In this document: positions 1-64,000 of the stretch, in pieces
Numbering within the stretch: position 1 is the stretch's first letter
Layout: every line of letters starts with the position of its first letter
IMG/VR virus record: IMGVR_UViG_3300021085_000009
Span: 1 to 64,000 of that record
DNA: 64,000 bases
Reading direction: 5' to 3' (one strand)
From: a virus
Made by a program: the position numbers and the translations under genes
Notes under the pieces: generated by a model
The model's database searches: none
Seen by the model: the letters and a program-made list of their open reading frames with translations, nothing else
What the model was told of the DNA's origin: nothing

Positions 1-126
1 TGGCTGAACAATATCTATTTTTACAGGTTTTGTTATAATCTCAACTTCTCTTGGAGCCTGCTGTAATAGACTACAACCACTAATCGTTAAGAGAGCTAAT
101 ACGCTGACTATCTGCTTCAATCGCAT
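1..126 (-). CDS. Putative o-spanin lipoprotein (Rz1-like), truncated at window edge; absent from ORF track
   Basis: Manual translation MRLKQIVSVLALLTISGC-SLLQQAPREVEIITKPVKIDIVQP...: signal peptide with lipobox ISG-C; overlaps the 3' end of the i-spanin-like gene. Confidence 0.75.
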   Translation of the reverse strand, partial: MRLKQIVSVLALLTISGCSLLQQAPREVEIITKPVKIDIVQP

Positions 127-472
127 CGAACACCTCCTTCGTTTGAGCATTTGCTCGGGCTTCTATCATACCAGGTTTTGCACTAGCAAGTTTGGCAATA
201 TTATGTCTTCTAAATATATCTAGATAATCTGCCATTTGTGTTTCGTATTGTTGATTTTGTACTTGTAAACCACTCAAGGCTTGAGTAGTTTGTGTTAGGT
301 TATTTTGAACTGCTTCAATAGTAGCTTTCTGCTCTTTGTCTCTTAGGTCTTGTGCTAAGATGACCTTCCCCTGTTCTTCTAATTTATTCTTCATAGGTAC
401 TACAGAAAACTGATAGTACATAAATCCTGATAAACTCATACTAACAATAATTCCAATCAATATTTTACTCAT
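80..472 (-). CDS. Putative i-spanin (Rz-like)
   Basis: N-terminal TM helix then long Q/L coiled coil; overlaps a downstream lipoprotein ORF. Confidence 0.7.
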   Translation of the reverse strand: MSKILIGIIVSMSLSGFMYYQFSVVPMKNKLEEQGKVILAQDLRDKEQKATIEAVQNNLTQTTQALSGLQVQNQQYETQMADYLDIFRRHNIAKLASAKPGMIEARANAQTKEVFDAIEADSQRISSLND

Positions 473-473
473 A

Positions 474-902
474 TTACTTCAATTTATACTTTTTAATAAG
501 TAATTCCTTAGCTAGGTTCATTACCATATTTGCTTTATCTTCATCTTTTATTTTGTCAAATACGATATCGCCGCCATCGTAATCAAAGAATTTTTCCATA
601 TCATTTAGGCTTTTAATTCTTTCTTTTTTCAGGGCCTTTTCAAGAGAAGGCATAATACCTTTTACATCAGTGTTTACATTTTCTTTAACTTCTTTTCTAG
701 CTTCTCTTGCCTGTCTCTTTGCTAACATTCTTTCTACGAATTTTCTACCTTCTCTGGTACGGCCGTCGTATTTACCTTCAGATTTTTTCTTTCTTTTTAG
801 AAGTGCTTTTTTACCCATAGCGTTTGGAGCCATATCGACTCCGCCACTTGCTACGGAATTAGCAGCAGCATCTTCCCATTGTTTAAAACTTTTATATTTC
901 AT
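474..902 (-). CDS. Putative capsid-internal protein
   Basis: N-terminus MKYKSFKQWE resembles T4 capsid targeting sequence (CTS); basic YDGRTREGRKF segment. Confidence 0.5.
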   Translation of the reverse strand: MKYKSFKQWEDAAANSVASGGVDMAPNAMGKKALLKRKKKSEGKYDGRTREGRKFVERMLAKRQAREARKEVKENVNTDVKGIMPSLEKALKKERIKSLNDMEKFFDYDGGDIVFDKIKDEDKANMVMNLAKELLIKKYKLK

Positions 903-1513
903 CTTTTTATATCCATATTTGTTACATATACAAATTGTTTGGTATTTAAGTGTTTAACCTTGTATATATTTATATTGAATAGTGTATCAGCTGGTTCTGT
1001 CACTTCTGATACTATTACCTTTGTGTTCTTTTTAGCGATAAACTCAGCAGTATCTGGTGATGCTATATCGTTAACTAATATATAAGTGCCTTTATTTAGT
1101 TTATTATTATTCTCAAACCAAGCACTTTCATTAATAGTATCTAAATCCGTTTCTCCAGATTCTATTAATATACTTTTTAATCTTTCACTTGATATTCCAG
1201 TATGTTCTTTAACAAGGAATAAAGCTGCGGCATAAGATGCTAATCTGGTTTTACCAAATGGAACCTTAGCCATTAATTTCTTAACATTAAATACCAATCT
1301 ATGAAATATTGTAAATGCTGATCTTTGATCATTAGTTTCAATTGGTATTTCTGTTCTATATCCATTTTCGTCAACAAGGCCTTGTTTAAAAGCTTCTGTC
1401 TTTTTAAATGGCGTTACTAAAAGTTTAAGAAATCTAATAGCATAAACCATATCTGCACCACGAGACAATAAACCTTCGTTTATTTCGTTTCGTTTATTTA
1501 ATACAGTTCTCAT
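899..1513 (-). CDS. Conserved hypothetical T4-like phage protein, possibly internal head protein
   Basis: 204-aa ORF coupled to neighbours; INE|G candidate gp21 cleavage site. Confidence 0.5.
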   Translation of the reverse strand: MRTVLNKRNEINEGLLSRGADMVYAIRFLKLLVTPFKKTEAFKQGLVDENGYRTEIPIETNDQRSAFTIFHRLVFNVKKLMAKVPFGKTRLASYAAALFLVKEHTGISSERLKSILIESGETDLDTINESAWFENNNKLNKGTYILVNDIASPDTAEFIAKKNTKVIVSEVTEPADTLFNINIYKVKHLNTKQFVYVTNMDIKR

Positions 1514-1881
1514 ATATTTCTTAACCTTTCCACTATATTAGTGTCCATAGGTATTTCTACCTTATCGTTTTCTTTTATAAAATGCAAAAATACTAAAAAG
1601 GTTTTCAATGCTGGATAGTGTGCTTCGTTCACTTTGAACCAAACCATTCTATCAGCAGCTTCAATGCCAAACACATTGTATATTACAATCAGGTGATTTA
1701 GGATTAATCTCTCCTGTAAATCACCTGATTGCTCATACCTCTTTAATAATCTTTTTAAGTATTTAAATCTACTTACATCCTCTATAAATTCATCCACCGA
1801 AATACATTCAGGGTTATTATAATGGTTAGCAGCAAATAGCTTAAAATTCCTACTAGTTAGTTTATCAAATAATTTCATCAT
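1510..1881 (-). CDS. Conserved hypothetical protein of marine T4-like phages
   Basis: YNNPEC...RFKYLKRLL...RLILNHLIVIYNVFG motif; start moved to ATG 1881 just downstream of a late promoter. Confidence 0.6.
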   Translation of the reverse strand: MMKLFDKLTSRNFKLFAANHYNNPECISVDEFIEDVSRFKYLKRLLKRYEQSGDLQERLILNHLIVIYNVFGIEAADRMVWFKVNEAHYPALKTFLVFLHFIKENDKVEIPMDTNIVERLRNI

Positions 1882-1886
1882 ATAGT

Positions 1887-1894
1887 TATTTATA
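1887..1894 (-). promoter_or_regulatory. T4 late promoter TATAAATA
   Basis: Exact gp55 consensus 5 nt upstream of ATG. Confidence 0.7.
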
Positions 1895-1899
1895 ATCAA

Positions 1900-3153
1900 T
1901 TATTTGTTTAAAGTCGGTCCGTATACCTTAGCCTTATATTTTTTAACAATCTTTTGTACATTTCTATCAGCAAGAAACTTAGTTAAAGCGGCTTCATCAC
2001 CGTAAAATTCTAAAGATGCAGGGCCTGATGAACCACCATCAAAGCTAGTTACATGCATTTTCTTAATTTTACTAATTACTTTATCCATAACTGTCATTTC
2101 AGCTTTATTAAATCCAAAGTCATCATCAAATTTATTAGAGCTATTACCTTTAACTACTTCAATACTTGCTCTAGCTTCGAAGCCTCTACGATTTCTATCA
2201 TCATAGTTTTTCATATCTCTAACATCTTCTTGGACAGATTCTAATTTACCTTTCATAAGGCCTGGGAACATGTCTTCAATGTCACCTTTATCTAATCCGT
2301 ATACGTCTGGATCCATTAACATTTTAACAACTTGCTTATGATCACCAGTTACATCAGCAGTACCTTTTCTGGTATCTACTTTAATTTTTACTTTAAATTT
2401 CTTTTCAGCATCTTTAGTTACTTTGCTATCGCCAATCCAGTCAACATCAACTGTAACCTTACCTTCTGATACGATTTCATCTTCTTCATCGTCAGCTTCA
2501 TAATTCTTATCGATATAATCGAAGAATTCTTTTTTCTTGTCGCCTTCGAGTTCAGCAGGTGATTTAACACCAAACTTTTTAAGTGCTTTATCAAAGAAAG
2601 CTTGGTACTTCTTTTGCTTTGCAGATTTTTCTTCTTCTGACATTGTTCCTTCGTTAGCTAAGCGTAATGCATCCTTAACTTCCTTTTCATCAGAAAGACC
2701 TTTTTTCATGGCTTCGATTTTTTTAACAGCACCTGTCATATTACCGCCCATTTTAGAAGCAATTTTGATAGCAGCTTTAACTTGAGATGGAGAAAAACCT
2801 TCAGAAAGTTCTTTATCCATTTCAATAGCTTCTTCATGAAGTGCGTCAACATCTTCTTTTACTACTGAACCATCAGATTTTGCACCAGATTTCTTAACTA
2901 CATGTTTAGCTTTAAAATCTTTTTCGCCTCGTGCTTTTGGCTCTTCAGGAGATTCGTTCTTCTCATGTGTATAACCCTTAGCAGATAAAGCTTTATGCTC
3001 TTCTTCGTTTTTCGCAGTTTCTTCTTTGCCAGTTTCAGGATGATACATCGCATGTGGATACTTTGGTTCTTCCTTAACTGCAGGCTTTTTACCTTCTAAT
3101 ACGTTCTGGACTGCTGCTGCAACGCTTAGAGTTTCTTTATCTTGCAATTTCAT
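1900..3153 (-). CDS. Modular acidic/basic prohead-core or internal (poly)protein
   Basis: K/E-rich; repeated hydrophobic-x-E sites (VLE, VKE, LSE, MSE, VSE, VQE) separating small modules. Confidence 0.5.
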   Translation of the reverse strand: MKLQDKETLSVAAAVQNVLEGKKPAVKEEPKYPHAMYHPETGKEETAKNEEEHKALSAKGYTHEKNESPEEPKARGEKDFKAKHVVKKSGAKSDGSVVKEDVDALHEEAIEMDKELSEGFSPSQVKAAIKIASKMGGNMTGAVKKIEAMKKGLSDEKEVKDALRLANEGTMSEEEKSAKQKKYQAFFDKALKKFGVKSPAELEGDKKKEFFDYIDKNYEADDEEDEIVSEGKVTVDVDWIGDSKVTKDAEKKFKVKIKVDTRKGTADVTGDHKQVVKMLMDPDVYGLDKGDIEDMFPGLMKGKLESVQEDVRDMKNYDDRNRRGFEARASIEVVKGNSSNKFDDDFGFNKAEMTVMDKVISKIKKMHVTSFDGGSSGPASLEFYGDEAALTKFLADRNVQKIVKKYKAKVYGPTLNK

Positions 3154-3166
3154 ATTTTCTCCTATT

Positions 3167-3475
3167 TTATTGCATTATTAACATTCCGGTAATAGTGGTT
3201 GCAGCTGCAGCCATTACTATCCAAAATATTTTATTAATTATATTAATTGTATTTGCATTGTTTACTACGATGCTTTCCACTTTGTCTATTCTATTTATAA
3301 GTAAAACAATCTGCTCTGATTGCTGTTTAGAAAATGACGTAAGTGTTTGAATCTTTTCTTCAGCTCTAGCAAGTGCAATAATTGCTTCAGACATTCTATC
3401 AATTTTTTCTTCTATTCTATCTAGTCTTAAAGCAGCTTCAGCTCTTTGTTGAGATGCGGTGTTGCTATTTGGCAT
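3167..3475 (-). CDS. Coiled-coil protein with C-terminal TM helix (XhlA-like architecture)
   Basis: RLDRIEEKIDRMSEAI heptads; hydrophobic C-terminus IFWIVMAAAATTITGMLIM. Confidence 0.5.
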   Translation of the reverse strand: MPNSNTASQQRAEAALRLDRIEEKIDRMSEAIIALARAEEKIQTLTSFSKQQSEQIVLLINRIDKVESIVVNNANTINIINKIFWIVMAAAATTITGMLIMQ

Positions 3476-3758
3476 GTTTTATAATCCTACAATGTAAGGT
3501 AGTTTTACCTTTTATTAGTCTGTGTCTTTCTCCTAATGGTATATAAAATACCATTCCCTTTTCTATCAGCCAAGGTAAACAATTTTCGTATTGAAATTGC
3601 CATCCTTCACCGTTTAATACTTCTACTTCTCTTAACTCTTTATCTGAGTGCCAAACATATTCTGCATCTTCTTTATCTAAGAAGAACGATCTTTCGATAG
3701 TAGTACTGTTTAATACACTATCGATATATGGATTACCAAAAATAGTCTCCACCACCTT
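3465..3758 (-). CDS. Conserved hypothetical cupin-like protein (true start uncertain, near 3755)
   Basis: VWHSD...GWQFQ...FYIP...HRLIKG cupin-like His pattern; upstream part of the listed ORF overlaps the next gene. Confidence 0.45.
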   Translation of the reverse strand, partial: KVVETIFGNPYIDSVLNSTTIERSFFLDKEDAEYVWHSDKELREVEVLNGEGWQFQYENCLPWLIEKGMVFYIPLGERHRLIKGKTTLHCRIIKHAK

Positions 3759-4101
3759 TAAGCCCCAAGTCCTTTGCATACTTTGGTAATCTACATGACC
3801 AGTATCCTGGTGATAGTTTATCCGTTTTAGTATCGCAGTTATGACGAGATGCAAAGTTTCTTGCAGCATCTCTATCGTTTATTTTAGAGGTTAAACCTCC
3901 CTTTTCGTCGCCAAAATTAATTTTCTTTACGTTTCCAGTTTTTGGATTCTTAACATATACAACATATTTCTTTGGGCCTGAGCTTCTGCTTGGTTTATTA
4001 AGTGCTGGCTCAGGAGCCTCGATCATAGGTTGCTCTAATGGAACATTCCTACCTTCGTATAGTCCAAATCTTTCATCGATGTGCTCTAAAAATTTATGCA
4101 T
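3733..4101 (-). CDS. Conserved basic protein, putative internal protein
   Basis: MHKFLEHIDE CTS-like start; KKYVVYVK..VKKINFG..FASRHNC..YWSC motif. Confidence 0.55.
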   Translation of the reverse strand: MHKFLEHIDERFGLYEGRNVPLEQPMIEAPEPALNKPSRSSGPKKYVVYVKNPKTGNVKKINFGDEKGGLTSKINDRDAARNFASRHNCDTKTDKLSPGYWSCRLPKYAKDLGLKGGGDYFW

Positions 4102-4850
4102 TATCCGTACATCTTCGCGAATTTTTTAAGGTCAAGTGTTTCAAATGAACCACTATCATCAGTAACTTTAAATCCTAACTTACCTTTAATTATTACAGGT
4201 TTAGCGGTATATGTACTCAGTTTACTTCCATTAGAACGCTTTAAACCAGAAATTTCAGAACCGTATATTGATAAACTTTTCATCTTCGGTGGTTTAGCTT
4301 CATTAACGTCTTCTTTAATTTTACCTTTAACTAAATCGTCAAGGTTACTATCTAACCAGTCAATGAATTCGTCTTCATCGTCTCCACGAATCTCACCACT
4401 GGAACTTGCCCAATTACTGAGTTCGTCTTCTGCTTTCTTAGATAGCTCTAGGTTACCACTTTTTTGTGCTTTCTGAAGTTCTCTTTTGTGTTTACGAACT
4501 ATGTCTTGAATTTTCTTACCTTCTTCAACTGTTTCTTCTTTAATCAGCTTATCTACATTCAGGCCAGATTTAAGATTACCGTTTTTATCTACTGCTTTAG
4601 GATACATTTTAGCAATTAAGTCGTTATAACCTACAAGTATATTTAATATATCAGCTTGAATTTCTTTTGTTGAAATACTTTTGATTACCTTTTTAACTGC
4701 ACCAAGGTTGCCTTGATTAAGAGCACGAGCTACTGCTTGATAATCTTTTTGATCTTGACCTGTTTCTTTCTTAGAAAGTCTTGCCACATTTTTCTGGGCA
4801 AGATCTAGGTCTTGTGCGTAGTTTTCGCGAATTGCTTTAAATAGTTTCAT
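4101..4850 (-). CDS. Putative capsid-internal polyprotein
   Basis: MKLFKAIRE start; internal IKE/VEE/VNE sites dividing three modules. Confidence 0.55.
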   Translation of the reverse strand: MKLFKAIRENYAQDLDLAQKNVARLSKKETGQDQKDYQAVARALNQGNLGAVKKVIKSISTKEIQADILNILVGYNDLIAKMYPKAVDKNGNLKSGLNVDKLIKEETVEEGKKIQDIVRKHKRELQKAQKSGNLELSKKAEDELSNWASSSGEIRGDDEDEFIDWLDSNLDDLVKGKIKEDVNEAKPPKMKSLSIYGSEISGLKRSNGSKLSTYTAKPVIIKGKLGFKVTDDSGSFETLDLKKFAKMYG

Positions 4851-4851
4851 T

Positions 4852-5304
4852 TTAGTTTCCTTTAATAGTTCTTACTACTTTACTTATAATCATTTTAGTA
4901 GCAGTAAAATATGCCCAGCCATATCCGTAAAAAATATGAAAGGTATGATTTTTTTCGATAGCGGCTTTACCACCAAATTTCTTAGTCCAATTATCAACGT
5001 ATTCACCTTTATATCTTAAAACAGCATGGGACATTTTCCATTTGCTTGGTCCTACACAACATATACCGGCTTGGTGTGTTAATAACATCCACCACATTTT
5101 TAAATGGCTTTCACCACATAATCTATAAAGAATAGATAAAGAATAATCTTCACAGTCTCCTACGAATTTACCTTCTGCATCTTCAGAATATATAATTTTC
5201 CATGCATCAGCCATACCGTACTGAGTTTTATCCTTTCTGTATTTCCATTTACTGTTAAATGATGATACAATTTTATCTCTTATTTTTACTTCTTCTTTAT
5301 TCAT
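4852..5304 (-). CDS. Transglutaminase-like cysteine protease (BTLCP-like)
   Basis: GDCEDY catalytic motif, downstream HAVL and DN. Confidence 0.65.
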   Translation of the reverse strand: MNKEEVKIRDKIVSSFNSKWKYRKDKTQYGMADAWKIIYSEDAEGKFVGDCEDYSLSILYRLCGESHLKMWWMLLTHQAGICCVGPSKWKMSHAVLRYKGEYVDNWTKKFGGKAAIEKNHTFHIFYGYGWAYFTATKMIISKVVRTIKGN

Positions 5305-5969
5305 TTTTTTTGTCCTTTTATCCACTTAACTGCTAATGAATTTTCTGGTGGTTTCTTAGCCCACTGTTGTATATCCTTATAAGCTTCTAAAGTAGATGTG
5401 TTAATATCTGCATCTGTTGAGTTATCTATTACTGTCATTCTATTACGAAAAAGCCCTTGGAATTTACCAATGTTTTTCTGTACTGATTTCCACATTTTTT
5501 CTACATGCTCATCTGGTAATACTCTATCTCTGCTTTTATTTCGTGCTAATGCAGTTTCTAAATCAGTATTAACAAATATCATATGTACAGCATATCCTAC
5601 AGCTCTAAACTGATCAACATTATCTTTTATTTTAGCGTAATCTTTACCAGTTCCATCTATAACTACTCCTAATCTTCCCTTTAAAGCTAGGGTTAACTGT
5701 TTACCAGTAATAGCCTTAGCTTTGTCTCTTAATGCTTGCCCTTGTGCAGAAAATATATCTTCTGCGTCCATTGTAAGCCCAGCCTTTTTAAGAGAATTTT
5801 CATAATTAGTATCTGAGTTTATAATTTTAAACCCTAATGATGCTAATGATGTTTTACCTACAACAAATGATTTTCCAGAACCTGGACCACCTGCTAGGAA
5901 TACTGCTTTAAAAATAGAAGGATCATTAATACCTTCCATAATATTATAATGTTCTTTAAAACTATCCAC
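5301..5969 (-). CDS. P-loop kinase (zeta-toxin/AAA_33-like) with CTS-like N-terminus
   Basis: Walker A GGPGSGKS, VVIDGTG, lid RNKSRDR; probable GTG start giving MDSFKEHYNIME|G. Confidence 0.75.
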   Translation of the reverse strand: MDSFKEHYNIMEGINDPSIFKAVFLAGGPGSGKSFVVGKTSLASLGFKIINSDTNYENSLKKAGLTMDAEDIFSAQGQALRDKAKAITGKQLTLALKGRLGVVIDGTGKDYAKIKDNVDQFRAVGYAVHMIFVNTDLETALARNKSRDRVLPDEHVEKMWKSVQKNIGKFQGLFRNRMTVIDNSTDADINTSTLEAYKDIQQWAKKPPENSLAVKWIKGQKK

Positions 5970-6192
5970 CGAACTCATGACCTGCAACTCTTTTCATTTG
6001 CTTATTAAATTCTGATTGTGATGGTTTAGTCTTATATAACTTAATAGATAAATGGTCTTTTTCTTTACCTTTAATTCTCCACTCATAACCTTTTTCTTTG
6101 TGCTCAGGCTTAGTTGTTTTTACGACTCTTCTTTTATATCCTGCTTCCCAGGATTCGCTTTTCTTTTCTCTAAGCTCTTTAAATGTTTTCAT
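5962..6192 (-). CDS. Putative capsid-internal protein
   Basis: MKTFKELRE start; very basic 76 aa. Confidence 0.65.
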   Translation of the reverse strand: MKTFKELREKKSESWEAGYKRRVVKTTKPEHKEKGYEWRIKGKEKDHLSIKLYKTKPSQSEFNKQMKRVAGHEFGG

Positions 6193-6425
6193 TTTTTAAG
6201 ATCGTACCTAAATGATTTATCTTTAGCTTGGCCAGCTTTAGTAATACCATATCCAGCCATTTTTGCTAGTTGTTGTAACGCTGGCCAGTTTTTTTCACCT
6301 TGGTTTTTTCTTTTGGCTTTCAGCATATCATTTTTTATTTTATTAAACAACGTATCAATCATATCCATATCGTTCATTACTAATGGTGCTTCGTCAAGAT
6401 TAGATTGTTCCTTAAAAGTTTTCAT
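6189..6425 (-). CDS. Putative capsid-internal protein
   Basis: MKTFKEQSNLDE|A start. Confidence 0.65.
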   Translation of the reverse strand: MKTFKEQSNLDEAPLVMNDMDMIDTLFNKIKNDMLKAKRKNQGEKNWPALQQLAKMAGYGITKAGQAKDKSFRYDLKK

Positions 6426-6426
6426 A

Positions 6427-6714
6427 TTAATCGTCTGACATTGTTATAGCAACTGTCATTAAATTTTTATCAGTTAGCTTTTGTTTGTTTATTTTTAAAA
6501 ACTCAGAATTCTTCATGTATTTTATCATGTAAGGAAATTTCTTTTCTGCGTCCTTTACTGACATAAATTCATGTCTGTCAGTATCAAAAAACTTTGCGAT
6601 ATCCTTTTGGAGTTTTTTATCTTTCATAGTTTTAGCAAATGCTTCAGGAGATTCAGGTGCCCACCCCTTTTCATTGAGTTGACTATTTTCTCTTAATTCT
6701 TTAAATGTTTTCAT
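6427..6714 (-). CDS. Putative capsid-internal protein
   Basis: MKTFKELRENSQLNE start. Confidence 0.65.
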   Translation of the reverse strand: MKTFKELRENSQLNEKGWAPESPEAFAKTMKDKKLQKDIAKFFDTDRHEFMSVKDAEKKFPYMIKYMKNSEFLKINKQKLTDKNLMTVAITMSDD

Positions 6715-6715
6715 T

Positions 6716-7183
6716 TTATCCTCTTACTTTTTTAGCCAAATCGGCATCGGCTTTACCCCAGGTTCCACTGGATTTTGTTACGAATGAATTAACTCTTGCT
6801 AATCCCCATTGTACTGCAGTTGTTCCAGGTCGGTGTCCTGTTTTCCAAGCTGCAACTCCTCTATTAAATACTTGCCTTAATATACCTAATGGCATTCCAG
6901 ACTTATCTGCTTTATCTTTAAGTGCTTTGTCAGGCCCTGAAGCTTCACCAAACATATCTTTAAATTTCTTAGTATGCTGTGAAGGTTTTGTTTCTGCAGA
7001 TTTATCACCTGGAGCTGGCTTACTAGATTTTTTCTTAAAATGAGCTGCTCTCTTTTGCTTAGTAGACTTAGCCATTTCATCGCCTTTAGCATCCTTAGCA
7101 TAATAAGCTTTAGGTTGACTTCCTTTACGATCGCCAATATCTTTATCTTCAGCCTCATTAAAAAATGCTTTAAAATCTTTCAT
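6716..7183 (-). CDS. DUF5824-like putative internal protein
   Basis: MKDFKAFFNE|A start; RGVAAWKTGHRPG..QWGLARVNSF motif. Confidence 0.6.
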   Translation of the reverse strand: MKDFKAFFNEAEDKDIGDRKGSQPKAYYAKDAKGDEMAKSTKQKRAAHFKKKSSKPAPGDKSAETKPSQHTKKFKDMFGEASGPDKALKDKADKSGMPLGILRQVFNRGVAAWKTGHRPGTTAVQWGLARVNSFVTKSSGTWGKADADLAKKVRG

Positions 7184-7479
7184 CAGTGTATATTAACTCC
7201 TAATTGTTTTAATCTTGCTACGACGATATCGTTTGCATCCTTACCAACTTTTCCAGTTTCTGGATGTAAATCATCTAACAATTCATCATCGTAAATAAAC
7301 CCTGCAATAGTATCTAAATAGGCTTGTGATTTATCGTCTCCTACTACTATATCCTTGCTTTTTCTCATGAACATTACAAGTTGCTGTGCGATCTTTTCAG
7401 CCTCATCTGGGTTATCAGAAAATATACCGAATTCCATCGTTCCTTCTAATAATTTAGATCTTAATTGTTTAAAGTTCAT
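7183..7479 (-). CDS. Putative capsid-internal protein
   Basis: MNFKQLRSKLLE|G start. Confidence 0.55.
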   Translation of the reverse strand: MNFKQLRSKLLEGTMEFGIFSDNPDEAEKIAQQLVMFMRKSKDIVVGDDKSQAYLDTIAGFIYDDELLDDLHPETGKVGKDANDIVVARLKQLGVNIH

Positions 7480-8425
7480 CTTTAAAATCCCTAAATGATA
7501 ATTGTTTTTTTCCGTTTTTCTTCTTTTTCTTCTTAGGAACTTCTTCGCCTGGTGTTACCTTTGCGTACTTTTGTGTAACTTTGTCTTCTCCAACTCCGCC
7601 ACAGTTTTCAGCTAGTGCAATATCGTCAAGCCATACTCTTTTAGTTCCAGATTCAAGTTGAATAGTAACATAGTTAGAACCAAGCATTTTAATACTACCT
7701 TGTTCATTTGTTTCTTTTACAGTTACTGTATCTCCTACCTCAAATAAAGTTCCGTCAATATATTCTTCTCTTGTTTCTGACACTGGATCTAATTGAATAT
7801 GTTGTCTAAAATTATTAGATTCTTTCAATCCCATAGCCTTTCGTAACATATTAAATAGGCCTTGTACATCTTTATAGCTTGATGGAACACCTTTAGAAAA
7901 TGAACTAAGATCGTTGTCCTTAGCTGCTTTTCTCATTTTAGAAGCTGACATTCCAGATACATCATCTGAATCTGGATCTCTTTGTCCAGCTGAAATAACT
8001 TTTATTCCACCTTCAAATTGATAGAATCCATGTCTTGCATCAACGCCGTTATATTTATTTAACAGTATTTCAAATTCTTTAACTCGATCATCTCCTGCAA
8101 CCATAGAAACTTTAGTGTAACCTTGATCGTATAACGATACTGCTACGTCCATAGCTGTTCGTATTCCCTTATCTGCCATAACACTTCGTGCATGTTTAGG
8201 AAACATCTTTCTTAATATCTTAACTTTTGTTTTAAAATCAAATGGATTTTTATTTGCATCTTGCGATTGAGATGCGTAAATTCTATATGAACCCTTTGAT
8301 ACTTTCTTTAATTTATCAAATAGTAATTCATGTCCAGTAGTTGGTGGATTAAACCTACCAAACACAAAGGTAATATCCTTTGTATCTTCTACTAAATAAC
8401 TTTTAAACGACTTAATCTCCATCAC
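7469..8425 (-). CDS. HIGH-superfamily nucleotidyltransferase (cytidyltransferase/NMNAT-like) with CTS-like N-terminus
   Basis: FGRFNPPTTGH (T/HxGH), NPF, AGDDR, MSASKMR motifs; start MEIKSFKSYLVE. Confidence 0.8.
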   Translation of the reverse strand: MMEIKSFKSYLVEDTKDITFVFGRFNPPTTGHELLFDKLKKVSKGSYRIYASQSQDANKNPFDFKTKVKILRKMFPKHARSVMADKGIRTAMDVAVSLYDQGYTKVSMVAGDDRVKEFEILLNKYNGVDARHGFYQFEGGIKVISAGQRDPDSDDVSGMSASKMRKAAKDNDLSSFSKGVPSSYKDVQGLFNMLRKAMGLKESNNFRQHIQLDPVSETREEYIDGTLFEVGDTVTVKETNEQGSIKMLGSNYVTIQLESGTKRVWLDDIALAENCGGVGEDKVTQKYAKVTPGEEVPKKKKKKNGKKQLSFRDFKDEL

Positions 8426-8808
8426 TTCCCCATTCTATCTAATACTGATTGTTCAGCTTTTTGTTTTTTTAACTTATCTCTATCTGCTTGTTTAACAGAA
8501 GGAAACAGTTTTTTAGCAATCTTTTTAATTGCACCTTGTTTTTTGGCTACTTGTTTTTCAAGTGAAGCCCTTTGAGCAAATCCTAAATCAGCTTTAGTTT
8601 TGTTCTTTAAAATCTTTTTAATTATTAGGTTTTTGGCTTGTTTTTCAGCTCGTTTCTTAAGCTGTTCAGGGGAGGCTAGTTTTTTGGCAGCTTTCTTTTT
8701 ACCAAGCATAATCTTAGCTTTGTTTTTTCGAGCTGCAGCTTTCATCTTATTACGAGTAGCAATAGACAAAGCTTCGTTTTTTGATGTGAACTCTTTAAAA
8801 GTTTCCAT
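8422..8808 (-). CDS. Highly basic putative internal (DNA-binding) protein
   Basis: METFKEFTSKNE|A start nearly identical to T4 IPI MKTFKEFTS; very Lys/Ala-rich. Confidence 0.65.
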   Translation of the reverse strand: METFKEFTSKNEALSIATRNKMKAAARKNKAKIMLGKKKAAKKLASPEQLKKRAEKQAKNLIIKKILKNKTKADLGFAQRASLEKQVAKKQGAIKKIAKKLFPSVKQADRDKLKKQKAEQSVLDRMGK

Positions 8809-8829
8809 ATTTCCTCGGTAAGTATCCCA

Positions 8830-10071
8830 TTAGCCTGGATTCTGCCAGCCTTTTATAATATTTGGGTCAAAGTTATTGGTTGAAAATTCTAATCTGTCAA
8901 CCAACTTGACCGCGCCACCTTCCATACGATCTATTGCAACAAAACCTTCTGGGTTGGTTGCTTTAAATCCGGTTTTAGTCTTAAGGAACGTTCCTATATT
9001 GTTAAGACCATTTAGTTTATTTATAATAATTAATTTTGCATCCACCACATTATTCTGTAAATTAAACACTTTTTCTAAGTTTTTTTGGTTAGATTTACTA
9101 AAAAACTTTAATAATTCATCTCTTTTATTAATTTGAGCGTCTTTACCTTTTTGAGATGATCTTTTATCAATTTCTTTTTGGTATCTATTATTAACCCAAA
9201 CAATTAATTCTGCTACATGTCTTTTAGTATCTTTAATTCTTTCGTTAGCTCTTACCTTTGTGTTATTAAATGTATTAATCACAAGGTTTAATTCCTTATT
9301 AGATTCTATTTCTTTTAATGTAGAACCTGATATTTGTTTAAATGTTTTACCTGCTTGAGATAAATGAGAGGTTACTTGTTCAGTTTCCTTCGCTGTAAAT
9401 GTTGCTGTACCTGACATATCAGGAAGTGTTGCATCGACCATCCAAACATTTTTTGATGGCTTTAGTTTAGGTACTATTTCCTTTCCAAACTCAGCTGACA
9501 TTGTTTCAAATGTAGCACCGGTATAAACCGTATGCCATACTACTCCAACTTTTGCAGATGTAATATCTTTAGCAAGTTGACTACCAACAGGTACTGCATA
9601 TACAATTGTATTTGGATGGAACGTTATATGTTTTACGCCACCAATATTTTCTGTTTTTAAATCGCCTTTATCAAACATAAAATCACCTTGTATAACATTA
9701 GTTATTCCAAGATCTTTGAAAGTGTCATAGGCTAATTTTAATTTTGTAGATAAATCACCTGAAGTATCAGCATCAATATCAGCATGTGATTTATATACTT
9801 TAGGATTTGCATTAAATATACCTTTTTTAGCAACAAAGAACTGGCCATCTCCTGGATCAATTCCAGCAAATACGGCGGGAGCACCGTCCCATTTAACAGT
9901 AACGTCTACAGCTGATTTAGCGCTACCGCTTAACATATCCCTTAGTGATCTTAGGGCAAGGATTGCTTGGCGTGCTCCCTTAACTCCACCGTCTAAAATA
10001 AGATCCTCAATATGTGTCATATGAGTGTTCTTACCTGCGGCTTCGGATAAGTTTTGTTTAAATGATTTCAT
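8830..10071 (-). CDS. Nucleic-acid ligase-like covalent nucleotidyltransferase (DUF6267-like) with CTS
   Basis: Motif I KWDG, motif III IQGDFM, motif IV EGFVA, motif V VKLV; start MKSFKQNLSE|A. Confidence 0.65.
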   Translation of the reverse strand: MKSFKQNLSEAAGKNTHMTHIEDLILDGGVKGARQAILALRSLRDMLSGSAKSAVDVTVKWDGAPAVFAGIDPGDGQFFVAKKGIFNANPKVYKSHADIDADTSGDLSTKLKLAYDTFKDLGITNVIQGDFMFDKGDLKTENIGGVKHITFHPNTIVYAVPVGSQLAKDITSAKVGVVWHTVYTGATFETMSAEFGKEIVPKLKPSKNVWMVDATLPDMSGTATFTAKETEQVTSHLSQAGKTFKQISGSTLKEIESNKELNLVINTFNNTKVRANERIKDTKRHVAELIVWVNNRYQKEIDKRSSQKGKDAQINKRDELLKFFSKSNQKNLEKVFNLQNNVVDAKLIIINKLNGLNNIGTFLKTKTGFKATNPEGFVAIDRMEGGAVKLVDRLEFSTNNFDPNIIKGWQNPG

Positions 10072-10072
10072 T

Positions 10073-11461
10073 CTATTTTCCTAATTTAACGTATGTACTT
10101 GAATCTAGTGTTGCAGATCCAGCGTAATTTACAAATTGCGTTACAACGGCATTAGCTTTTCTTCCAGTGTTAGTATCAATATAGTAACATACGTATAATG
10201 AACCAAGTTTAGCAGATACCCAGAACCAATCTTTTTGATCTAATTCTGCGTAAAATTCTTTATCAGTAACGTTTGGATAAAAGTGTTTAAACATTGTATA
10301 GAATATTTTAATAGATCTTTTATCACCCTTTTTAATCTTCTGTGCTATTTTTTTAACACCCTTAGCATGATCAGGAATTATTTTACCAGTTTCTCTTTTT
10401 ATAAATTCTTGAATAACACCCCATGATAATCCACCGCCTCTTGCTTTACTTCCTTTGATTTCAGCCTTTACTGCTTCACCATTAGCGTTATCCTTAAGGT
10501 TTAATGCACCTGTATCGTACTCAATAGTTGCACTCTTTGATGACCAAAAGTTTCCTCTGTTGGATTCTAAGGCAACCTTTTTTAGTTTATGGTTATCTGT
10601 GTCAGGTGGATATTCGTTATTATATTCTTTTAATGGTGTAGGGAACTTTAACATTGGACCTTTAAGTGATATACCAACTAATCTTCTATCATTAAAATGT
10701 TTTAATATTGCTTTATTTAAAGCTCCAACTGATGATGTTGGTAATTCTTTATCAACGTTAAAATCTGTTGATAACGCCCACATATCGCCTGGGTTCCATT
10801 TATCGTCCTTTAAAGGTTTAAATCCATTATTCTTATATGCTTGATTTTTAAGTGCATATATTTTAATCATCTTAGCATCGCCTCTATGGAATGTCATACT
10901 TTTATTAATATAACCTTCCTTAACTAACATTTTTGCAATGTTGTATGATGATGATACCCAAGCATCTGGCGAGGAAAGTATAGTTTTTAGATCGACATCT
11001 ACTTTTACTTTTCCGTATGCTGCTTTAAGAATATCATGAGTAAAAAATTCTTCAGCCTGTAACCCATGGTCAAGCATTGCTTGGCACATTACAGCTTGAT
11101 GGGATTCATTCCTAGCAGTATCTTTAGTACCAGACCCTGCCCCAGAAACTCCTCCACCAAATACCTCTGACTTTTTAAGTTGAGATAATGGAATCATCTT
11201 ATCGCCAAAAACAAATGAAATGTTTGATGGTGCTTGCTCGAATGCGTTTAATTTTTGGAGAGCGTCTTCAATATCGGTTACAATTGCTGTACCGCCTTTT
11301 TTTAATTGAAGTGGATCACGATTTTTAATAAGCTTTCTAAGAATATCTATTCTAGCTTCACCAGTATTACTATTTGGTTTCTGTAGCTCATTTTTATCTA
11401 AGGCAACGCCTTCTTTAATTTCAGTAAATCCATCTTTAAAACTATGTATGAACTTCTTCAT
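10073..11461 (-). CDS. Putative PD-(D/E)XK-like nuclease with CTS-like N-terminus
   Basis: E...KWNPGDMW...LVGISLK pattern recalls type II REase-like D..SxK sites; start MKKFIHSFKDGFTEIKE. Confidence 0.4.
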   Translation of the reverse strand: MKKFIHSFKDGFTEIKEGVALDKNELQKPNSNTGEARIDILRKLIKNRDPLQLKKGGTAIVTDIEDALQKLNAFEQAPSNISFVFGDKMIPLSQLKKSEVFGGGVSGAGSGTKDTARNESHQAVMCQAMLDHGLQAEEFFTHDILKAAYGKVKVDVDLKTILSSPDAWVSSSYNIAKMLVKEGYINKSMTFHRGDAKMIKIYALKNQAYKNNGFKPLKDDKWNPGDMWALSTDFNVDKELPTSSVGALNKAILKHFNDRRLVGISLKGPMLKFPTPLKEYNNEYPPDTDNHKLKKVALESNRGNFWSSKSATIEYDTGALNLKDNANGEAVKAEIKGSKARGGGLSWGVIQEFIKRETGKIIPDHAKGVKKIAQKIKKGDKRSIKIFYTMFKHFYPNVTDKEFYAELDQKDWFWVSAKLGSLYVCYYIDTNTGRKANAVVTQFVNYAGSATLDSSTYVKLGK

Positions 11462-11486
11462 AAACTCTCCTGTATAAATACAATTC

Positions 11487-11494
11487 TATTTATA
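11487..11494 (-). promoter_or_regulatory. T4 late promoter heading the internal-protein operon
   Basis: Exact TATAAATA 25 nt upstream of ATG, with AGGAG SD. Confidence 0.8.
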
Positions 11495-11499
11495 AGTTA

Positions 11500-11670
11500 T
11501 TAGTCGCCGAAAAATGGATTTGGTTTAATTCTTCCTTTTTCGTCGTATGTAATAACACCAATTTCATGAAGTTTATCAATCATTCGTTCAGAGCCTTCAC
11601 GTACTCCAATCTTATAAGATGTGTATCCTACTCCGCCTATAAGAAATATGAATATAAAATATAGTTCCAT
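11500..11670 (-). CDS. Small membrane protein (56 aa), not in ORF track
   Basis: MELYFIFIFLIGGVGYTSYKIGVREG...; TAATG overlap with upstream ORF. Confidence 0.6.
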   Translation of the reverse strand: MELYFIFIFLIGGVGYTSYKIGVREGSERMIDKLHEIGVITYDEKGRIKPNPFFGD

Positions 11671-11816
11671 TATACATCAACTCGAAAACATACACATTCA
11701 TAACCTTTATTAGTCATGTCTTCATAGAACATTACTGCATCTTCTTTAATAGCAAAAATATATTCTGCTACTAAATCGTTATGTTCGTCAACTGCTACTA
11801 CTTTCCAACTATCCAT
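11670..11816 (-). CDS. Small hypothetical protein (48 aa), not in ORF track
   Basis: MDSWKVVAVDEHNDLVAEYIF...; stop/start overlaps on both sides. Confidence 0.6.
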   Translation of the reverse strand: MDSWKVVAVDEHNDLVAEYIFAIKEDAVMFYEDMTNKGYECVCFRVDV

Positions 11817-12043
11817 TATCCATTCCTCATGTACTTTTCTACTGGTTTGAGCTCAATAAACTTTCTACGAGACTTTGAAAATTGTTTCATAGGAGACTTA
11901 AATTGAGTATACTTTTTAGTTCCAGTAGCTTTAAAGCCAACACATTGGCCATGTTCGTTTAGGATATAGGTATGATTCAGGACTTTATATCCTGCATCAT
12001 CCCATGTTGTGATTTCCTTTAAAGCCTTATACTTTGTAGACAT
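11816..12043 (-). CDS. Hypothetical early protein
   Basis: EITTWD..NHTYIL..FSKSRRKF; in early operon. Confidence 0.6.
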   Translation of the reverse strand: MSTKYKALKEITTWDDAGYKVLNHTYILNEHGQCVGFKATGTKKYTQFKSPMKQFSKSRRKFIELKPVEKYMRNG

Positions 12044-12344
12044 AAACATCCATCCTTTCTGCGTGTCTTAGTGGAAGAGACTGATCATACGCTCTAGGAT
12101 GTCTACCATCAGCTATTGCGTGTTTTGTTCTTGGTCCTCTTCCTTGACACTTAACTCTATACCTAATTGATTTACTAGGTGGCGTTGATGACCATCCACT
12201 ATTAAATCGATATTCATTCATCCTGTCGGTTTCTTTAGCCATTTTGTTAATAGCTTTAATTGTATTTCTAACTGTTTGAAGTTCTAGCATATCTCCAGCT
12301 GAGGCTGTGTATGCTGTCATTACGTGTGAGTTACTGTTATTCAT
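12027..12344 (-). CDS. Hypothetical early protein
   Basis: RYRVKCQGRGPR..YDQSLPL..AERMDVYVY. Confidence 0.6.
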   Translation of the reverse strand: MNNSNSHVMTAYTASAGDMLELQTVRNTIKAINKMAKETDRMNEYRFNSGWSSTPPSKSIRYRVKCQGRGPRTKHAIADGRHPRAYDQSLPLRHAERMDVYVYKV

Positions 12345-12345
12345 A

Positions 12346-12537
12346 TTATACTCCGTGCGTCATGTGATCATAGCAGTCATCACCGTTTTCCGATAAATCC
12401 TTTCCGCATACACATTTTATTGATTCTTCCAGCGTTGGTGCACCTACCATAGATCTTATCTGATCTTCTGTAAGTACTTGCTTTCCGTCTACGATTGCTT
12501 GTTCAGCTAATAGTTTGATTGATTGTTCTAAATTCAT
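12346..12537 (-). CDS. Small hypothetical protein with Cys/His cluster
   Basis: Start at TAATG overlap (MNLEQ); CVCG..CYDHMTHG. Confidence 0.55.
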   Translation of the reverse strand: MNLEQSIKLLAEQAIVDGKQVLTEDQIRSMVGAPTLEESIKCVCGKDLSENGDDCYDHMTHGV

Positions 12538-12881
12538 TATACCGCTCCTGTCCATCTGATTGTATAATCTTCGAAGATATTTCCTCTTGCGAAGTTTGTG
12601 GCCGGTGCTTTCCATGATTTAGCCATTAATATATCACCTTCTTTAAATCCTTTAGTAGGTTTAGCCACAATGAATGAATGGGTTGAATGCCCAGCACTAA
12701 TTTTAATATAGTTTCTTCCTACTGTGTAAGATAAGCCTTCACAAAATTCATCGAACATTTGATCTTTGATTCTGTTATCGCCGTCAAGACATCTATCTTG
12801 ATATCTGTGATAGTCAGCTTTAATCTTAGTTAGGTAACTAGCTAGTTCGCTAACGTTCTGTTCGTGAAATTTGTTCTTCAT
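12537..12881 (-). CDS. Conserved hypothetical early protein
   Basis: YIKI..HSFI..GDILMAKSWKAPATNFARGNI; first gene after a repeated promoter. Confidence 0.6.
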   Translation of the reverse strand: MKNKFHEQNVSELASYLTKIKADYHRYQDRCLDGDNRIKDQMFDEFCEGLSYTVGRNYIKISAGHSTHSFIVAKPTKGFKEGDILMAKSWKAPATNFARGNIFEDYTIRWTGAV

Positions 12882-12912
12882 AATTTGATTCCTTATCATT
12901 TAATATAAGTAT

Positions 12913-12986
12913 ATTATACCAGGACCAGACACAATTGTACAGGGTTTTCTGCATTTATTTGCAAAATAATTAGCCTAAGTATCACT
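12913..12986 (-). promoter_or_regulatory. Early-type promoter TGTACA-N17-TATAAT with long conserved upstream element (copy 1 of 3)
   Basis: -35 at 12936-12941, TGG-TATAAT at 12913-12918; upstream block repeated at 33516 and 36006. Confidence 0.85.
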
Positions 12987-13001
12987 CCGAAGAGTATATC
13001 T

Positions 13002-13664
13002 TTATACTATTTCGTTATAAGGGAACACTTTTGATATAACTTCACCACAAATTTTAGCAATCTCTATATGTTCTTTTTGAGTGCCGTGTGCTGACCTCAA
13101 TTGAATATAGTGAATCCATGATCTAAGAGTACCATTAACGTACATCCTACTCATAGTTAATCCTTCTGGTAATACTGCTCTGGCCTGCTCTTTTGCAATA
13201 CCAGCTTCAATAGCCCAATCATATGCTTGTCTGCACCTTTCGATTATTACTTCTTGGTACGATTCCCAAACATAATTAATAGAATCTTCTTGGTTTAATT
13301 CAATAGAATTCTGTCTATTTTTAGTATCTTGCATCCTAGCTTCTCTAGTGGTAAATTCTAAATCCTTAGTGGGATCAGCATACCTTTGAGAAAATTCTTG
13401 GAATGAAAAAGATCTGTGTCTTAAAATTTGTCGTGCGATATCTCGTGTAGTATTAATTTCCATACAAACTGATACCATTTCTAATGGAGACCAATGTTGA
13501 TTTTTAATTAAATACTTAACGAGTTTTTCTGATGTTTCATGACTTGTTTGGTTTCCAGGATTGGACACTCGAGCACAGTATGAAACTAATTGAAGAAGAT
13601 CCTCGCCCGTTGTCGGGGCGAGGTCCTCTGAGGGTTGCGAATATGATATAAGACTCACGTTCAT
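13002..13664 (-). CDS. thyX: Flavin-dependent thymidylate synthase
   Basis: HWSPLE, RQILRHRSFSFQEFSQRY signature, EQARAVLP, TQKEH. Confidence 0.95.
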   Translation of the reverse strand: MNVSLISYSQPSEDLAPTTGEDLLQLVSYCARVSNPGNQTSHETSEKLVKYLIKNQHWSPLEMVSVCMEINTTRDIARQILRHRSFSFQEFSQRYADPTKDLEFTTREARMQDTKNRQNSIELNQEDSINYVWESYQEVIIERCRQAYDWAIEAGIAKEQARAVLPEGLTMSRMYVNGTLRSWIHYIQLRSAHGTQKEHIEIAKICGEVISKVFPYNEIV

Positions 13665-13675
13665 GTTTTATTTCC

Positions 13676-13852
13676 TTAAGATTCTTTCTTAACTAAAGTA
13701 TATACACCCCATGCAAATCCAGCCCATGCTAGTAATTTAGCAACTCCGCCGAATAGGATTACTGATCCACAAACAACACATAGTGTAGTTCCGTCCCAAG
13801 TAGTTCTTTCCCCAAGTCTTGCACTTACGTAAGTTTTAATTGTATTTAACAT
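13676..13852 (-). CDS. Small two-TM membrane protein (58 aa), holin candidate; not in ORF track
   Basis: MLNTIKTYVSARLGERTTWDG-TM-TM-KKES with GAGG SD. Confidence 0.55.
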   Translation of the reverse strand: MLNTIKTYVSARLGERTTWDGTTLCVVCGSVILFGGVAKLLAWAGFAWGVYTLVKKES

Positions 13853-13862
13853 ATATTTTCCT

Positions 13863-15251
13863 CTATATTTTAAACTCTGAAAAATCCTTGCCTTCAGATT
13901 CTCCGAATTTGTTTATTGGTTTATCAGGAACCATATCTGACATAATATCAGTTTGTGCTTCCTCTTCTACGTCATAAAGTTTCATACGAGATCTATCGAC
14001 CCCAATAACAAAGCGTTTATACTTTGTTGGATCATTATAACGATTTTTCAATTGCTTAACGAGTATTTGTCCTAACTCTTCAAGCTCCTCTGTAGATATT
14101 AACGCAAACATTAAATCAGCCGTTGCCGGTAGACCAAACGATTCCGAAGTATCTTCTAATCCAACATCAGTATTACTGAAGCCAGATCTCGTGGTTTGAG
14201 TCGCACTCACGATTGGTACATTAAACTCTACTGCTAAGCCTCTCAGCTCTTCAGCAATTGCTTTAATGTATGAATAAGTATTTATGTTTCCACCAAGGCC
14301 TTTCATACGAGAAGAGGCACAAATATTCAAATAATCGATATAAATTATATCGGGACTGAAGTTCTTTTTAAGCTTCAATTCGTTTAGTAATGCCCTAAAA
14401 TGGCCAACATGTGCTGCACCTGTAGGATATTCCTTTACGATTAATTTACCAACATGTCCCTTTGCAATCTTTTCAATCTTTTGATTAAATACATTCTGTG
14501 GTAAAGTATCCAATTGTTCTATTGGAAAATTCATTAAATTAGCATCGACCCTTTCAGCAATTCTTTCTTCAGCCATTTCCATTGTAATGTACAATACGTT
14601 CTTTCCTTCAGAAATATTTGCAGCTGAACAGTGACACATAAAGAGTGATTTACCTACACCAGTACCTGCAAGGCAGATGTTTAAACTTTTCTTTGGTAAA
14701 CCACCTTTGGTAATTTTATTAAAGTAATCTAAATCAAACGGTATACGTTCTTCAACTTTGTTATAGAAATCATAACGATCTTCTGAATTATCGATGTAAT
14801 CATGGCCGATGTCTTGATCGAATGATACGCCTAGGGCTTGAGATAAAATGTCAGGTATTGCACCTGCTTGTAACTCTGGTTTTTTACCATCGATGATTTG
14901 AATAGAATCCATGATTGCACCATAGATTGCTTTTTCTTGACACCACTTTTCTGACTCTTTAATTAACCATTCTGTTTCAATATCAGATCTTTCTTTAATT
15001 TCTGTTATTAAGTGTGATGATCTATTAAGTAAATCGTCTGGTGCTTGCACACCAGTTAATTCAATTTCTAGTATTTTACTTGTAGGTAGTTTATTATGTG
15101 TACTTACAAAATCTACTATAAGATCAAATACTACTCGATGTTCGCCTTCAAAATATTCCTTCTTTAAAAATGGTATTACCCTACGGCAAAATGACTCATC
15201 ATTAAGTAGATGATTGAGTACGTGTGTCGGTATTTGTGTTGATATGTCCAA
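13863..15251 (-). CDS. 41: Replicative DNA helicase gp41
   Basis: AGTGVGKS, YITMEMAEE, IDYLNI, SATQTTR, KQLKNRY. Confidence 0.95.
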   Translation of the reverse strand: MDISTQIPTHVLNHLLNDESFCRRVIPFLKKEYFEGEHRVVFDLIVDFVSTHNKLPTSKILEIELTGVQAPDDLLNRSSHLITEIKERSDIETEWLIKESEKWCQEKAIYGAIMDSIQIIDGKKPELQAGAIPDILSQALGVSFDQDIGHDYIDNSEDRYDFYNKVEERIPFDLDYFNKITKGGLPKKSLNICLAGTGVGKSLFMCHCSAANISEGKNVLYITMEMAEERIAERVDANLMNFPIEQLDTLPQNVFNQKIEKIAKGHVGKLIVKEYPTGAAHVGHFRALLNELKLKKNFSPDIIYIDYLNICASSRMKGLGGNINTYSYIKAIAEELRGLAVEFNVPIVSATQTTRSGFSNTDVGLEDTSESFGLPATADLMFALISTEELEELGQILVKQLKNRYNDPTKYKRFVIGVDRSRMKLYDVEEEAQTDIMSDMVPDKPINKFGESEGKDFSEFKI

Positions 15252-15546
15252 TTTGTCCCTTCTTTTTTTCCAATGAATCAGATATAATATATGTAAGTAT
15301 GTCGCCTAAATGATTATTAAACTCTTCGTTTTTGTCAAGTTCTTTATCATTAAATTCAGCTGGATCAATACAAGTCCAAGTAAACTCTAAGGTTCCAATA
15401 TCAAGTTCTTTATCTTCTTTTATTGAAACCTTTCCGTAAATGACTGTAACATCTTTATACTTTCCAGTTAAAAGCTTTACACCGTAGAAATCTGATTCAG
15501 GATTTTCTACTAGTGTAAAATCGCTATCTGATATATTATACATCAT
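15202..15546 (-). CDS. Conserved protein at the T4 gp40 position
   Basis: Synteny between uvsX and 41. Confidence 0.45.
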   Translation of the reverse strand: MMYNISDSDFTLVENPESDFYGVKLLTGKYKDVTVIYGKVSIKEDKELDIGTLEFTWTCIDPAEFNDKELDKNEEFNNHLGDILTYIISDSLEKKKGQIGHINTNTDTRTQSST

Positions 15547-16603
15547 CTTCCTCTGAAAGTACAGTGAAATCTTCGTCCATTGCAATTAATGGCTTCTGGC
15601 CAATTTGATAATGGCCTTTAATAAATTTCTTAAAATCAGTTCCTTCAAAAATTGGATTCCAAAATTCTTGATCAAGAGTATCTTTTTCTCTTACTTTTGG
15701 ATCTAACAACTCACCTGTTTCTCTATCAACTCTACAGTACCAACCATTGCTTGGTTTAGCAACATAATTTCCAGCTAGAGCTACATCGAGTAAGCCACTG
15801 TATTCTGAAATACCACCTTCCCATGTTACACTAATTGGAATCTTAGATTTTTCTTTTACAAACCTTGATTTTTCAACATTAACAACAAAGTCATATCCTT
15901 TAACTTCGGATCCTTTTTTGTTCTGCCTTCTACCAATAATCCAAATGTTATCAGCTGAATAGTAAATTCCAGTACCACCTGATACAACTGCTTTAGGAAA
16001 CAATCCAATTTCTTGGTATGTATGATTAACAGCAAGTAAAGGGATATTCTTCATAGTCAGATAAGGAGTGACCATTCTGAATAATCCCTTCAGTGCTTTA
16101 GCTCTTGACATATCAGCAACTGATTTTTCGTTTAATGCGTCTTCTAATTCTTTCTTAGAAGCTAAGTTACCAATAGAATCGATTACGACAATAACTTTAT
16201 CATCTCTTTCAATCGTATCTAATTGATTAACTAAATCAAACTTTAGTTGCTCTACGTCTGTGATTGGTGTGTGTAATACCCTTGAAACATCAATTCCAAA
16301 GGACTCAAAGTAAGATTGTGGTGAACCAAATTCTGAATCATAAAATAGCATAACTGCATCGTCATGTTCTTTCATATATGCTCCAGCCATCAATAAAGCA
16401 AACGAAGTTTTAAAATGTTTACTTGGACCAGCTAGAACTGTTAGACCAGATGATAAACCACCATCGACATCTCCTGAGAGTGCAACGTTTATCATTGGTA
16501 CACTTGTTGTAACTATATCCTTTTCACCAAAGTATATTGATTTTTCTAGAGTATCTGTACCTTTAATTCTAGAGTTCTTTTTAAGTTTGTCCATTATGCC
16601 CAT
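15536..16603 (-). CDS. uvsX: RecA-like recombinase UvsX
   Basis: AGPSKHFKT, FYDSEFG, DSIGNLASKKE, EKSRFVKEKS. Confidence 0.95.
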   Translation of the reverse strand: MGIMDKLKKNSRIKGTDTLEKSIYFGEKDIVTTSVPMINVALSGDVDGGLSSGLTVLAGPSKHFKTSFALLMAGAYMKEHDDAVMLFYDSEFGSPQSYFESFGIDVSRVLHTPITDVEQLKFDLVNQLDTIERDDKVIVVIDSIGNLASKKELEDALNEKSVADMSRAKALKGLFRMVTPYLTMKNIPLLAVNHTYQEIGLFPKAVVSGGTGIYYSADNIWIIGRRQNKKGSEVKGYDFVVNVEKSRFVKEKSKIPISVTWEGGISEYSGLLDVALAGNYVAKPSNGWYCRVDRETGELLDPKVREKDTLDQEFWNPIFEGTDFKKFIKGHYQIGQKPLIAMDEDFTVLSEEDDV

Positions 16604-16863
16604 TATTTTCCTCCTCGACCACGTTCAGGTCTTAATTGCATTGAGCGTTCTTTTTTGCGCCATCTGGCTAAAGCTTCTGCTTTTTTCCTTTTCTTTTTGG
16701 CTGTTGGTTTTTCGTAAAACTCTTTTCGTCTTACATCTTGAAGAGTTCCAGCTCTTTCAACTGCCTTTCTGAATTTTCTAAGAGCAACATCAAATGGCAT
16801 TTCTGATGCTGGCCTTTTATCTTTTGGGTGCCTCTTACGAGGTCTTAAATCTACACTTGGCAT
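16603..16863 (-). CDS. rpsU: Phage-encoded 30S ribosomal protein bS21
   Basis: [28 protein letters not shown] matches E. coli-type S21. Confidence 0.9.
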
Positions 16864-16887
16864 AGTTCTCCTTGTTTAATATAGTCT

Positions 16888-16916
16888 ATTATACCATATT
16901 TTGGTTTAATTGTACA
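16888..16916 (-). promoter_or_regulatory. TGTACA-N17-TATAAT promoter upstream of rpsU-uvsX
   Basis: Exact motif and spacing, extended TGG. Confidence 0.8.
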
Positions 16917-17743
16917 TGGTTAAATTGAATATTTTGTTCTTTTTCTCTTTCGTCTCTTTCATATTGAGATCTATACTTATTGTTTATCTCAATTGCTTTG
17001 GCCAAAAGAGAAAGTTCATCGCTGAACTTTGCAAAAGCCAAAGTATCTTTAGGAAAGCATGCACCGCCATATCCTTGCTTTCCATCAAATCCTGGAACCT
17101 TGGTATGGGAAGGTGCAATTCTATTATCAGCACCAACTGCTTTAATAATAGTATTGAAATTGACATCGCCGTTAGTTCTACATAGATCGTAGAGCTGATT
17201 AAAGAATGTAATCTTAGTTGCTAGGAATGAATTGATTGTGTATTTAACCAAAGAAGCTTCTTCATGGTTCATATGATAAGATGGGCATGGTGTACATAAA
17301 CTATATTTTTCGTAGAATTCTTCTAACCTTTTAGTATTATATATGTCTCCACCAAAGATATGAAACTCAGGATTTACAAATTGTTCACATGCAGACTTTT
17401 CTGTTAAAAATTCTGGATTATACACAACGTTATTCCAAAATTTATATTCAGCTATTACGTTTGGTGTAACAGTTGATTTAATAACAATTAGGGTTTCTTT
17501 TAAGCATTCATCAAGATTATCCATTACAGATTTTAAAATACTGCTATTGATATTACCGTCGTCGCCCATAGGTGTAGGAACACACACAAAAATTAAATCA
17601 GGTTTCCAATCTTTTAATTTGTATTGATCCTCGTTAGTATGACCATAGTTTGGATCTAAAATTTTCTTTTCTACTTGCTGATTGCTAAATCCATAATCAA
17701 CTGCTTTACCTACAAAGCCATGCCCTATAATTGCTAATCTCAT
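16889..17743 (-). CDS. UDP-glucose/GDP-mannose 6-dehydrogenase family (lacks the C-terminal domain)
   Basis: GHGFVG, CVPTP, IKSTV, NPEFL, GYGGACFPKD. Confidence 0.9.
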   Translation of the reverse strand: MRLAIIGHGFVGKAVDYGFSNQQVEKKILDPNYGHTNEDQYKLKDWKPDLIFVCVPTPMGDDGNINSSILKSVMDNLDECLKETLIVIKSTVTPNVIAEYKFWNNVVYNPEFLTEKSACEQFVNPEFHIFGGDIYNTKRLEEFYEKYSLCTPCPSYHMNHEEASLVKYTINSFLATKITFFNQLYDLCRTNGDVNFNTIIKAVGADNRIAPSHTKVPGFDGKQGYGGACFPKDTLAFAKFSDELSLLAKAIEINNKYRSQYERDEREKEQNIQFNHVQLNQNMV

Positions 17744-18537
17744 TATATATTACCATCCCAGTTTAAGTCTAATTGTTTCATTGTTTGCGTTTTATAATCA
17801 TCTTCTAATACATGGTGGTTTGCAACCCAACCAAATTTAGTTAAAATTGTTGGATCAGCACATGTATCTTGTCGTTCACCAGTAACTTCTTTTAGTGGTA
17901 AATTATTTTCTGGCCAAACTTTATCAGCCATTTCTTTTACTGTAACAGGTTTACCATTACCGACATCAATTGCTTTATTGTGAACTATCATATCAAAGTA
18001 TGTTATGCAAATATCTATTGCACTGCATACGTCATCAACATGAGTCCAATCTCTAGTGTGATTAGTTAGGTATGTTAACTTTGGATCTTTTCTTAAAAGC
18101 GCATCGTATAACATATCTTCTCTGCTATCAGGACCATACACCGTATGGAATCTTAATCCAATAGAATTCTTAGGTGCTATAGCTTCCATAGCATATTTTG
18201 TAGCAGCATAAGGTGATAACCACCATTCATAAACACTTGATGATGAAGCATATATGATTGGAACATTAGCCTTTTCGCATGCTTCAAAAATATACTTAGA
18301 TGCTTCTACATTAGTTTTCCAATATTCTTGTGGAATTTCATGCGATCTTCGAACTCCAGCCAAAGCTGCAAGGTGTATTACGAAATCAAAATCGCTTACA
18401 ATAATACCTTCTGCATTTCTAATATCTGCAGTGTACTCTACAATCTCATATTGATCACCATACTTTTTAGCAAACCTGCTTCCAATAAAACCCTTCCTTG
18501 GTCCACTTTTGCTTCCTGTTAATAATATTCTCATCAT
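17743..18537 (-). CDS. NAD-dependent nucleotide-sugar epimerase/dehydratase
   Basis: GFIG, HLAA, ASSSSVY, YAATK, RFHTVYG, RDWTHVDD. Confidence 0.9.
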   Translation of the reverse strand: MMRILLTGSKSGPRKGFIGSRFAKKYGDQYEIVEYTADIRNAEGIIVSDFDFVIHLAALAGVRRSHEIPQEYWKTNVEASKYIFEACEKANVPIIYASSSSVYEWWLSPYAATKYAMEAIAPKNSIGLRFHTVYGPDSREDMLYDALLRKDPKLTYLTNHTRDWTHVDDVCSAIDICITYFDMIVHNKAIDVGNGKPVTVKEMADKVWPENNLPLKEVTGERQDTCADPTILTKFGWVANHHVLEDDYKTQTMKQLDLNWDGNI

Positions 18538-19742
18538 AAAAATGCCTCCAAACTATTTTCTTCTCTTTTATAATCATAACTTCTGTTTAAATTGTTTTGA
18601 AATAAGTAACTTGTTTCAACACTATCTCTTTTACCTTCTAATACTGCTTTAACTTCTACTGCCATATCCCTTGCTGTTGCAAATGGAACGTTTTGGCAAA
18701 TATGATTGTAGTTCTTTTCTACATCTAGTACTTCCATATCTAAAGGTAATCCCATAATAGCTTTACCTTCAGCAACATTTAAGTATCTATCTTCAGTTGG
18801 ATGAGCAATAACCTTAGGTAAATGTACTACAAATGCTCCAATATAATTGATTGGAATAATTGTACCTCTAAGCATAATTCCACCGCCTGAAGCAATCTTA
18901 CCTGCTTTACGTCTAGCCTTTGCAGCTTCTCTTTCAAACTGAGGATATTGATCCATCCATTCAGCAAGTTTAAGATGATCATGACCTAGTTTCATTAACC
19001 TAGATTCTACATTAATAGATTTTTCTTCATGGGAATGCCTTTCAACAAATTCAGCATGAGTACATTTAGATTCAACTTCTAGGGTATACTTATAATATGG
19101 ATCATCCTGCGAAGGTGTCTTTTGGTTTAAAACTTGTGTTTGAAAGTTAGTGTTAACACCTTTAATTAGATCTTGAATCAATGGTCTTTCTTTATTATAA
19201 TAGTTAAACAGTGGGATCCTATCGTTAAATTCATCTTTCTTCCAAAAGAAAAAGAATGTTCTTTTACGATATTGTGGATTACCATGCTGTAAACTTTTAG
19301 TTAAATAAATCGAAAAGTTATAACCATTATCTTGGCCAATTTTATAGAGCTTTTCTCGCATAAACTTACCAATCTTTCCAGATAATCCTGGTGCGTTCTC
19401 ACCCCATAATACCTTTGGTTTAACTTCCTTTAAAACATATTCAGATGATTTTTCCATCCATTGGTTGTTTTCGTTTTGTTCTCCATGCGAATTATGATAA
19501 GTGCTCAATCCAGCACACGGACAAACTGAAGAGACAATGTCCACATTTTTCATTTTTTCGGACGTTTCATCTAAAATATGATACGGAATATCTTTTCCTT
19601 GTTCCTTATAATAATTTAAAAGGTGTGTTTCATTAGCCATAAATCCAGAATATGTCATTAAATATTCTGGGTCTGTTCCATAAGCATCTGCTGATGCCAA
19701 AATTTCACCACCAATTAGTGGTACTATACCTGCGTGTTTCAT
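18534..19742 (-). CDS. C5-cytosine DNA methyltransferase-fold protein with atypical motif I
   Basis: Motif IV CPCAG, VI ENAP, VIII PQYRKR, IX HPTEDRYL..E, X QNVP; motif I IVPLIGG instead of FxGxGG. Confidence 0.75.
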   Translation of the reverse strand: MKHAGIVPLIGGEILASADAYGTDPEYLMTYSGFMANETHLLNYYKEQGKDIPYHILDETSEKMKNVDIVSSVCPCAGLSTYHNSHGEQNENNQWMEKSSEYVLKEVKPKVLWGENAPGLSGKIGKFMREKLYKIGQDNGYNFSIYLTKSLQHGNPQYRKRTFFFFWKKDEFNDRIPLFNYYNKERPLIQDLIKGVNTNFQTQVLNQKTPSQDDPYYKYTLEVESKCTHAEFVERHSHEEKSINVESRLMKLGHDHLKLAEWMDQYPQFEREAAKARRKAGKIASGGGIMLRGTIIPINYIGAFVVHLPKVIAHPTEDRYLNVAEGKAIMGLPLDMEVLDVEKNYNHICQNVPFATARDMAVEVKAVLEGKRDSVETSYLFQNNLNRSYDYKREENSLEAFL

Positions 19743-20572
19743 CCGAAAAATGTCTCCAAACTTGATTCTTGTTGTTTTTTAATTGCATCTTTATAAGCTT
19801 TTGACCAGCTAATATGACAAGTAATTCTGTCTTGTCCTTTCCATGGTCCATTAGCCAATACCTTGCTTTTTAGAGCGACGTAATCTGGATAAATTTCAGC
19901 TAATTGCTGATGCACTTTATTACTTAATTCGATTGTTCTATAATTTGAACAACCACCTGCAGTGTTAGTCGCTGTTACGCTAACACGATACCTTGTGGTA
20001 ATCCTATTTGCAAACCCTTGAGTAAGCAATTGAAGATTAGCATCAAAATCTTGAGAAGTTTCTAACCTATCCCATATAAGATTTCTTGGTAAATTTTTAG
20101 AATCAAAATAACAGTTAGTCATAATCCTTACGTTATTTTGATGTGGCCAATACTTTAGATCTGGTACAACCCAAGATGTTGAGAATCCGCCATGATAAAT
20201 TTTTTCTTCTTTTATCCATTTGTCGAATGTAGCAAAAGCGTCATCAAACTCTTCTTCTGTCATATCCTTGGTTTCCCATTTAGTGTCCATACCTTCAGGT
20301 GCTGGGCCTTTGTATTTAAAATACTCAAAGTCATCATCTAAAACCATATGTCTTGTACTATAAAACTCATCCCATATCCACTGTCGTGTTGGCGACAACC
20401 TAGAAATTTCCTTAGGTAGTTTTACTACAGCATCTCCGTATCGCTCTCTCATAGGAGCGTACTCATGATCCTGAACTATAAATTTTACCAGTTTTTGATA
20501 TTTCTCTGGTAAGTTATCATAAGTTCTTTGTTTGTCCATCCTACCTAATGTAGGTATAATTAAGTGTTCCAT
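19739..20572 (-). CDS. GT-A fold DNA glycosyltransferase (TAGT/beta-glucosyl-hmC-type)
   Basis: IPTLGR, RQWI, VLDDD, QDFDANLQLL, GGCS; inside hmC cluster. Confidence 0.75.
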   Translation of the reverse strand: MEHLIIPTLGRMDKQRTYDNLPEKYQKLVKFIVQDHEYAPMRERYGDAVVKLPKEISRLSPTRQWIWDEFYSTRHMVLDDDFEYFKYKGPAPEGMDTKWETKDMTEEEFDDAFATFDKWIKEEKIYHGGFSTSWVVPDLKYWPHQNNVRIMTNCYFDSKNLPRNLIWDRLETSQDFDANLQLLTQGFANRITTRYRVSVTATNTAGGCSNYRTIELSNKVHQQLAEIYPDYVALKSKVLANGPWKGQDRITCHISWSKAYKDAIKKQQESSLETFFG

Positions 20573-20872
20573 TTATCCTCCGTTCACTAAGTGCATTACT
20601 AAATTTTTAATTAGTAAAAATAATCCAGCACCATTTAATAAAATAAGTGCTCTATCTTTCCATAAGACTGATACTATTAACCATAGAAATATTCCTATAA
20701 TGCTAAGTCCTAAGTCCCATAATTGAAATCCTTCGACACCTCGTAAAGACATTGCAGCTAAAACCACAACTGAAGCTATCCATTTTATATACCAATCTAA
20801 AGTATACTTTGGTGTTGCCGATTTAAAAATTCTTTTTGAATTAGCTAATTCTTCTTCGCTATAATCACTCAT
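20573..20872 (-). CDS. Small three-TM membrane protein
   Basis: DWYIKWIAS..LWKDRALILLN, hydrophobic helices. Confidence 0.6.
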   Translation of the reverse strand: MSDYSEEELANSKRIFKSATPKYTLDWYIKWIASVVVLAAMSLRGVEGFQLWDLGLSIIGIFLWLIVSVLWKDRALILLNGAGLFLLIKNLVMHLVNGG

Positions 20873-21140
20873 CCTTTGAGATTTCTCCTGTGTATTGAAA
20901 TTCGCCTTTATCGAATCGTACTTTATATTCTTTTACAATTTCACCAAGCATGTTCTGTTTATCTTGAACTACTGATTCTAATGTACCATTAAATCTATTA
21001 GTGTCATTTAATATATGCAATTTGCTTAAGGACTTTTGTAAGCTTTCAATATGATTTTCTAAATCTTCTTTATTGTAATCTTTAAACTTAGGGTTTCTTC
21101 TGTTTTTCTTATACAGTAACTGTTCATTAAATGAAGTCAT
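20865..21140 (-). CDS. Hypothetical protein
   Basis: 91-aa ORF overlapping both neighbours. Confidence 0.5.
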   Translation of the reverse strand: MTSFNEQLLYKKNRRNPKFKDYNKEDLENHIESLQKSLSKLHILNDTNRFNGTLESVVQDKQNMLGEIVKEYKVRFDKGEFQYTGEISKDE

Positions 21141-21606
21141 ATATTATACCAACCTCCTTTAATAAATCAACCGTGTTAATTGCTGATATCTTCCATTTGT
21201 CTGGTACATCTGCAACTGTCTTAGGTGATACTACCCTCTTAACTCCAACTTGAGCTAATCCCTTTGCACATTCATTACAAACTGGTAAACCCCAAACATA
21301 CATTGTAGCGTTGTTTAGAGATGCTCCAGTAAATGTAGCATTATAGATACAATTCATTTCTGCATGAACTACATAGCGATATTTTACTTCTTTATCGTTG
21401 TATCTTTCAAGTGAATCATTAACACCTCTAGGGAAACCATTATAGCCTTGTGCTAATACTTGTCCCTTTTCTCCAATAGCAACTGCACCTACTTGAGTAC
21501 TTGGATCTTTTGACCAAGTTGAAACTTCCCTAGCTAGGTTTAAGTATCTATTGTCCCATTTATTGCTCATCGCTTCAAACTTCGGGAATTCCCATTTATT
21601 GCTCAT
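21127..21606 (-). CDS. cd: dCMP deaminase
   Basis: SKDPSTQVGA, GYNGFPRG, HAEMN, PVCNECAK. Confidence 0.92.
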   Translation of the reverse strand: MSNKWEFPKFEAMSNKWDNRYLNLAREVSTWSKDPSTQVGAVAIGEKGQVLAQGYNGFPRGVNDSLERYNDKEVKYRYVVHAEMNCIYNATFTGASLNNATMYVWGLPVCNECAKGLAQVGVKRVVSPKTVADVPDKWKISAINTVDLLKEVGIIYDFI

Positions 21607-21608
21607 CG
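21554..21608. repeat. 19-bp direct repeat (36-bp period) duplicating the dCMP deaminase start
   Basis: tcccatttattgctcatcg at 21554-21572 and 21590-21608, giving MSNKW..MSNKW. Confidence 0.9.
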
Positions 21609-22268
21609 GTTTACCAAATTAAAATGTCTTTCGTACACATGTAAGTTTTGTACTTGCCAAACAATATCACCTGGAAATACTTTTAGCATATACGCCATAT
21701 CATCAAGTACTGCTTTCTGCCATGCATAATCATTACGATAACCAAAGATAACATCATTAGATCGCATTTGTACAACACAATCGAGTTTACCTTCACGGAT
21801 ATAATATGTAACAGAGTTTGTACATATAAAATCGTTTTTACCATTTTCGTTATATTCACACCATATACTTGGTCTTGTATAGATCATTGATGCTCTACGC
21901 GAATCTGGGTTTTGTAACAATTCAGATAGTGCCATATCAAATTGTGCACCGTATTTGTCTGAATAAATTAAATGACCATAGTTTGAATTGATTTCGCCAT
22001 GTTCATTAGCAGTCATCTTCCATGCTGCAGGTGGTTCTTTATCGCTATCCAAATAGATATCATTAATGTTTGTAGATTGGCTGTTGTACCAATTTAGTTC
22101 TGCATCAATGTAAGCTTTGTTTGGAACACCAAATATAGCTGGTTCATCAGCATAAAACGAAGCACCAATTAACTCGATTGTTTTACTGCCATTTCTGTCT
22201 ACAGTAAATCTTTCATTACGAAGTTCGTTGTGAAAATAAGTTCTTAGTTGGTCGATTTCAAGATTCAT
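21603..22268 (-). CDS. 42: dCMP hydroxymethylase (T4 gp42-like thymidylate synthase homolog)
   Basis: INSNYG, DSRRA, DFICTN, MRSNDVIFGYRNDYAW (Asp specificity residue as in gp42), LHVYERHF. Confidence 0.85.
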   Translation of the reverse strand: MNLEIDQLRTYFHNELRNERFTVDRNGSKTIELIGASFYADEPAIFGVPNKAYIDAELNWYNSQSTNINDIYLDSDKEPPAAWKMTANEHGEINSNYGHLIYSDKYGAQFDMALSELLQNPDSRRASMIYTRPSIWCEYNENGKNDFICTNSVTYYIREGKLDCVVQMRSNDVIFGYRNDYAWQKAVLDDMAYMLKVFPGDIVWQVQNLHVYERHFNLVNR

Positions 22269-22596
22269 TTTTGTTCCTATTTAAAAAGTCATTGTCTTCT
22301 GATTGGCCGTCGATACCACCTCTCATATATGCAACCATAAATGAAGCATAGTTAATTAAATCTTTACCAGAGTCTTCTAGTGATTCAAAGTTTGGGTTAT
22401 AGTCGGGATCTGATTCCATAGCTTCTAGAACTGAGAACATTCTGAGAGTTTTAGCATGGATAATATCCAGGATTGAAGCTACACCGCGAGGGTAGTAATC
22501 TGCTTGTTTAATTCTGGAGTTTGGATTTTGATAGTCATTACTTTTCTTTGCCTGAAGTTCGGCACATTCTTGTAATACTTTTAGTGATTCTTTCAT
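22258..22596 (-). CDS. Nucleotide-modification-associated alpha-helical protein (DUF1599-like)
   Basis: KKSNDY, ESLEDSGKDLINYA; first gene of the modification operon. Confidence 0.6.
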   Translation of the reverse strand: MKESLKVLQECAELQAKKSNDYQNPNSRIKQADYYPRGVASILDIIHAKTLRMFSVLEAMESDPDYNPNFESLEDSGKDLINYASFMVAYMRGGIDGQSEDNDFLNRNKNES

Positions 22597-22622
22597 AATA
22601 TAACCTTTCTGTTTATAGTACT

Positions 22623-22651
22623 ATTATACCATAGTTTTGTTCAATTGTACA
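22623..22651 (-). promoter_or_regulatory. TGTACA-N17-TATAAT promoter of the DNA-modification operon
   Basis: Exact motif and spacing. Confidence 0.8.
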
Positions 22652-22663
22652 CACTTTTTTTGA

Positions 22664-23083
22664 TTATTTTGGTTGATATATAATACCTTGCTCATTTAGA
22701 GCTTGCTTATTCCACAAGTGTCCTTGTTCAGTATCATCCTTAGATTGACCAAAATATGGTACTGCATGGAACTCATCAATCATTTGCTGATTAACACTTA
22801 CTGGATTGTCTCCAATAAATAATTCACCAAGGATTCTACCAAATTTACCTTTATCATGTGATACTAATTTAACCTTTTGATCTTTAAGTTTTTCTACAAG
22901 ATGAGCTTTACTTGCTTTACCATAGAACTTTTCTTCTAAATTTCTAGTTCTGGATTCTGGAGTATCAATACCCATCATACGAACTCTCTGTTTTCTATAA
23001 GACATACCAAAACCTAAGTCGATATCTACGTCGACCGTATCTCCGTCTACTATTCTTGTTACCTTTACACTGTATGTATACAT
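22664..23083 (-). CDS. Thermonuclease (SNase-like)
   Basis: VDGDTVD, RMMGIDTPE, GKFGRILG. Confidence 0.85.
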   Translation of the reverse strand: MYTYSVKVTRIVDGDTVDVDIDLGFGMSYRKQRVRMMGIDTPESRTRNLEEKFYGKASKAHLVEKLKDQKVKLVSHDKGKFGRILGELFIGDNPVSVNQQMIDEFHAVPYFGQSKDDTEQGHLWNKQALNEQGIIYQPK

Positions 23084-23334
23084 TACACTACTGCCTTGAT
23101 ATGTTCCATATCGATTATTGCACCTGCCTTTCCTTCTACATCTACCGGCATAGCTTCAGGCCAAGAAAGATATACTCTATCTCCTTTGGCTACATCAACT
23201 ACATCTGGTCCTACTAAAAGTACTAGTGCGGGTTTAGACCCTTTAGTCGTGTCTGCTGTTAAAATGATACCACCTGCAGTAGTATCTTCCTTTGCTGTCT
23301 CTGTTACTAAGACGTTTGTTCCAATCATTTTCAT
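23083..23334 (-). CDS. groES: Co-chaperonin GroES-like
   Basis: TTAGGIIL mobile loop, VGPDV..V..GDRV. Confidence 0.85.
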   Translation of the reverse strand: MKMIGTNVLVTETAKEDTTAGGIILTADTTKGSKPALVLLVGPDVVDVAKGDRVYLSWPEAMPVDVEGKAGAIIDMEHIKAVV

Positions 23335-23351
23335 AATTATTCTCCTATTAT

Positions 23352-23912
23352 TTATTTATAAAACATGTGATTGTTGATTATAACTGTTTGATTTAATGAC
23401 TCAGCCCAATAAGGATATACTGAGTCTGCATGGTAGTGAGTTGCCCCTTCTGTAATATCGCCGTAATCTCCATTCATAACAGAGTCAGCAACTAACAAAG
23501 AAAACATCCAAGTTGCACTATCAACTGGATCATCAGATTTTCCATCGCAAAACCAGCTGAATTGGCACATGTGCCTAACTGGAATAAGAGTACCTTTCCA
23601 ATTTTCTTTCCATTTTGCTTGATAGACAACATCACAAATATTATTTGGATAATTCTGATTCAGAACTCTATTCTGTACAACTTGTGCAACTGCAATTTTA
23701 CCAGCAACTGGTTGATTACCAGCTTCAAAATAAATGTTTTTCGCCATACAATATTGTGCTTCTTGTAGTTCTGGATTTAATTCAATAGTGTGTCCATGCC
23801 AAGAATAGTTATGGTCATCAGCTTGTATTTTAGAACAAAAGAAAGCTATCCATAAAGGTAAGCAAATGATAAATGTTATTTTAATAATGTGTTTGTGAAA
23901 AAGTTGTTCCAT
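23352..23912 (-). CDS. SleB/Hydrolase_2 cell-wall hydrolase with N-terminal signal or anchor
   Basis: NIYFEAGNQ, AVAQVVQNRV, CQFSW, GATHYHA, HMFY. Confidence 0.88.
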   Translation of the reverse strand: MEQLFHKHIIKITFIICLPLWIAFFCSKIQADDHNYSWHGHTIELNPELQEAQYCMAKNIYFEAGNQPVAGKIAVAQVVQNRVLNQNYPNNICDVVYQAKWKENWKGTLIPVRHMCQFSWFCDGKSDDPVDSATWMFSLLVADSVMNGDYGDITEGATHYHADSVYPYWAESLNQTVIINNHMFYK

Positions 23913-23921
23913 AATATAATC

Positions 23922-24839
23922 CTATATATTGTTTTTAAAAATAAATTCAATAGCTCTTTCAGCTTCTTTATGGATTGGTCTTTTTGCATACCAATTTCCA
24001 GTGTCTGCATCAAGGTCTCTAATTATATATTCAATTTCCTTAGATGTTATTGGATAACCCTTAGACATTGCGTTACCTGCTATTGAGACCATTATCTGAT
24101 ATAGTTTGTAATACCAACCAGCACCTGATAAAGTTTTGTATTCTTCAATTTGTTTTTTATTTATAAAAGGGCAGTCTTGATATCCTGTCCATGAAAAGTT
24201 AGTGTTGTCGAGTTTTGCTTGTCGATGTTGTATAAGACCCCTTTTAATAGCTTCAGGTAACTTATCGAAAAACGATTCATTTGGTACGACGTATCTGTGT
24301 TTTCCCATAAGCTTTGCGGGGTCCATGATAGATCCATCGTGTGAGAATATGAAATTGTAAGATCCTTTATATTTGGCTGGGACGTAGTACATTCTGCTGA
24401 GGTCTTTTGTTTGGGCATCTGCGATATCTCCTATCTCTTTATTTAATGCGTACCAAAAATGTTTGATTTCATCTTTATTTATAGCTCTTGTTAGTGGGAA
24501 CACTAAACGAAACTTAGGGTGTTCTTTAGTCGAGCTAGCAGTGGAATAACACACGTATTTGTATCCGCTATACACTTCAGAAATATCATCGATACTTCCG
24601 GTATAATCATCTACATCTACAATTCCAAAACCACCCCAACTAAGAACATTATCGTTTGCACGAGTTGTCTCCGGCACATAAGTTGCTGGAGATATTAGTG
24701 GTGCTGACTTTTTAGTTGGATATTTAGTACTTTCAGATAACTGATACAACACTTTTTCAAAATCGTCAAAGGATTTATATGTAATGTTTTTATCAGTTTT
24801 ATTATCGTATATACTGTTAAATATCGTTAAACTTACCAT
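23922..24839 (-). CDS. AEP/PrimPol-like protein
   Basis: DVDD, YSTAS..PKFRLVFPL, DLSRMYYVP. Confidence 0.6.
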   Translation of the reverse strand: MVSLTIFNSIYDNKTDKNITYKSFDDFEKVLYQLSESTKYPTKKSAPLISPATYVPETTRANDNVLSWGGFGIVDVDDYTGSIDDISEVYSGYKYVCYSTASSTKEHPKFRLVFPLTRAINKDEIKHFWYALNKEIGDIADAQTKDLSRMYYVPAKYKGSYNFIFSHDGSIMDPAKLMGKHRYVVPNESFFDKLPEAIKRGLIQHRQAKLDNTNFSWTGYQDCPFINKKQIEEYKTLSGAGWYYKLYQIMVSIAGNAMSKGYPITSKEIEYIIRDLDADTGNWYAKRPIHKEAERAIEFIFKNNI

Positions 24840-25218
24840 GATTGCCTGCGTGTGATGGAGCGGTCCAACCTTCAGGTTTAATTAGGTCCGGAACTCCTAG
24901 TGGATTTGGCCTGCTTGGCTTTTGTCCCACTTCTTTGTTCATATTAGCTTCTAGTACAGCATCCCAAGCTTTATAGGGATCAACACCAAAAGCATCGAGT
25001 GTACCAATGGCAACAACACATAGATCAATTAAACCATCTACGATTTCTTCTGGGTCATTATTAGTAACCGCAGCTGTTGTTTCCATTAGTTCTTCTTTCA
25101 AAAAATCAACTCTAAACTCAAGAAACTTTTTTAGTTTCTCAGGATTGTTTTCAACCCATTGCCTAGTAAGATATTTGCTTTGCATTAAGTGAATATCTTC
25201 TACCCAGTTCTTAGACAT
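24817..25218 (-). CDS. MazG-like/PRA-PH nucleoside triphosphate pyrophosphohydrolase
   Basis: LKEELME..EIVDGLIDL..ANMNK..KPEGW. Confidence 0.75.
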   Translation of the reverse strand: MSKNWVEDIHLMQSKYLTRQWVENNPEKLKKFLEFRVDFLKEELMETTAAVTNNDPEEIVDGLIDLCVVAIGTLDAFGVDPYKAWDAVLEANMNKEVGQKPSRPNPLGVPDLIKPEGWTAPSHAGNHGKFNDI

Positions 25219-25507
25219 TTGTAATAATCCCTTGCTTTTCTGGCACTTGAATTGGACTGCTCATAGCTTTAACTTGATCTACCAATTCTTCTACTGGTTC
25301 TACAGTAAATAGAATAAAACTATTTGGAATAGTAATCCCTTCTGCTGCTTTTGTATAAGCCATAAATGGCATAAAACCAATTTTACCTTCACCTGCTGGA
25401 ATCAAAGAGTAACCATCTGTAATGGTAATTGATTCTTCGTTTTGTGTAACTTTACCAACTACTTCTTCACCAGAAGATAGTCGTACTAATTTATATTCAT
25501 CTTTCAT
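25211..25507 (-). CDS. Conserved Sm-like-fold protein
   Basis: LVRLSSGEEVVG..GFMPF. Confidence 0.55.
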   Translation of the reverse strand: MKDEYKLVRLSSGEEVVGKVTQNEESITITDGYSLIPAGEGKIGFMPFMAYTKAAEGITIPNSFILFTVEPVEELVDQVKAMSSPIQVPEKQGIITNV

Positions 25508-25527
25508 AAGTATTTTCCTTTGGTACT

Positions 25528-25556
25528 ATTATACCATATTTTATATTAAATGTACA
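25528..25556 (-). promoter_or_regulatory. TGTACA-N17-TATAAT promoter
   Basis: Exact motif and spacing. Confidence 0.8.
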
Positions 25557-25560
25557 GTGT

Positions 25561-28074
25561 TTATCCAAAAAACTCATCTAGCGTAGATACCTCTTTTGAA
25601 GACCAACCAATCGCATCGAGTATTGGTTCGATAGGATCTAGGAAAGTTTTTTGAAATTGGGTTTCGTGATCAATATATTTATTCAATCCAAACTCTGTTG
25701 GAAGATAATCTAGGAATGATATAACATTTTCCTTTATAGGATTAGGCGTTCTAAGATAAATGAATTTAATCTTTTCGCCGTTATTGATTTTGTTATATCG
25801 CTTACCTAGCGATAGATCATCGATTAATTTGTTGTAAAGTATTCCGCCACGAGCATGTATCGGAGTACCTTTTCTGTAAATAGTGTTTCTGTCTTGGAAC
25901 GAAGTAAGATTGGTTATACCCCTAGGGAATGCAATATCGTTTGGTTCTAGTGTTCTGAAGTATTGTCTGAAATGCTCAATAGATTTTTGTACATCAGATT
26001 CAGATGAATGCATAATAACTTTGAATATTTCTTTTAGTGCTTCTCGGCATGGTGCAGGTGTAGAAGATTTAATAGCTTCAATACCCATAATTTTTAGTTT
26101 AGGTTCTGCATATCGTACACCTTCGTTATCGTGCACATTAAGAATATATCGTTTCTTTGCAGTCCACAAACCACGATCAGCAATTACTTCTCGTCCCATG
26201 ACCATTTTGTTTTCAATGCCACCCATGATACCATATAGCTTTTTATATGCTTCTTCAAGGACAGGTTCTAGCTTTTCTCTGCAGACTGTGTCTAGAAAAT
26301 CAATAGGATTACTAGGGTTAACTGCTTTAACTAGGTCGTTTAAGCATACATACACTGAATCGGTGTCGATTGCCAAGACGTAATCTTTGTTAGTTTTGAG
26401 CACTTTATTGAGATATGTATTGATGGCTTCTTCAGCCCATCGTATTGTAAGTTGTCCGGAAAGTGTAATTCCTTCGGCAATTCGTTGATCGAAGAATCTG
26501 AAGTATTTGTTGCCAAGAGCACCATAAAGAGAATTAAGGAGGATTTTAATAGACATTTGCCTATTTTCGTTGATTGCAATATCCCTTTCAATTCTATAGA
26601 CTTCTTGTTTATCATTTTTATCTACCTTCTGCAATTCCTTTTGTGCTTTAATCATAGCCTTTTTAATTTGAACTCTTTCGCCATACATCTGTTCGATGAT
26701 CTTAGGTAAGATACCCTTTTTGTCAATATTGAAATACTGACCATTTGCACTTACAGCTTTACCTCTGTTATCTACAATTGTATGGTTTTTAAGAATACTA
26801 TCGACATCATAATCAGATAATTCACCAGAGGCTATCGTTTCTGGCGACATATTGTATTGCATAATTAGCGATGGATATAGTGAGTTTAAATCAAAAGATA
26901 CTACCCAATCGTTTATTCCAACTTGTGGATCTTTAACATATCCGCCAGGATAAGGTGTTTTTACTTTATCTTCTTGAAATGGAACTGCAATCTTTTGTGT
27001 TGAAAGATCTCTGTAAATAATAGAATCCCATATCGCTGTAGTTCCAAATGTATCGCCGTAGTTAACACCACCGCGATAAGCCATCGTTAAAGCTAGTGTA
27101 ATAAGACCAAGTTTATCTTCGATCCTATCGACCAACTCAACATCTTTAATATTATAGTCAATAAACTTTTGATGATCGTTTAAGTATAAACTAAATAGAC
27201 TTGAGTGTTCTTCGTATGAAAGTTTCTTCTCGCCTAGAACAACATGTGATATATGATTAAGTGAATACGATTCTTGAGCACCGTATGAATAACCAAACTT
27301 CTTGAATAGTTCCATATAGTCAAGTTGAGATATTCCAGCAATTTCGTATGCTGTTTGTTTACGAGCCATAATAGTAACATCTCGTGAATCGATTAATCCC
27401 CAAGGTGATAACTTTTTAACCCAGTCGGAACCTAGCAAATTATTGATTCTGTTTACAAGGTATGGAATATCAAAGAATCTTGAGTTCCAACCTGTAACAA
27501 CATCTGGACAATGTGTTGGTGATGACCAATGTGTTATAAAGTCCAAAAGTAATTGTCCTTCAGTATCGCACTTTTTATACACGACACGATTGGTTTGCAT
27601 AATGGATTGATTTACATCATAATCCCTTAATGCCCATACGTAATAAGTATTGTCAATATTGTTTTTAATACAGATAGCAGTAACCTCTTTTGAGGCTACA
27701 TCTGGTTCAGGAAACCCGTCGTCTGATGCGACTTCAATATCGATTGTAGTAACATTAATTGCGTTACGATCAAATTCGATATTACCTGGAAACTTTTCGT
27801 TTATAAACGTAGAAATATAACGGTTGTTTCCGTATATTTTTCGTCCTGAAACATCTTTGTTTAAACTGATCCAATCTTTAGCATCGCGCATAGATTCGAA
27901 TTGTGTGACTGGTGCAACTGGAGTTCCATCCAATGCTTTCCAATCTGTAGGTTTACTTGTAGCGACGTACAAGGTTGGTTTGTATTTTACTTTTCTGCTT
28001 ACTCGATTACCGTTTTCGATACCACGATAGAGTAACATATTGCCATATCGGCCGACATTAGTATAAAAATTCAT
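25561..28074 (-). CDS. 43: Family B DNA polymerase gp43
   Basis: DIEV exo I, SFDLNSLYPS, KILLNSLYG, DTDS, KKRY; no intein or intron apparent. Confidence 0.97.
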   Translation of the reverse strand: MNFYTNVGRYGNMLLYRGIENGNRVSRKVKYKPTLYVATSKPTDWKALDGTPVAPVTQFESMRDAKDWISLNKDVSGRKIYGNNRYISTFINEKFPGNIEFDRNAINVTTIDIEVASDDGFPEPDVASKEVTAICIKNNIDNTYYVWALRDYDVNQSIMQTNRVVYKKCDTEGQLLLDFITHWSSPTHCPDVVTGWNSRFFDIPYLVNRINNLLGSDWVKKLSPWGLIDSRDVTIMARKQTAYEIAGISQLDYMELFKKFGYSYGAQESYSLNHISHVVLGEKKLSYEEHSSLFSLYLNDHQKFIDYNIKDVELVDRIEDKLGLITLALTMAYRGGVNYGDTFGTTAIWDSIIYRDLSTQKIAVPFQEDKVKTPYPGGYVKDPQVGINDWVVSFDLNSLYPSLIMQYNMSPETIASGELSDYDVDSILKNHTIVDNRGKAVSANGQYFNIDKKGILPKIIEQMYGERVQIKKAMIKAQKELQKVDKNDKQEVYRIERDIAINENRQMSIKILLNSLYGALGNKYFRFFDQRIAEGITLSGQLTIRWAEEAINTYLNKVLKTNKDYVLAIDTDSVYVCLNDLVKAVNPSNPIDFLDTVCREKLEPVLEEAYKKLYGIMGGIENKMVMGREVIADRGLWTAKKRYILNVHDNEGVRYAEPKLKIMGIEAIKSSTPAPCREALKEIFKVIMHSSESDVQKSIEHFRQYFRTLEPNDIAFPRGITNLTSFQDRNTIYRKGTPIHARGGILYNKLIDDLSLGKRYNKINNGEKIKFIYLRTPNPIKENVISFLDYLPTEFGLNKYIDHETQFQKTFLDPIEPILDAIGWSSKEVSTLDEFFG

Positions 28075-28099
28075 TCATTCACCTTTGATAATATAGTCT

Positions 28100-28128
28100 A
28101 TTATACCATACTTTACTGCACATGTACA
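28100..28128 (-). promoter_or_regulatory. TGTACA-N17-TATAAT promoter of gene 43
   Basis: Exact motif and spacing. Confidence 0.8.
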
Positions 28129-28139
28129 CATGTAAAATG

Positions 28140-28170
28140 AAAAAAGTAGGGGGAGATGACTCCCCCGACT
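28140..28170 (-). terminator. Rho-independent terminator
   Basis: GGGGGAG-TCAT-CTCCCCC followed by TACTTTTTT on minus strand. Confidence 0.85.
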
Positions 28171-28181
28171 AAGCTTAGTCA

Positions 28182-28301
28182 TTAGTATGAATTCAATTGA
28201 AGATAAATTATGAACGGTGAAATTAATAAAATCCCACTCATTAAAAATATCAGTTCGAATCCAGTCCTAATGCCATCCTTGTGTTTACGTATGTAACCCA
28301 T
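28182..28301 (-). CDS. Small single-TM protein (39 aa), not in ORF track
   Basis: MGYIRKHKDGIRTGFELIFLMSGILLISPFIIYLQLNSY, GGAG SD, lies between hsp20 and the terminator. Confidence 0.55.
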   Translation of the reverse strand: MGYIRKHKDGIRTGFELIFLMSGILLISPFIIYLQLNSY

Positions 28302-28358
28302 GATTTGACTCCAGTAAATTGTTAAACAATCCACTGAGTTTTCGCTGCTCACCAGAAT

Positions 28359-28814
28359 CTATTCTTGAATAAATTCCTTCTTCTTTGATGCCCCAGCAGA
28401 CCCGATTTCGATCTTCCTAGGACGCCTCTCTTCTGGAACCTCAACTCTGGCGTTAACCACAAGTATTCCGTTCACTAGATCAGCCCCGTCTATTACGACA
28501 AATTCAGAGAGTCGGAAGGACTTCTCAAATTTGCGGGATGATATACCTTTATGTGCATATTCACGATCATCGTCTTCATTATGTTGACCTTTTATTAAAA
28601 GAATACCATCCTTTACTTCCAATGAAATATCATCTTCAGAAAATCCAGCAACTGCAAGTTCGATATTGAAATTATCGTCATCGATCTTTACAACGTTATG
28701 GGGTGGATAATTATCTTGAGATCTTCCAGCTTGGTGGATTCTTTCAAGTTCATTTAATATTGGATCAAATCCAATAAAGAGGGAACGCGGCACGTTCATT
28801 GCATTTCTTACCAT
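28359..28814 (-). CDS. hsp20: Small heat-shock protein Hsp20 (IbpA-like)
   Basis: YPPHNV, ELAVAGF, HKGISSRKF, NGIL, PEERRPRKI. Confidence 0.93.
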   Translation of the reverse strand: MVRNAMNVPRSLFIGFDPILNELERIHQAGRSQDNYPPHNVVKIDDDNFNIELAVAGFSEDDISLEVKDGILLIKGQHNEDDDREYAHKGISSRKFEKSFRLSEFVVIDGADLVNGILVVNARVEVPEERRPRKIEIGSAGASKKKEFIQE

Positions 28815-28875
28815 TTTAGTTTCTCCTATTTAAAGCAAGATTAATATATGGACCCGATTATTCGGCATCCACGTT

Positions 28876-28883
28876 TATTTATA
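28876..28883 (-). promoter_or_regulatory. T4 late promoter upstream of hsp20
   Basis: TATAAATA. Confidence 0.7.
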
Positions 28884-28895
28884 CAACTTAGGAAC

Positions 28896-29318
28896 CTAGT
28901 TTGTGTTTCCTATGTTATATTTTGGACATAATTCCCAAAGAGCTTTATCTTTGTGTGGTATCACTTTGATTTGTCTCAAAGGTGCTACGTCCTTAAACAG
29001 ATTAGGTTCAATCATAGAGACCAATCCCCAATCTGATAACAGCGTTGCAATTGTGTTGCGGCGCTGAATATCGTTTTCTAATAGATTGGATGGTTTTCCA
29101 TCTAATAGAAATAATTCTTTAAAATGTACAATAAAGTATCTACCCTGCTTATGCAGAATATGACACGATTGATACAGTTTGCTTTCTTTGCGAGAAGCCA
29201 CTCCAATTCTGGTTAATGTTTCTCTTACTTTTAGAAAATCGTCTGGTTCATTAAGTGATACTTCAAGCATCGAACCAGGTGTCCAATTTTGTATTGGGTT
29301 ATTATTTAGTTCTTCCAC
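28896..29318 (-). CDS. regA: Translational repressor RegA
   Basis: DFLKVRETLTRIG..LYQSCHILHKQGRYFIVHFKE. Confidence 0.95.
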   Translation of the reverse strand: MEELNNNPIQNWTPGSMLEVSLNEPDDFLKVRETLTRIGVASRKESKLYQSCHILHKQGRYFIVHFKELFLLDGKPSNLLENDIQRRNTIATLLSDWGLVSMIEPNLFKDVAPLRQIKVIPHKDKALWELCPKYNIGNTN

Positions 29319-29682
29319 CTTTACTAATCCTTTGATTCAAATCAGCAATTTCGTCATTGCTGAATAATGATAAAACAGATCTAGCTTTTTCATTGCTATA
29401 TCCATAATATTGTTTAATTACTTCAAGATTTGCTATATTAGTCTTCTTAGACCATTTAGTAAATCTACTCTTTTTCTTAATAATATTTATAAGAAAATCG
29501 AATTGAAGCTTGCTATCTAAATGATGTGATATATTCATTTCATTAGCCATAAGAACAGTATCAGGGAAAAACGATAAGCCTCTATTTACCATAAAGGCGT
29601 TATACTCATTTTCAGATAAGTCGTCTACAATAATATTCTTTTTAGAATTATTGATTGCTTTTAGATAATCGAATGGTGTCAT
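29302..29682 (-). CDS. 62: Clamp loader small subunit gp62
   Basis: YNAFMVNRGLS..ANEMN..YYGYSNEKA; synteny. Confidence 0.9.
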   Translation of the reverse strand: MTPFDYLKAINNSKKNIIVDDLSENEYNAFMVNRGLSFFPDTVLMANEMNISHHLDSKLQFDFLINIIKKKSRFTKWSKKTNIANLEVIKQYYGYSNEKARSVLSLFSNDEIADLNQRISKGGRTK

Positions 29683-30614
29683 TTGAATTTAACTCCAGCC
29701 ATTATCTCAGTTAAGCATGCAACCATATTCAACTCATGATCAGCGACGAATGAATTTTTGTATTGGTAATCTGCCAAAATAAGTACCAGTTGCGGTATAC
29801 TTTGAGGATCAACATATTCATTCATGTTATCGTAAACTTTACGAAAGAGTGAAGCTGGTTCTGTGTCAATATTGTCTGCAACCCATTGTCGCATAAGCTT
29901 AAAGTTTTTAAGTTTTAGATGTTCCATTAAATCACTAATAGATGCATCAGAAAGCGTTACAAGTATTCCAGTATCAATTGTTCCACTGGTACTATATCGC
30001 TGTAACTCATTCAACACTTTACGCCAATCAGGCATGTGTTTAGTAATAAGTTCTGCAATAACATTACGATCGTAATCAATATTTTCCTGATTTAGAATAA
30101 CTTCACAGCGGTGAAGGAATTGAACACAGAGTTTTGGCATTGACTTTTTAGGTACATTAAACTCGATGGTTGTGCATCGAGAATGAAGTGGATCGATAAT
30201 TCTGTTTTTGAAATTGCATGTTAGTATAAACCTACAGTTTCCTGAGAATTCTTCGATGAATCCACGCAAAGCTGGTTGTGTTGATTGTGGGTTCAAGTAG
30301 TCTGCTTCATCAAGGATAACTACTTTATAGCCACCTTGTAATGATACCGATGAAGCAAACTGCTTGATTTTACCTCTGAGAGTATCAATGTTACCCTCTT
30401 CGGAGCCATTAATTATAATATAATCTAATGACAACTCGTTGCACAAAGCTTTAGCGACAGTAGTTTTACCAAGGCCGGCTGAGCCGGTAAGAAGCATATT
30501 GTGTAAGTCACCCCCTCTAACAATATCTTCAAAAGTTTTCTTGATTGAATTTGGTAAAATTGTATCTTTAATCGTTTGTGGACGATATTTCTCTACCCAA
30601 AGAAATTCTTGCAT
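29679..30614 (-). CDS. 44: Clamp loader ATPase gp44
   Basis: WVEKYRP, GLGKTT, DEAD, SRC. Confidence 0.95.
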   Translation of the reverse strand: MQEFLWVEKYRPQTIKDTILPNSIKKTFEDIVRGGDLHNMLLTGSAGLGKTTVAKALCNELSLDYIIINGSEEGNIDTLRGKIKQFASSVSLQGGYKVVILDEADYLNPQSTQPALRGFIEEFSGNCRFILTCNFKNRIIDPLHSRCTTIEFNVPKKSMPKLCVQFLHRCEVILNQENIDYDRNVIAELITKHMPDWRKVLNELQRYSTSGTIDTGILVTLSDASISDLMEHLKLKNFKLMRQWVADNIDTEPASLFRKVYDNMNEYVDPQSIPQLVLILADYQYKNSFVADHELNMVACLTEIMAGVKFK

Positions 30615-30871
30615 TATAGTACCTCCCAACCAAGAACAGTATCTAATCTAAACGATCTCCATGCATCTTTGTCAAGAGACCAAGCTGCAACATGATCCGT
30701 GCCAGGATCGACGTTTTCGATAATAGAGTTAACTCCATTAGCTTTTAGAACTGTGGGGTTGAGAGTACATGGCATGACTCTAATTTCGTCTGAGTCAATT
30801 TTTTGAAAGGTTACTGTAACAGAACCTCGTTTTAGTGCTTCGATTAAGCGTGATGTTTCATTGCGATCCAT
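30614..30871 (-). CDS. WYL/SH3-like small protein (DUF2693-like)
   Basis: VTFQKIDS..RVMPCTL..WRSFR. Confidence 0.6.
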   Translation of the reverse strand: MDRNETSRLIEALKRGSVTVTFQKIDSDEIRVMPCTLNPTVLKANGVNSIIENVDPGTDHVAAWSLDKDAWRSFRLDTVLGWEVL

Positions 30872-30895
30872 AATAAATCCTTCATAATAAAATTA

Positions 30896-30921
30896 ATAAA
30901 ATACGGAGGAGCCACCTCCGC
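30896..30921 (-). terminator. Probable intrinsic terminator
   Basis: GCGGAGG-TGGCT-CCTCCGT followed by ATTTTATT on minus strand. Confidence 0.65.
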
Positions 30922-30939
30922 AATAGGCTAATCTTTCAA

Positions 30940-31215
30940 CTAAGCGTCTTCTTCGCCAGTATCAACAGTTACATCAGGGTCGCCTTCAGATGGTACCATA
31001 CCTTCTGGAGCTTTTTCGCCTTGAGCTGCTGAAGCTTCGTTTAGAAACTGAACGGTTCTATTTCTAAGACCGCCGACTGCTTCCATTTCTTGACCTTCAA
31101 AACCACCTCTTTTAGAACAGATATCGATAATCTGCACAAAAGTTGAGATGTCTTGAAGACTTAGTTGTACTGGTTCTTGTTGCTCACCAGCTTGAGTTTC
31201 TACTTGATTAGTCAT
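30940..31215 (-). CDS. Conserved hypothetical protein (late)
   Basis: LSLQDI..IIDICSKRGGF..E...VG; strong AAGGAG SD. Confidence 0.65.
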   Translation of the reverse strand: MTNQVETQAGEQQEPVQLSLQDISTFVQIIDICSKRGGFEGQEMEAVGGLRNRTVQFLNEASAAQGEKAPEGMVPSEGDPDVTVDTGEEDA

Positions 31216-31331
31216 TTTGTTTCTCCTTTGATCAAAGTTAGACTATAATTTGTAAGACCGGTTATCCGCATCTTACACTATATCCTCATAGTTATTATGA
31301 GAATTCCTATTGCGTATATAATATACCATTA

Positions 31332-31339
31332 TATTTATA
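31332..31339 (-). promoter_or_regulatory. T4 late promoter overlapping the gene 45 stop
   Basis: TATAAATA. Confidence 0.65.
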
Positions 31340-32006
31340 CGCCGAATGTTGACGCTTTCTCTAAAGCGATAAAATATTTAACTGCCATTGATGAACATGT
31401 CCACTGTGAAATTAGTTTAGAACTGATATTCACAAAGTAATCACCTTCGATCAATTTTAGATTATTAATATTTACGATGAAATTAAACTCTTCAGTACAA
31501 TCGTTATTGTCATTGAGCTCAATATCAAATGAGTTAGCAGTAGCATCTGAACTATCAACTACTGATAGCGTTACTTTACCGCCACTGCCTTTAATAGACA
31601 TTTCAGTATGTCCAAGTACAGCAGCTGCTTTACGAACCTGCGATAAAACTTCCTGTGTAATGGAAATTCCAACTTCAGTGTCTGGCATTGTAATTTCTTT
31701 AGAAGGAGATGTTAAGATCTCTGGTTCTGAAAAGAAATATGTTACAGTGTTACCACCTGAAGTAATCTTAACGTTTTTATCTTGGAAATCAAAGTTTGGA
31801 TCTTGCACCAAATTTGAAACAGATAGGAATTCATTAAGATCGTAGATTCCAAACTCTGTAGGAAAATCATCAGTGCCATCAGCGATAGCCATAATGTTTT
31901 TAGCTTCAGAGATTGTTTTTAGTTGGCCACCAGGTTTAATCACAATGTTAGGATTAATGGTAGCAAAGTTTTTCAATACCTTGAGAGTATCGTTTGTTAT
32001 ATTCAT
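31335..32006 (-). CDS. 45: Sliding clamp gp45
   Basis: LKNFATIN, FGIYDLNEFL, YFIALE. Confidence 0.95.
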   Translation of the reverse strand: MNITNDTLKVLKNFATINPNIVIKPGGQLKTISEAKNIMAIADGTDDFPTEFGIYDLNEFLSVSNLVQDPNFDFQDKNVKITSGGNTVTYFFSEPEILTSPSKEITMPDTEVGISITQEVLSQVRKAAAVLGHTEMSIKGSGGKVTLSVVDSSDATANSFDIELNDNNDCTEEFNFIVNINNLKLIEGDYFVNISSKLISQWTCSSMAVKYFIALEKASTFGV

Positions 32007-32032
32007 AATATTACCTTTTTAATTAATAGTAT

Positions 32033-32061
32033 ATTATACCATACTTTTAGTATAATGTACA
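32033..32061 (-). promoter_or_regulatory. TGTACA-N17-TATAAT promoter of gene 45
   Basis: Exact motif and spacing. Confidence 0.8.
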
Positions 32062-32064
32062 TAG

Positions 32065-32352
32065 TTAGTTTGAATTAATCCTATCATGCTCATAAAGAGC
32101 GAGTAATGCATAATGCAATACCTTCATAAGATCCTTTCGGTGGTCTTTCACATCACCTTTTTTCCCGTACCTTGCATTGTATTTATCGACATTACCTAGG
32201 AAGAATCCTAGACCATGTCCACGATCCACTATAACCTCAGAGGATTGTAATCCTCCTTGACCATAATGTGCATCGTACGTAGAATCGATATACGCTTGGA
32301 GCTCTTTGATTAGAGCTCCTTCGTTAAATTTATAATTAATCTGTTTCGACAT
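32065..32352 (-). CDS. DUF3310-like conserved protein
   Basis: YIDSTY..HY..GFFLGN..KY..RYGKK..DLMKVLHY. Confidence 0.6.
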   Translation of the reverse strand: MSKQINYKFNEGALIKELQAYIDSTYDAHYGQGGLQSSEVIVDRGHGLGFFLGNVDKYNARYGKKGDVKDHRKDLMKVLHYALLALYEHDRINSN

Positions 32353-33463
32353 AATAATCCTCGTCAGTAATTGTTTCTATGCCTGCATCGACCTTACTGT
32401 AAAGATCTAGGAATGCTGCTTTTGTATCATCATCAAACCTTGAGATACATAAATCAATTGATTTCATTTTATCTTTAAAGATTGAGAATGTTTGTGCAAT
32501 ATGACACAACCTTCTTGTTGAAATAACCTCATCGACTCCATCATCGTAGAAAGTTTTTCTGATGATATCTGCCCATCCCACTAAGTTATCAGCAAAGTCT
32601 GTGTCGACTTCTCCAAATTTTTTCATGTGGTTATTAACAATTTTCTTTTCAACTGATACTGATGGAAATGCTTGATCTATTGAGATAGTAAATCTTTCCA
32701 AGAATGCATCGTCGATAATTGAGGCAGCTGTGAATCTTCCATCGTCTGACCCTTTACCCTTTGTGTTAGCAGTTGCTATTACATTGAAGCCACTAGAAGG
32801 TGTTACTACCTCTCCAGTTTTTTTAACTAAAACTGGTTTACCTTCTAAGATTCCTTGAAGGCACATAATTTTATTTGTAGCTCTATCAATTTCATCTAGA
32901 AGAAGTATAGCTCCGTTTTCCATAGCTTTTAGAACTGGACCTTTGGAGAAAACTGTTTCGCCATTGATTAATCTAAATCCGCCAATTAAATCGTCTTCAT
33001 CTGTCTCTGGATTAATTTGCACTCTGATAAACTCTCTGCCTTCTTTAGCACATGCTTGTTCGACCATAAAGGTTTTACCATTACCGCTTAGACCTGACAC
33101 ATAGATGGGATAGAACATTTCAGATTTAACGACTTTAACGACGTCTGAATATGCACCCCATGGTACGAATGTAGGATCAACTGAAGCAAACGTTTTCTCT
33201 TCATTTACTATTGATTGCATTCCAACTACTGTTGGTGATGTTTTAGCCATTGTATTAGATTCCCTCATTGGAATAATAACAGCTGAAAGATCGTATTGAC
33301 CTCTGACATCAGTCCTGTTATCAGTTGACGTTAGAGGTGAATAATCACTCTTTTTAAATCCTAGCGAATTTGCTATAGATACGATTTCTGCCTTTTTAAA
33401 GACAGTGCTATCTGGATATGTTTCCATTAAGCTTTTCAGTATTGTGTTTGTATTTACGTTCAT
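32336..33463 (-). CDS. MoxR/CobS-like AAA+ ATPase
   Basis: GLSGNGKT, ETDEDDLIGG, LLDEID, ATANTKG, AFLERF. Confidence 0.88.
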   Translation of the reverse strand: MNVNTNTILKSLMETYPDSTVFKKAEIVSIANSLGFKKSDYSPLTSTDNRTDVRGQYDLSAVIIPMRESNTMAKTSPTVVGMQSIVNEEKTFASVDPTFVPWGAYSDVVKVVKSEMFYPIYVSGLSGNGKTFMVEQACAKEGREFIRVQINPETDEDDLIGGFRLINGETVFSKGPVLKAMENGAILLLDEIDRATNKIMCLQGILEGKPVLVKKTGEVVTPSSGFNVIATANTKGKGSDDGRFTAASIIDDAFLERFTISIDQAFPSVSVEKKIVNNHMKKFGEVDTDFADNLVGWADIIRKTFYDDGVDEVISTRRLCHIAQTFSIFKDKMKSIDLCISRFDDDTKAAFLDLYSKVDAGIETITDEDYYVETD

Positions 33464-33492
33464 AATATAGTTCCTTATCAATTTATATAACT

Positions 33493-33566
33493 ATTATACC
33501 ATAGTTACTGCATAGTGTACAGGGTTATTTGCATTTATTTGCAAAATAATTAGCCTAAGTATCACT
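33493..33566 (-). promoter_or_regulatory. Early-type promoter with conserved upstream element (copy 2)
   Basis: TGTACA 33516-33521, TATAAT 33493-33498; 49/51 identical to copy 1 from the -35 upstream. Confidence 0.85.
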
Positions 33567-35730
33567 ATGCTACTGCTTGGCCAAATTTAGTCATCAAACT
33601 CTTATTGACCTTTTTACTTGAGCTATACTTTTTAAATGCTCTTGTTATTTGGCTTTTAGTTTGATCAGAAGTTGCTTCGAATTCGTCCTCGTCGGTATTA
33701 AACTCTTTGTCCAATACAATGTAGAGATTATCATAGCCTTTACTGTTTTTGTACTCGATACATTTGTTTTTGTTTCTTTCCTTTAACTTTGTTTTCTTAT
33801 GCTTATCAAAACTAGTGTCCCAATCATTAGCATCTTTATTTTGATCTCTATAACTTGAGAATATAGCACTATTTAGATCGCTTCTAGAATCAGCAATATA
33901 GAATCCTATAACATTAACTCCGTATCTTTTCTTAAGATTTTGTAAAAGACTTTTAGTACCATTAACGCCTCTTCCAGCTAGTGTTAGCTTTTTGCCGTCA
34001 ATAGTAGTTTTAATTTCTGCATCGTAGCCATAGTATGAGCTCGTGGTAGGAAGCTTCTTGTCTGCAAGAGATCTATCTTCAATAATGCTTAATCTGTTTG
34101 TATCACCATCTGTAATTAACATAAGGTTAACTTTCTCTAGATTTTTTATTGCTTTAAATTTCTTAATTAATTTGTGTGAACAAACTAGTGCATGGTTTAA
34201 AGGTGTTGATCCCCATTCTTCGCATCTATCGTATATTGAGTAATCATGAGGTCCTCTAGCACATTCCATTCTAGCATAAAGGTATTTTAAAGCTAATTCA
34301 AAATCATTCTTTTTAAGATCTGAATGAATAAGCTGAGGCATTGATAAATTGTCCATTTGAAAATCACCATCTCTATAAGAAGTATAATCGTAATTTCCGC
34401 CAGTTGTAAATGCGTATACATCAAACGGTATATTAACTGTTTTACAAAATATAATGCTATGAACTAATTGATCTAGTACATTACTTAAAACACCTGCCAT
34501 CGATCCAGAATAATCGATTAACATAAACATTCCATGATTTTTAGAATTGGCTAGGTTAGTCGTTTGTGAAAAAATGTCTTCTGATATTTTGTATGAATGT
34601 AATTTGTTAACATCAATTCTACCAGTTTTTGCTGTAGTAGCATACTGCCATTGATGCGCAGCTTTCTTTTGCTCAAATTCTTTTACTGCTGGCTGAACCG
34701 CTTTCTTAACTTTACTTAAGTACTTTTTAAATTCTACTTCCATATTCATTGTAAGAATTTGTTTTTTGTTAACAGTTCCATCTTCGTATTCGTGATTAAA
34801 ACCTTCTAATACCTTTTTTCTTCTAGACATTAAGTCTTTAAATGGAACAACAAATGGTGTAACGTCCTTAACATCATTAGCATAGAATGTAGTTGATACC
34901 TCAGGTATTAAATCCTTTTCCTTTGCTCTAAAGATTTCATCTGTAATAGATACATCTTCATCACTATGCTCTGGTAAAGGCGAGGCTACTGCTTTCTCCG
35001 CTTGTCCTGGTTCCTCAGAATCGTTAGATTCCTCGCCGTCTCTTGGTTCCTCTTCAGTAGCCTCTTGTTCTTCACTTGGTGTTTGCTCAAAATCATCATG
35101 ACCTTGAGTAGTAGGATCGTCGTTTTCTTCAGTATCGCTTTCATCAAAATCTGGAAGCGTCTCTGGTTTTTGAATTAGTTCTTCTTGGTTTTCTTTAGTA
35201 TAAGCTAAAATATCTCTAACAACATTTAAAACATCTTCGAATGATTCAGTAACCATTGTAGCGTTATATAATGCTGATTCTTCAGAGTTCATTGGAACAT
35301 TTAGTAATGTACCAATTTTAGCTTTAAGATTAATTTTATCAATTAACTTTACTTTTGCCCAATCAATATCAGTAAGATCGCCAAAGAATTCCTTAGCTAC
35401 TAATGAAGTATATCCTCTTGCCATTGGTCCAACCAATCCAGGATATTTTGATTTAATGTTTTTTTCAATCCTAGCGTCTTCAACTACATTAATGTATGAC
35501 CTAGGACATCCTTCTAATTTTTCTGGGCTATCGTGCCAGCCTTCGTATGGAGTAAATAATGCATGCCCTACTTCGTGACCTATAAAAAGATCCTCAACGT
35601 CCTTTGACATGTCTTTCCAATCTGGAAGACCTAGTACTCTGGATTTAATATCAAACCAAGCAGTATTATAGTTACCAACTTGGACAGTGATATTTTCTGT
35701 TGCTAGAAGTTTTGCTAAACTATTATTCAT
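33565..35730 (-). CDS. CobT-like vWA protein with N-terminal HExxH metallopeptidase-like domain
   Basis: HEVGH, NVVEDARIE, acidic linker, MIDAS DYSGS, TPL, ITDG. Confidence 0.8.
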   Translation of the reverse strand: MNNSLAKLLATENITVQVGNYNTAWFDIKSRVLGLPDWKDMSKDVEDLFIGHEVGHALFTPYEGWHDSPEKLEGCPRSYINVVEDARIEKNIKSKYPGLVGPMARGYTSLVAKEFFGDLTDIDWAKVKLIDKINLKAKIGTLLNVPMNSEESALYNATMVTESFEDVLNVVRDILAYTKENQEELIQKPETLPDFDESDTEENDDPTTQGHDDFEQTPSEEQEATEEEPRDGEESNDSEEPGQAEKAVASPLPEHSDEDVSITDEIFRAKEKDLIPEVSTTFYANDVKDVTPFVVPFKDLMSRRKKVLEGFNHEYEDGTVNKKQILTMNMEVEFKKYLSKVKKAVQPAVKEFEQKKAAHQWQYATTAKTGRIDVNKLHSYKISEDIFSQTTNLANSKNHGMFMLIDYSGSMAGVLSNVLDQLVHSIIFCKTVNIPFDVYAFTTGGNYDYTSYRDGDFQMDNLSMPQLIHSDLKKNDFELALKYLYARMECARGPHDYSIYDRCEEWGSTPLNHALVCSHKLIKKFKAIKNLEKVNLMLITDGDTNRLSIIEDRSLADKKLPTTSSYYGYDAEIKTTIDGKKLTLAGRGVNGTKSLLQNLKKRYGVNVIGFYIADSRSDLNSAIFSSYRDQNKDANDWDTSFDKHKKTKLKERNKNKCIEYKNSKGYDNLYIVLDKEFNTDEDEFEATSDQTKSQITRAFKKYSSSKKVNKSLMTKFGQAVA

Positions 35731-35954
35731 TAATGTGCTACCCTTGAAACGCCGTCGACCACGATTTTTTCTAAATCCCAGTTGCCGTCGTTGATTGTAA
35801 TGTCTGACCTAGAGGCTACTGAAGCTACCATTAAGTCCCAGCTATCGTTTACAGTAGGGCCATTATCCATAGCTAATTGCATCTCTTTGCCGTTTAAAGG
35901 AACCTCTTGAATGATCCCTGTAGCGATGTGGTGTAAAATTAAACCTTGTTTCAT
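35730..35954 (-). CDS. Hypothetical early protein
   Basis: First gene after repeated promoter copy 3. Confidence 0.55.
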   Translation of the reverse strand: MKQGLILHHIATGIIQEVPLNGKEMQLAMDNGPTVNDSWDLMVASVASRSDITINDGNWDLEKIVVDGVSRVAH

Positions 35955-35982
35955 AATCCTTATCTCCTTAATTTATATAACT

Positions 35983-36047
35983 ATTATACCAGGCTGATGG
36001 TGGATTGTACAGGGTTTTCTGCATTTATTTGCAAAATAATTAGCCTA
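35983..36047 (-). promoter_or_regulatory. Early-type promoter with conserved upstream element (copy 3)
   Basis: TGTACA 36006-36011, TATAAT 35983-35988; 42 bp identical to copy 1. Confidence 0.85.
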
Positions 36048-36057
36048 TTTTACACTT

Positions 36058-37773
36058 TTATCTTATTTTAGAAAAGTTTCTGTCCTTATAGAACTCTATT
36101 TTAGACCTAAATTTATTCTCTAGAACATCGCCCTTATGTGATATAATAAACACATTGGTTCCTTCTTCTAGAGTATTTAGGATTTTGGTGAGGTTATCAA
36201 TACCATCAAGATCTAGTGATGAGTCGAATGTCTCATCTAAAACTAGTAGATTAGTGGCTGCTGAATTTTTCATTTTAGCAATCATCCTCCATGTGAACAA
36301 TAATGCTAAATCGATTCTTTGTTTTTCACCTTCTGAGAACGATGAATAGTTAAATGCATCCCTATGACGACTCCTAATGGTTTCGTTAAATGCTTCGTCT
36401 AAATGAAAAGCTACAAAGAAATCCAATACTTGTAAATATTGATTTATGAATCTATTCATTACAGGTAAATACTGCTTAATAACTTTGGTTTTAATTCCAG
36501 TATCTTTAAGCATTTCACCTATAACTTCGTTGTATGTTCTTTCTTCTACATATGACAATTTCTTTTCTGTCATACTATCTTTCTTTTCTCTTTGATCTGA
36601 TAGGTCAGTCTTTGCTGTAGTTATATCACCTGATTGGCCATTAAGACTTCTAATGTCTTTTTGGATTTTATCAATTTCTTTTTGTAGTAAACTTACAGCT
36701 TCGTTATTCGTGGTTATTTGATTTTGTTTTTTCAGTAAATGCTCTAGTGTCTTTTTAGCAAGAGTTGCTTCTTTTTCTAGGAAGCTAATCTGTTTCACAA
36801 CCTTAGACATTTCGTTTTGGATTTTATTAGCTTCTTCTTTAATTTGAGTAAGTTTAGTTTCTTTAAAACTATCCTCTAGGTCATGATCGCATGTAGGGCA
36901 ATGATCGTTGTCTTCATAAAATCTAGCTTCTTTGACCATACCTTTTATTTTATCAGTTAGTTCATGTTCTTTTCTTTGAAGCTGTCTGATATCAGAATCA
37001 GTAACTGAATATGATCTGTTAATTTCTTCTAGATTCGTAGATAAATTTTCACCAAGCTCTGCAGACTTACTAACATATCCTTGGATTTCTGTTTTATGCT
37101 CTTTCATCGTAGCATACTTAGCATCAATCATATCTTGATTAATACCTTGAAGATCTTTAATATATTTAGTTTGGCTTTGTATTTTAGACTTTACTAATTC
37201 TAAGTTATGATCTAAATCTATTAGTTCATCCTTAATTTTAGAATTCCTTTCCTTTAATAGACCATTCATCTTACTAAAAATGTTAATGTCTAATAAATCT
37301 TCAATGACTGCTCTACGCGACCATGGTGGTAATTGCATAAAAGGAATAAAGGAACTGCTACCTAGTACTACTACCTGGTGAAACGATTTATGATTTAATT
37401 TAAGTATATTTTGTTCTAAAAACTTTTGATAATCTCTAGCATTTGCTGCTTGATTAATTATTTTACCATTTTGGAATATCTCAAACTTAGTAGGTTTAAT
37501 AGTTCTTCTGACTTTGAAATCAACTCCACCAATTTCAAATTCAACTTCTACTTCAGTACCCTTTTTATTAATAGAATTAACTAATTGATCTTTCTTAATA
37601 TCTCTATGTGCTTTACCAAATAGAGAATATGATAATGCATCTAGTAATGTAGATTTACCTGCTCCGTTTGATCCTACTATAAGAGTAGATGGTGTTTTAT
37701 CTAATTGTATTTTTGTAAATTCATTTCCAGTGGACAAAAAGTTTTTCCACTTAACATATTTAAAATTTATCAT
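36058..37773 (-). CDS. 46: Recombination endonuclease ATPase subunit gp46 (Rad50-like)
   Basis: GSNGAGKS, CPTC hook, FSEGEK, LDETFD. Confidence 0.95.
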   Translation of the reverse strand: MINFKYVKWKNFLSTGNEFTKIQLDKTPSTLIVGSNGAGKSTLLDALSYSLFGKAHRDIKKDQLVNSINKKGTEVEVEFEIGGVDFKVRRTIKPTKFEIFQNGKIINQAANARDYQKFLEQNILKLNHKSFHQVVVLGSSSFIPFMQLPPWSRRAVIEDLLDINIFSKMNGLLKERNSKIKDELIDLDHNLELVKSKIQSQTKYIKDLQGINQDMIDAKYATMKEHKTEIQGYVSKSAELGENLSTNLEEINRSYSVTDSDIRQLQRKEHELTDKIKGMVKEARFYEDNDHCPTCDHDLEDSFKETKLTQIKEEANKIQNEMSKVVKQISFLEKEATLAKKTLEHLLKKQNQITTNNEAVSLLQKEIDKIQKDIRSLNGQSGDITTAKTDLSDQREKKDSMTEKKLSYVEERTYNEVIGEMLKDTGIKTKVIKQYLPVMNRFINQYLQVLDFFVAFHLDEAFNETIRSRHRDAFNYSSFSEGEKQRIDLALLFTWRMIAKMKNSAATNLLVLDETFDSSLDLDGIDNLTKILNTLEEGTNVFIISHKGDVLENKFRSKIEFYKDRNFSKIR

Positions 37774-38831
37774 ACGACCTCTAGGTTCTGAGCTTCGGTA
37801 TAAAGCTTTCTCAATTCAACTTTTAAATGATCTTTATCTAGTTCAGTGTCGACTGCTTCAACATATGAATCTAGTAGAACAGTAGTATCTTCAAGGGAAA
37901 CTTTATCGTCCTCAACACTATCTCCTAAAAATTCCTCAAAGTTTTCTGCTATTTTTAATTCGTATGTTTCAATAGATTGTAACTTATCGATAAATTTATC
38001 AAACATGTATAGATTGTTTTTATTTAATACTATAATCTTAACAAATTTTTCTTTAAATTGTTCCATATCAATATCAGAATAATCATGAGTTTCATCGTCA
38101 TACACAAACTTTTTAAACATTGTAATAGGATTTCGTACAGGTGTAATCTCTCTAGTTTCTGTATCTAATATGTGAAAATATTTTGGATCATCAACATCTG
38201 CCCAAGTAAATTCAAACTGTGAACCGAGATAATGAATTGGTCCTCTAGATGATTTTGTATGGAAATGTCCTGATAACACTAGCTCAAATCTTTGGAATAT
38301 ATCAGACTCCATACCGTGAGGATTAGATATACCTGCCATCATATCAAAACCTTTTAACTCAAGATGTGCTCCTACTATAGAAGCTTTACAGTTCTTAAGA
38401 AACTTTGTGTATTCAGCATAGTTAGAATTGTTAATCCATGGAATTGCAGCAACACCACAACCAGCATAATCCAATACTTTAGGTTTCATAATAATATTAA
38501 CATTAGATGTAAAATAACCTAGTAATTCTTTTAGAGAACAAAGCTCATTGGTATTCTTAAAATACACATCATGATTACCAGGTATAATATCCATAGTAAT
38601 ACCAGCATCTCGCATTGGTTCTAAAAAGTCTCTACGGTTTTGGTTAAGAGCTTTAAAGTTAACAAATTTACGATGTTCGTAATAATCGCCTAAGTGAAGT
38701 ATTTGTTTAATATCGTGTTCTTTCAAATAAGGAAAGAATACTTCCTCATAAAACCTTCTTTGATAATTTAAAAATATATCTGATGAATTTCTTACACCAC
38801 AATGTGTGTCATTTAAAATAGCTACTTTCAT
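37770..38831 (-). CDS. 47: Recombination endonuclease subunit gp47 (Mre11-like)
   Basis: DTHCG, GD, GNHD, SGHFH. Confidence 0.95.
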   Translation of the reverse strand: MKVAILNDTHCGVRNSSDIFLNYQRRFYEEVFFPYLKEHDIKQILHLGDYYEHRKFVNFKALNQNRRDFLEPMRDAGITMDIIPGNHDVYFKNTNELCSLKELLGYFTSNVNIIMKPKVLDYAGCGVAAIPWINNSNYAEYTKFLKNCKASIVGAHLELKGFDMMAGISNPHGMESDIFQRFELVLSGHFHTKSSRGPIHYLGSQFEFTWADVDDPKYFHILDTETREITPVRNPITMFKKFVYDDETHDYSDIDMEQFKEKFVKIIVLNKNNLYMFDKFIDKLQSIETYELKIAENFEEFLGDSVEDDKVSLEDTTVLLDSYVEAVDTELDKDHLKVELRKLYTEAQNLEVV

Positions 38832-38832
38832 A

Positions 38833-39399
38833 TTATACCATAAACAATTCTAGTTTTTCTAAATCTTTTTCAGCTTTAGCAAATTTCTTAATTTTCTCAT
38901 CAGAAGTTTTAACCTTAGCGATTCTTTGTCTTAGTGTATCGACATACTCCATGGTTTGCTGTGCACCTGCATCATCCATCCCCATTTGAGCAAAATCTTC
39001 AATACCCATTCTTTCAATAAACCTAAATTTAATATCCTGTTGCTTTTTCTCTTTTGTAATTCTACGAATAAACGCAAAGTAACAAATTTGAGTAAAGTAT
39101 GAAAATGCGTTTGGCTTTCCAGTTCTTGTTGCTGTTTCAATATTGTAATTAGAAATAGCCTTTAAACAATTTTCTACTGCATCCATAACCATTTCTTCTC
39201 TGTATGTGTATCTTACAAAGTTTGGTCTGTGGGATAAACCTTCTGATATTTTTAAGAAGCAAGAGGCAATATAGTTAGTAACCTTAGGGGTTTCTTTACC
39301 TTCTTCTTCCAACTTATTTTTATTAGTAACATACTCAACTACAGCGAGTGAAAATTCTTTGTTATTAATATAGTGTGGCTTTTGCTTTGGATCTGCCAT
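38833..39399 (-). CDS. 55: Late sigma factor gp55
   Basis: HYINNKEF, RPNFVRYTYREEM, NAFSYFTQI. Confidence 0.95.
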   Translation of the reverse strand: MADPKQKPHYINNKEFSLAVVEYVTNKNKLEEEGKETPKVTNYIASCFLKISEGLSHRPNFVRYTYREEMVMDAVENCLKAISNYNIETATRTGKPNAFSYFTQICYFAFIRRITKEKKQQDIKFRFIERMGIEDFAQMGMDDAGAQQTMEYVDTLRQRIAKVKTSDEKIKKFAKAEKDLEKLELFMV

Positions 39400-39434
39400 A
39401 GTTAAATCTCCATTATTAATGTTGTATAGGTACT

Positions 39435-39463
39435 ATTATACCATAAAATCATTCATTTGTACA
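39435..39463 (-). promoter_or_regulatory. TGTACA-N17-TATAAT promoter of gene 55
   Basis: Exact motif and spacing. Confidence 0.8.
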
Positions 39464-39652
39464 TAGTTTTGTGAATGTTGTTTGCATTAATCCATCGTCT
39501 GTTTCATTAACGCTAACGCGTAGGGTGTCCCCATCATTAAAGTTAAAAAACTTTTGAATGTTAAGATCTTTATCGATTACTAATGCTTTATTCTTTCGAT
39601 GTATTCTATAGTCGCAAAACATCATCTCATTTTGATCAGGTTTATATATCAT
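39449..39652 (-). CDS. Hypothetical protein
   Basis: 67-aa ORF with AAGG SD. Confidence 0.5.
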   Translation of the reverse strand: MIYKPDQNEMMFCDYRIHRKNKALVIDKDLNIQKFFNFNDGDTLRVSVNETDDGLMQTTFTKLCTNE

Positions 39653-39680
39653 TTTAATTGCCTTTTATTGCAGAAAGTCC

Positions 39681-39709
39681 TGTACAAATTACAGAAAACG
39701 TGGTATAAT
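39681..39709 (+). promoter_or_regulatory. TGTACA-N17-TATAAT promoter on the plus (antisense) strand
   Basis: TGTACA 39681-39686, TGG-TATAAT 39704-39709, same consensus as the nine minus-strand promoters. Confidence 0.75.
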
Positions 39710-39742
39710 AATAGAGTGGTTCCGAGGGAGGGTAATATAAAG

Positions 39743-40141
39743 CTAATGTATTGTTCGTTCCTTTGGTTCATCATCAACTGATGGTTCCTCCATATCGCTG
39801 GTAGGATCGATGTCTCTTAACATTCTGACATATTCTTCTAAACCTTCAGAGTCCGAATCGCCGACAGGCGTCTCCAAAGTTCTTTTCTGTGAAGCTATAC
39901 TGATATAGGCTTCTCTTATTTCTGCACTAATTTCTGCTGAATGTATAATTCTCGATCGTAGTATTTTAAATAGGGTTTGGTCCGAAAATTGGAACCATGG
40001 TGTTAATTGGTATTGACCTACTAAATTTTGAATAAGTTTAAATGGTCTTTCGACAACGTAATTTTCACCATCAACTTTGTTAACTAAGGCAATAATGTCT
40101 TCGCCACTATATAATTTAAATTGTCTTACCGATATGTCCAT
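39743..40141 (-). CDS. Conserved Sm-like-fold protein downstream of uvsW
   Basis: FKLYSGEDII..LTPW; synteny. Confidence 0.55.
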   Translation of the reverse strand: MDISVRQFKLYSGEDIIALVNKVDGENYVVERPFKLIQNLVGQYQLTPWFQFSDQTLFKILRSRIIHSAEISAEIREAYISIASQKRTLETPVGDSDSEGLEEYVRMLRDIDPTSDMEEPSVDDEPKERTIH

Positions 40142-41652
40142 TAAATTTTTATCTCAAATATTTTATAATTAAATTTCTCTTTACTATATATGCTAATTCG
40201 TACACCTGCATGTTCTAATGTGTAATTCTTCTTGTTCTTCCAATGTAGGTCATCTGCAATATCGTACACTTTAGTATTTATACCATCTGCGCTCTTCCTT
40301 AGCCCTCTTCCTATGCTTTGTAAAACCCTAATTTGAGACTTACTCGGTGAAGCAAATACGATATTATGAAGACGCTTAATATTAATCCCAGTAGAAAAAG
40401 TACCCATGGAAGCAACAATAATTGCGTTATCTTGTTGCTCTGTGATTGATCTAATCTTCTCCCTAGTATCGACATCGGTTTCTCCTGAGACATAAAATAA
40501 TTTCCTTTCCTCGGAACGAGGTAGTTTACTTATCTTATCCTGTAAAAGCGAGTGCAATGGTTTACCATGCTTCTCTACAAATTGAAATAGTATAAGTGTG
40601 TTTCCATCTTGGTCTAAAGCTAAATTACTAATAAAATTATTCCGTGGTTCGTACTTTACAATAAAATCTAGCTCATCGTGGTATTTCATTTTCTTTACAA
40701 GTTTACAATACTCGTCTGCATACTTTAAAAGTAATACTTGAATTTCTAATTGTGCTAATGTGTTTTTGTCCATTAACTCTTTTGTTGTTGTAACTTTATG
40801 AACAGGTCCAAACAGACCTTCTAAAACTAACTGATGAGTTAATGTTCCATCAAGGGTTCCTGTCGTACCTACTCTGTACTTAGCTTCTGTACATTTTTCT
40901 AATATTGAAGTTAATGACTTAGCTTTAAATGAATGTGCTTCATCTCCTATAACCATACCGTATTGCTCAAACCACTCATGGTGCATCTTATATATTGACT
41001 GCCATGTGGTAATAATAACCCTAGGTTTTATATTATATTTTTCTTTGCCTGAGTATATTCTATGGCAATTATCTTCTACATTCCAATCCTCAAGTTGAGA
41101 ATAGTCATTAAAGTCAGAATACATCTGCTCAACAAGTGACGTCGTTGGTACTACTAAAAGGACTTTGTTATCATACGTCTCTAGGTAATATCTAACAGCT
41201 AAATATATGATTAAACTCTTTCCAGAAGCCGTTGGTGATAGTAGAAGGCTTTTAGTTTTTGAAAGCAAGAGCGAGAGTGCCGTAAGTTGATAGTCATGGG
41301 GGATAATACCCTTACCGTTCACGCTAGGCCGTAATTCACTCATAAACCCTTCAATATCAATAATTTGTTCAATATCAGGCCTTGAATAGTACTCATCTTC
41401 CTCTATCTTCAGGGTGTAGTCCCTAACTTCACAGAATTCATTAAGGTATTGGAACAACCCACCATACAACGTCTTACGCCTAAGATCGTACAAGCGTATT
41501 TTACCATCCCACATCCTATTTTTATATGCTGGCATGAATTTATACCCTGGAACATAAAAACAAAAGTGTTCTGCCAACTCTTGCTCAATACCAGGATCAG
41601 TCAGTATCTGTATAAAGGTTTCGTTAAGTTTTTTAACTGTCACTATGTCCAT
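40141..41652 (-). CDS. uvsW: DNA helicase UvsW
   Basis: WDGKIRL, SPTASGKS, DEAH, QSIGRGLR. Confidence 0.95.
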   Translation of the reverse strand: MDIVTVKKLNETFIQILTDPGIEQELAEHFCFYVPGYKFMPAYKNRMWDGKIRLYDLRRKTLYGGLFQYLNEFCEVRDYTLKIEEDEYYSRPDIEQIIDIEGFMSELRPSVNGKGIIPHDYQLTALSLLLSKTKSLLLSPTASGKSLIIYLAVRYYLETYDNKVLLVVPTTSLVEQMYSDFNDYSQLEDWNVEDNCHRIYSGKEKYNIKPRVIITTWQSIYKMHHEWFEQYGMVIGDEAHSFKAKSLTSILEKCTEAKYRVGTTGTLDGTLTHQLVLEGLFGPVHKVTTTKELMDKNTLAQLEIQVLLLKYADEYCKLVKKMKYHDELDFIVKYEPRNNFISNLALDQDGNTLILFQFVEKHGKPLHSLLQDKISKLPRSEERKLFYVSGETDVDTREKIRSITEQQDNAIIVASMGTFSTGINIKRLHNIVFASPSKSQIRVLQSIGRGLRKSADGINTKVYDIADDLHWKNKKNYTLEHAGVRISIYSKEKFNYKIFEIKI

Positions 41653-42099
41653 TTAAATACCACTAGTAAACTTTCTCCACTCAATCATATTTTTAATAGT
41701 TTGGTGTCTCCACTTAACATTATCTAAAATTTCCTTTAGTGTGTCTGCAGTGGTTTTAAGATACTCAATACGGGCTTGAGCTTTTTGAATATCGGGATCA
41801 GAATCATAGTAATAATCCATATCGCCTTTTAATACTTTTAATCCATTTAATGGATCGTAATCCCAGCCTCTATCGTCAATATCCTCTTTGGACATTTTTC
41901 CATTATAATGCAACCACTTATCTTTAAGTAGAACCTTAAATTCCATTTCTCTTTTCTTAAGATCTAAACGATTGTGTGTTACAAATTCTAGGTATTTTGC
42001 GTGGAGTTTTGCTGAGTCTTTAGAAGATTCGTCAAGTTGCATTTCATCAATGTTTGAGTCTTTCTTCCACATTTCTAATATTTTTTCAATATCTAACAT
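41653..42099 (-). CDS. uvsY: Recombination mediator UvsY
   Basis: LHAKYL..IKNMIEWRKFTSG; synteny. Confidence 0.9.
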   Translation of the reverse strand: MLDIEKILEMWKKDSNIDEMQLDESSKDSAKLHAKYLEFVTHNRLDLKKREMEFKVLLKDKWLHYNGKMSKEDIDDRGWDYDPLNGLKVLKGDMDYYYDSDPDIQKAQARIEYLKTTADTLKEILDNVKWRHQTIKNMIEWRKFTSGI

Positions 42100-42136
42100 A
42101 ATTAATTTCCTATACTACTATATATGATAGTAGTTA

Positions 42137-42601
42137 TTATATAAATTCAAACGAGGTATATTTAAAAGTTACGTCTGCTTGTAAGTATTCAATTTCAGTG
42201 GCACCTGTTGTAAATTCAACACCACTTAAACTAATAGGAAAAACATCTTTGAACCTAATAGTTTTACTTACGTTGTTGTGCGAGGTTAATATATTTAAAA
42301 TAGCATCAGATTTAAATTGCTCTCCAGCATTAACTATATTATGAATCCAATCAAAAGTTTCCTTATAGTTATCCATATCTTCAGTAATATTAAACTTAAC
42401 AGTTAAATCGTCAAATGTAATTCTGTCTCCAGTAAACCCTACATTAGCTCCTCTGAAAGGCATTGGTGCTTCAGCAATACTAATTGATGGTAAAGATACT
42501 GCAGTACAAAAGTATTCTAAATTAGGGTACAATTGATTGTCAATAGTAAACTTAAATCCGACAGGACTTAAATAGTTTTTATTTGAAGTTAGTGTGGCCA
42601 T
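42137..42601 (-). CDS. 3: Tail completion/sheath stabilizer gp3
   Basis: NYLSPVGFKF, EDMDNY, FPISLS, YLQADVTFKY. Confidence 0.85.
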   Translation of the reverse strand: MATLTSNKNYLSPVGFKFTIDNQLYPNLEYFCTAVSLPSISIAEAPMPFRGANVGFTGDRITFDDLTVKFNITEDMDNYKETFDWIHNIVNAGEQFKSDAILNILTSHNNVSKTIRFKDVFPISLSGVEFTTGATEIEYLQADVTFKYTSFEFI

Positions 42602-42619
42602 ATAATAATCTCCTAATAC

Positions 42620-42627
42620 TATTTATA
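42620..42627 (-). promoter_or_regulatory. T4 late promoter (gene 3)
   Basis: TATAAATA. Confidence 0.75.
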
Positions 42628-42651
42628 AGTCTTTTAGTATAGAACTCAGAC

Positions 42652-42680
42652 AAAAAAAGAGGGATCCTAAGACCCCTCTC
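42652..42680 (-). terminator. Intrinsic terminator after major capsid gene
   Basis: GAGAGGGGTC-TTAG-GATCCCTCT followed by a T-tract. Confidence 0.85.
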
Positions 42681-42702
42681 CATCAGAATTAAAATATTCA
42701 GA

Positions 42703-44046
42703 TTATGATGAAACCATAATTCCGTCTACTCTAAAGATTCTGAAATATGGGTTGACACGGTTAGTACCCGCACCTGTAGCTGTTCCCACGAATGGGTTCT
42801 GCTGCATTCCATATCTAGTTTTGAATCCAATTCTTGGCTGGAAGTCATTCTCGCCAATCGCTTTAACCATAGTTAAAGGAACGTATGGGCAATAGAAGAT
42901 ACCTGCGTCGTATGGATTTGAACCTCTGTAACCTACACAAGCGAAATCGCCAGTAGCATAAGGATCGATATATACTTTCATTCTACCGTTAAGAACACCA
43001 GCAAAAGTATTACCAGTATCGTCAACATTTAGGTCAGTTGAAAGAGCAGGAGTATAGTCTAGAAGACCAGCTGCTGCTAGTGCTGAAGCAACATCAGAAG
43101 AACAAAGTACAAAATTACCTTTTCCTCTTCTTGTTTCTTTAGCGATTACGTTAGCTTCTCTTTCGAGTTGCATGATGAGACCTTTAAATCTCTCAACCAT
43201 CCATCTGCCGTCTGAATCTGTGTCTACATTGAACGCACCTTTAAGAGCAACGTTTGATTGTAAAGCACCAACTTTAGCTTTAGCAAGAATAGTTCTAACC
43301 ATTTCTCTGTTGATTTCCGCAAGGATTTCAGAAGAAAGAATATTAGCTAATTCGCCTTCAGCGTCTAGACCGTGGATTGCTTTAAGATCTTGAGCAAGTT
43401 CCATAGTGTATTCAGCTTTAAGAGCTCTTGAGTTAGCTAGTACTTGAGCTTTTTCGATTGAGAAAGCCATTTCGCCGAACTGGTTAGCACTTGAGATAGC
43501 AGAACCGGGTACAGCTGTACCTTTAGCTTCTGCATTAGCTGTAGTAATACCAGAACCGAATCCTGATACAACATCAGCTTCGTCAGCGATAGAAGTACCT
43601 GCGTCTCCAGAATCAACTACACCCATTAATCCAGTAGGATCAGCTTCGTGTGTACCAGTTCCTGAGAAGTCAGTATCTGCTTCGTCGAATAAAGCTTCAG
43701 TACCACCTTGAGTGCTGTACTTAGACTTCATTGCAAAGATTAGACCAGTAGGTCCGTTCATTGGTTGTACGCCTGCGATATCGTATGCGATAAGGTTAGG
43801 CATTGCACGTCTTACAAGAGAGATCAATACTGGATCAAAGTTACTAATGTTAGAACCAGTAGCGTTAGCTGCGGTTTCATTAAGTTGAAAATCAGAATGA
43901 TTTCTGGTTTCTTGTAGTGCGATTTCTTGGTTTTCCAAGAGTCTAGCAGTAACAGCTCTCTTGTGCTTGTCACCGATGCTTGGAGCATCTTCGTGATCAA
44001 GGACAGGAGTCCATTTCTCTACTAGATTTTTATCTGCGTTAAACAT
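42703..44046 (-). CDS. 23: Major capsid protein gp23
   Basis: LVRRAMPNLIAYD..GVQPM, SRALKAEYT, FYCPYVPL, GFKTRYG. Confidence 0.98.
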   Translation of the reverse strand: MFNADKNLVEKWTPVLDHEDAPSIGDKHKRAVTARLLENQEIALQETRNHSDFQLNETAANATGSNISNFDPVLISLVRRAMPNLIAYDIAGVQPMNGPTGLIFAMKSKYSTQGGTEALFDEADTDFSGTGTHEADPTGLMGVVDSGDAGTSIADEADVVSGFGSGITTANAEAKGTAVPGSAISSANQFGEMAFSIEKAQVLANSRALKAEYTMELAQDLKAIHGLDAEGELANILSSEILAEINREMVRTILAKAKVGALQSNVALKGAFNVDTDSDGRWMVERFKGLIMQLEREANVIAKETRRGKGNFVLCSSDVASALAAAGLLDYTPALSTDLNVDDTGNTFAGVLNGRMKVYIDPYATGDFACVGYRGSNPYDAGIFYCPYVPLTMVKAIGENDFQPRIGFKTRYGMQQNPFVGTATGAGTNRVNPYFRIFRVDGIMVSS

Positions 44047-44072
44047 TTTTTATTTCCCCTTAGGTTTATGTT

Positions 44073-45215
44073 TTATTTAATAGATTTAGTTATAGCTTGA
44101 GTGTAAGCAGCCATTGAACTAGAGATAGACTGAACTTCGTCAGCTTCTTCATTTCCAATTGCGGCATTTACTTCGTCAACTGATTCATTAACATCTTGCT
44201 TGAAGTATGACTCTTTAACAACTGATACTTTCATTTCGAAAGATTCAGCGTTATCGAATTCAATGTCTTCTACCAATGATGATAACTTTTCAGCTTCGGT
44301 TTCAGCCAAGCCTGAAGAATGTCTTCTTACGATTTCAGCTCTTTCTAAAGATTGAGTTGACTCGTATAAACGAATATTTTCTTCTGTGGTTTTATTGAGT
44401 GATTCCTCTAGCTCAGCAACCTGTGATGATAACTCATCTACTAGATCAACCTTACCTTCTGGAACTTCAATGTAATGTTCCTTGAATACTACCTGAAGTG
44501 CACTCATAAAGTCTTCAGCGATTTCAGACCTTAGTCCAGTCTCTACTGCTACTTCATTTTCTTTCATCCAGTTTTCAACAACATAGTTAAGGTATGAATC
44601 TACCTTTTCTACGAGTGAGCTCTGAATATCAGCGACTTCTTCTTCAAGATTTTGCGCGTATTCGCCTTCTAGCCTGTCAATTTCTGCACCTACTTTACTT
44701 GCGTAAGCAGCTTCAAAAATCGCACCAGCTTTAACACGGAATCCATCTGACAATGTAGCTTCTTCAGCTACTAAGATATCCAAATCTTCAGAATAGTCAG
44801 CAGCCTCTAGCTTAGCTTTAGGTGCTTTCTTATCTTTAGCAACGGTGTCAACAGCTTTATCAACTGATCCATCGTCTTCTGATTCTTCTACTTTTGTCAA
44901 TTTAGCATATAGCTTTTGCGCGTCTTCCTTTTTGGCCTTTTTAAACATCTCCAATGCAGCGTTAATAACACCAGCTTTAGTTTTAGGGACTACAGGTGCA
45001 GACTCTTCGACTTTTTCTTCGTCTTTTTTGTCTTCATCTTCGTCTTCTTCAACCTTTGCTTCGGCTACTACTTCTTCATCTAAAGCTTCTTCCTCGTTTC
45101 CAACTTCGTTTTCAACGAGCTCTTCTTCAGAATCTAGCTCAGCATCTTCAGAGATGTCTAACACAGCCTCTTCCTCTGCAATTGCAGTGGATTTAATTGC
45201 GTCTTCTAATGACAT
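44073..45215 (-). CDS. 22: Prohead core scaffold gp22
   Basis: Acidic coiled coil, KVDSYLNYVVENW; synteny. Confidence 0.9.
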   Translation of the reverse strand: MSLEDAIKSTAIAEEEAVLDISEDAELDSEEELVENEVGNEEEALDEEVVAEAKVEEDEDEDKKDEEKVEESAPVVPKTKAGVINAALEMFKKAKKEDAQKLYAKLTKVEESEDDGSVDKAVDTVAKDKKAPKAKLEAADYSEDLDILVAEEATLSDGFRVKAGAIFEAAYASKVGAEIDRLEGEYAQNLEEEVADIQSSLVEKVDSYLNYVVENWMKENEVAVETGLRSEIAEDFMSALQVVFKEHYIEVPEGKVDLVDELSSQVAELEESLNKTTEENIRLYESTQSLERAEIVRRHSSGLAETEAEKLSSLVEDIEFDNAESFEMKVSVVKESYFKQDVNESVDEVNAAIGNEEADEVQSISSSMAAYTQAITKSIK

Positions 45216-45236
45216 TTTATATTCTCCTATTAAGAA

Positions 45237-45884
45237 TTAAAGTTTAGAGAGGAAATTTTTAAACGCTTTGATCTCTGCTTCAGCTAAATGCTTTTTAGGA
45301 GTACGCTTTATTTCAGTCTCAATTGATTCAATTTCTTGTGCAGTTAAGATACCGTTATTCCATATCCAATCAACACCTTCCATAATTCCATTGACAAATG
45401 CCTCTGGAGCGGAAGGGTCCTGGACTATATCTACAGTTGCAAGCATAAAATCCTTGCCCACGTAACTAGTACCATTCTTCTGTACAAGACTACCCATACC
45501 ACGACTTGATACACCAAGCTTAACGCCTCCATCGAGCAAACCTTCAACGATTTGTCCCATAGGGGTTTTAAGAATTGATGCTTTTCCAATAACATTACTT
45601 CCCTCAAATTTGAGATCTGTAATCTTATGTGAAACTTTATCCAGGTTAATTGTTGGACCTTCAGGGTGATTTAATTCCCCTACTGCTCGTCCACTTTTCA
45701 CCTGTTCGACTACGTATTTTTCTACCGCAGCCTCTAATATTTGTTTTTCATATATGCGACCATTTCTGTTCTTCTGATCGGCCTGCATAAACACGCCTTC
45801 AATGACGTGCTGTTTGCCACCATTTTTGGTAGCTTCTGTATAACATTCGATATTACTATCGGTATATTCAGATATTAACTTCAT
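45237..45884 (-). CDS. 21: Prohead protease gp21
   Basis: NRNGRIY, GELNHP, GVSSRGMGS, DPSAP. Confidence 0.95.
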   Translation of the reverse strand: MKLISEYTDSNIECYTEATKNGGKQHVIEGVFMQADQKNRNGRIYEKQILEAAVEKYVVEQVKSGRAVGELNHPEGPTINLDKVSHKITDLKFEGSNVIGKASILKTPMGQIVEGLLDGGVKLGVSSRGMGSLVQKNGTSYVGKDFMLATVDIVQDPSAPEAFVNGIMEGVDWIWNNGILTAQEIESIETEIKRTPKKHLAEAEIKAFKNFLSKL

Positions 45885-45894
45885 AGTTGTTCCT

Positions 45895-46065
45895 TTATGA
45901 CTCTTCAGCTTCAGAAGCTCGATCGGTCATTGTTGATGCTAAATCGATTTTTCTTGCATCGAGTGCATCTTTTAATTTATCAGCCATAATGCTATTAAAG
46001 TTATCACTAGCTTTAACATTATCGTTACCTTTTAAATTATCAATTAATGATTCTATACTACTCAT
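45895..46065 (-). CDS. Small prohead core protein (gp67-like, 56 aa); not in ORF track
   Basis: MSSIESLIDNLKGNDNVKASDNFNSIMADKLKDALDARKIDLAS...; GAGG SD, own late promoter, between genes 20 and 21. Confidence 0.7.
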   Translation of the reverse strand: MSSIESLIDNLKGNDNVKASDNFNSIMADKLKDALDARKIDLASTMTDRASEAEES

Positions 46066-46085
46066 TTCAGTTCCTCTTGTTTATA

Positions 46086-46093
46086 TATTTATA
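46086..46093 (-). promoter_or_regulatory. T4 late promoter
   Basis: TATAAATA. Confidence 0.75.
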
Positions 46094-46098
46094 AGTTT

Positions 46099-47583
46099 TT
46101 ATAAGTCAAGATCAAGGTCATCGTCATCGCCAGCATCTTTTTCTGCATCCATTTGCTTTCTAAGTGCCTCGATTTCGTCATCATCTTGTCTAAGAATATT
46201 TTTTCGTACCCATTCATGTGATACATATTTACCTACATATTCATCAAGTGTGGCTAACATTTCAAATCTTTCACGAATGATTTCAGATTCTTTTAATTCA
46301 CTGAAGTAATTATCCTCAATGTAATTAAATGCTATATATTCTTTCCAGTTTCTCCAATCATCTTTAGTAATAACACCTTTTAATAAAAGCTGTGTTTTTA
46401 ATACCTGCATGAAGATATCAGAAAATCTTTTTCTTATTCTATCAATAAACTTCTTAAATTTAACTTCATCTCTACTTATTTCAGTAGCTCTACCTAAGCT
46501 AAATTGTGCTTCTTGCTCTAATCTGTTCATAGGAACATTTAAAGCTTTATATAATTTCTTTTGGAAATAGATTATATCATCTATTTGCCCTAGGTTTTCT
46601 CCACCTGGAAGTGTAGATATTTCAGTACCTCTACCGCCTTCTCTTCTTGGTAAAAAGAAATCCTCTAACATTGACATATGTTTTCTGTCGTCTTTTACAT
46701 CACCAGTTTTAGCATCGTATACTAATTTATTACGATACTTATTCATGATGTTCTGTAAATACTCTTCAGCCTTACCCTTAGGTAAATTACCTACATCAAT
46801 ATAAAAAATTCTTCGTTCAGGAGCTCTAGATATTCTATAGATAACTAACGAGTCTTCCATCATCCTTAACTGATTTACAGGTTTAATAGCTTTCTGTAAA
46901 TGCGATAAAATTCTTTTACGACTTGGATCTAACATTCCTGATGTGCAATATGCTATAGAATCAGGGTGAATTTTAAGTCCTTGATTTGCTCTATCCATGT
47001 GTACATCTTGAAACATGAAATATTCTTTAGATTTTTTAATTAACTTTGCACCCGTCTTAGGATCAGTTTCTTCTTCAATCTCTTTAATCTTTCTAATTTT
47101 AGTAGGATCAATATATCTTAATTCTTTTAAACCCGCCTTAGGGTTATTATCATCTATAATCATATGGTATGGTAATCTACCATCTACATACCATTTTCTA
47201 AATATATCATGCCCAGTACTATTAAAATTTAATAGCTCTAAAACATTATCAAATTCTTTTCTGATATTTTTCTTAATGTTATCAGATATTTTTAATCTAT
47301 CCAATACAATTGCTACAGGAGCCGCATTAAAGTCTCCAGTAATAGCTTCGTTTACAATATCATCAATAGCAGCATCGCATTCAGGCTGAACAGAAATGTC
47401 TCTATACTTAAATATAAGCTCATTTTCGTTTTTTACTTTATCTCCATCAATATCAAGGTATTGGCCAAAGTGACCACCTGTACTAATTACACCAGTTCCT
47501 TCTGCTTCTGTATCAGGAACAAAGGAAGGTCTAACAGGTTCTTGAACCTTTCTATTAATCTCAAATCCGAACAATTCTGCCAT
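46099..47583 (-). CDS. 20: Portal protein gp20
   Basis: WYVDGR, YRISRAPERRIFYIDVGNLP, LPRREGGRGTEI. Confidence 0.97.
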   Translation of the reverse strand: MAELFGFEINRKVQEPVRPSFVPDTEAEGTGVISTGGHFGQYLDIDGDKVKNENELIFKYRDISVQPECDAAIDDIVNEAITGDFNAAPVAIVLDRLKISDNIKKNIRKEFDNVLELLNFNSTGHDIFRKWYVDGRLPYHMIIDDNNPKAGLKELRYIDPTKIRKIKEIEEETDPKTGAKLIKKSKEYFMFQDVHMDRANQGLKIHPDSIAYCTSGMLDPSRKRILSHLQKAIKPVNQLRMMEDSLVIYRISRAPERRIFYIDVGNLPKGKAEEYLQNIMNKYRNKLVYDAKTGDVKDDRKHMSMLEDFFLPRREGGRGTEISTLPGGENLGQIDDIIYFQKKLYKALNVPMNRLEQEAQFSLGRATEISRDEVKFKKFIDRIRKRFSDIFMQVLKTQLLLKGVITKDDWRNWKEYIAFNYIEDNYFSELKESEIIRERFEMLATLDEYVGKYVSHEWVRKNILRQDDDEIEALRKQMDAEKDAGDDDDLDLDL

Positions 47584-47635
47584 AATTTTTACCTTTACAA
47601 TATTGACAGGGACGCAATTGTCCCTGCCATATTAT

Positions 47636-47643
47636 TATTTATA
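47636..47643 (-). promoter_or_regulatory. T4 late promoter (gene 20), followed by a leader hairpin at ~47607-47626
   Basis: TATAAATA; CAGGGAC-N6-GTCCCTG. Confidence 0.7.
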
Positions 47644-47646
47644 CGA

Positions 47647-48174
47647 CTAAGAAGTAGTGTCAGATTCCCAATAAGTTACCTGCATCTCAACTGTGAATTC
47701 TTCGATTGCGTTCTCAGAATCATAGTTTAAATCAATTGCAGATAAATTAGTAGGATAACATCCTCTTACGTTATAAGTTTTTACAGTTTCTCCAGCCTTA
47801 TTCAATTGCTCGATTACTACGTCCGACTGATATTCAGTTGGGTTTGATAATCCAGTATTTGCGTTGTGCTGATTAATTCCATTCATCCATCTTTCAAAGC
47901 TATTTCTAACTTCAAATGCAGCATCATTGATGACAGTTAATGTAACTGGTTCAAATGCTCTATCACCTGCTACTGACATCTTTCTTCCTCTGAAATTTAC
48001 TTCAATGGGAGCGATTACAGAAGATGGGATAGCTACTGCTTTACACAAGAATGAAGTTAATTCCACATTTCCCTGAGCATAGCTTGGGAAGTTAACTGTA
48101 GCCTTAAACAAGTTAGGTCTTGCACCACCGCCTGTCAGCTTAGATTTAAAATCATCTATACCTAAAATTGCCAT
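47647..48174 (-). CDS. 19: Tail tube protein gp19
   Basis: GGARPNLF, FRGR..AGDR, IEEFTVE. Confidence 0.95.
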   Translation of the reverse strand: MAILGIDDFKSKLTGGGARPNLFKATVNFPSYAQGNVELTSFLCKAVAIPSSVIAPIEVNFRGRKMSVAGDRAFEPVTLTVINDAAFEVRNSFERWMNGINQHNANTGLSNPTEYQSDVVIEQLNKAGETVKTYNVRGCYPTNLSAIDLNYDSENAIEEFTVEMQVTYWESDTTS

Positions 48175-48185
48175 TATACTTCTCC

Positions 48186-49898
48186 TTAATTAGAGCCGGC
48201 GATTTCTGAAAAATCGACGCCTGTTCTAGTTGCTATAAAGTTCAAGGTAATGAAGTTAATAGATCTTGATGGCTTGATAAAGATATCAGCTACAAAACTA
48301 TTAGAATCAATTACTTGTCCTGTATTATTTGTTTCGTCACAGATTACTTTAAAGTCTGTAACTCCTCTTCGGCCTTTTACATCCCTTAAGAATGGCTCAA
48401 CTAAATTCCTAAATTGTGCTCTAGTGAATTCATCATTGAACTCAAAGAGTTGTCCCTTAGCAGCTGTAGAAATTGCTTTCTCCAATACGATGAATAAACG
48501 TCTAACGTTAATTCTGTCGAATGCTGAAGGTTTAGGTGATAAAGTTTTATCTCCGAATAAAATAGTTCCTTCTCCAGGGAAAGATACGAGTGGGTTGACC
48601 TTAGCCTTATACAACTCATCTCTTTGTGCTAGATTAGGGTTAAATGCTAATTTGGTAACACCTAGTAGTTGACCTCTAGTCGAACCAGCTGGTGAGAACC
48701 AAGCATCTGCTGCTAAATCAGTACCAGCACATAGTCCAGCAATGTGACCTGCGCCACCGATCCAACGATACTTATCATTGTACTTATCGTACACATATAA
48801 AGCACCTGAATCTGCTGATCCGTATGAACTCTTAGTTACTGTTGTGGCCCATGTAGTTACATTAGTTAATGCAGTACCTGGTGCAATACCTGCTGTTTCA
48901 GAAACAGGAGGTGAAACAAAAGCCATACAGTCTTTCCTTTTTAAAGCCATATCGATTAGTTTATTAGCAATTACTGCTCCACTAGCATCTGGATAAGCAA
49001 ATAGTAAATTAACATCTACTGTTTCTCCGTCTGCTAAAAGATCGTATGCTGTCGATATTTCACCAACTGTTGGTGCGTTATCGTCAGATCCACCTGCTAA
49101 TGGTCTACTTTGTACTACTGCACCTACTACGTATGCTGCTGTTGAAGCAATAGGTGCTCCAATGTTTGAGCTTGCAATAGTTGGATGCGCTAACCACCAA
49201 ACGTAGCTTGATCTGTTATTAATAACATCTACGTAATAGTTAGTTGTGCCGTCGTCTGCTTTAGCGTCTGATCCCACACTTACGAATGGGAAAGTTTCTA
49301 AAACTGTGTTTGGTGTTCCGCTCCATAAGCCTGTTGTATCAATTACAGCAACATGGACTTCGTCCAATGCAGTAGTTTTACCTAGCACGTCTGCCGCGTA
49401 ATTTGATGTTCCAGGTGCTGAATCGAAGCTACCTCTATAATCCCAGGTTGCAAATCCTAATGGTCCACAAAGTTCAACCTTAAGGCTGTTACCTAGTGTG
49501 CCAGGGTATTTTGCAGCCCAGCCTCCCATAGTGTTAGTGTTACCTGCAGCAGGTGCACCATCGCTATGGTTAGTTTCATAATCAGTACTATTTTTAATTA
49601 GTACTCCTGATGTACCAGAAGTCGCGTTATCGTGACCGCTGATTGCTCTAACAACCTTTAATGATCTGCCGTATTTTAAAAATCCAGCAGCAGTTAAAAA
49701 GTAGTTAGCGGTATTGACGTCTGTAGGTTGACCAAATATTTCAGCTAGATTCTTTTCTGAACCTACCGTAATTACTTCGTCAACTGGACCCCAATTAAAT
49801 GACCCTGCGAATCCACCAATACTGGTTGATACGGCAGGAACAACGCCCGTTGCGTCAATTTCTTTGACCTGGACGCCTGGTGATACTTGAAATGCCAT
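48186..49898 (-). CDS. 18: Tail sheath protein gp18
   Basis: SPGVQVKEID, WFSPAG, FDRINVRRLF, FEFNDEFTR. Confidence 0.97.
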   Translation of the reverse strand: MAFQVSPGVQVKEIDATGVVPAVSTSIGGFAGSFNWGPVDEVITVGSEKNLAEIFGQPTDVNTANYFLTAAGFLKYGRSLKVVRAISGHDNATSGTSGVLIKNSTDYETNHSDGAPAAGNTNTMGGWAAKYPGTLGNSLKVELCGPLGFATWDYRGSFDSAPGTSNYAADVLGKTTALDEVHVAVIDTTGLWSGTPNTVLETFPFVSVGSDAKADDGTTNYYVDVINNRSSYVWWLAHPTIASSNIGAPIASTAAYVVGAVVQSRPLAGGSDDNAPTVGEISTAYDLLADGETVDVNLLFAYPDASGAVIANKLIDMALKRKDCMAFVSPPVSETAGIAPGTALTNVTTWATTVTKSSYGSADSGALYVYDKYNDKYRWIGGAGHIAGLCAGTDLAADAWFSPAGSTRGQLLGVTKLAFNPNLAQRDELYKAKVNPLVSFPGEGTILFGDKTLSPKPSAFDRINVRRLFIVLEKAISTAAKGQLFEFNDEFTRAQFRNLVEPFLRDVKGRRGVTDFKVICDETNNTGQVIDSNSFVADIFIKPSRSINFITLNFIATRTGVDFSEIAGSN

Positions 49899-49963
49899 CG
49901 CTTTATCCTCTTAATTTGAGTTAGTTAATATGTTCTCATAATACGGTTATATTCAATCATAGT

Positions 49964-49971
49964 TATTTATA
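49964..49971 (-). promoter_or_regulatory. T4 late promoter (gene 18)
   Basis: TATAAATA. Confidence 0.75.
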
Positions 49972-49983
49972 TGTTTTAACATT

Positions 49984-51588
49984 CTAATAAAGCCCTTGGT
50001 GTTTGTTTACTTCCATCCAAACATTGCCCTCGCTATCAACTTCCTTAGTGTTATTTTCATCGCTACTAAATACACCGAATGGTAGCATATCATCTTGTAT
50101 AGCCTGAAGTTGTTCTTTATATAGAAGTGTTTTCATATCTATATCCGTTATACCATGGAATATATCAGTAGTAGTAAACCAAGAAAACAATACTAAATTC
50201 ATCATTAAATCGTCATGGTTATTACCCGAAGCTTCCCATGATGATCCTCTATTTACAAATGTACTCATTTCAATAATAGTATTAGCATCGATGACATGAA
50301 GTTTTTTCTCCATAATTAAATCTTTTACTGCTGAGCAACCAATTCGTTTTAATCGTTTAGTCATTGTAGCACCAAGTGCATTACGCTTTACCATCGACTC
50401 AACAAACATATTCTCATATTCTAAATCATAATATAAACCATTACAAACTACTGCACCTTGGTCATTACTTTCAATAATAGTATATGCTTCGTTATAATGA
50501 TTAGCCCATTTATATATAAGATCAGGAAATAGTATTGGCGATATGTTATTATCTCTAAATACACACACTTGTTTAAATGGATCCACTGATACATCTATAA
50601 TTGTAAACGTAGAATAGTCTAATCCTCTGCCCTTAGCAACATCGACTGTCATTATATACTGATGATTTTCTACTGGATTTTCATATACGAATATATTTTC
50701 AGTAAATGATATTGGATCTAAAGCCTTTTGTGCTAATAACTCATTAGCTGGAATAAGAGTGTTTCCTCGTCCATGAAATGAATTACCAAACTCTTGATCA
50801 AACTGAAGCGATGAAGTATTGGCAATAGTCTGTTCTTTCCACTCTTCGTCCCTTCCTGGTACATCCCACCAATCAACTCTAAAAGGTTTAAATTCATTTG
50901 TATTGGTTGCTGCACCTTCCCATAGCTTATGATACACATTACCTACGCCATTTGCAGTAGATGTTATAATAATTTTAGTATCTTTACCTGATGATACTAC
51001 TGGATATGTAGATGTATAAAACTGTGCGTCGTTTTCTACAAAAGCAAACTCATCTAAAAACAATAGGTTAATAGAAAGACCACGAATAGAAGAACCAGAG
51101 GTTGCTGCAGCAATAATTTTAGAGTTATTGCTAAATTCAATTGATCCTTTATTTAAAGCCTTACAGCCAGGTTGTAAAAAGAAGGGTAAATTTTCTAAAG
51201 CTAAAGTAATACGTGCTAACATCTCTCTAGCAACTGCACCTTTGTTGGCTAATATAGCAATAGTTTTTTCTGGGTGAAAACACGCAAACCAAAGTAAAAA
51301 TATAACTGATGATATAGATTTACCACTTTGTCGACATGCTAAAACAATAGAGAATCGGTTTTTATGAAAGTGATCGAACATATCTTCTTGATACGGCCAT
51401 AAGTCAAATGATACTAAACCTTTATCAAGTGATATAACCTTAGCATATGTTTTTGCAAAGTACGCTGGATCCTGCATGCATTTTTTATACTCACGAATTT
51501 CGTCAATACTAAACTCTGACTCGACTCCATCTCGCTTTACATTAGGATTACCTAAATAACCGAATTCGTTATTCTTTATTTGGCTCAT
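49984..51588 (-). CDS. 17: Terminase large subunit gp17
   Basis: RQSGKS, LDEFAF, STANG, DVAKG, HDDLMM. Confidence 0.97.
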   Translation of the reverse strand: MSQIKNNEFGYLGNPNVKRDGVESEFSIDEIREYKKCMQDPAYFAKTYAKVISLDKGLVSFDLWPYQEDMFDHFHKNRFSIVLACRQSGKSISSVIFLLWFACFHPEKTIAILANKGAVAREMLARITLALENLPFFLQPGCKALNKGSIEFSNNSKIIAAATSGSSIRGLSINLLFLDEFAFVENDAQFYTSTYPVVSSGKDTKIIITSTANGVGNVYHKLWEGAATNTNEFKPFRVDWWDVPGRDEEWKEQTIANTSSLQFDQEFGNSFHGRGNTLIPANELLAQKALDPISFTENIFVYENPVENHQYIMTVDVAKGRGLDYSTFTIIDVSVDPFKQVCVFRDNNISPILFPDLIYKWANHYNEAYTIIESNDQGAVVCNGLYYDLEYENMFVESMVKRNALGATMTKRLKRIGCSAVKDLIMEKKLHVIDANTIIEMSTFVNRGSSWEASGNNHDDLMMNLVLFSWFTTTDIFHGITDIDMKTLLYKEQLQAIQDDMLPFGVFSSDENNTKEVDSEGNVWMEVNKHQGLY

Positions 51589-51991
51589 TTATAATTTTAC
51601 TTTCATCTTGTTTTAATAATAATCTTTGTAAATCAGAACTACTTCCAACAAATAAATTATTGTTTGTCACTTCACGGGATGGTCCTTTTTTATCGACCAA
51701 ATCCTTTTTACTTTTCTGTAGTACCATTAGTTTATCAGTAGTGTCACCGATATCTTTAATAGCCTTAGATAATACCTCAAATGCTCTAGGATGTTCAGAT
51801 TCTTGAGCTAATTGCGCAAGTGAATCCAGAGATAGCATCCCTGTATTAATTAAATCTTTATAAGTTTTTCTGGAAAATTCGTAATCGTCTTTAATATCTT
51901 TAATATCAATTTGATCTTTTACTGGCAATTTACTCTCAGATTTTTGAGGTAAATTTTTTGCCAAACTATCCATCATTTTATCTTTCTTCAT
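51569..51991 (-). CDS. 16: Terminase small subunit gp16
   Basis: DYEFSR, HPRAFEV, FVGSSSDLQ. Confidence 0.9.
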   Translation of the reverse strand: MKKDKMMDSLAKNLPQKSESKLPVKDQIDIKDIKDDYEFSRKTYKDLINTGMLSLDSLAQLAQESEHPRAFEVLSKAIKDIGDTTDKLMVLQKSKKDLVDKKGPSREVTNNNLFVGSSSDLQRLLLKQDESKIINEPNKE

Positions 51992-51999
51992 AATAGTAT

Positions 52000-52971
52000 T
52001 TATGTATAACTAGAAATAGTAGCAGTTACGTTAGCAGCAGATCCAGTAATAGTCTCATCCTCAAAAAAGTATCCAGTTGTCGTGTCAACTGTAATTGTAG
52101 AACCACTTATAGCGGTTATTTCAGCAGTAGATGCTGATGATGTTCCTGTAATAGTTTCTCCTACAAGGAACGTATCTGATATATCATCTAATGATAATAC
52201 AAAACTATTTGGAACATTTAAATAATCATACGTTGTTGTTATAGTATAATTATCTGATTCACTTGCAGTTTTAGGATTTACTGCTAAGTTAATTCCTTCT
52301 AAAAATTGCCCTGTGTTATTTTTGTCAAAAAAGTCTATATCAATTTCTTTAATAACTGACTGATTCTGTGTTGGTCCAAAGAATCTCATTTTCATTGTAA
52401 AGTCTAAGGTATATGTTAATACCCTACGACTAGCAAAATCACCTTCGTATTCGTCATTTATAGCAACACTAGTTAACGTAACAGGCACATCTTCTTTATA
52501 AGTAGTCCAACCATCAATAGGTTTAATTGTAACTGTGTACTCTGGCTGAAAGTACGGAAGTATTTGTTCTATAATTTGTAAACCATCATCTTGGTTTTTA
52601 GCCATAATGTTTAACTGCATTCCAATAGAATATGTGGTCTGTTGTTTAACTGTTTTCTTTCTAGTAGAATCACTACCATGGGCTTCGGTAATCTGTGCTC
52701 TTTTATTTAATTTTGATGTTAGATCTTGCTCAAGGCCTGTTATTTCAAACGACATCCTAGGAAGTTTAATTGCAAAAGAAGCATCGTTCATAGTATCAGC
52801 ATCTAACCTAGCCAAAAACTTTTGTTTAGGTCCGTACGCTAATGGAACTTTAACTTGATTAATAACAGTACCATCACTTTTCTTTCTAACAATACCTATA
52901 TTATTAAATATAGTTCCGAATACTGCTACTGATTTTCGCAATGTAGCATGATAGAAATGATCTCCAAACAT
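52000..52971 (-). CDS. 15: Tail sheath stabilizer gp15 with C-terminal extra domain
   Basis: VPLAYGPKQK, LPRMSFE, EQILPYFQP. Confidence 0.93.
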   Translation of the reverse strand: MFGDHFYHATLRKSVAVFGTIFNNIGIVRKKSDGTVINQVKVPLAYGPKQKFLARLDADTMNDASFAIKLPRMSFEITGLEQDLTSKLNKRAQITEAHGSDSTRKKTVKQQTTYSIGMQLNIMAKNQDDGLQIIEQILPYFQPEYTVTIKPIDGWTTYKEDVPVTLTSVAINDEYEGDFASRRVLTYTLDFTMKMRFFGPTQNQSVIKEIDIDFFDKNNTGQFLEGINLAVNPKTASESDNYTITTTYDYLNVPNSFVLSLDDISDTFLVGETITGTSSASTAEITAISGSTITVDTTTGYFFEDETITGSAANVTATISSYT

Positions 52972-53912
52972 TAATAAGTCTCCGATGGATCGCCGAATGG
53001 ATTAGATTCGGTAAAGTCTATAAAATTATCACCTTCAATTTCAAATTGTACATTTTCTGCTTGACCATCTGATGCAAATGTATTAGCATCATCCTTATCG
53101 CCTATAGTAACAATGTCAGTTATATAGCATGTGTTACTACTAGTTTCTCCAACCAAACCTAATGTAGGAGATACCAAGAAGTTCTTTCCTTGACCTTCTG
53201 AACCAGTTACACCGATATTACTTACGCTAATATCAGCAGCAATATCTGAAGTTTTAACAATAGTTTGTATTTCACCACTTACTGTTACAGTAGGACCAGT
53301 TGATATTATCTGTGATATGGTTTCTCCAATTTCAAAATGATTACCACCTGTTAAGGAAACTGTCATCGTTTGTAGATATGAATTCCTAGCTTGAACTGTG
53401 TCAATGGCAACAACATCTGTTTCAAAATCATCATCACTATATTCGTATAGGCTACATTGTAGTTTATAAACTGGTAAATTTGATAATTGATAGAAAGGTT
53501 GTTCATGTTCGACAAACATAATTTCAAAGAACTTGTTTGTCATTGGTAAGAATAAAAGATCACCAGATTCTGGTGTAGGATTAACATTGTTTGTTTGATA
53601 AAAACCGATAAGTTTTTCCCACTGCCTTTTAGAGATAATAAAATTAGCTTCGTCTCTAATTTCTAATCCAAATTTAGAATATAAATCCCCTGAACCTTCA
53701 AACCCTTCTGCATTTTCAATATAAGCTTCAATCATATACGCATCATCAAATTTTGATGCACTATCTTCGCCTAATATATCATCTCTATTAAGCATTGTTC
53801 TAGGCAAGTAATAGACATCCTGACCATATATCTTAAGAGACTCTATGATCAAGTCTTCGTATAAATTCTGCTCAGTTTTTACAGCCTGAGAAAAGTAAAC
53901 GCTTCTTGGCAT
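52971..53912 (-). CDS. 14: Neck protein gp14
   Basis: YYLPR, SKFGLEIRD, PFYQL, DFTESNPFG. Confidence 0.93.
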   Translation of the reverse strand: MPRSVYFSQAVKTEQNLYEDLIIESLKIYGQDVYYLPRTMLNRDDILGEDSASKFDDAYMIEAYIENAEGFEGSGDLYSKFGLEIRDEANFIISKRQWEKLIGFYQTNNVNPTPESGDLLFLPMTNKFFEIMFVEHEQPFYQLSNLPVYKLQCSLYEYSDDDFETDVVAIDTVQARNSYLQTMTVSLTGGNHFEIGETISQIISTGPTVTVSGEIQTIVKTSDIAADISVSNIGVTGSEGQGKNFLVSPTLGLVGETSSNTCYITDIVTIGDKDDANTFASDGQAENVQFEIEGDNFIDFTESNPFGDPSETY

Positions 53913-53916
53913 TTAT

Positions 53917-54882
53917 TTATCCTGTCATAAAGTCGATTGGATCTTCCCAGACCAAGCGAGCTTCTTCTGTTAATTCTTTTATTTCTTCTTTGGCGTCTTC
54001 TAAGATTTGTCGTCCGTTAAATGTAACGCCACCTGGCATTACCATTCCCTCAAACTTTGATAGGTTAATACCCCATTGCATTTTAATTAATGCTGTGGCA
54101 TATCGTTTAAGAAAGTAATCGTTATATACATCAGTGTATGCGTCTGGATCTAAAACTCTTTGGCATTCTACTATAATGTATGAACCAATAACAACTTCAG
54201 TTTTCCAATTCATATCTATTCTTAGATTGTTTCTATGGACATTAAAATCTATATGTTTATCGTCTGTATCAACTATTAAATCTAATAGCGATAACCAAGA
54301 TTGTGTCATATAGTATTCTGATAAGTTCCCCATAAATCCTAATGAATATATATCATTTAAATGTAATTGGTAATCAATACTAAACATGTCAGTAGTGTGA
54401 TTCTCATTAAATGGAAATACTCTTGTTACTTGTTTAACCAAGTCTGGAGTAGGAAGATAGCCATTTTCTATATCTCCTAAAGTAATAGAAGATATGGTTC
54501 CGGTTGTACTAGAAGTACCTCCAGTTACTACTTCATTAGCCTGAAAAGGCAAATTAGGATTACCTAGTGAATCATATACTAAGTTTGAACCTGCAGTAGT
54601 GTTATGAACTATAGCCGTAGCTCCAGATGTTCCACCAGTAATGGTTTCACCTACCGTAAAATTATCAGCAACAGATGCTGATAAAGCTAAGGTGCTTCCA
54701 GTTACTTCATGCTTTAAAAAGACCTTTTCAATGGCATCTGCATGAAATGTATTGTAAAATTGAAAAGCTTCATCGATTCTATCTTCGATTTGGTCTTCAT
54801 CTACATTGATTTCAATTACAGGTGCACCTAATGATCTTAAACAATAATCAATTAATGTTGTTCTTGAGTTAGGTTTTGCCAT
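53917..54882 (-). CDS. 13: Neck protein gp13
   Basis: LGAPVIEINV, QWGINLSKF..PGGVTFNG. Confidence 0.93.
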   Translation of the reverse strand: MAKPNSRTTLIDYCLRSLGAPVIEINVDEDQIEDRIDEAFQFYNTFHADAIEKVFLKHEVTGSTLALSASVADNFTVGETITGGTSGATAIVHNTTAGSNLVYDSLGNPNLPFQANEVVTGGTSSTTGTISSITLGDIENGYLPTPDLVKQVTRVFPFNENHTTDMFSIDYQLHLNDIYSLGFMGNLSEYYMTQSWLSLLDLIVDTDDKHIDFNVHRNNLRIDMNWKTEVVIGSYIIVECQRVLDPDAYTDVYNDYFLKRYATALIKMQWGINLSKFEGMVMPGGVTFNGRQILEDAKEEIKELTEEARLVWEDPIDFMTG

Positions 54883-54896
54883 TTTTTGGTCCTCTA

Positions 54897-55178
54897 TTAA
54901 CTAATAACGCCTAGCGCCATTTTGTGTTCTACTCCAGCCATAACTTCGCCGACTCTAACTAAAGTCGCTGCATCGTCATAATTGCCTTCTGAATCAAAAC
55001 AAACGTTAACCATACGAGTGTGAACTTTATCGGGTGTATATTGATCGTCAGTAAATGTTACTTCAACATCTGTAACATCAATTGTAGTTTCAATTGTTTC
55101 ACCTTCGTTATCCGGATCAGGATGACTGTCAACTCTGGTTCCAGTATATGCTTCTGCTATGTTATATGTAATTGCCAT
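54897..55178 (-). CDS. Small acidic virion/tail-fibre-associated protein
   Basis: MAITY start, AGGAGAATAAA SD; follows tail fibre. Confidence 0.5.
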   Translation of the reverse strand: MAITYNIAEAYTGTRVDSHPDPDNEGETIETTIDVTDVEVTFTDDQYTPDKVHTRMVNVCFDSEGNYDDAATLVRVGEVMAGVEHKMALGVIS

Positions 55179-55179
55179 T

Positions 55180-55509
55180 TTATTCTCCTGCCCATGGAAG
55201 ATCTGGTTCTGCTACCGGTGATACAAGAGCGTCGATTTGTTTTTGAATTACACCATTAACGTGTACTTCATAATCATCTACAACAACAGCTTGAATCCAA
55301 CCTAGTACATCAGCTTCGGTTAAGTCAGCAAATGGTACAAATGGATCTGCATCTACCGAAGTAAATGGAGTAGCTCCACTAAAGGATCCTACGTTTCCAT
55401 CATCGTCGGTACCAGTTTTTTTCCAATAAGTTTGAATTACGGCATCAGCATTATCGCCTTCTGCCTTAGTTTTTAGGGAACTTACTTCCCAAGTATATGT
55501 GATTGCCAT
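55180..55509 (-). CDS. Small acidic tail-fibre-associated protein
   Basis: MAITYTW..FVPFADLTEADVLGW..LPW. Confidence 0.55.
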   Translation of the reverse strand: MAITYTWEVSSLKTKAEGDNADAVIQTYWKKTGTDDDGNVGSFSGATPFTSVDADPFVPFADLTEADVLGWIQAVVVDDYEVHVNGVIQKQIDALVSPVAEPDLPWAGE

Positions 55510-55554
55510 TTTATTCTCCTAATAAATTGTGCATGAGGTTAATTCCTCTATATC

Positions 55555-55562
55555 TATTTATA
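55555..55562 (-). promoter_or_regulatory. T4 late promoter
   Basis: TATAAATA. Confidence 0.75.
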
Positions 55563-55574
55563 ATAGTTTTTTAC

Positions 55575-55757
55575 TTAACTTGTAAATAATACAGCATGCG
55601 CATCTTGTACCAGCTGTAACTTATCACTAACATCTGCTCCTGCAACTAAGATGTCCTGCGAATTATCACTATAATCTATTTGCATGGTAGCAGGTGCTTC
55701 AGTTGGCACTGTTCTATCAGGATGCCATGCTATATGTGTTACTGTTTTACTTGACAT
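55575..55757 (-). CDS. Small hypothetical protein after tail fibre
   Basis: 60-aa ORF overlapping the fibre stop. Confidence 0.5.
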   Translation of the reverse strand: MSSKTVTHIAWHPDRTVPTEAPATMQIDYSDNSQDILVAGADVSDKLQLVQDAHAVLFTS

Positions 55758-58700
55758 TTTTTATTTCCTTTATTTCTTGTTTCAAGTCTTTTACTTGTTG
55801 TGTTAATTCTTTTACTGCCTCTACTAGTAATGCAGTAGTATTTCCATACTTGACACCGTATTGATCAACGTCTTCTGCATAAGTTACCAACTCAGGTGCA
55901 ACTTCATTTACGTCTTGAGCGATAAAACCAATTTCCTTTGTTTTACTTTCATCGTCAATTCTGTTATAATACACACCTTCTAGCTTATTTACTTTTTCTA
56001 AAGCATTATCTATTTGAACGATGTTTTCTTTAACTCTTCTATCAGAATACGCAGTTATATTTCCAGTTGCGTAAAATGATCCGGTTAGATAAGCTCCGTA
56101 ACTTGATGAAGTAGTCGATTCGTTAAGGCCCAAGCAATTATTGCCAACATGGAAATAGTAGTACCACCCACCACCAGATTGTCTATACGCACCTCCATTA
56201 CCAGAGCCGTCAAACATGATTGCTGCATCACCACCATTATCAAATACAATACCGTCATAACCACCTCTACTACCAGAAGTACACCAAGAGCCATAAGAAG
56301 TTACAGTATTTGCTTTAAAGGTAGCGCTGTTCGCGTTACCAATTAAATTACCTGTTAACTTCATGTTGCCTATCACATGAAGTTTCTCACTAGGATCTAT
56401 AGACTGAAAACCTGGCCCGATTCCTACGTTATTATGATCAACAACAAAGCCATCGGTAGGTCTTGAAATACTTGCAGGTTCTCCATTATATCCTGTAGCA
56501 ATGTGTATTCTACCATTTGAGTTTGCGGCCCAAATGCGAAGTTCAGCATCTGCATCATCGTGTTGTCGTATACCAGTATGCCAAGAATCAACTGCCCCAA
56601 ATACAATAGAGCCTTCATAGTTGCCAGCATTCATATTAAGTTGACCAGCAATGGTTACATTATTCAATAAACTACTAGTAGGTGGATTTAAGTAGTAAGC
56701 CGTGTTTTCATTCATATACAAATGACCGTTTGTAGTCTTTTGTAAATCCCACGACCCCCAAGTATTATCTAAGAAACCATAATTAGTGCCATCACCATAT
56801 AATTGGAATCTAAATTGATCAGATCCATTTCTGACAAGTAAACCAGCAGTTCCACTAGCATGTGTTCTAATTTCTGTATTATTGGCATTGTTTCTTCTTA
56901 GAATATGAGATTCAGAATTATCTGCTCCAACTGCTATGTATCTACATCCTGAAATATAGTTATTATTCATAACTATCTGGCCATATAACCAGTTAGTTCC
57001 GTTTGAATATACACCACTTGGATGCCATGACGCACTTCCAGTTCCACCTACGTTACCATTTCCTTGATAACCATAAGCCTGCATTCTACCATGCGTTTTT
57101 AGTGTCTGTGTACCGACGCTATTAAAATCTGTTGTTGGGCTTTTAGTAAATACTGATGAGCTCGTACTTTGTGTTACGGCCCAATCTCCGGTATAATCAA
57201 TAGAACCAACATAAAAATCATCTGCTCCTGATACACTTGATACACGAACCGTTCCATAAGACCAGCTAGATGCAGGCTCTCCAATGACCATAACTCTTTT
57301 ATTTACTGAGCCATTATTTCTCCAGCCAAAGTAGATTGGTTTGTCCATATCACCAATAACTTTTACACCAACGTTATGCCACATCGTAGAACCTGTGTTG
57401 CCGTTACCACCTGAGTTCCAGTTATGTCCACCTACAATAATCTTAGTAGCATTTTTACCACTATATTCGTATACGTCAACTTCAAAGTATAACATATCGT
57501 AGTTAGCCAATGTACCTGGTAAATCAATAACAATCTGACCAGTAGTCGTACCACTTCCAGCCCATGCTGCGGCTGCTCCAGGAATTACTCTTTTAGGATG
57601 CGTTGTGTTTCCTAATCCTATGTTACCTTCAGGGCCTACATGAATAGTACCTCTCATAACAAGGGAATTATCATTGGTTGATAGATCCATATAATAGCCA
57701 GTATCATCTATGTCATAAAATGCGGCTGATCTCATATCAGCTAATGAGCACACTCTACCGCTCGAAGCTTCTAACCAAACTCTGGCATCACCATCAGCAG
57801 CAACGTACATTCCCCAATTACCAGTATTTAATCCACCGGTTATGTATCCCGCACTTGCACTTGCATATCCAACACCATACATATTACCCAATGCAGTAGA
57901 ACTAGGATTGTAAGCAGAGCCTATGGTATAAATTGGATTTGAGTTGGTGCCATTGGAACCAACGTTATTGTATGTGCCTTCTAAATGCCCACTGTGATGT
58001 GCTAATCGAGTAAGATTGGCATTGGCGGATAAGCGTAAATCACCGGTAAGAGTCATCTCACCACTACTCATGTTTTGAATCATGGTATTTACGCCACTAG
58101 CATTTCTAAAGATAGTTTCTGACGATGATTGTATATACCAGTTATTAGCATGGTATTGCATCTTGCCTGCAACTTCACCAGACCAAGTGCCAGAGTCCTG
58201 TCTCCAATCACCTATAGTCTTTAATGAATTTCCACCTTGTGCAGACGGGTTTAAGAAGTAGGCACTATTATTTCTATCATAAAATGCATCTGCGTCGACA
58301 CTACCCACTACTTTTAAAGCAGAGAAGAACACATTTTTATAATTATCACCAGAGTAACTACCCCATCTCTGCATTCCAGACCAAGCACCTGTACCTATTG
58401 TTTCTGATAGATACAGGGGAACACCACCGCCGTGATCGTGCTTATGGAATTTATGAGCCCAAGTATTATTGTTATAAGATGAGCCACCATATCTCATGAT
58501 GAGACCTACTGTACTAGAGTTAGCACCACCTGTGTTTTCAGCTCCAACCTTTACACTAATTGAATCAAGGAACGAAGTACTGGCAGGATTTAAATAATAG
58601 TTTGCATTGTTACTGTCATAGAATGTAGATGCATATACCGATCCTGCAGAGGATATATTTCCGTTATGTCCATCCAGCCACACTCTGCCTGTGCCATTAG

Positions 58701-61338
58701 CCGCGACATACATGCCCCAGTCAGTCGCGCCGGCAAGCGCTGTATTCATCAGAGACGCACTATAAGTGGTATAACCAATACCGTACATACCACTAATCGA
58801 TGCATCTGTAGGATTATAAGAAGATCCTATAGTATAGATTGGACTTGATTTGCCACCGCTGCTCCCTACGTTATTATAGCCACCAACAAGGTGCCCAGTG
58901 TGATGGCTTAATCTGCCATATCCAGACCCCAGTGTATTATTAGAAAACCGCCATGTTTGATCTACATACATATGGCCATTATTATCTGGATGAATTTGGA
59001 ATATAGTACTACCGTTTTGGGCATACATTCGCATTCCACCTTCCCATCCGTTGGAGTGCGATTTAATAGTGAATCTTTCAGTGGCCTCTTTGACCATTTC
59101 ACCAGTACCAAGTAATGTTAAGTTAGTTGTGCCACTAACTCCGCCATCTTTGAATACAATATTTTCTCCGCCTGATGTAGCAATTCTTAAATGGCCACCT
59201 TCTTGAGCATCAATAAATCCTCTTTCAGTGGAAATACCATCACCGCTGGTTGTGTGGAATTTTATAGGAGAGCCATGGAATACATCGATACCTTGACCAA
59301 CTACTGCTCTACCTGTAGTACCCATAGTTCCGTTAGGATCTTCGTTAACTTCCATAGCAGTTGTTTCGTGAATAGTATATCCACTTGGCAATCCATTTTC
59401 AACTGATGTTGGTATTGTTGCTCTGCCCCAACCAGATCTACCAAAACCTAATTGTTTTATTTTTAGAGTATACGAGGTATTCCAGTTAGTCATATAAACT
59501 TGAAGTTTACCAGTACCGTATGTTCTGTCAGCAGTATTATATAACATACGCACTTGATTTATAGTGCGGTTACCGTGTCTTACAGCATTAAGAATTTGAA
59601 TTGAACCCTGACCATATGACCATGCCGCTTCTATTTTCACATAGTTGTGTCTGCTACTCTCATTATCATATATTTCTATAATATCGGCTTTACGAGATCC
59701 GGTAAAGTTTGCAACAGTTACCCATTGATTATTAGCGGCTCCACTTAGACTTACAGTATCTCCGCTACTTAACTCAACTCCAGCAATACTTGCATAACCT
59801 GGAATGATTGCATTACCTGCAACATTTAATGATGTTCCAGTTGATGATGGATCTAAATAATAATTAGCATTGTCAGAATCATAAAAGACTGGTGCTCGGA
59901 AAGACCCTACAGATTCTGTATAAGGAACTTCACCAAAATAGAATCTTCCACTAAGTTCTTGCATATATGCAGTTCGTGCAGTACCAGTATGGAAAGAGAT
60001 ATAAGGATTACCGGTATCGTAAACAGCAAGGTTACCTGCGCTTGTCAATGTTGAAGTTGTTCCTCCTTGTACCTTAGGAGATGCTAACATACTAACAGTA
60101 CTAAATTTTCCGGCATTATCAAGCTGAGCTTTTTCTGAAGTACCAGTAAAGAATTTTAAACTATTACGATAGTAAATGCTCATTCTATCTTGGTCTGCAA
60201 AGTTATCCCATGCTCCCTCTGTTATTCCAAGAGGGCTAGAAGTTGTAGTATCGCCGAAGTGGAGTTCTCCACCTTGAGCCATACGAATTCGTTTAATAGC
60301 ACCAGTAGAATAAGTTCCTATCTCAGTAGTATTATCTGATTTACCTGCCAAACTACCATTTACTGTTAAGTTTCCACTAATTGCAACATTAAACTGATTA
60401 AATGTAACAGAACCAGTTGAACCAGTTCCAGTTAGATCAAATTCAAAAGTATTAGACCCAGTTCCTTTAATTTCTAATGCATTATTGCCAGTATCGTATA
60501 TTACTAAAGAACCAGGTTGTGAATTAGTATGTCCTAGCATTAATGACCCATATAGCTTTGAACTACCTACAGGGTCTACATAAAAATCTGTGTTTGAAGA
60601 ATCGTAAAAGACACTAGCTCTCATGTCAGAGGCTGATGAAATTCTTGATCTTGTCGATGATACTACACCGGTATGGTCAATCTTTAAAGCAGTTTTTGAA
60701 CCTGATCCATATGAGTCTGTAGTTGAAAGATACATTTTAGTACCATAACTACCATCCGATCTTACATAGATACCTGCATGTGCATTTGTGCCATCTGATG
60801 TGTCTGAAGCGCCAAATGTAATAGCACCACCGGCGTGATCGGTAGCACTGTTTGGATCAAGGTGAAGTGACCCTGTTCCCCCGCCCTGGGTTGTCTCACT
60901 CCATACTTGAGAATAATGGAGATTTAGTTTAATCATCTCAGAAGTAGCTGCAGGATTTGTGTAATATGCTGTATTGTCAAGGTCTCTGAATGTCGTACCA
61001 TCAACACCACTTGCATTAGCTTTTAAAAAGATTAAAGCTGGATTTGCGTAACCTGTATTATCAACTTGAAGGCCTTGAGAATTAATATAAAGGGTAGAAC
61101 TATTTCCATTACCAATACGAGTCTTCCATGAGTTAATACTAGTACTAGTTATACCTTGATATAGATAGCCACCCGCTCTAACAGACATATCACCATTCAC
61201 CTCAAGCTTGAGGTTAGTAGAGTCCATTGCGGATTTAGCTTGGTTTATAGCGACGGATGGAACGCTTTGAATGTTACCACCGGCATCGACTACTAATATG
61301 CCATTAACTTCTAATCCGTCACCGGTTCTAAATGCCAT
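55747..61338 (-). CDS. Long tail fibre with C-terminal intramolecular chaperone (peptidase S74)
   Basis: G/S/N/T-rich repeats; YSDRRVKENI..GFIAQ..LLVEAVKEL. Confidence 0.88.
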   Translation of the reverse strand: MAFRTGDGLEVNGILVVDAGGNIQSVPSVAINQAKSAMDSTNLKLEVNGDMSVRAGGYLYQGITSTSINSWKTRIGNGNSSTLYINSQGLQVDNTGYANPALIFLKANASGVDGTTFRDLDNTAYYTNPAATSEMIKLNLHYSQVWSETTQGGGTGSLHLDPNSATDHAGGAITFGASDTSDGTNAHAGIYVRSDGSYGTKMYLSTTDSYGSGSKTALKIDHTGVVSSTRSRISSASDMRASVFYDSSNTDFYVDPVGSSKLYGSLMLGHTNSQPGSLVIYDTGNNALEIKGTGSNTFEFDLTGTGSTGSVTFNQFNVAISGNLTVNGSLAGKSDNTTEIGTYSTGAIKRIRMAQGGELHFGDTTTSSPLGITEGAWDNFADQDRMSIYYRNSLKFFTGTSEKAQLDNAGKFSTVSMLASPKVQGGTTSTLTSAGNLAVYDTGNPYISFHTGTARTAYMQELSGRFYFGEVPYTESVGSFRAPVFYDSDNANYYLDPSSTGTSLNVAGNAIIPGYASIAGVELSSGDTVSLSGAANNQWVTVANFTGSRKADIIEIYDNESSRHNYVKIEAAWSYGQGSIQILNAVRHGNRTINQVRMLYNTADRTYGTGKLQVYMTNWNTSYTLKIKQLGFGRSGWGRATIPTSVENGLPSGYTIHETTAMEVNEDPNGTMGTTGRAVVGQGIDVFHGSPIKFHTTSGDGISTERGFIDAQEGGHLRIATSGGENIVFKDGGVSGTTNLTLLGTGEMVKEATERFTIKSHSNGWEGGMRMYAQNGSTIFQIHPDNNGHMYVDQTWRFSNNTLGSGYGRLSHHTGHLVGGYNNVGSSGGKSSPIYTIGSSYNPTDASISGMYGIGYTTYSASLMNTALAGATDWGMYVAANGTGRVWLDGHNGNISSAGSVYASTFYDSNNANYYLNPASTSFLDSISVKVGAENTGGANSSTVGLIMRYGGSSYNNNTWAHKFHKHDHGGGVPLYLSETIGTGAWSGMQRWGSYSGDNYKNVFFSALKVVGSVDADAFYDRNNSAYFLNPSAQGGNSLKTIGDWRQDSGTWSGEVAGKMQYHANNWYIQSSSETIFRNASGVNTMIQNMSSGEMTLTGDLRLSANANLTRLAHHSGHLEGTYNNVGSNGTNSNPIYTIGSAYNPSSTALGNMYGVGYASASAGYITGGLNTGNWGMYVAADGDARVWLEASSGRVCSLADMRSAAFYDIDDTGYYMDLSTNDNSLVMRGTIHVGPEGNIGLGNTTHPKRVIPGAAAAWAGSGTTTGQIVIDLPGTLANYDMLYFEVDVYEYSGKNATKIIVGGHNWNSGGNGNTGSTMWHNVGVKVIGDMDKPIYFGWRNNGSVNKRVMVIGEPASSWSYGTVRVSSVSGADDFYVGSIDYTGDWAVTQSTSSSVFTKSPTTDFNSVGTQTLKTHGRMQAYGYQGNGNVGGTGSASWHPSGVYSNGTNWLYGQIVMNNNYISGCRYIAVGADNSESHILRRNNANNTEIRTHASGTAGLLVRNGSDQFRFQLYGDGTNYGFLDNTWGSWDLQKTTNGHLYMNENTAYYLNPPTSSLLNNVTIAGQLNMNAGNYEGSIVFGAVDSWHTGIRQHDDADAELRIWAANSNGRIHIATGYNGEPASISRPTDGFVVDHNNVGIGPGFQSIDPSEKLHVIGNMKLTGNLIGNANSATFKANTVTSYGSWCTSGSRGGYDGIVFDNGGDAAIMFDGSGNGGAYRQSGGGWYYYFHVGNNCLGLNESTTSSSYGAYLTGSFYATGNITAYSDRRVKENIVQIDNALEKVNKLEGVYYNRIDDESKTKEIGFIAQDVNEVAPELVTYAEDVDQYGVKYGNTTALLVEAVKELTQQVKDLKQEIKEIKNVK

Positions 61339-61371
61339 TTCTTAATCCTCTATTTGTATATTTCATATTAC

Positions 61372-61379
61372 TATTTATA
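61372..61379 (-). promoter_or_regulatory. T4 late promoter
   Basis: TATAAATA. Confidence 0.75.
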
Positions 61380-61389
61380 GGTAAATCCA

Positions 61390-64000
61390 CTATATCATTC
61401 TCCTAAATTTAAATATATAATTACTAGCACTGGTGGAATTGTGTGTCGCTCTTAGCTGTAGCATTAAATTGTCTCCGCCACTTGGATGTCTTAGTGTTCT
61501 TAAGAATATATTTCCGTCATTTGGCGCATGGCCTGCTCTATGCAAAGTAATTTCATCAACCTCGTTGCTATTAGTGCCGCCATTATACCAACTCATAACA
61601 CCTGAATAATATTCTTGATAATGATATCTAGGAACATCGCTATCAGCGTATATTTGTACTATATAGGTTCCAGTCGATAAATCAGTACCGTTTATTCCAG
61701 TATCTTGCCATGAAGTAGTTAATTGTGCTGAGACAGTTACTGTATATAACTGATCAACATCACTACCAGATGTCATTGTTAGACCAGTATGTTGTACATT
61801 ACCAGCAAACTTTGCACTTGTAGTTGTGTGGTTCGGATCTACATAATATGTAGTATCGTCAGAATCATAATAGACTGGCGATCTAGTCGCGTGATATATG
61901 TGAGTTCCGCTATTCCAGGTTCTAACTCCCCAACTGCCATCCGCAGATAATAGGCCAAACCCAGCAGTATCAAAATAAACATAACCTTGTAAAGCGTCGC
62001 TTCCGTTATAGTATTTAATACCACCGGTTGTTGTGTGGCCAGACTTATATCTTAGATAACTACTATTCCCTTCATCAAGAAACCGGACATCATCATTAAA
62101 ATGTAATTGATTGACATAATTTATATCGTTGTTTGCAATATGATGGCTTCTTCCCCAATGAATGTAACTAGTACTATTAGTATCATAATAGAACAACGTT
62201 GAATCAGTACCATTATTTCTTGTGTTCCACGTAAATCGATATCCTGAGTCCCAGTCCCAATGGACTCCGTATCTAATATTGTTAGTGCCACCTTCTCCAA
62301 AGTATAAATCAGAATCACCACTATCAGTAGCACCAATATGAACTATATCATTAATGTGTGTAATGTCGCCGCTTCCATTACCAAGTTGAGTATTGCCAGA
62401 AACATTTAATGTTGTAGCATTTAATGTCGAAAGAGTTAATGCATTAAATACTGAGGTACTGCCAGGGTTTGAGTAATAATTTGTATTGTCGCTATCATAA
62501 AAAATAGGAGCTCTCATTTGAGAACTTGCAATTACCGCGCCGTTATCTCCATGAATAGTTAATCGTTCTGTTGCTGTTCCAGCGTTAGAAGGTTTAAATA
62601 CTATATTTCTACTTGTAGTACCACCCTGAATAAAGAAATCAATTTGGGCATCCCATGCAGCCATACTGAATATGTTACTGCCATAGTTTATTTTACCATT
62701 CCAGTTCATATCGGTACCACCAATCTGAACTTGATTGCCGTTCCACGATACTTGAGGATTTCCACCTGTGCCTACAGCAAAATCTGCTTTACCAGAGTTA
62801 TTACCACCACCGTTAACCATAAACTTATTAACTACTGAAGTTTCAGATGGATCAGTATAATATGCTGTATTATCAGAAGAGTAATATCTTTCTGATCTTA
62901 AATTTCTTCCATAAAAATATCCATCATGATTAAATTCTGCGGTTTTTGTGAATGTGCCTCTTCCCGTTGATGATGAGGTTGTTCCATGTTTCTTCTGATA
63001 GACTTGCATTGTACCAGAACCACCAGAAAATTGACGTAACATAAACATACCAGCGTTTACATCACCTGAATAACCTGGAGTCCAAGAATCAGTCTGAGCT
63101 CCGTCATAAGTAGCATTTACCGAAAGTGTTGCAGTATTACTTCCTGTTGCACCATGTAATTTTAAGTATGAACCCAATCTAATTTCAGATGTACTATTAG
63201 ACATCACTAAATTACCAGCAATACTTGTATTACCAGTTAATGATGGATTTGCTAATGGAGCTTTTGTCGCAATACTATTAGTAACTGTTGTACTAAAGTT
63301 TGCGTCATCTCCAAGCGCCGCGGCTAATTCGTTTAGTGTGTCTAATGTAGTTGGTGCAGAATCAGTAATTGCGGCGACAATAGTTGACTGAGTTGCGTAT
63401 CCGTTATTTGAAAGGTATGTTCCTACTCTTGCATCTGTGTAGTAGAGATTAGATCCTTCTGATAAATTTCCAGTATTATGGTTGTTAAGATTAGAAGCCT
63501 GTGTTGCTGTACCAGACAATGAACCTGTAATATCACCGGTAATAGTACCAGTAACTGTAATACCAGAACCTGTAACTGCTAATTTTGTATTACCTCCAAC
63601 ATTAAAAGTTTGTCCTGATACATTAGAAGAAGCTCCATATAATATTGAGCCTCCGGCATAAGTATCAACTGGACCAATATACATTGTGTTACTACCATTG
63701 AGAATCATAGTTCTGGTATATGCACCAGCAGAATCTCTCATTCTAATAGCGGTATTATTACTTGTAAATGATAACTGACCACTCATCTCAGTAGCACCAA
63801 CATTTTTAAAATCAGCACTATTAAATGTAATGTCTCCAGTAGATGAATTTATACTTAATTGACCTGTATCATCTGTTATGCCATTTCTTGCTCTTACTGT
63901 TCCATCAAAATATGCACCTTGACTACTATTTACATAGAAATAATTGTCTGATACTAAAACAACTCCATCATTTCTAACTCTAAATAGGTCTAAACTAGAA
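61390..64000 (-). CDS. Tail fibre protein, N-terminus beyond the window
   Basis: Frame stays open from 63786 to the window edge; APTTLDTLNELAAALGDD and LSEGSNLYYTDARV fibre motifs; YYxDP repeats. Confidence 0.85.
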   Translation of the reverse strand, partial: SSLDLFRVRNDGVVLVSDNYFYVNSSQGAYFDGTVRARNGITDDTGQLSINSSTGDITFNSADFKNVGATEMSGQLSFTSNNTAIRMRDSAGAYTRTMILNGSNTMYIGPVDTYAGGSILYGASSNVSGQTFNVGGNTKLAVTGSGITVTGTITGDITGSLSGTATQASNLNNHNTGNLSEGSNLYYTDARVGTYLSNNGYATQSTIVAAITDSAPTTLDTLNELAAALGDDANFSTTVTNSIATKAPLANPSLTGNTSIAGNLVMSNSTSEIRLGSYLKLHGATGSNTATLSVNATYDGAQTDSWTPGYSGDVNAGMFMLRQFSGGSGTMQVYQKKHGTTSSSTGRGTFTKTAEFNHDGYFYGRNLRSERYYSSDNTAYYTDPSETSVVNKFMVNGGGNNSGKADFAVGTGGNPQVSWNGNQVQIGGTDMNWNGKINYGSNIFSMAAWDAQIDFFIQGGTTSRNIVFKPSNAGTATERLTIHGDNGAVIASSQMRAPIFYDSDNTNYYSNPGSTSVFNALTLSTLNATTLNVSGNTQLGNGSGDITHINDIVHIGATDSGDSDLYFGEGGTNNIRYGVHWDWDSGYRFTWNTRNNGTDSTLFYYDTNSTSYIHWGRSHHIANNDINYVNQLHFNDDVRFLDEGNSSYLRYKSGHTTTGGIKYYNGSDALQGYVYFDTAGFGLLSADGSWGVRTWNSGTHIYHATRSPVYYDSDDTTYYVDPNHTTTSAKFAGNVQHTGLTMTSGSDVDQLYTVTVSAQLTTSWQDTGINGTDLSTGTYIVQIYADSDVPRYHYQEYYSGVMSWYNGGTNSNEVDEITLHRAGHAPNDGNIFLRTLRHPSGGDNLMLQLRATHNSTSASNYIFKFRRMI

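Follow-up and report, generated by a model that had tools for sequence, protein, structure and literature searches.

Acidic sugar modifications of phage DNA have precedents. Hexuronic-acid-modified 5-hydroxymethylcytosine (5hmC; 433 amu) has been reported from reconstituted metagenomic phage clusters, where its formation is described as epimerase-dependent and as involving a GT-A enzyme (bioRxiv 10.1101/2023.12.21.572611). A preliminary description of the locus studied here proposed a potentially undescribed base; in view of that report, this wording no longer applies to hexuronic-acid 5hmC. A UDP-glucose dehydrogenase (UGD) of phage SP-15 has been assigned to a glucuronate-bearing DNA base. 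The TAGT glycosyltransferase of phage T6 is reported to transfer glucose (PMC13216743).

Results

The window, namely, the whole stretch of 64,000 nt analyzed, contains nine densely packed genes on the minus strand (16889-22596) that are flanked on both sides by a phage promoter motif, TGTACA-N17-TATAAT. The window has 10 copies of this motif, whereas 0.11 copies are expected and none of 100 shuffles reached 10; nine of the copies are on the coding strand. The flanking copies are both on the minus strand, with none in between, and both belong to a 51-nt direct repeat (80% identity; 22621-22671 and 16886-16936), the longest in the region. The first (22623-22651), which has a TG extension, is upstream of the first cassette gene. 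The second (16888-16916) overlaps the last dehydrogenase codons and starts the next unit, which encodes ribosomal protein S21 (16603-16863) and uvsX. With a generic sigma-70 scan alone, the number of sites (48) did not exceed chance (44.4 +/- 7.0). The unit is thus promoter-bounded beyond chance, as previously proposed, and the eight genes named at that time were all recovered in place on the minus strand. A ninth ORF (91 aa; 20865-21140, minus strand) was missing from that gene list. It has no Pfam, PHROG, or NCBIfam matches, shows 71-81% identity in near relatives, and is absent from the lineages at 77% and 67% identity. The adjacent hydrophobic DUF6552 protein (99 aa; 20573-20872, minus strand; PF20189, E 9.1e-19), previously listed as a small membrane protein, is conserved in the 77% lineage.

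The dCMP hydroxymethylase (21603-22268, minus strand) is a thymidylate-synthase homolog of the T4 gp42 type. It shares 51% identity with T4 gp42 and matched PDB entries 1b49, 1b5d, and 1b5e over residues 3-220 at E 2.4e-69, whereas the nearest solved entries named thymidylate synthase (9iqu and 9iqc) reached E 8.5e-12. In the alignment, Asp146, Cys149, Asp172, and Asp180 correspond to Asp145, Cys148, Asp171, and Asp179 of T4 and to positions 143, 146, 169, and 177 of Escherichia coli ThyA, with Asp at 143, 169, and 177. Asp rather than Asn at ThyA position 169 is given as the signature of hmC as opposed to 5-hydroxy-C (PMC13326640). By this residue signature, the predicted product is 5-hydroxymethyl-dCMP, not the 5-hydroxy-C form.

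The dCMP deaminase (21127-21606, minus strand; PF00383, E 9.5e-19; phrog_174, E 3.5e-43) may supply dUMP for ThyX, a role similar to that of T4 cd. ThyX, the flavin-dependent thymidylate synthase (13002-13664, minus strand), lies outside the cassette and matched PF02511 at 13020-13592 (E 3.3e-42), which agrees with the earlier proposal that dTMP supply is handled separately. The DUF1599-like protein (112 aa; 22258-22596, minus strand) matched PHROG 18404 (E 4.5e-12) and 1485 and no Pfam family, even at E<=1; 20 of its 30 Atlas matches belong to a set in which 48% of members carry PF07659. Its AF2 model (pLDDT 84.7) is all-helical with four helices and had no significant Foldseek match (best E 1.5). 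Its gene adjoins gp42 in most relatives, and we regard it as a candidate nucleotide-pool enzyme. The T-even model invoked earlier requires a dCTPase and an hm-dCMP kinase, neither of which was found in the viral record, which is 76% complete. A thymidylate-kinase family search of this record found no homolog (controls positive in 14/14), and protein searches with T4 gp56 dCTPase and gp1 kinase matched neither there nor anywhere searched and are, hence, uninformative.

The glycosyltransferase (19739-20572, minus strand) has a GT-A fold and belongs to the TAGT family (PF20691, 66.2 bits, cut-off 27.5; phrog_842, E 8.4e-36). The DDD motif D79-D81 is invariant in eight sequences. The third GT-A motif is Gln-Asp-Phe, whereas Glu-Asp-Tyr/Phe is quoted for GT57. 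PF20691 matched once in the record and PF11440 was not found there by a profile search; TAGT is the only recognizable DNA glycosyltransferase of this record. Pairs of UGD and 4-epimerase are ordinary bacterial polysaccharide genes, and the SDR, UGD, and glycosyltransferase may modify a protein, lipid, or polysaccharide, leaving only gp42, the deaminase, and the methyltransferase (MTase)-like enzyme to act on DNA. In addition, of approximately 25,000 viral contigs that encode related glycosyltransferases, approximately 65% are reported to have no nearby base-modification gene (bioRxiv 2023.12.21.572611). However, both families to which the present protein was assigned (the Pfam TAGT model, whose cut-off it passes, and PHROG 842) were defined on DNA glycosyltransferases. 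Its gene is located between gp42 and the gene for a DNA C5-MTase fold, in one promoter-bounded unit and in the beta-gt slot of T4, and a third cassette type described below has a homolog of T4 DNA alpha-glucosyltransferase in the same place. We consider a target other than DNA to be highly improbable.

The dehydrogenase (16889-17743, minus strand) is short (284 aa) and matched only PF03721 (N-terminal/NAD-binding) and PF00984 (central). The preliminary description named it a UDP-glucose dehydrogenase. The catalytic residues fit this name, with Cys229 retained and the catalytic motif invariant in six sequences, as do the 11 best PDB sequences, which are all UDP-glucose dehydrogenases (4a7p, E 1.1e-25). 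However, the protein is below every NCBIfam cut-off (TIGR03026, 141.8 bits versus 189.8), and neither the protein nor any other part of the record contains PF03720, the C-terminal UDP-binding domain (search control positive in 14/14). Because this domain is missing, UDP-glucose is not assured as the substrate. At least 574 viral stretches encode the short dehydrogenase. Many of these have neither an SDR nor a glycosyltransferase, MTase-like gene, or gp42. In most of 74 distinct loci, the dehydrogenase directly precedes uvsX. Since it is missing the UDP-binding domain, falls below the NCBIfam cut-offs, and often occurs without a glycosyltransferase, its role as donor supplier is only putative.

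The SDR (17743-18537, minus strand) is a compact protein (264 aa) of the SDR epimerase family and the UDP-glucuronate 4-epimerase type, with 6kv9, 5u4q, and 6zl6 as its best PDB matches. It is approximately 50 residues shorter than full-length relatives, which, in the orthologous slot, matched 5u4q at E 1e-78 and 6zl6 at E 9e-45. 5u4q was deposited as a dTDP-glucose 4,6-dehydratase. By alignment transfer, Ser98-100, Tyr110, Lys114, Thr132, and Arg139 correspond to Thr126/Ser127/Ser128, Tyr149, Lys153, Thr178, and Arg185 of 6zl6; 6ZLL, 6ZLD, and 6ZLJ are structures of UDP-GlcA 4-epimerase (PMC11519531). Arg185 holds the carboxylate of UDP-GalA (PMC12338863) and is retained as Arg139. The pentose branch considered earlier, in which the SDR would be a decarboxylase yielding UDP-xylose, is not supported, as these carboxylate-holding residues are present and the full-length relatives are far closer to 4-epimerases (E 9e-45) than to decarboxylases (E 3e-22).

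Discussion

The linkage between these genes was assessed in 38 loci that are well flanked and differ in UGD sequence; a DNA glycosyltransferase is present in 16 and missing from 22. Each of the 16 glycosyltransferase-bearing loci had the MTase-like gene, gp42, and the deaminase as well as an SDR adjacent to UGD; these loci are related phages with three gene orders and not independent events. In the remaining 22, the SDR adjoined UGD in seven, gp42 was present in three, and the MTase-like gene in none. The proposed tie of the SDR-dehydrogenase pair to the DNA glycosyltransferase is, thus, supported by comparative genomics (16/16 versus 7/22). All 22 loci found via the glycosyltransferase keep the gene set as far as their contigs extend. 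A second T4-like lineage has a different order, TAGT-SDR-UGD-MTase, beside gp45/gp44, and in a third cassette type, the position beside SDR-UGD-MTase is taken by a GT-B glycosyltransferase of unrelated fold (PF11440, E 3e-32). UGD was also present in 12/12 well-flanked loci of this TAGT subfamily (at least 67% identity), whereas among MTase-like loci less than 70% identical to that of the window it was present in 1/33, which also had TAGT. In other gp42/MTase-like cassettes, the transferases are accompanied by different genes for donor synthesis (for example, UDP-galactopyranose mutase and an epimerase), which follow the same logic.

Because the set is linked in 16/16 loci, in three gene orders and with two glycosyltransferase folds, we consider DNA with hexuronic-acid (probably galacturonosyl) hmC to be the best reading of this gene neighborhood, with moderate confidence. 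dCMP would be hydroxymethylated and then phosphorylated by a kinase, and 5hm-dCTP would be incorporated into phage DNA, with hmC most likely taking the place of cytosine. The dehydrogenase would oxidize UDP-glucose to UDP-glucuronate and the epimerase would convert this to UDP-galacturonate, a pathway that the gene pair resembles, as suggested earlier. The glycosyltransferase would then attach the hexuronic acid to DNA at the hydroxymethyl group. The product, an acidic 5-(hexuronosyl-oxymethyl)cytosine (nucleoside of approximately 433 Da), would block host nucleases.

Alternatively, the base may be glucosyl-hmC, with UDP-glucose or a different donor supplied by the host, as in T-even phages. 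The dehydrogenase and SDR would then be resident auxiliary genes for the UDP-sugar pool or host envelope that merely share the variable slot before uvsX. The frequent position of the short dehydrogenase before uvsX, the 22 loci without a DNA glycosyltransferase, with phosphomannomutase, cupin, and nucleotidyltransferase-like neighbors, and the glucose transfer known for T6 TAGT are consistent with this possibility. Moreover, the complete genomes of phage C48C1 and G005 (the latter a 157-kb record with terminal repeats) encode the dehydrogenase and neither PF11440 nor PF20691; C48C1 has SDR-UGD-uvsX without gp42. However, the second lineage has its dehydrogenase and SDR away from uvsX, with the glycosyltransferase and MTase-like gene. 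The SDR counts, the two unrelated folds beside SDR-UGD, and the contrast between 12/12 and 1/33 also argue against glucosyl-hmC, which we regard as possible, but rather unlikely.

Another possibility is that glucose is transferred from host UDP-glucose onto hmC and then oxidized on DNA by the dehydrogenase, perhaps with the compact SDR. In that case, the enzyme could do without a UDP-binding domain, in keeping with the loss of this domain while catalytic residues are invariant, and the cassette SDR is also shortened. However, the same short dehydrogenase occurs in phages without a glycosyltransferase or gp42, in which no DNA-bound glucose is expected, and both other cassette types have full-length SDRs that match UDP-sugar epimerases end to end. 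No precedent was found in the literature searched. Oxidation after transfer appears improbable.

The preliminary description assigned no role to the C5-MTase-fold protein. This divergent C5-cytosine-MTase-fold enzyme (18534-19742, minus strand; PF00145, 67.3 bits, cut-off 22, E 2.1e-18) keeps the catalytic Cys76, Glu115-Asn-Ala, and Gln157-x-Arg-x-Arg, with an altered cofactor pocket. The best PDB match of its profile was 8yf3 (CmoX; E 7.3e-10), followed by HaeIII and HhaI, and Foldseek matched M.HhaI (E 1.7e-11). It may be a conventional 5mC methyltransferase that serves anti-restriction on its own and takes no part in the hmC pathway, a possibility to which we assign slightly less than an even chance. 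The PF00145 match, the fold shared with M.HhaI and M.HaeIII, and the invariant catalytic Cys, Glu, and Arg motifs and equivalents of CmoX Phe48 and Asp69 are consistent with this role. Since no dCTPase was found in the record, by a gp56 search that matched nowhere, unmodified C may remain in phage DNA. However, the MTase-like gene has a gp42 homolog upstream in 40/42 loci where the sequence extends at least 6 kb in that direction, and its immediate upstream neighbor is usually a transferase or other tailoring gene. Three cofactor-contact positions also differ from both CmoX and methylases: CmoX Phe25 is Leu in 24/24 sequences, Glu47 is Gly, Asp, or Ala with no acid in 17/24, and Arg350 (Asn304 in methylases) is Gln in 23/24. 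The MTase-like gene has the tightest tie to gp42 cassettes, accompanying them almost universally. In the hexuronic-acid reading, the enzyme belongs to the same pathway family, and our simplest guess is that it C5-methylates cytosines that escape replacement.

We conclude that the unit most likely serves cytosine hypermodification in an uncultured marine T4-like phage, in line with the preliminary description. It occupies the slot of T4 gene 42 and beta-gt beside uvsX, where the T4 order is 43 ... 42, beta-gt, uvsX, 40, 41. The cassette may be viewed as a variant of the DNA camouflage known from other phages, in which, most likely, a self-made sugar acid is placed on hmC.

Cassette organization and promoter motif

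The whole IMG/VR record (G000), of which the window is the first 64 kb, is 136.8 kb long and has an estimated completeness of 76%. Nearly all of the window genes are carried by the minus strand. Judged from its sequence markers (UvsX, a gp41-type helicase, gp45, gp47, and a family-B polymerase), the phage is T4-like, and its nearest deposited relative is phage C48C1, with a UvsX identity of 75%. Between 22596 and 16889, nine consecutive ORFs on the minus strand overlap or follow one another without gaps. In the order of transcription, they encode a 112-aa protein with no Pfam match (PHROG 18404/1485), a thymidylate synthase homolog of the gp42 type (21603-22268), a dCMP deaminase, a 91-aa orphan, a hydrophobic DUF6552 protein, a TAGT-family glycosyltransferase (19739-20572; 277 aa), a C5 DNA methylase-family protein (18534-19742; hereafter the MTase-like protein), an SDR epimerase-family protein (17743-18537; 264 aa), and a 284-aa protein with the N-terminal and central domains of UDP-glucose/GDP-mannose dehydrogenases (16889-17743; hereafter UGD). 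Family searches bore out the gene list of the preliminary description, and the 91-aa ORF is the one addition.

Across the window there are 10 copies of the motif TGTACA-N17-TATAAT, extended by TG (TGG before the -10 element), where 0.11 would be expected, and nine of them are on the coding strand (12913, 16888, 22623, 25528, 28100, 32033, 33493, 35983, and 39435 on the minus strand; 39681 on the plus strand). It probably represents an early or middle promoter class of the phage. The cassette is bracketed by the copies at 22623-22651 and 16888-16916, has none inside, and both bracketing copies are part of a 51-nt direct repeat (80% identity), the longest in the region. A ribosomal protein S21 gene (16603-16863, minus strand; PF01165, E 5.1e-15; phrog_21469) is located between the cassette and uvsX with its own motif copy, and S21 and uvsX open the next unit. 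The gene order is that of T4 (polymerase ... 42, glycosyltransferase, uvsX, gp40-like, helicase), in which beta-gt is located between 42 and uvsX.

In a DNA contig from run X4, position 16873 was joined to 22614 via 10 other letters, such that the cassette was skipped. The joint is on the 51-nt repeat and one flank is only 20 letters long; this contig may represent a cassette-less relative or an artefact, and our argument gives it no weight. The window also contains a 1863-aa ORF at 55747-61338 (minus strand). Outside the window, the record encodes a RimK-like ATP-grasp protein (123215-124639), an NT5C-like nucleotidase (125632-126222), a CTP_transf_like nucleotidyltransferase (126293-126739), and a class-3 lipase (135979-136776).

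Hydroxymethylase and nucleotide pool

The thymidylate synthase homolog matched PF00303 (E 1e-17) and, over residues 3-220, the 1b5e group containing the T4 enzyme (E 2.4e-69), with the next solved sequences following at E 8.5e-12. Its identity to T4 gp42 is 51%. Asp146, the catalytic Cys149, Asp172, and Asp180 of the window enzyme align with Asp145, Cys148, Asp171, and Asp179 of T4, corresponding to ThyA positions 143, 146, 169, and 177. According to a 2026 study, Asp at ThyA 177 confers dCMP specificity and an acidic residue at 143 governs water access, while RB69-type homologs, which are marked by Asn at ThyA 169, yield 5-hydroxy-dCMP (PMC13326640). Since Asp is retained at ThyA 169 in the window enzyme (Asp172) and in at least 95% of 26 distinct relatives, we read the homolog as a true hydroxymethylase. 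The alternative product, 5-hydroxycytosine, was rejected because this position is occupied by Asp, not Asn.

A ThyX gene is present at 13020-13592, and, therefore, the deaminase can feed dTMP synthesis in the same manner as T4 cd. A family search of the 76% complete record revealed no thymidylate kinase homolog (controls positive, 14/14). The gp56 dCTPase and gp1 hm-dCMP kinase gave no match in the same incomplete record, in protein searches for which the controls were equally silent. The 112-aa protein had been described as DUF1599-like; it did not pass the DUF1599 model (PF07659) and had zero Pfam matches at E≤1, so that only a lead in the Atlas feature space points to this family. It was modelled as a four-helix protein by AF2, and the model was good. 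A Foldseek comparison of this model with the PDB returned nothing significant (best E 1.5), with dCTPase chains, which bear on the idea of a MazG-type dCTPase, at ranks 14 and 44 only. Only its position makes this protein a candidate enzyme of the nucleotide pool. A search of the record for PF12851 (5mYOX/TET) gave zero matches, with the control likewise silent, and every cassette ORF large enough for an enzyme of this type is already assigned.

Glycosyltransferase

The glycosyltransferase scored 66.2 bits against PF20691 (cut-off 27.5) and matched PHROG 842. Its invariant Asp79-81 (DDD) is the GT-A DxD motif. Identity is 22-28% to the named phage TAGTs and does not exceed 28% to any deposited phage protein. 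The family member of T2/T6 is described as adding a second glucose to alpha-glucosyl-hmC (PMC13216743, PMC13390438), and a solitary TAGT is reported in 288 of 753 phages (PMC13216743). A role of the T2/T6 type as a second transferase was rejected for the window enzyme: in the incomplete record, the alpha-glucosyltransferase family PF11440 is absent, PF20691 is represented by a single gene, and tblastn with T4 alpha-gt and beta-gt gave no match. Since no other recognisable DNA glycosyltransferase was found in the record, the window TAGT should, on gene content, act directly on hmC as the first transferase, similar to solitary TAGTs. We consider it very probable that the cassette is a cytosine hypermodification system that makes glycosylated hmC.

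Putative genes for the sugar donor

The preliminary description proposed that the cassette makes its own sugar donor and that the sugar is acidic or a pentose. The SDR protein matched PF01370 (E 1.1e-22), and the catalytic Tyr110 and Lys114 as well as the Ser are in place. Its three best PDB matches were 6kv9 (MoeE5, a UDP-GlcA 4-epimerase), 5u4q, and 6zl6 (best E 6.6e-16). 5u4q was deposited as a dTDP-glucose 4,6-dehydratase; an Asp-Glu pair is presumably the mark of true 4,6-dehydratases. The window protein is not of full-length architecture (264 aa against 314-337 aa, with approximately 50 residues fewer than in its relatives) and reaches none of the NCBIfam equivalog cut-offs. Two other cassette types have full-length SDRs (314-317 aa) at this position. 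These matched 5u4q at E 1e-78 and 3e-71 and 6zl6 at E 9e-45 and 3e-39, with the next families starting from approximately E 1e-30 and UDP-GlcA decarboxylases at E 3e-22.

By alignment transfer, Ser98-100, Tyr110, Lys114, Thr132, and Arg139 of the window protein correspond to Thr126/Ser127/Ser128, Tyr149, Lys153, Thr178, and Arg185 of 6ZL6. Together with Arg185, Thr126/Ser127/Ser128 and Thr178 are counted as carboxylate-holding residues. The 6ZL entries are assigned to the Bacillus cereus UDP-glucuronate 4-epimerase (PMC11519531), and Arg185 is reported to grip the carboxylate of UDP-GalA, its loss producing a decarboxylase (PMC12338863). Since the equivalent of Arg185 is kept, UDP-GalA is favoured over UDP-xylose. 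The pentose branch was rejected on this residue and on the E values of the full-length relatives (9e-45 for the epimerase against 3e-22 for the decarboxylases), and the proposal of a pentose sugar is not supported because the window SDR and its relatives are much nearer to UDP-GlcA 4-epimerases than to decarboxylases.

UGD contains the NAD-binding and central domains (PF03721, E 5.7e-15; PF00984, E 1.6e-18). UDP-glucose dehydrogenases occupy the first 11 ranks among its PDB sequence matches, led by 4a7p (E 1.1e-25), and a GDP-mannose dehydrogenase is twelfth. The catalytic Cys229 motif and the other active-site residues, the roles of which we take to be those in S. pyogenes UGD, are invariant among its relatives. 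The sequence stops where the UDP-binding domain should start. This C-terminal domain (PF03720) was absent from UGD and from all of G000 (control genomes positive, 14/14), and relatives generally have the short form (271-319 aa). Curated models gave 141.8 bits for TIGR03026 (cut-off 189.8) and at most 120 bits for the equivalogs (cut-offs of at least 459). A CTP_transf_like gene precedes UGD in relatives; the G000 copy (126299-126700) is located beside an NT5C-like hydrolase and PhoH, and the gene was dropped as evidence for a sugar pathway because it may serve NAD salvage. We give an even chance to a self-made hexuronic acid, most likely galacturonate, being the sugar on hmC.

Linkage of the putative donor genes and transferase

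In 22 viral loci found via TAGT, the genes for gp42, the deaminase, TAGT, the MTase-like protein, SDR, and UGD are kept wherever the contig reaches. A second T4-like lineage (67% TAGT identity) has the order TAGT-SDR-UGD-MTase beside gp45/gp44 instead of uvsX. The UGD search returned at least 574 viral stretches, 80 of which were fetched, and all their ORFs were clustered. A third cassette type was found with gp42, the deaminase, two radical-SAM proteins, a 415-aa homolog of T4 alpha-glucosyltransferase (PF11440, E 3e-32), SDR, UGD, the MTase-like gene, and uvsX. Radical-SAM genes occur inside the related cassettes at L018:4437-6383 (648 aa, with a B12-binding domain) and, as small proteins, at L098:2218-2952 and 3207-4067, suggesting that sister lineages may process the base or sugar further.

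We compared 38 loci that have distinct UGD sequences and flanks of at least 5 kb on the upstream side and 1.3 kb on the downstream side. A recognisable DNA glycosyltransferase was present in 16 (12 of the TAGT type and four of the alpha-GT type) and not in the other 22. An SDR adjoining UGD was found in 16/16 loci with the transferase and 7/22 without it; the corresponding values were 16/16 and 0/22 for the MTase-like gene, 16/16 and 3/22 for gp42, and 16/16 and 5/22 for the dCMP deaminase, a tally from related phages that represents three arrangements, not 16 events. Because an unrelated fold replaces the transferase and because the block moved jointly, we argue for SDR, UGD, and the transferase as a putative functional unit.

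The chief argument against a donor pathway is that UGD is a common resident, mostly directly before uvsX, and often has quite different neighbours, which include phosphomannomutase, cupin, nucleotidyltransferase-like, and asparagine synthase-like genes. Two complete genomes have UGD and neither of the DNA glycosyltransferase families; one of these, C48C1, also has no gp42. A reasonable history would be that cassettes using uronic acid recruited the resident dehydrogenase by gaining an epimerase and transferase. In loci without gp42 or a glycosyltransferase (within L025-L104), UGD follows phosphomannomutase, cupin, and CTP_transf_like genes, and in a complete 157-kb genome (G005, the record of L072), it follows an asparagine synthase-like gene and a dCMP deaminase. 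A fourth cassette type (L058, L059, and L063) has gp42, UGD, SDR, and the deaminase, and lacks both an MTase-like gene and a recognisable transferase. Three conserved proteins of 300-390 aa are also encoded, and one of them matches T4 beta-glucosyltransferase faintly (E 0.055).

The MTase-like protein

The MTase-like protein scored 67.3 bits in Pfam (cut-off 22), matched M.HhaI (E 1.7e-11; TM 0.66 on the target), and has a fold similar to those of M.HhaI and M.HaeIII. C5-MTases share the consensus motifs Pro-Cys, Glu-Asn-x, and Gln-x-Arg-x-Arg; the invariant motifs of the MTase-like family are Pro-Cys, Glu-Asn-Ala, Gln-x-Arg-x-Arg, and Gln-Asn-Val-Pro. The best PDB sequence match of the family is CmoX (8YF3, E 7.3e-10), the DNA cytosine C5-carboxymethyltransferase of Synechococcus phage S-B43 (PMC12783734). 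We aligned 24 distinct MTase-like sequences with CmoX, and the numbering was checked against this paper. Phe48, Asp69, and Cys98 of CmoX are kept in 24/24 sequences. Phe25 (motif I) is replaced by Leu in 24/24, the ribose-binding acid of motif II, Glu47, by Gly in 15, Asp in seven, and Ala in two, and Arg350 by Gln in 23/24. Arg350 is reported as equivalent to Asn304 of M.HhaI, in motif X (PMC12783734). The canonical SAM pocket is thus altered in the family at the motif I Phe, the motif II acid, and the motif X Asn. Identity with CmoX was rejected on the features that its authors use, as the family has Val-Cys-Pro-Cys and not SPPC, and Gln in place of Arg350. Because the cofactor-contact positions differ in this alignment, the family is, on its residues, neither CmoX nor a textbook methylase.

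The MTase-like search returned at least 592 viral stretches, and 80 loci (L110-L189) were fetched. When only loci whose upstream flank spans 6 kb or more are counted, a gp42 homolog precedes the gene in 40 of 42. In the subset less than 70% identical to the window MTase-like protein, gp42 is upstream in 31/33, while UGD is present in only 1/33. The gene directly before the MTase-like gene varies: TAGT/alpha-GT-like, GT4-like, UDP-galactopyranose mutase accompanied by an epimerase of its own, an HMUDK-like protein containing the 5-hmdU DNA kinase helical domain, inositol-1-phosphate synthase-like, and unknowns. In this phage group, gp42 cassettes thus share the MTase-like gene and differ in their tailoring genes. 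Upstream of it, gp42, a DUF1599-like gene, and the deaminase are nearly always found. Downstream, 46 of the 55 loci with at least 3.5 kb of sequence encode a protein of approximately 290-313 aa, and clamp genes are present in most of the listed loci (gp45/gp44 confirmed for L018 only).

The cytosines of this genome should already bear a substituent at C5, the position at which an enzyme of this fold acts. A plain guess for the MTase-like step is the methylation of residual cytosines; a bolder guess is chemistry on hmC or the use of another cofactor. The enzyme could employ its Cys for the activation of 5hmC, or of compounds derived from it, in DNA, or could move a non-methyl group. Since the covalent-catalysis residues are kept, the pocket is remodelled (Gln versus Asn/Arg), and gp42 accompanies the gene in 40/42 loci, the enzyme might, rather than being a plain cytosine methylase, be an obligatory component, not described to date, of hmC pathways that act before replication; we regard this as an unlikely reading. 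If true, the DNA would carry doubly processed or mixed cytosine chemistry beyond the uronic-acid sugar.

Occurrence and significance

This stretch was found nearly unchanged in marine/seawater metagenomes of at least 13 studies. Contigs from three metatranscriptome libraries covered all 30 bins (two runs) or 23 of the 30 (one run), which is not proof of transcription and does not locate transcript starts or ends.

The glycosylation of 5hmC is classical, and solitary TAGTs and glycodiverse cytosines are current topics. Our search of the text of papers found none describing a cassette of gp42, TAGT, UGD, and a 4-epimerase. The apparently new elements, as predicted from the genes, are the pre-replicative gp42 route coupled to a GT-A transferase and to a UDP-GalA branch that the phage encodes in full, a putative dehydrogenase without the UDP-binding domain, and the tight coupling of gp42 cassettes with a seemingly remodelled C5-MTase-fold enzyme.

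DNA hypermodifications of phages set which restriction, CRISPR, and glycosylase defences are escaped, and are a source of DNA-labelling enzymes. If our reading is true, abundant marine T4-like phages pair the classical gp42 route with a self-made acidic donor, resulting in negatively charged glycosylated DNA, and are a natural source of hexuronic-acid-5hmC, which is otherwise known from reconstituted clusters only. The interest of the cassette rests mostly on two widespread, off-textbook families: UGD without the UDP-binding domain (at least 574 viral stretches) and the gp42-linked C5-MTase-fold enzyme (at least 592).

Comparison with known systems

The cassette shares with T-even hmC glucosylation a gp42 ortholog (51% identity, equal active-site residues), the slot between 42 and uvsX, and a glycosyltransferase in the Pfam family of the T6 enzyme (the TAGT of T2/T6 is the beta-glucosyl-HMC-alpha-glucosyltransferase). 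However, the window phage has, in its record, no alpha- or beta-GT on whose product TAGT could build, has its own putative donor genes and the MTase-like gene, and gp56 and gp1 were not found in its 76% complete record in searches with silent controls. The arabinosyl-5-hydroxycytosine system of RB69/DLP3 similarly belongs to T4-like phages and clusters a thymidylate synthase homolog, DNA glycosyltransferases, and a self-encoded NDP-sugar pathway. Its enzyme has Asn at ThyA 169 and yields 5-hydroxy-dCMP, whereas the window enzyme has Asp, and its sugar pathway leads to arabinose through other enzyme families (PMC13326640).

The window SDR shares with UGAepi of B. cereus (6ZL6/6ZLD/6ZLL) and MoeE5 the Ser/Tyr/Lys set, the equivalents of Thr126/Ser127/Ser128, Thr178, and Arg185, and a partner of the UGD family. 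It differs in length (264 against 314-337 aa) and in being under the NCBIfam cut-offs, and its UGD partner has no PF03720. The MTase-like protein has the fold, catalytic Cys, and Phe48 and Asp69 equivalents of CmoX; in contrast, it has Val-Cys-Pro-Cys instead of SPPC and Gln for the carboxymethyl-binding Arg350, and genes of the CmoA/CmoY type are absent from the window cassette in Pfam searches.

Bacillus phage SP-15 also has a UGD among glycosyltransferases, which has been assigned to a glucuronate-bearing DNA base (29.5% identity to the window protein). However, SP-15 UGD is full length (436 aa), no 4-epimerase is present, and the base is a uracil derivative with phosphoglucuronolactone, not hmC. 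Metagenomic clusters of "subclass II", which consist of a C5-MT, a TET-type dioxygenase (5mYOX), a GT, and an epimerase, were reconstituted in a 2023 preprint; contig 57 yielded hexuronic-acid-5hmC (433 amu) through a GT-A enzyme dependent on its epimerase, and a survey of approximately 25,000 contigs included thymidylate synthase-associated ones with deaminases, epimerases, and methyltransferases (10.1101/2023.12.21.572611). The preliminary description regarded the uronic-acid base as potentially undescribed. This reported hexuronic-acid-5hmC already represents it, and, with the UGD precedent of SP-15, the proposed product is therefore not a new kind of base. Compared by gene description, the window cassette shares with these clusters a C5-MT-fold gene, a DDD GT-A transferase, and a partner epimerase, and the product predicted for it, HexA-5hmC (433 amu), equals the reported one. 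In contrast to the clusters as described in the preprint, 5hmC in the window phage is expected to arise pre-replicatively from gp42, not from an MT and TET enzyme, and the added dehydrogenase suggests that the phage would not depend on UDP-GlcA of the host.
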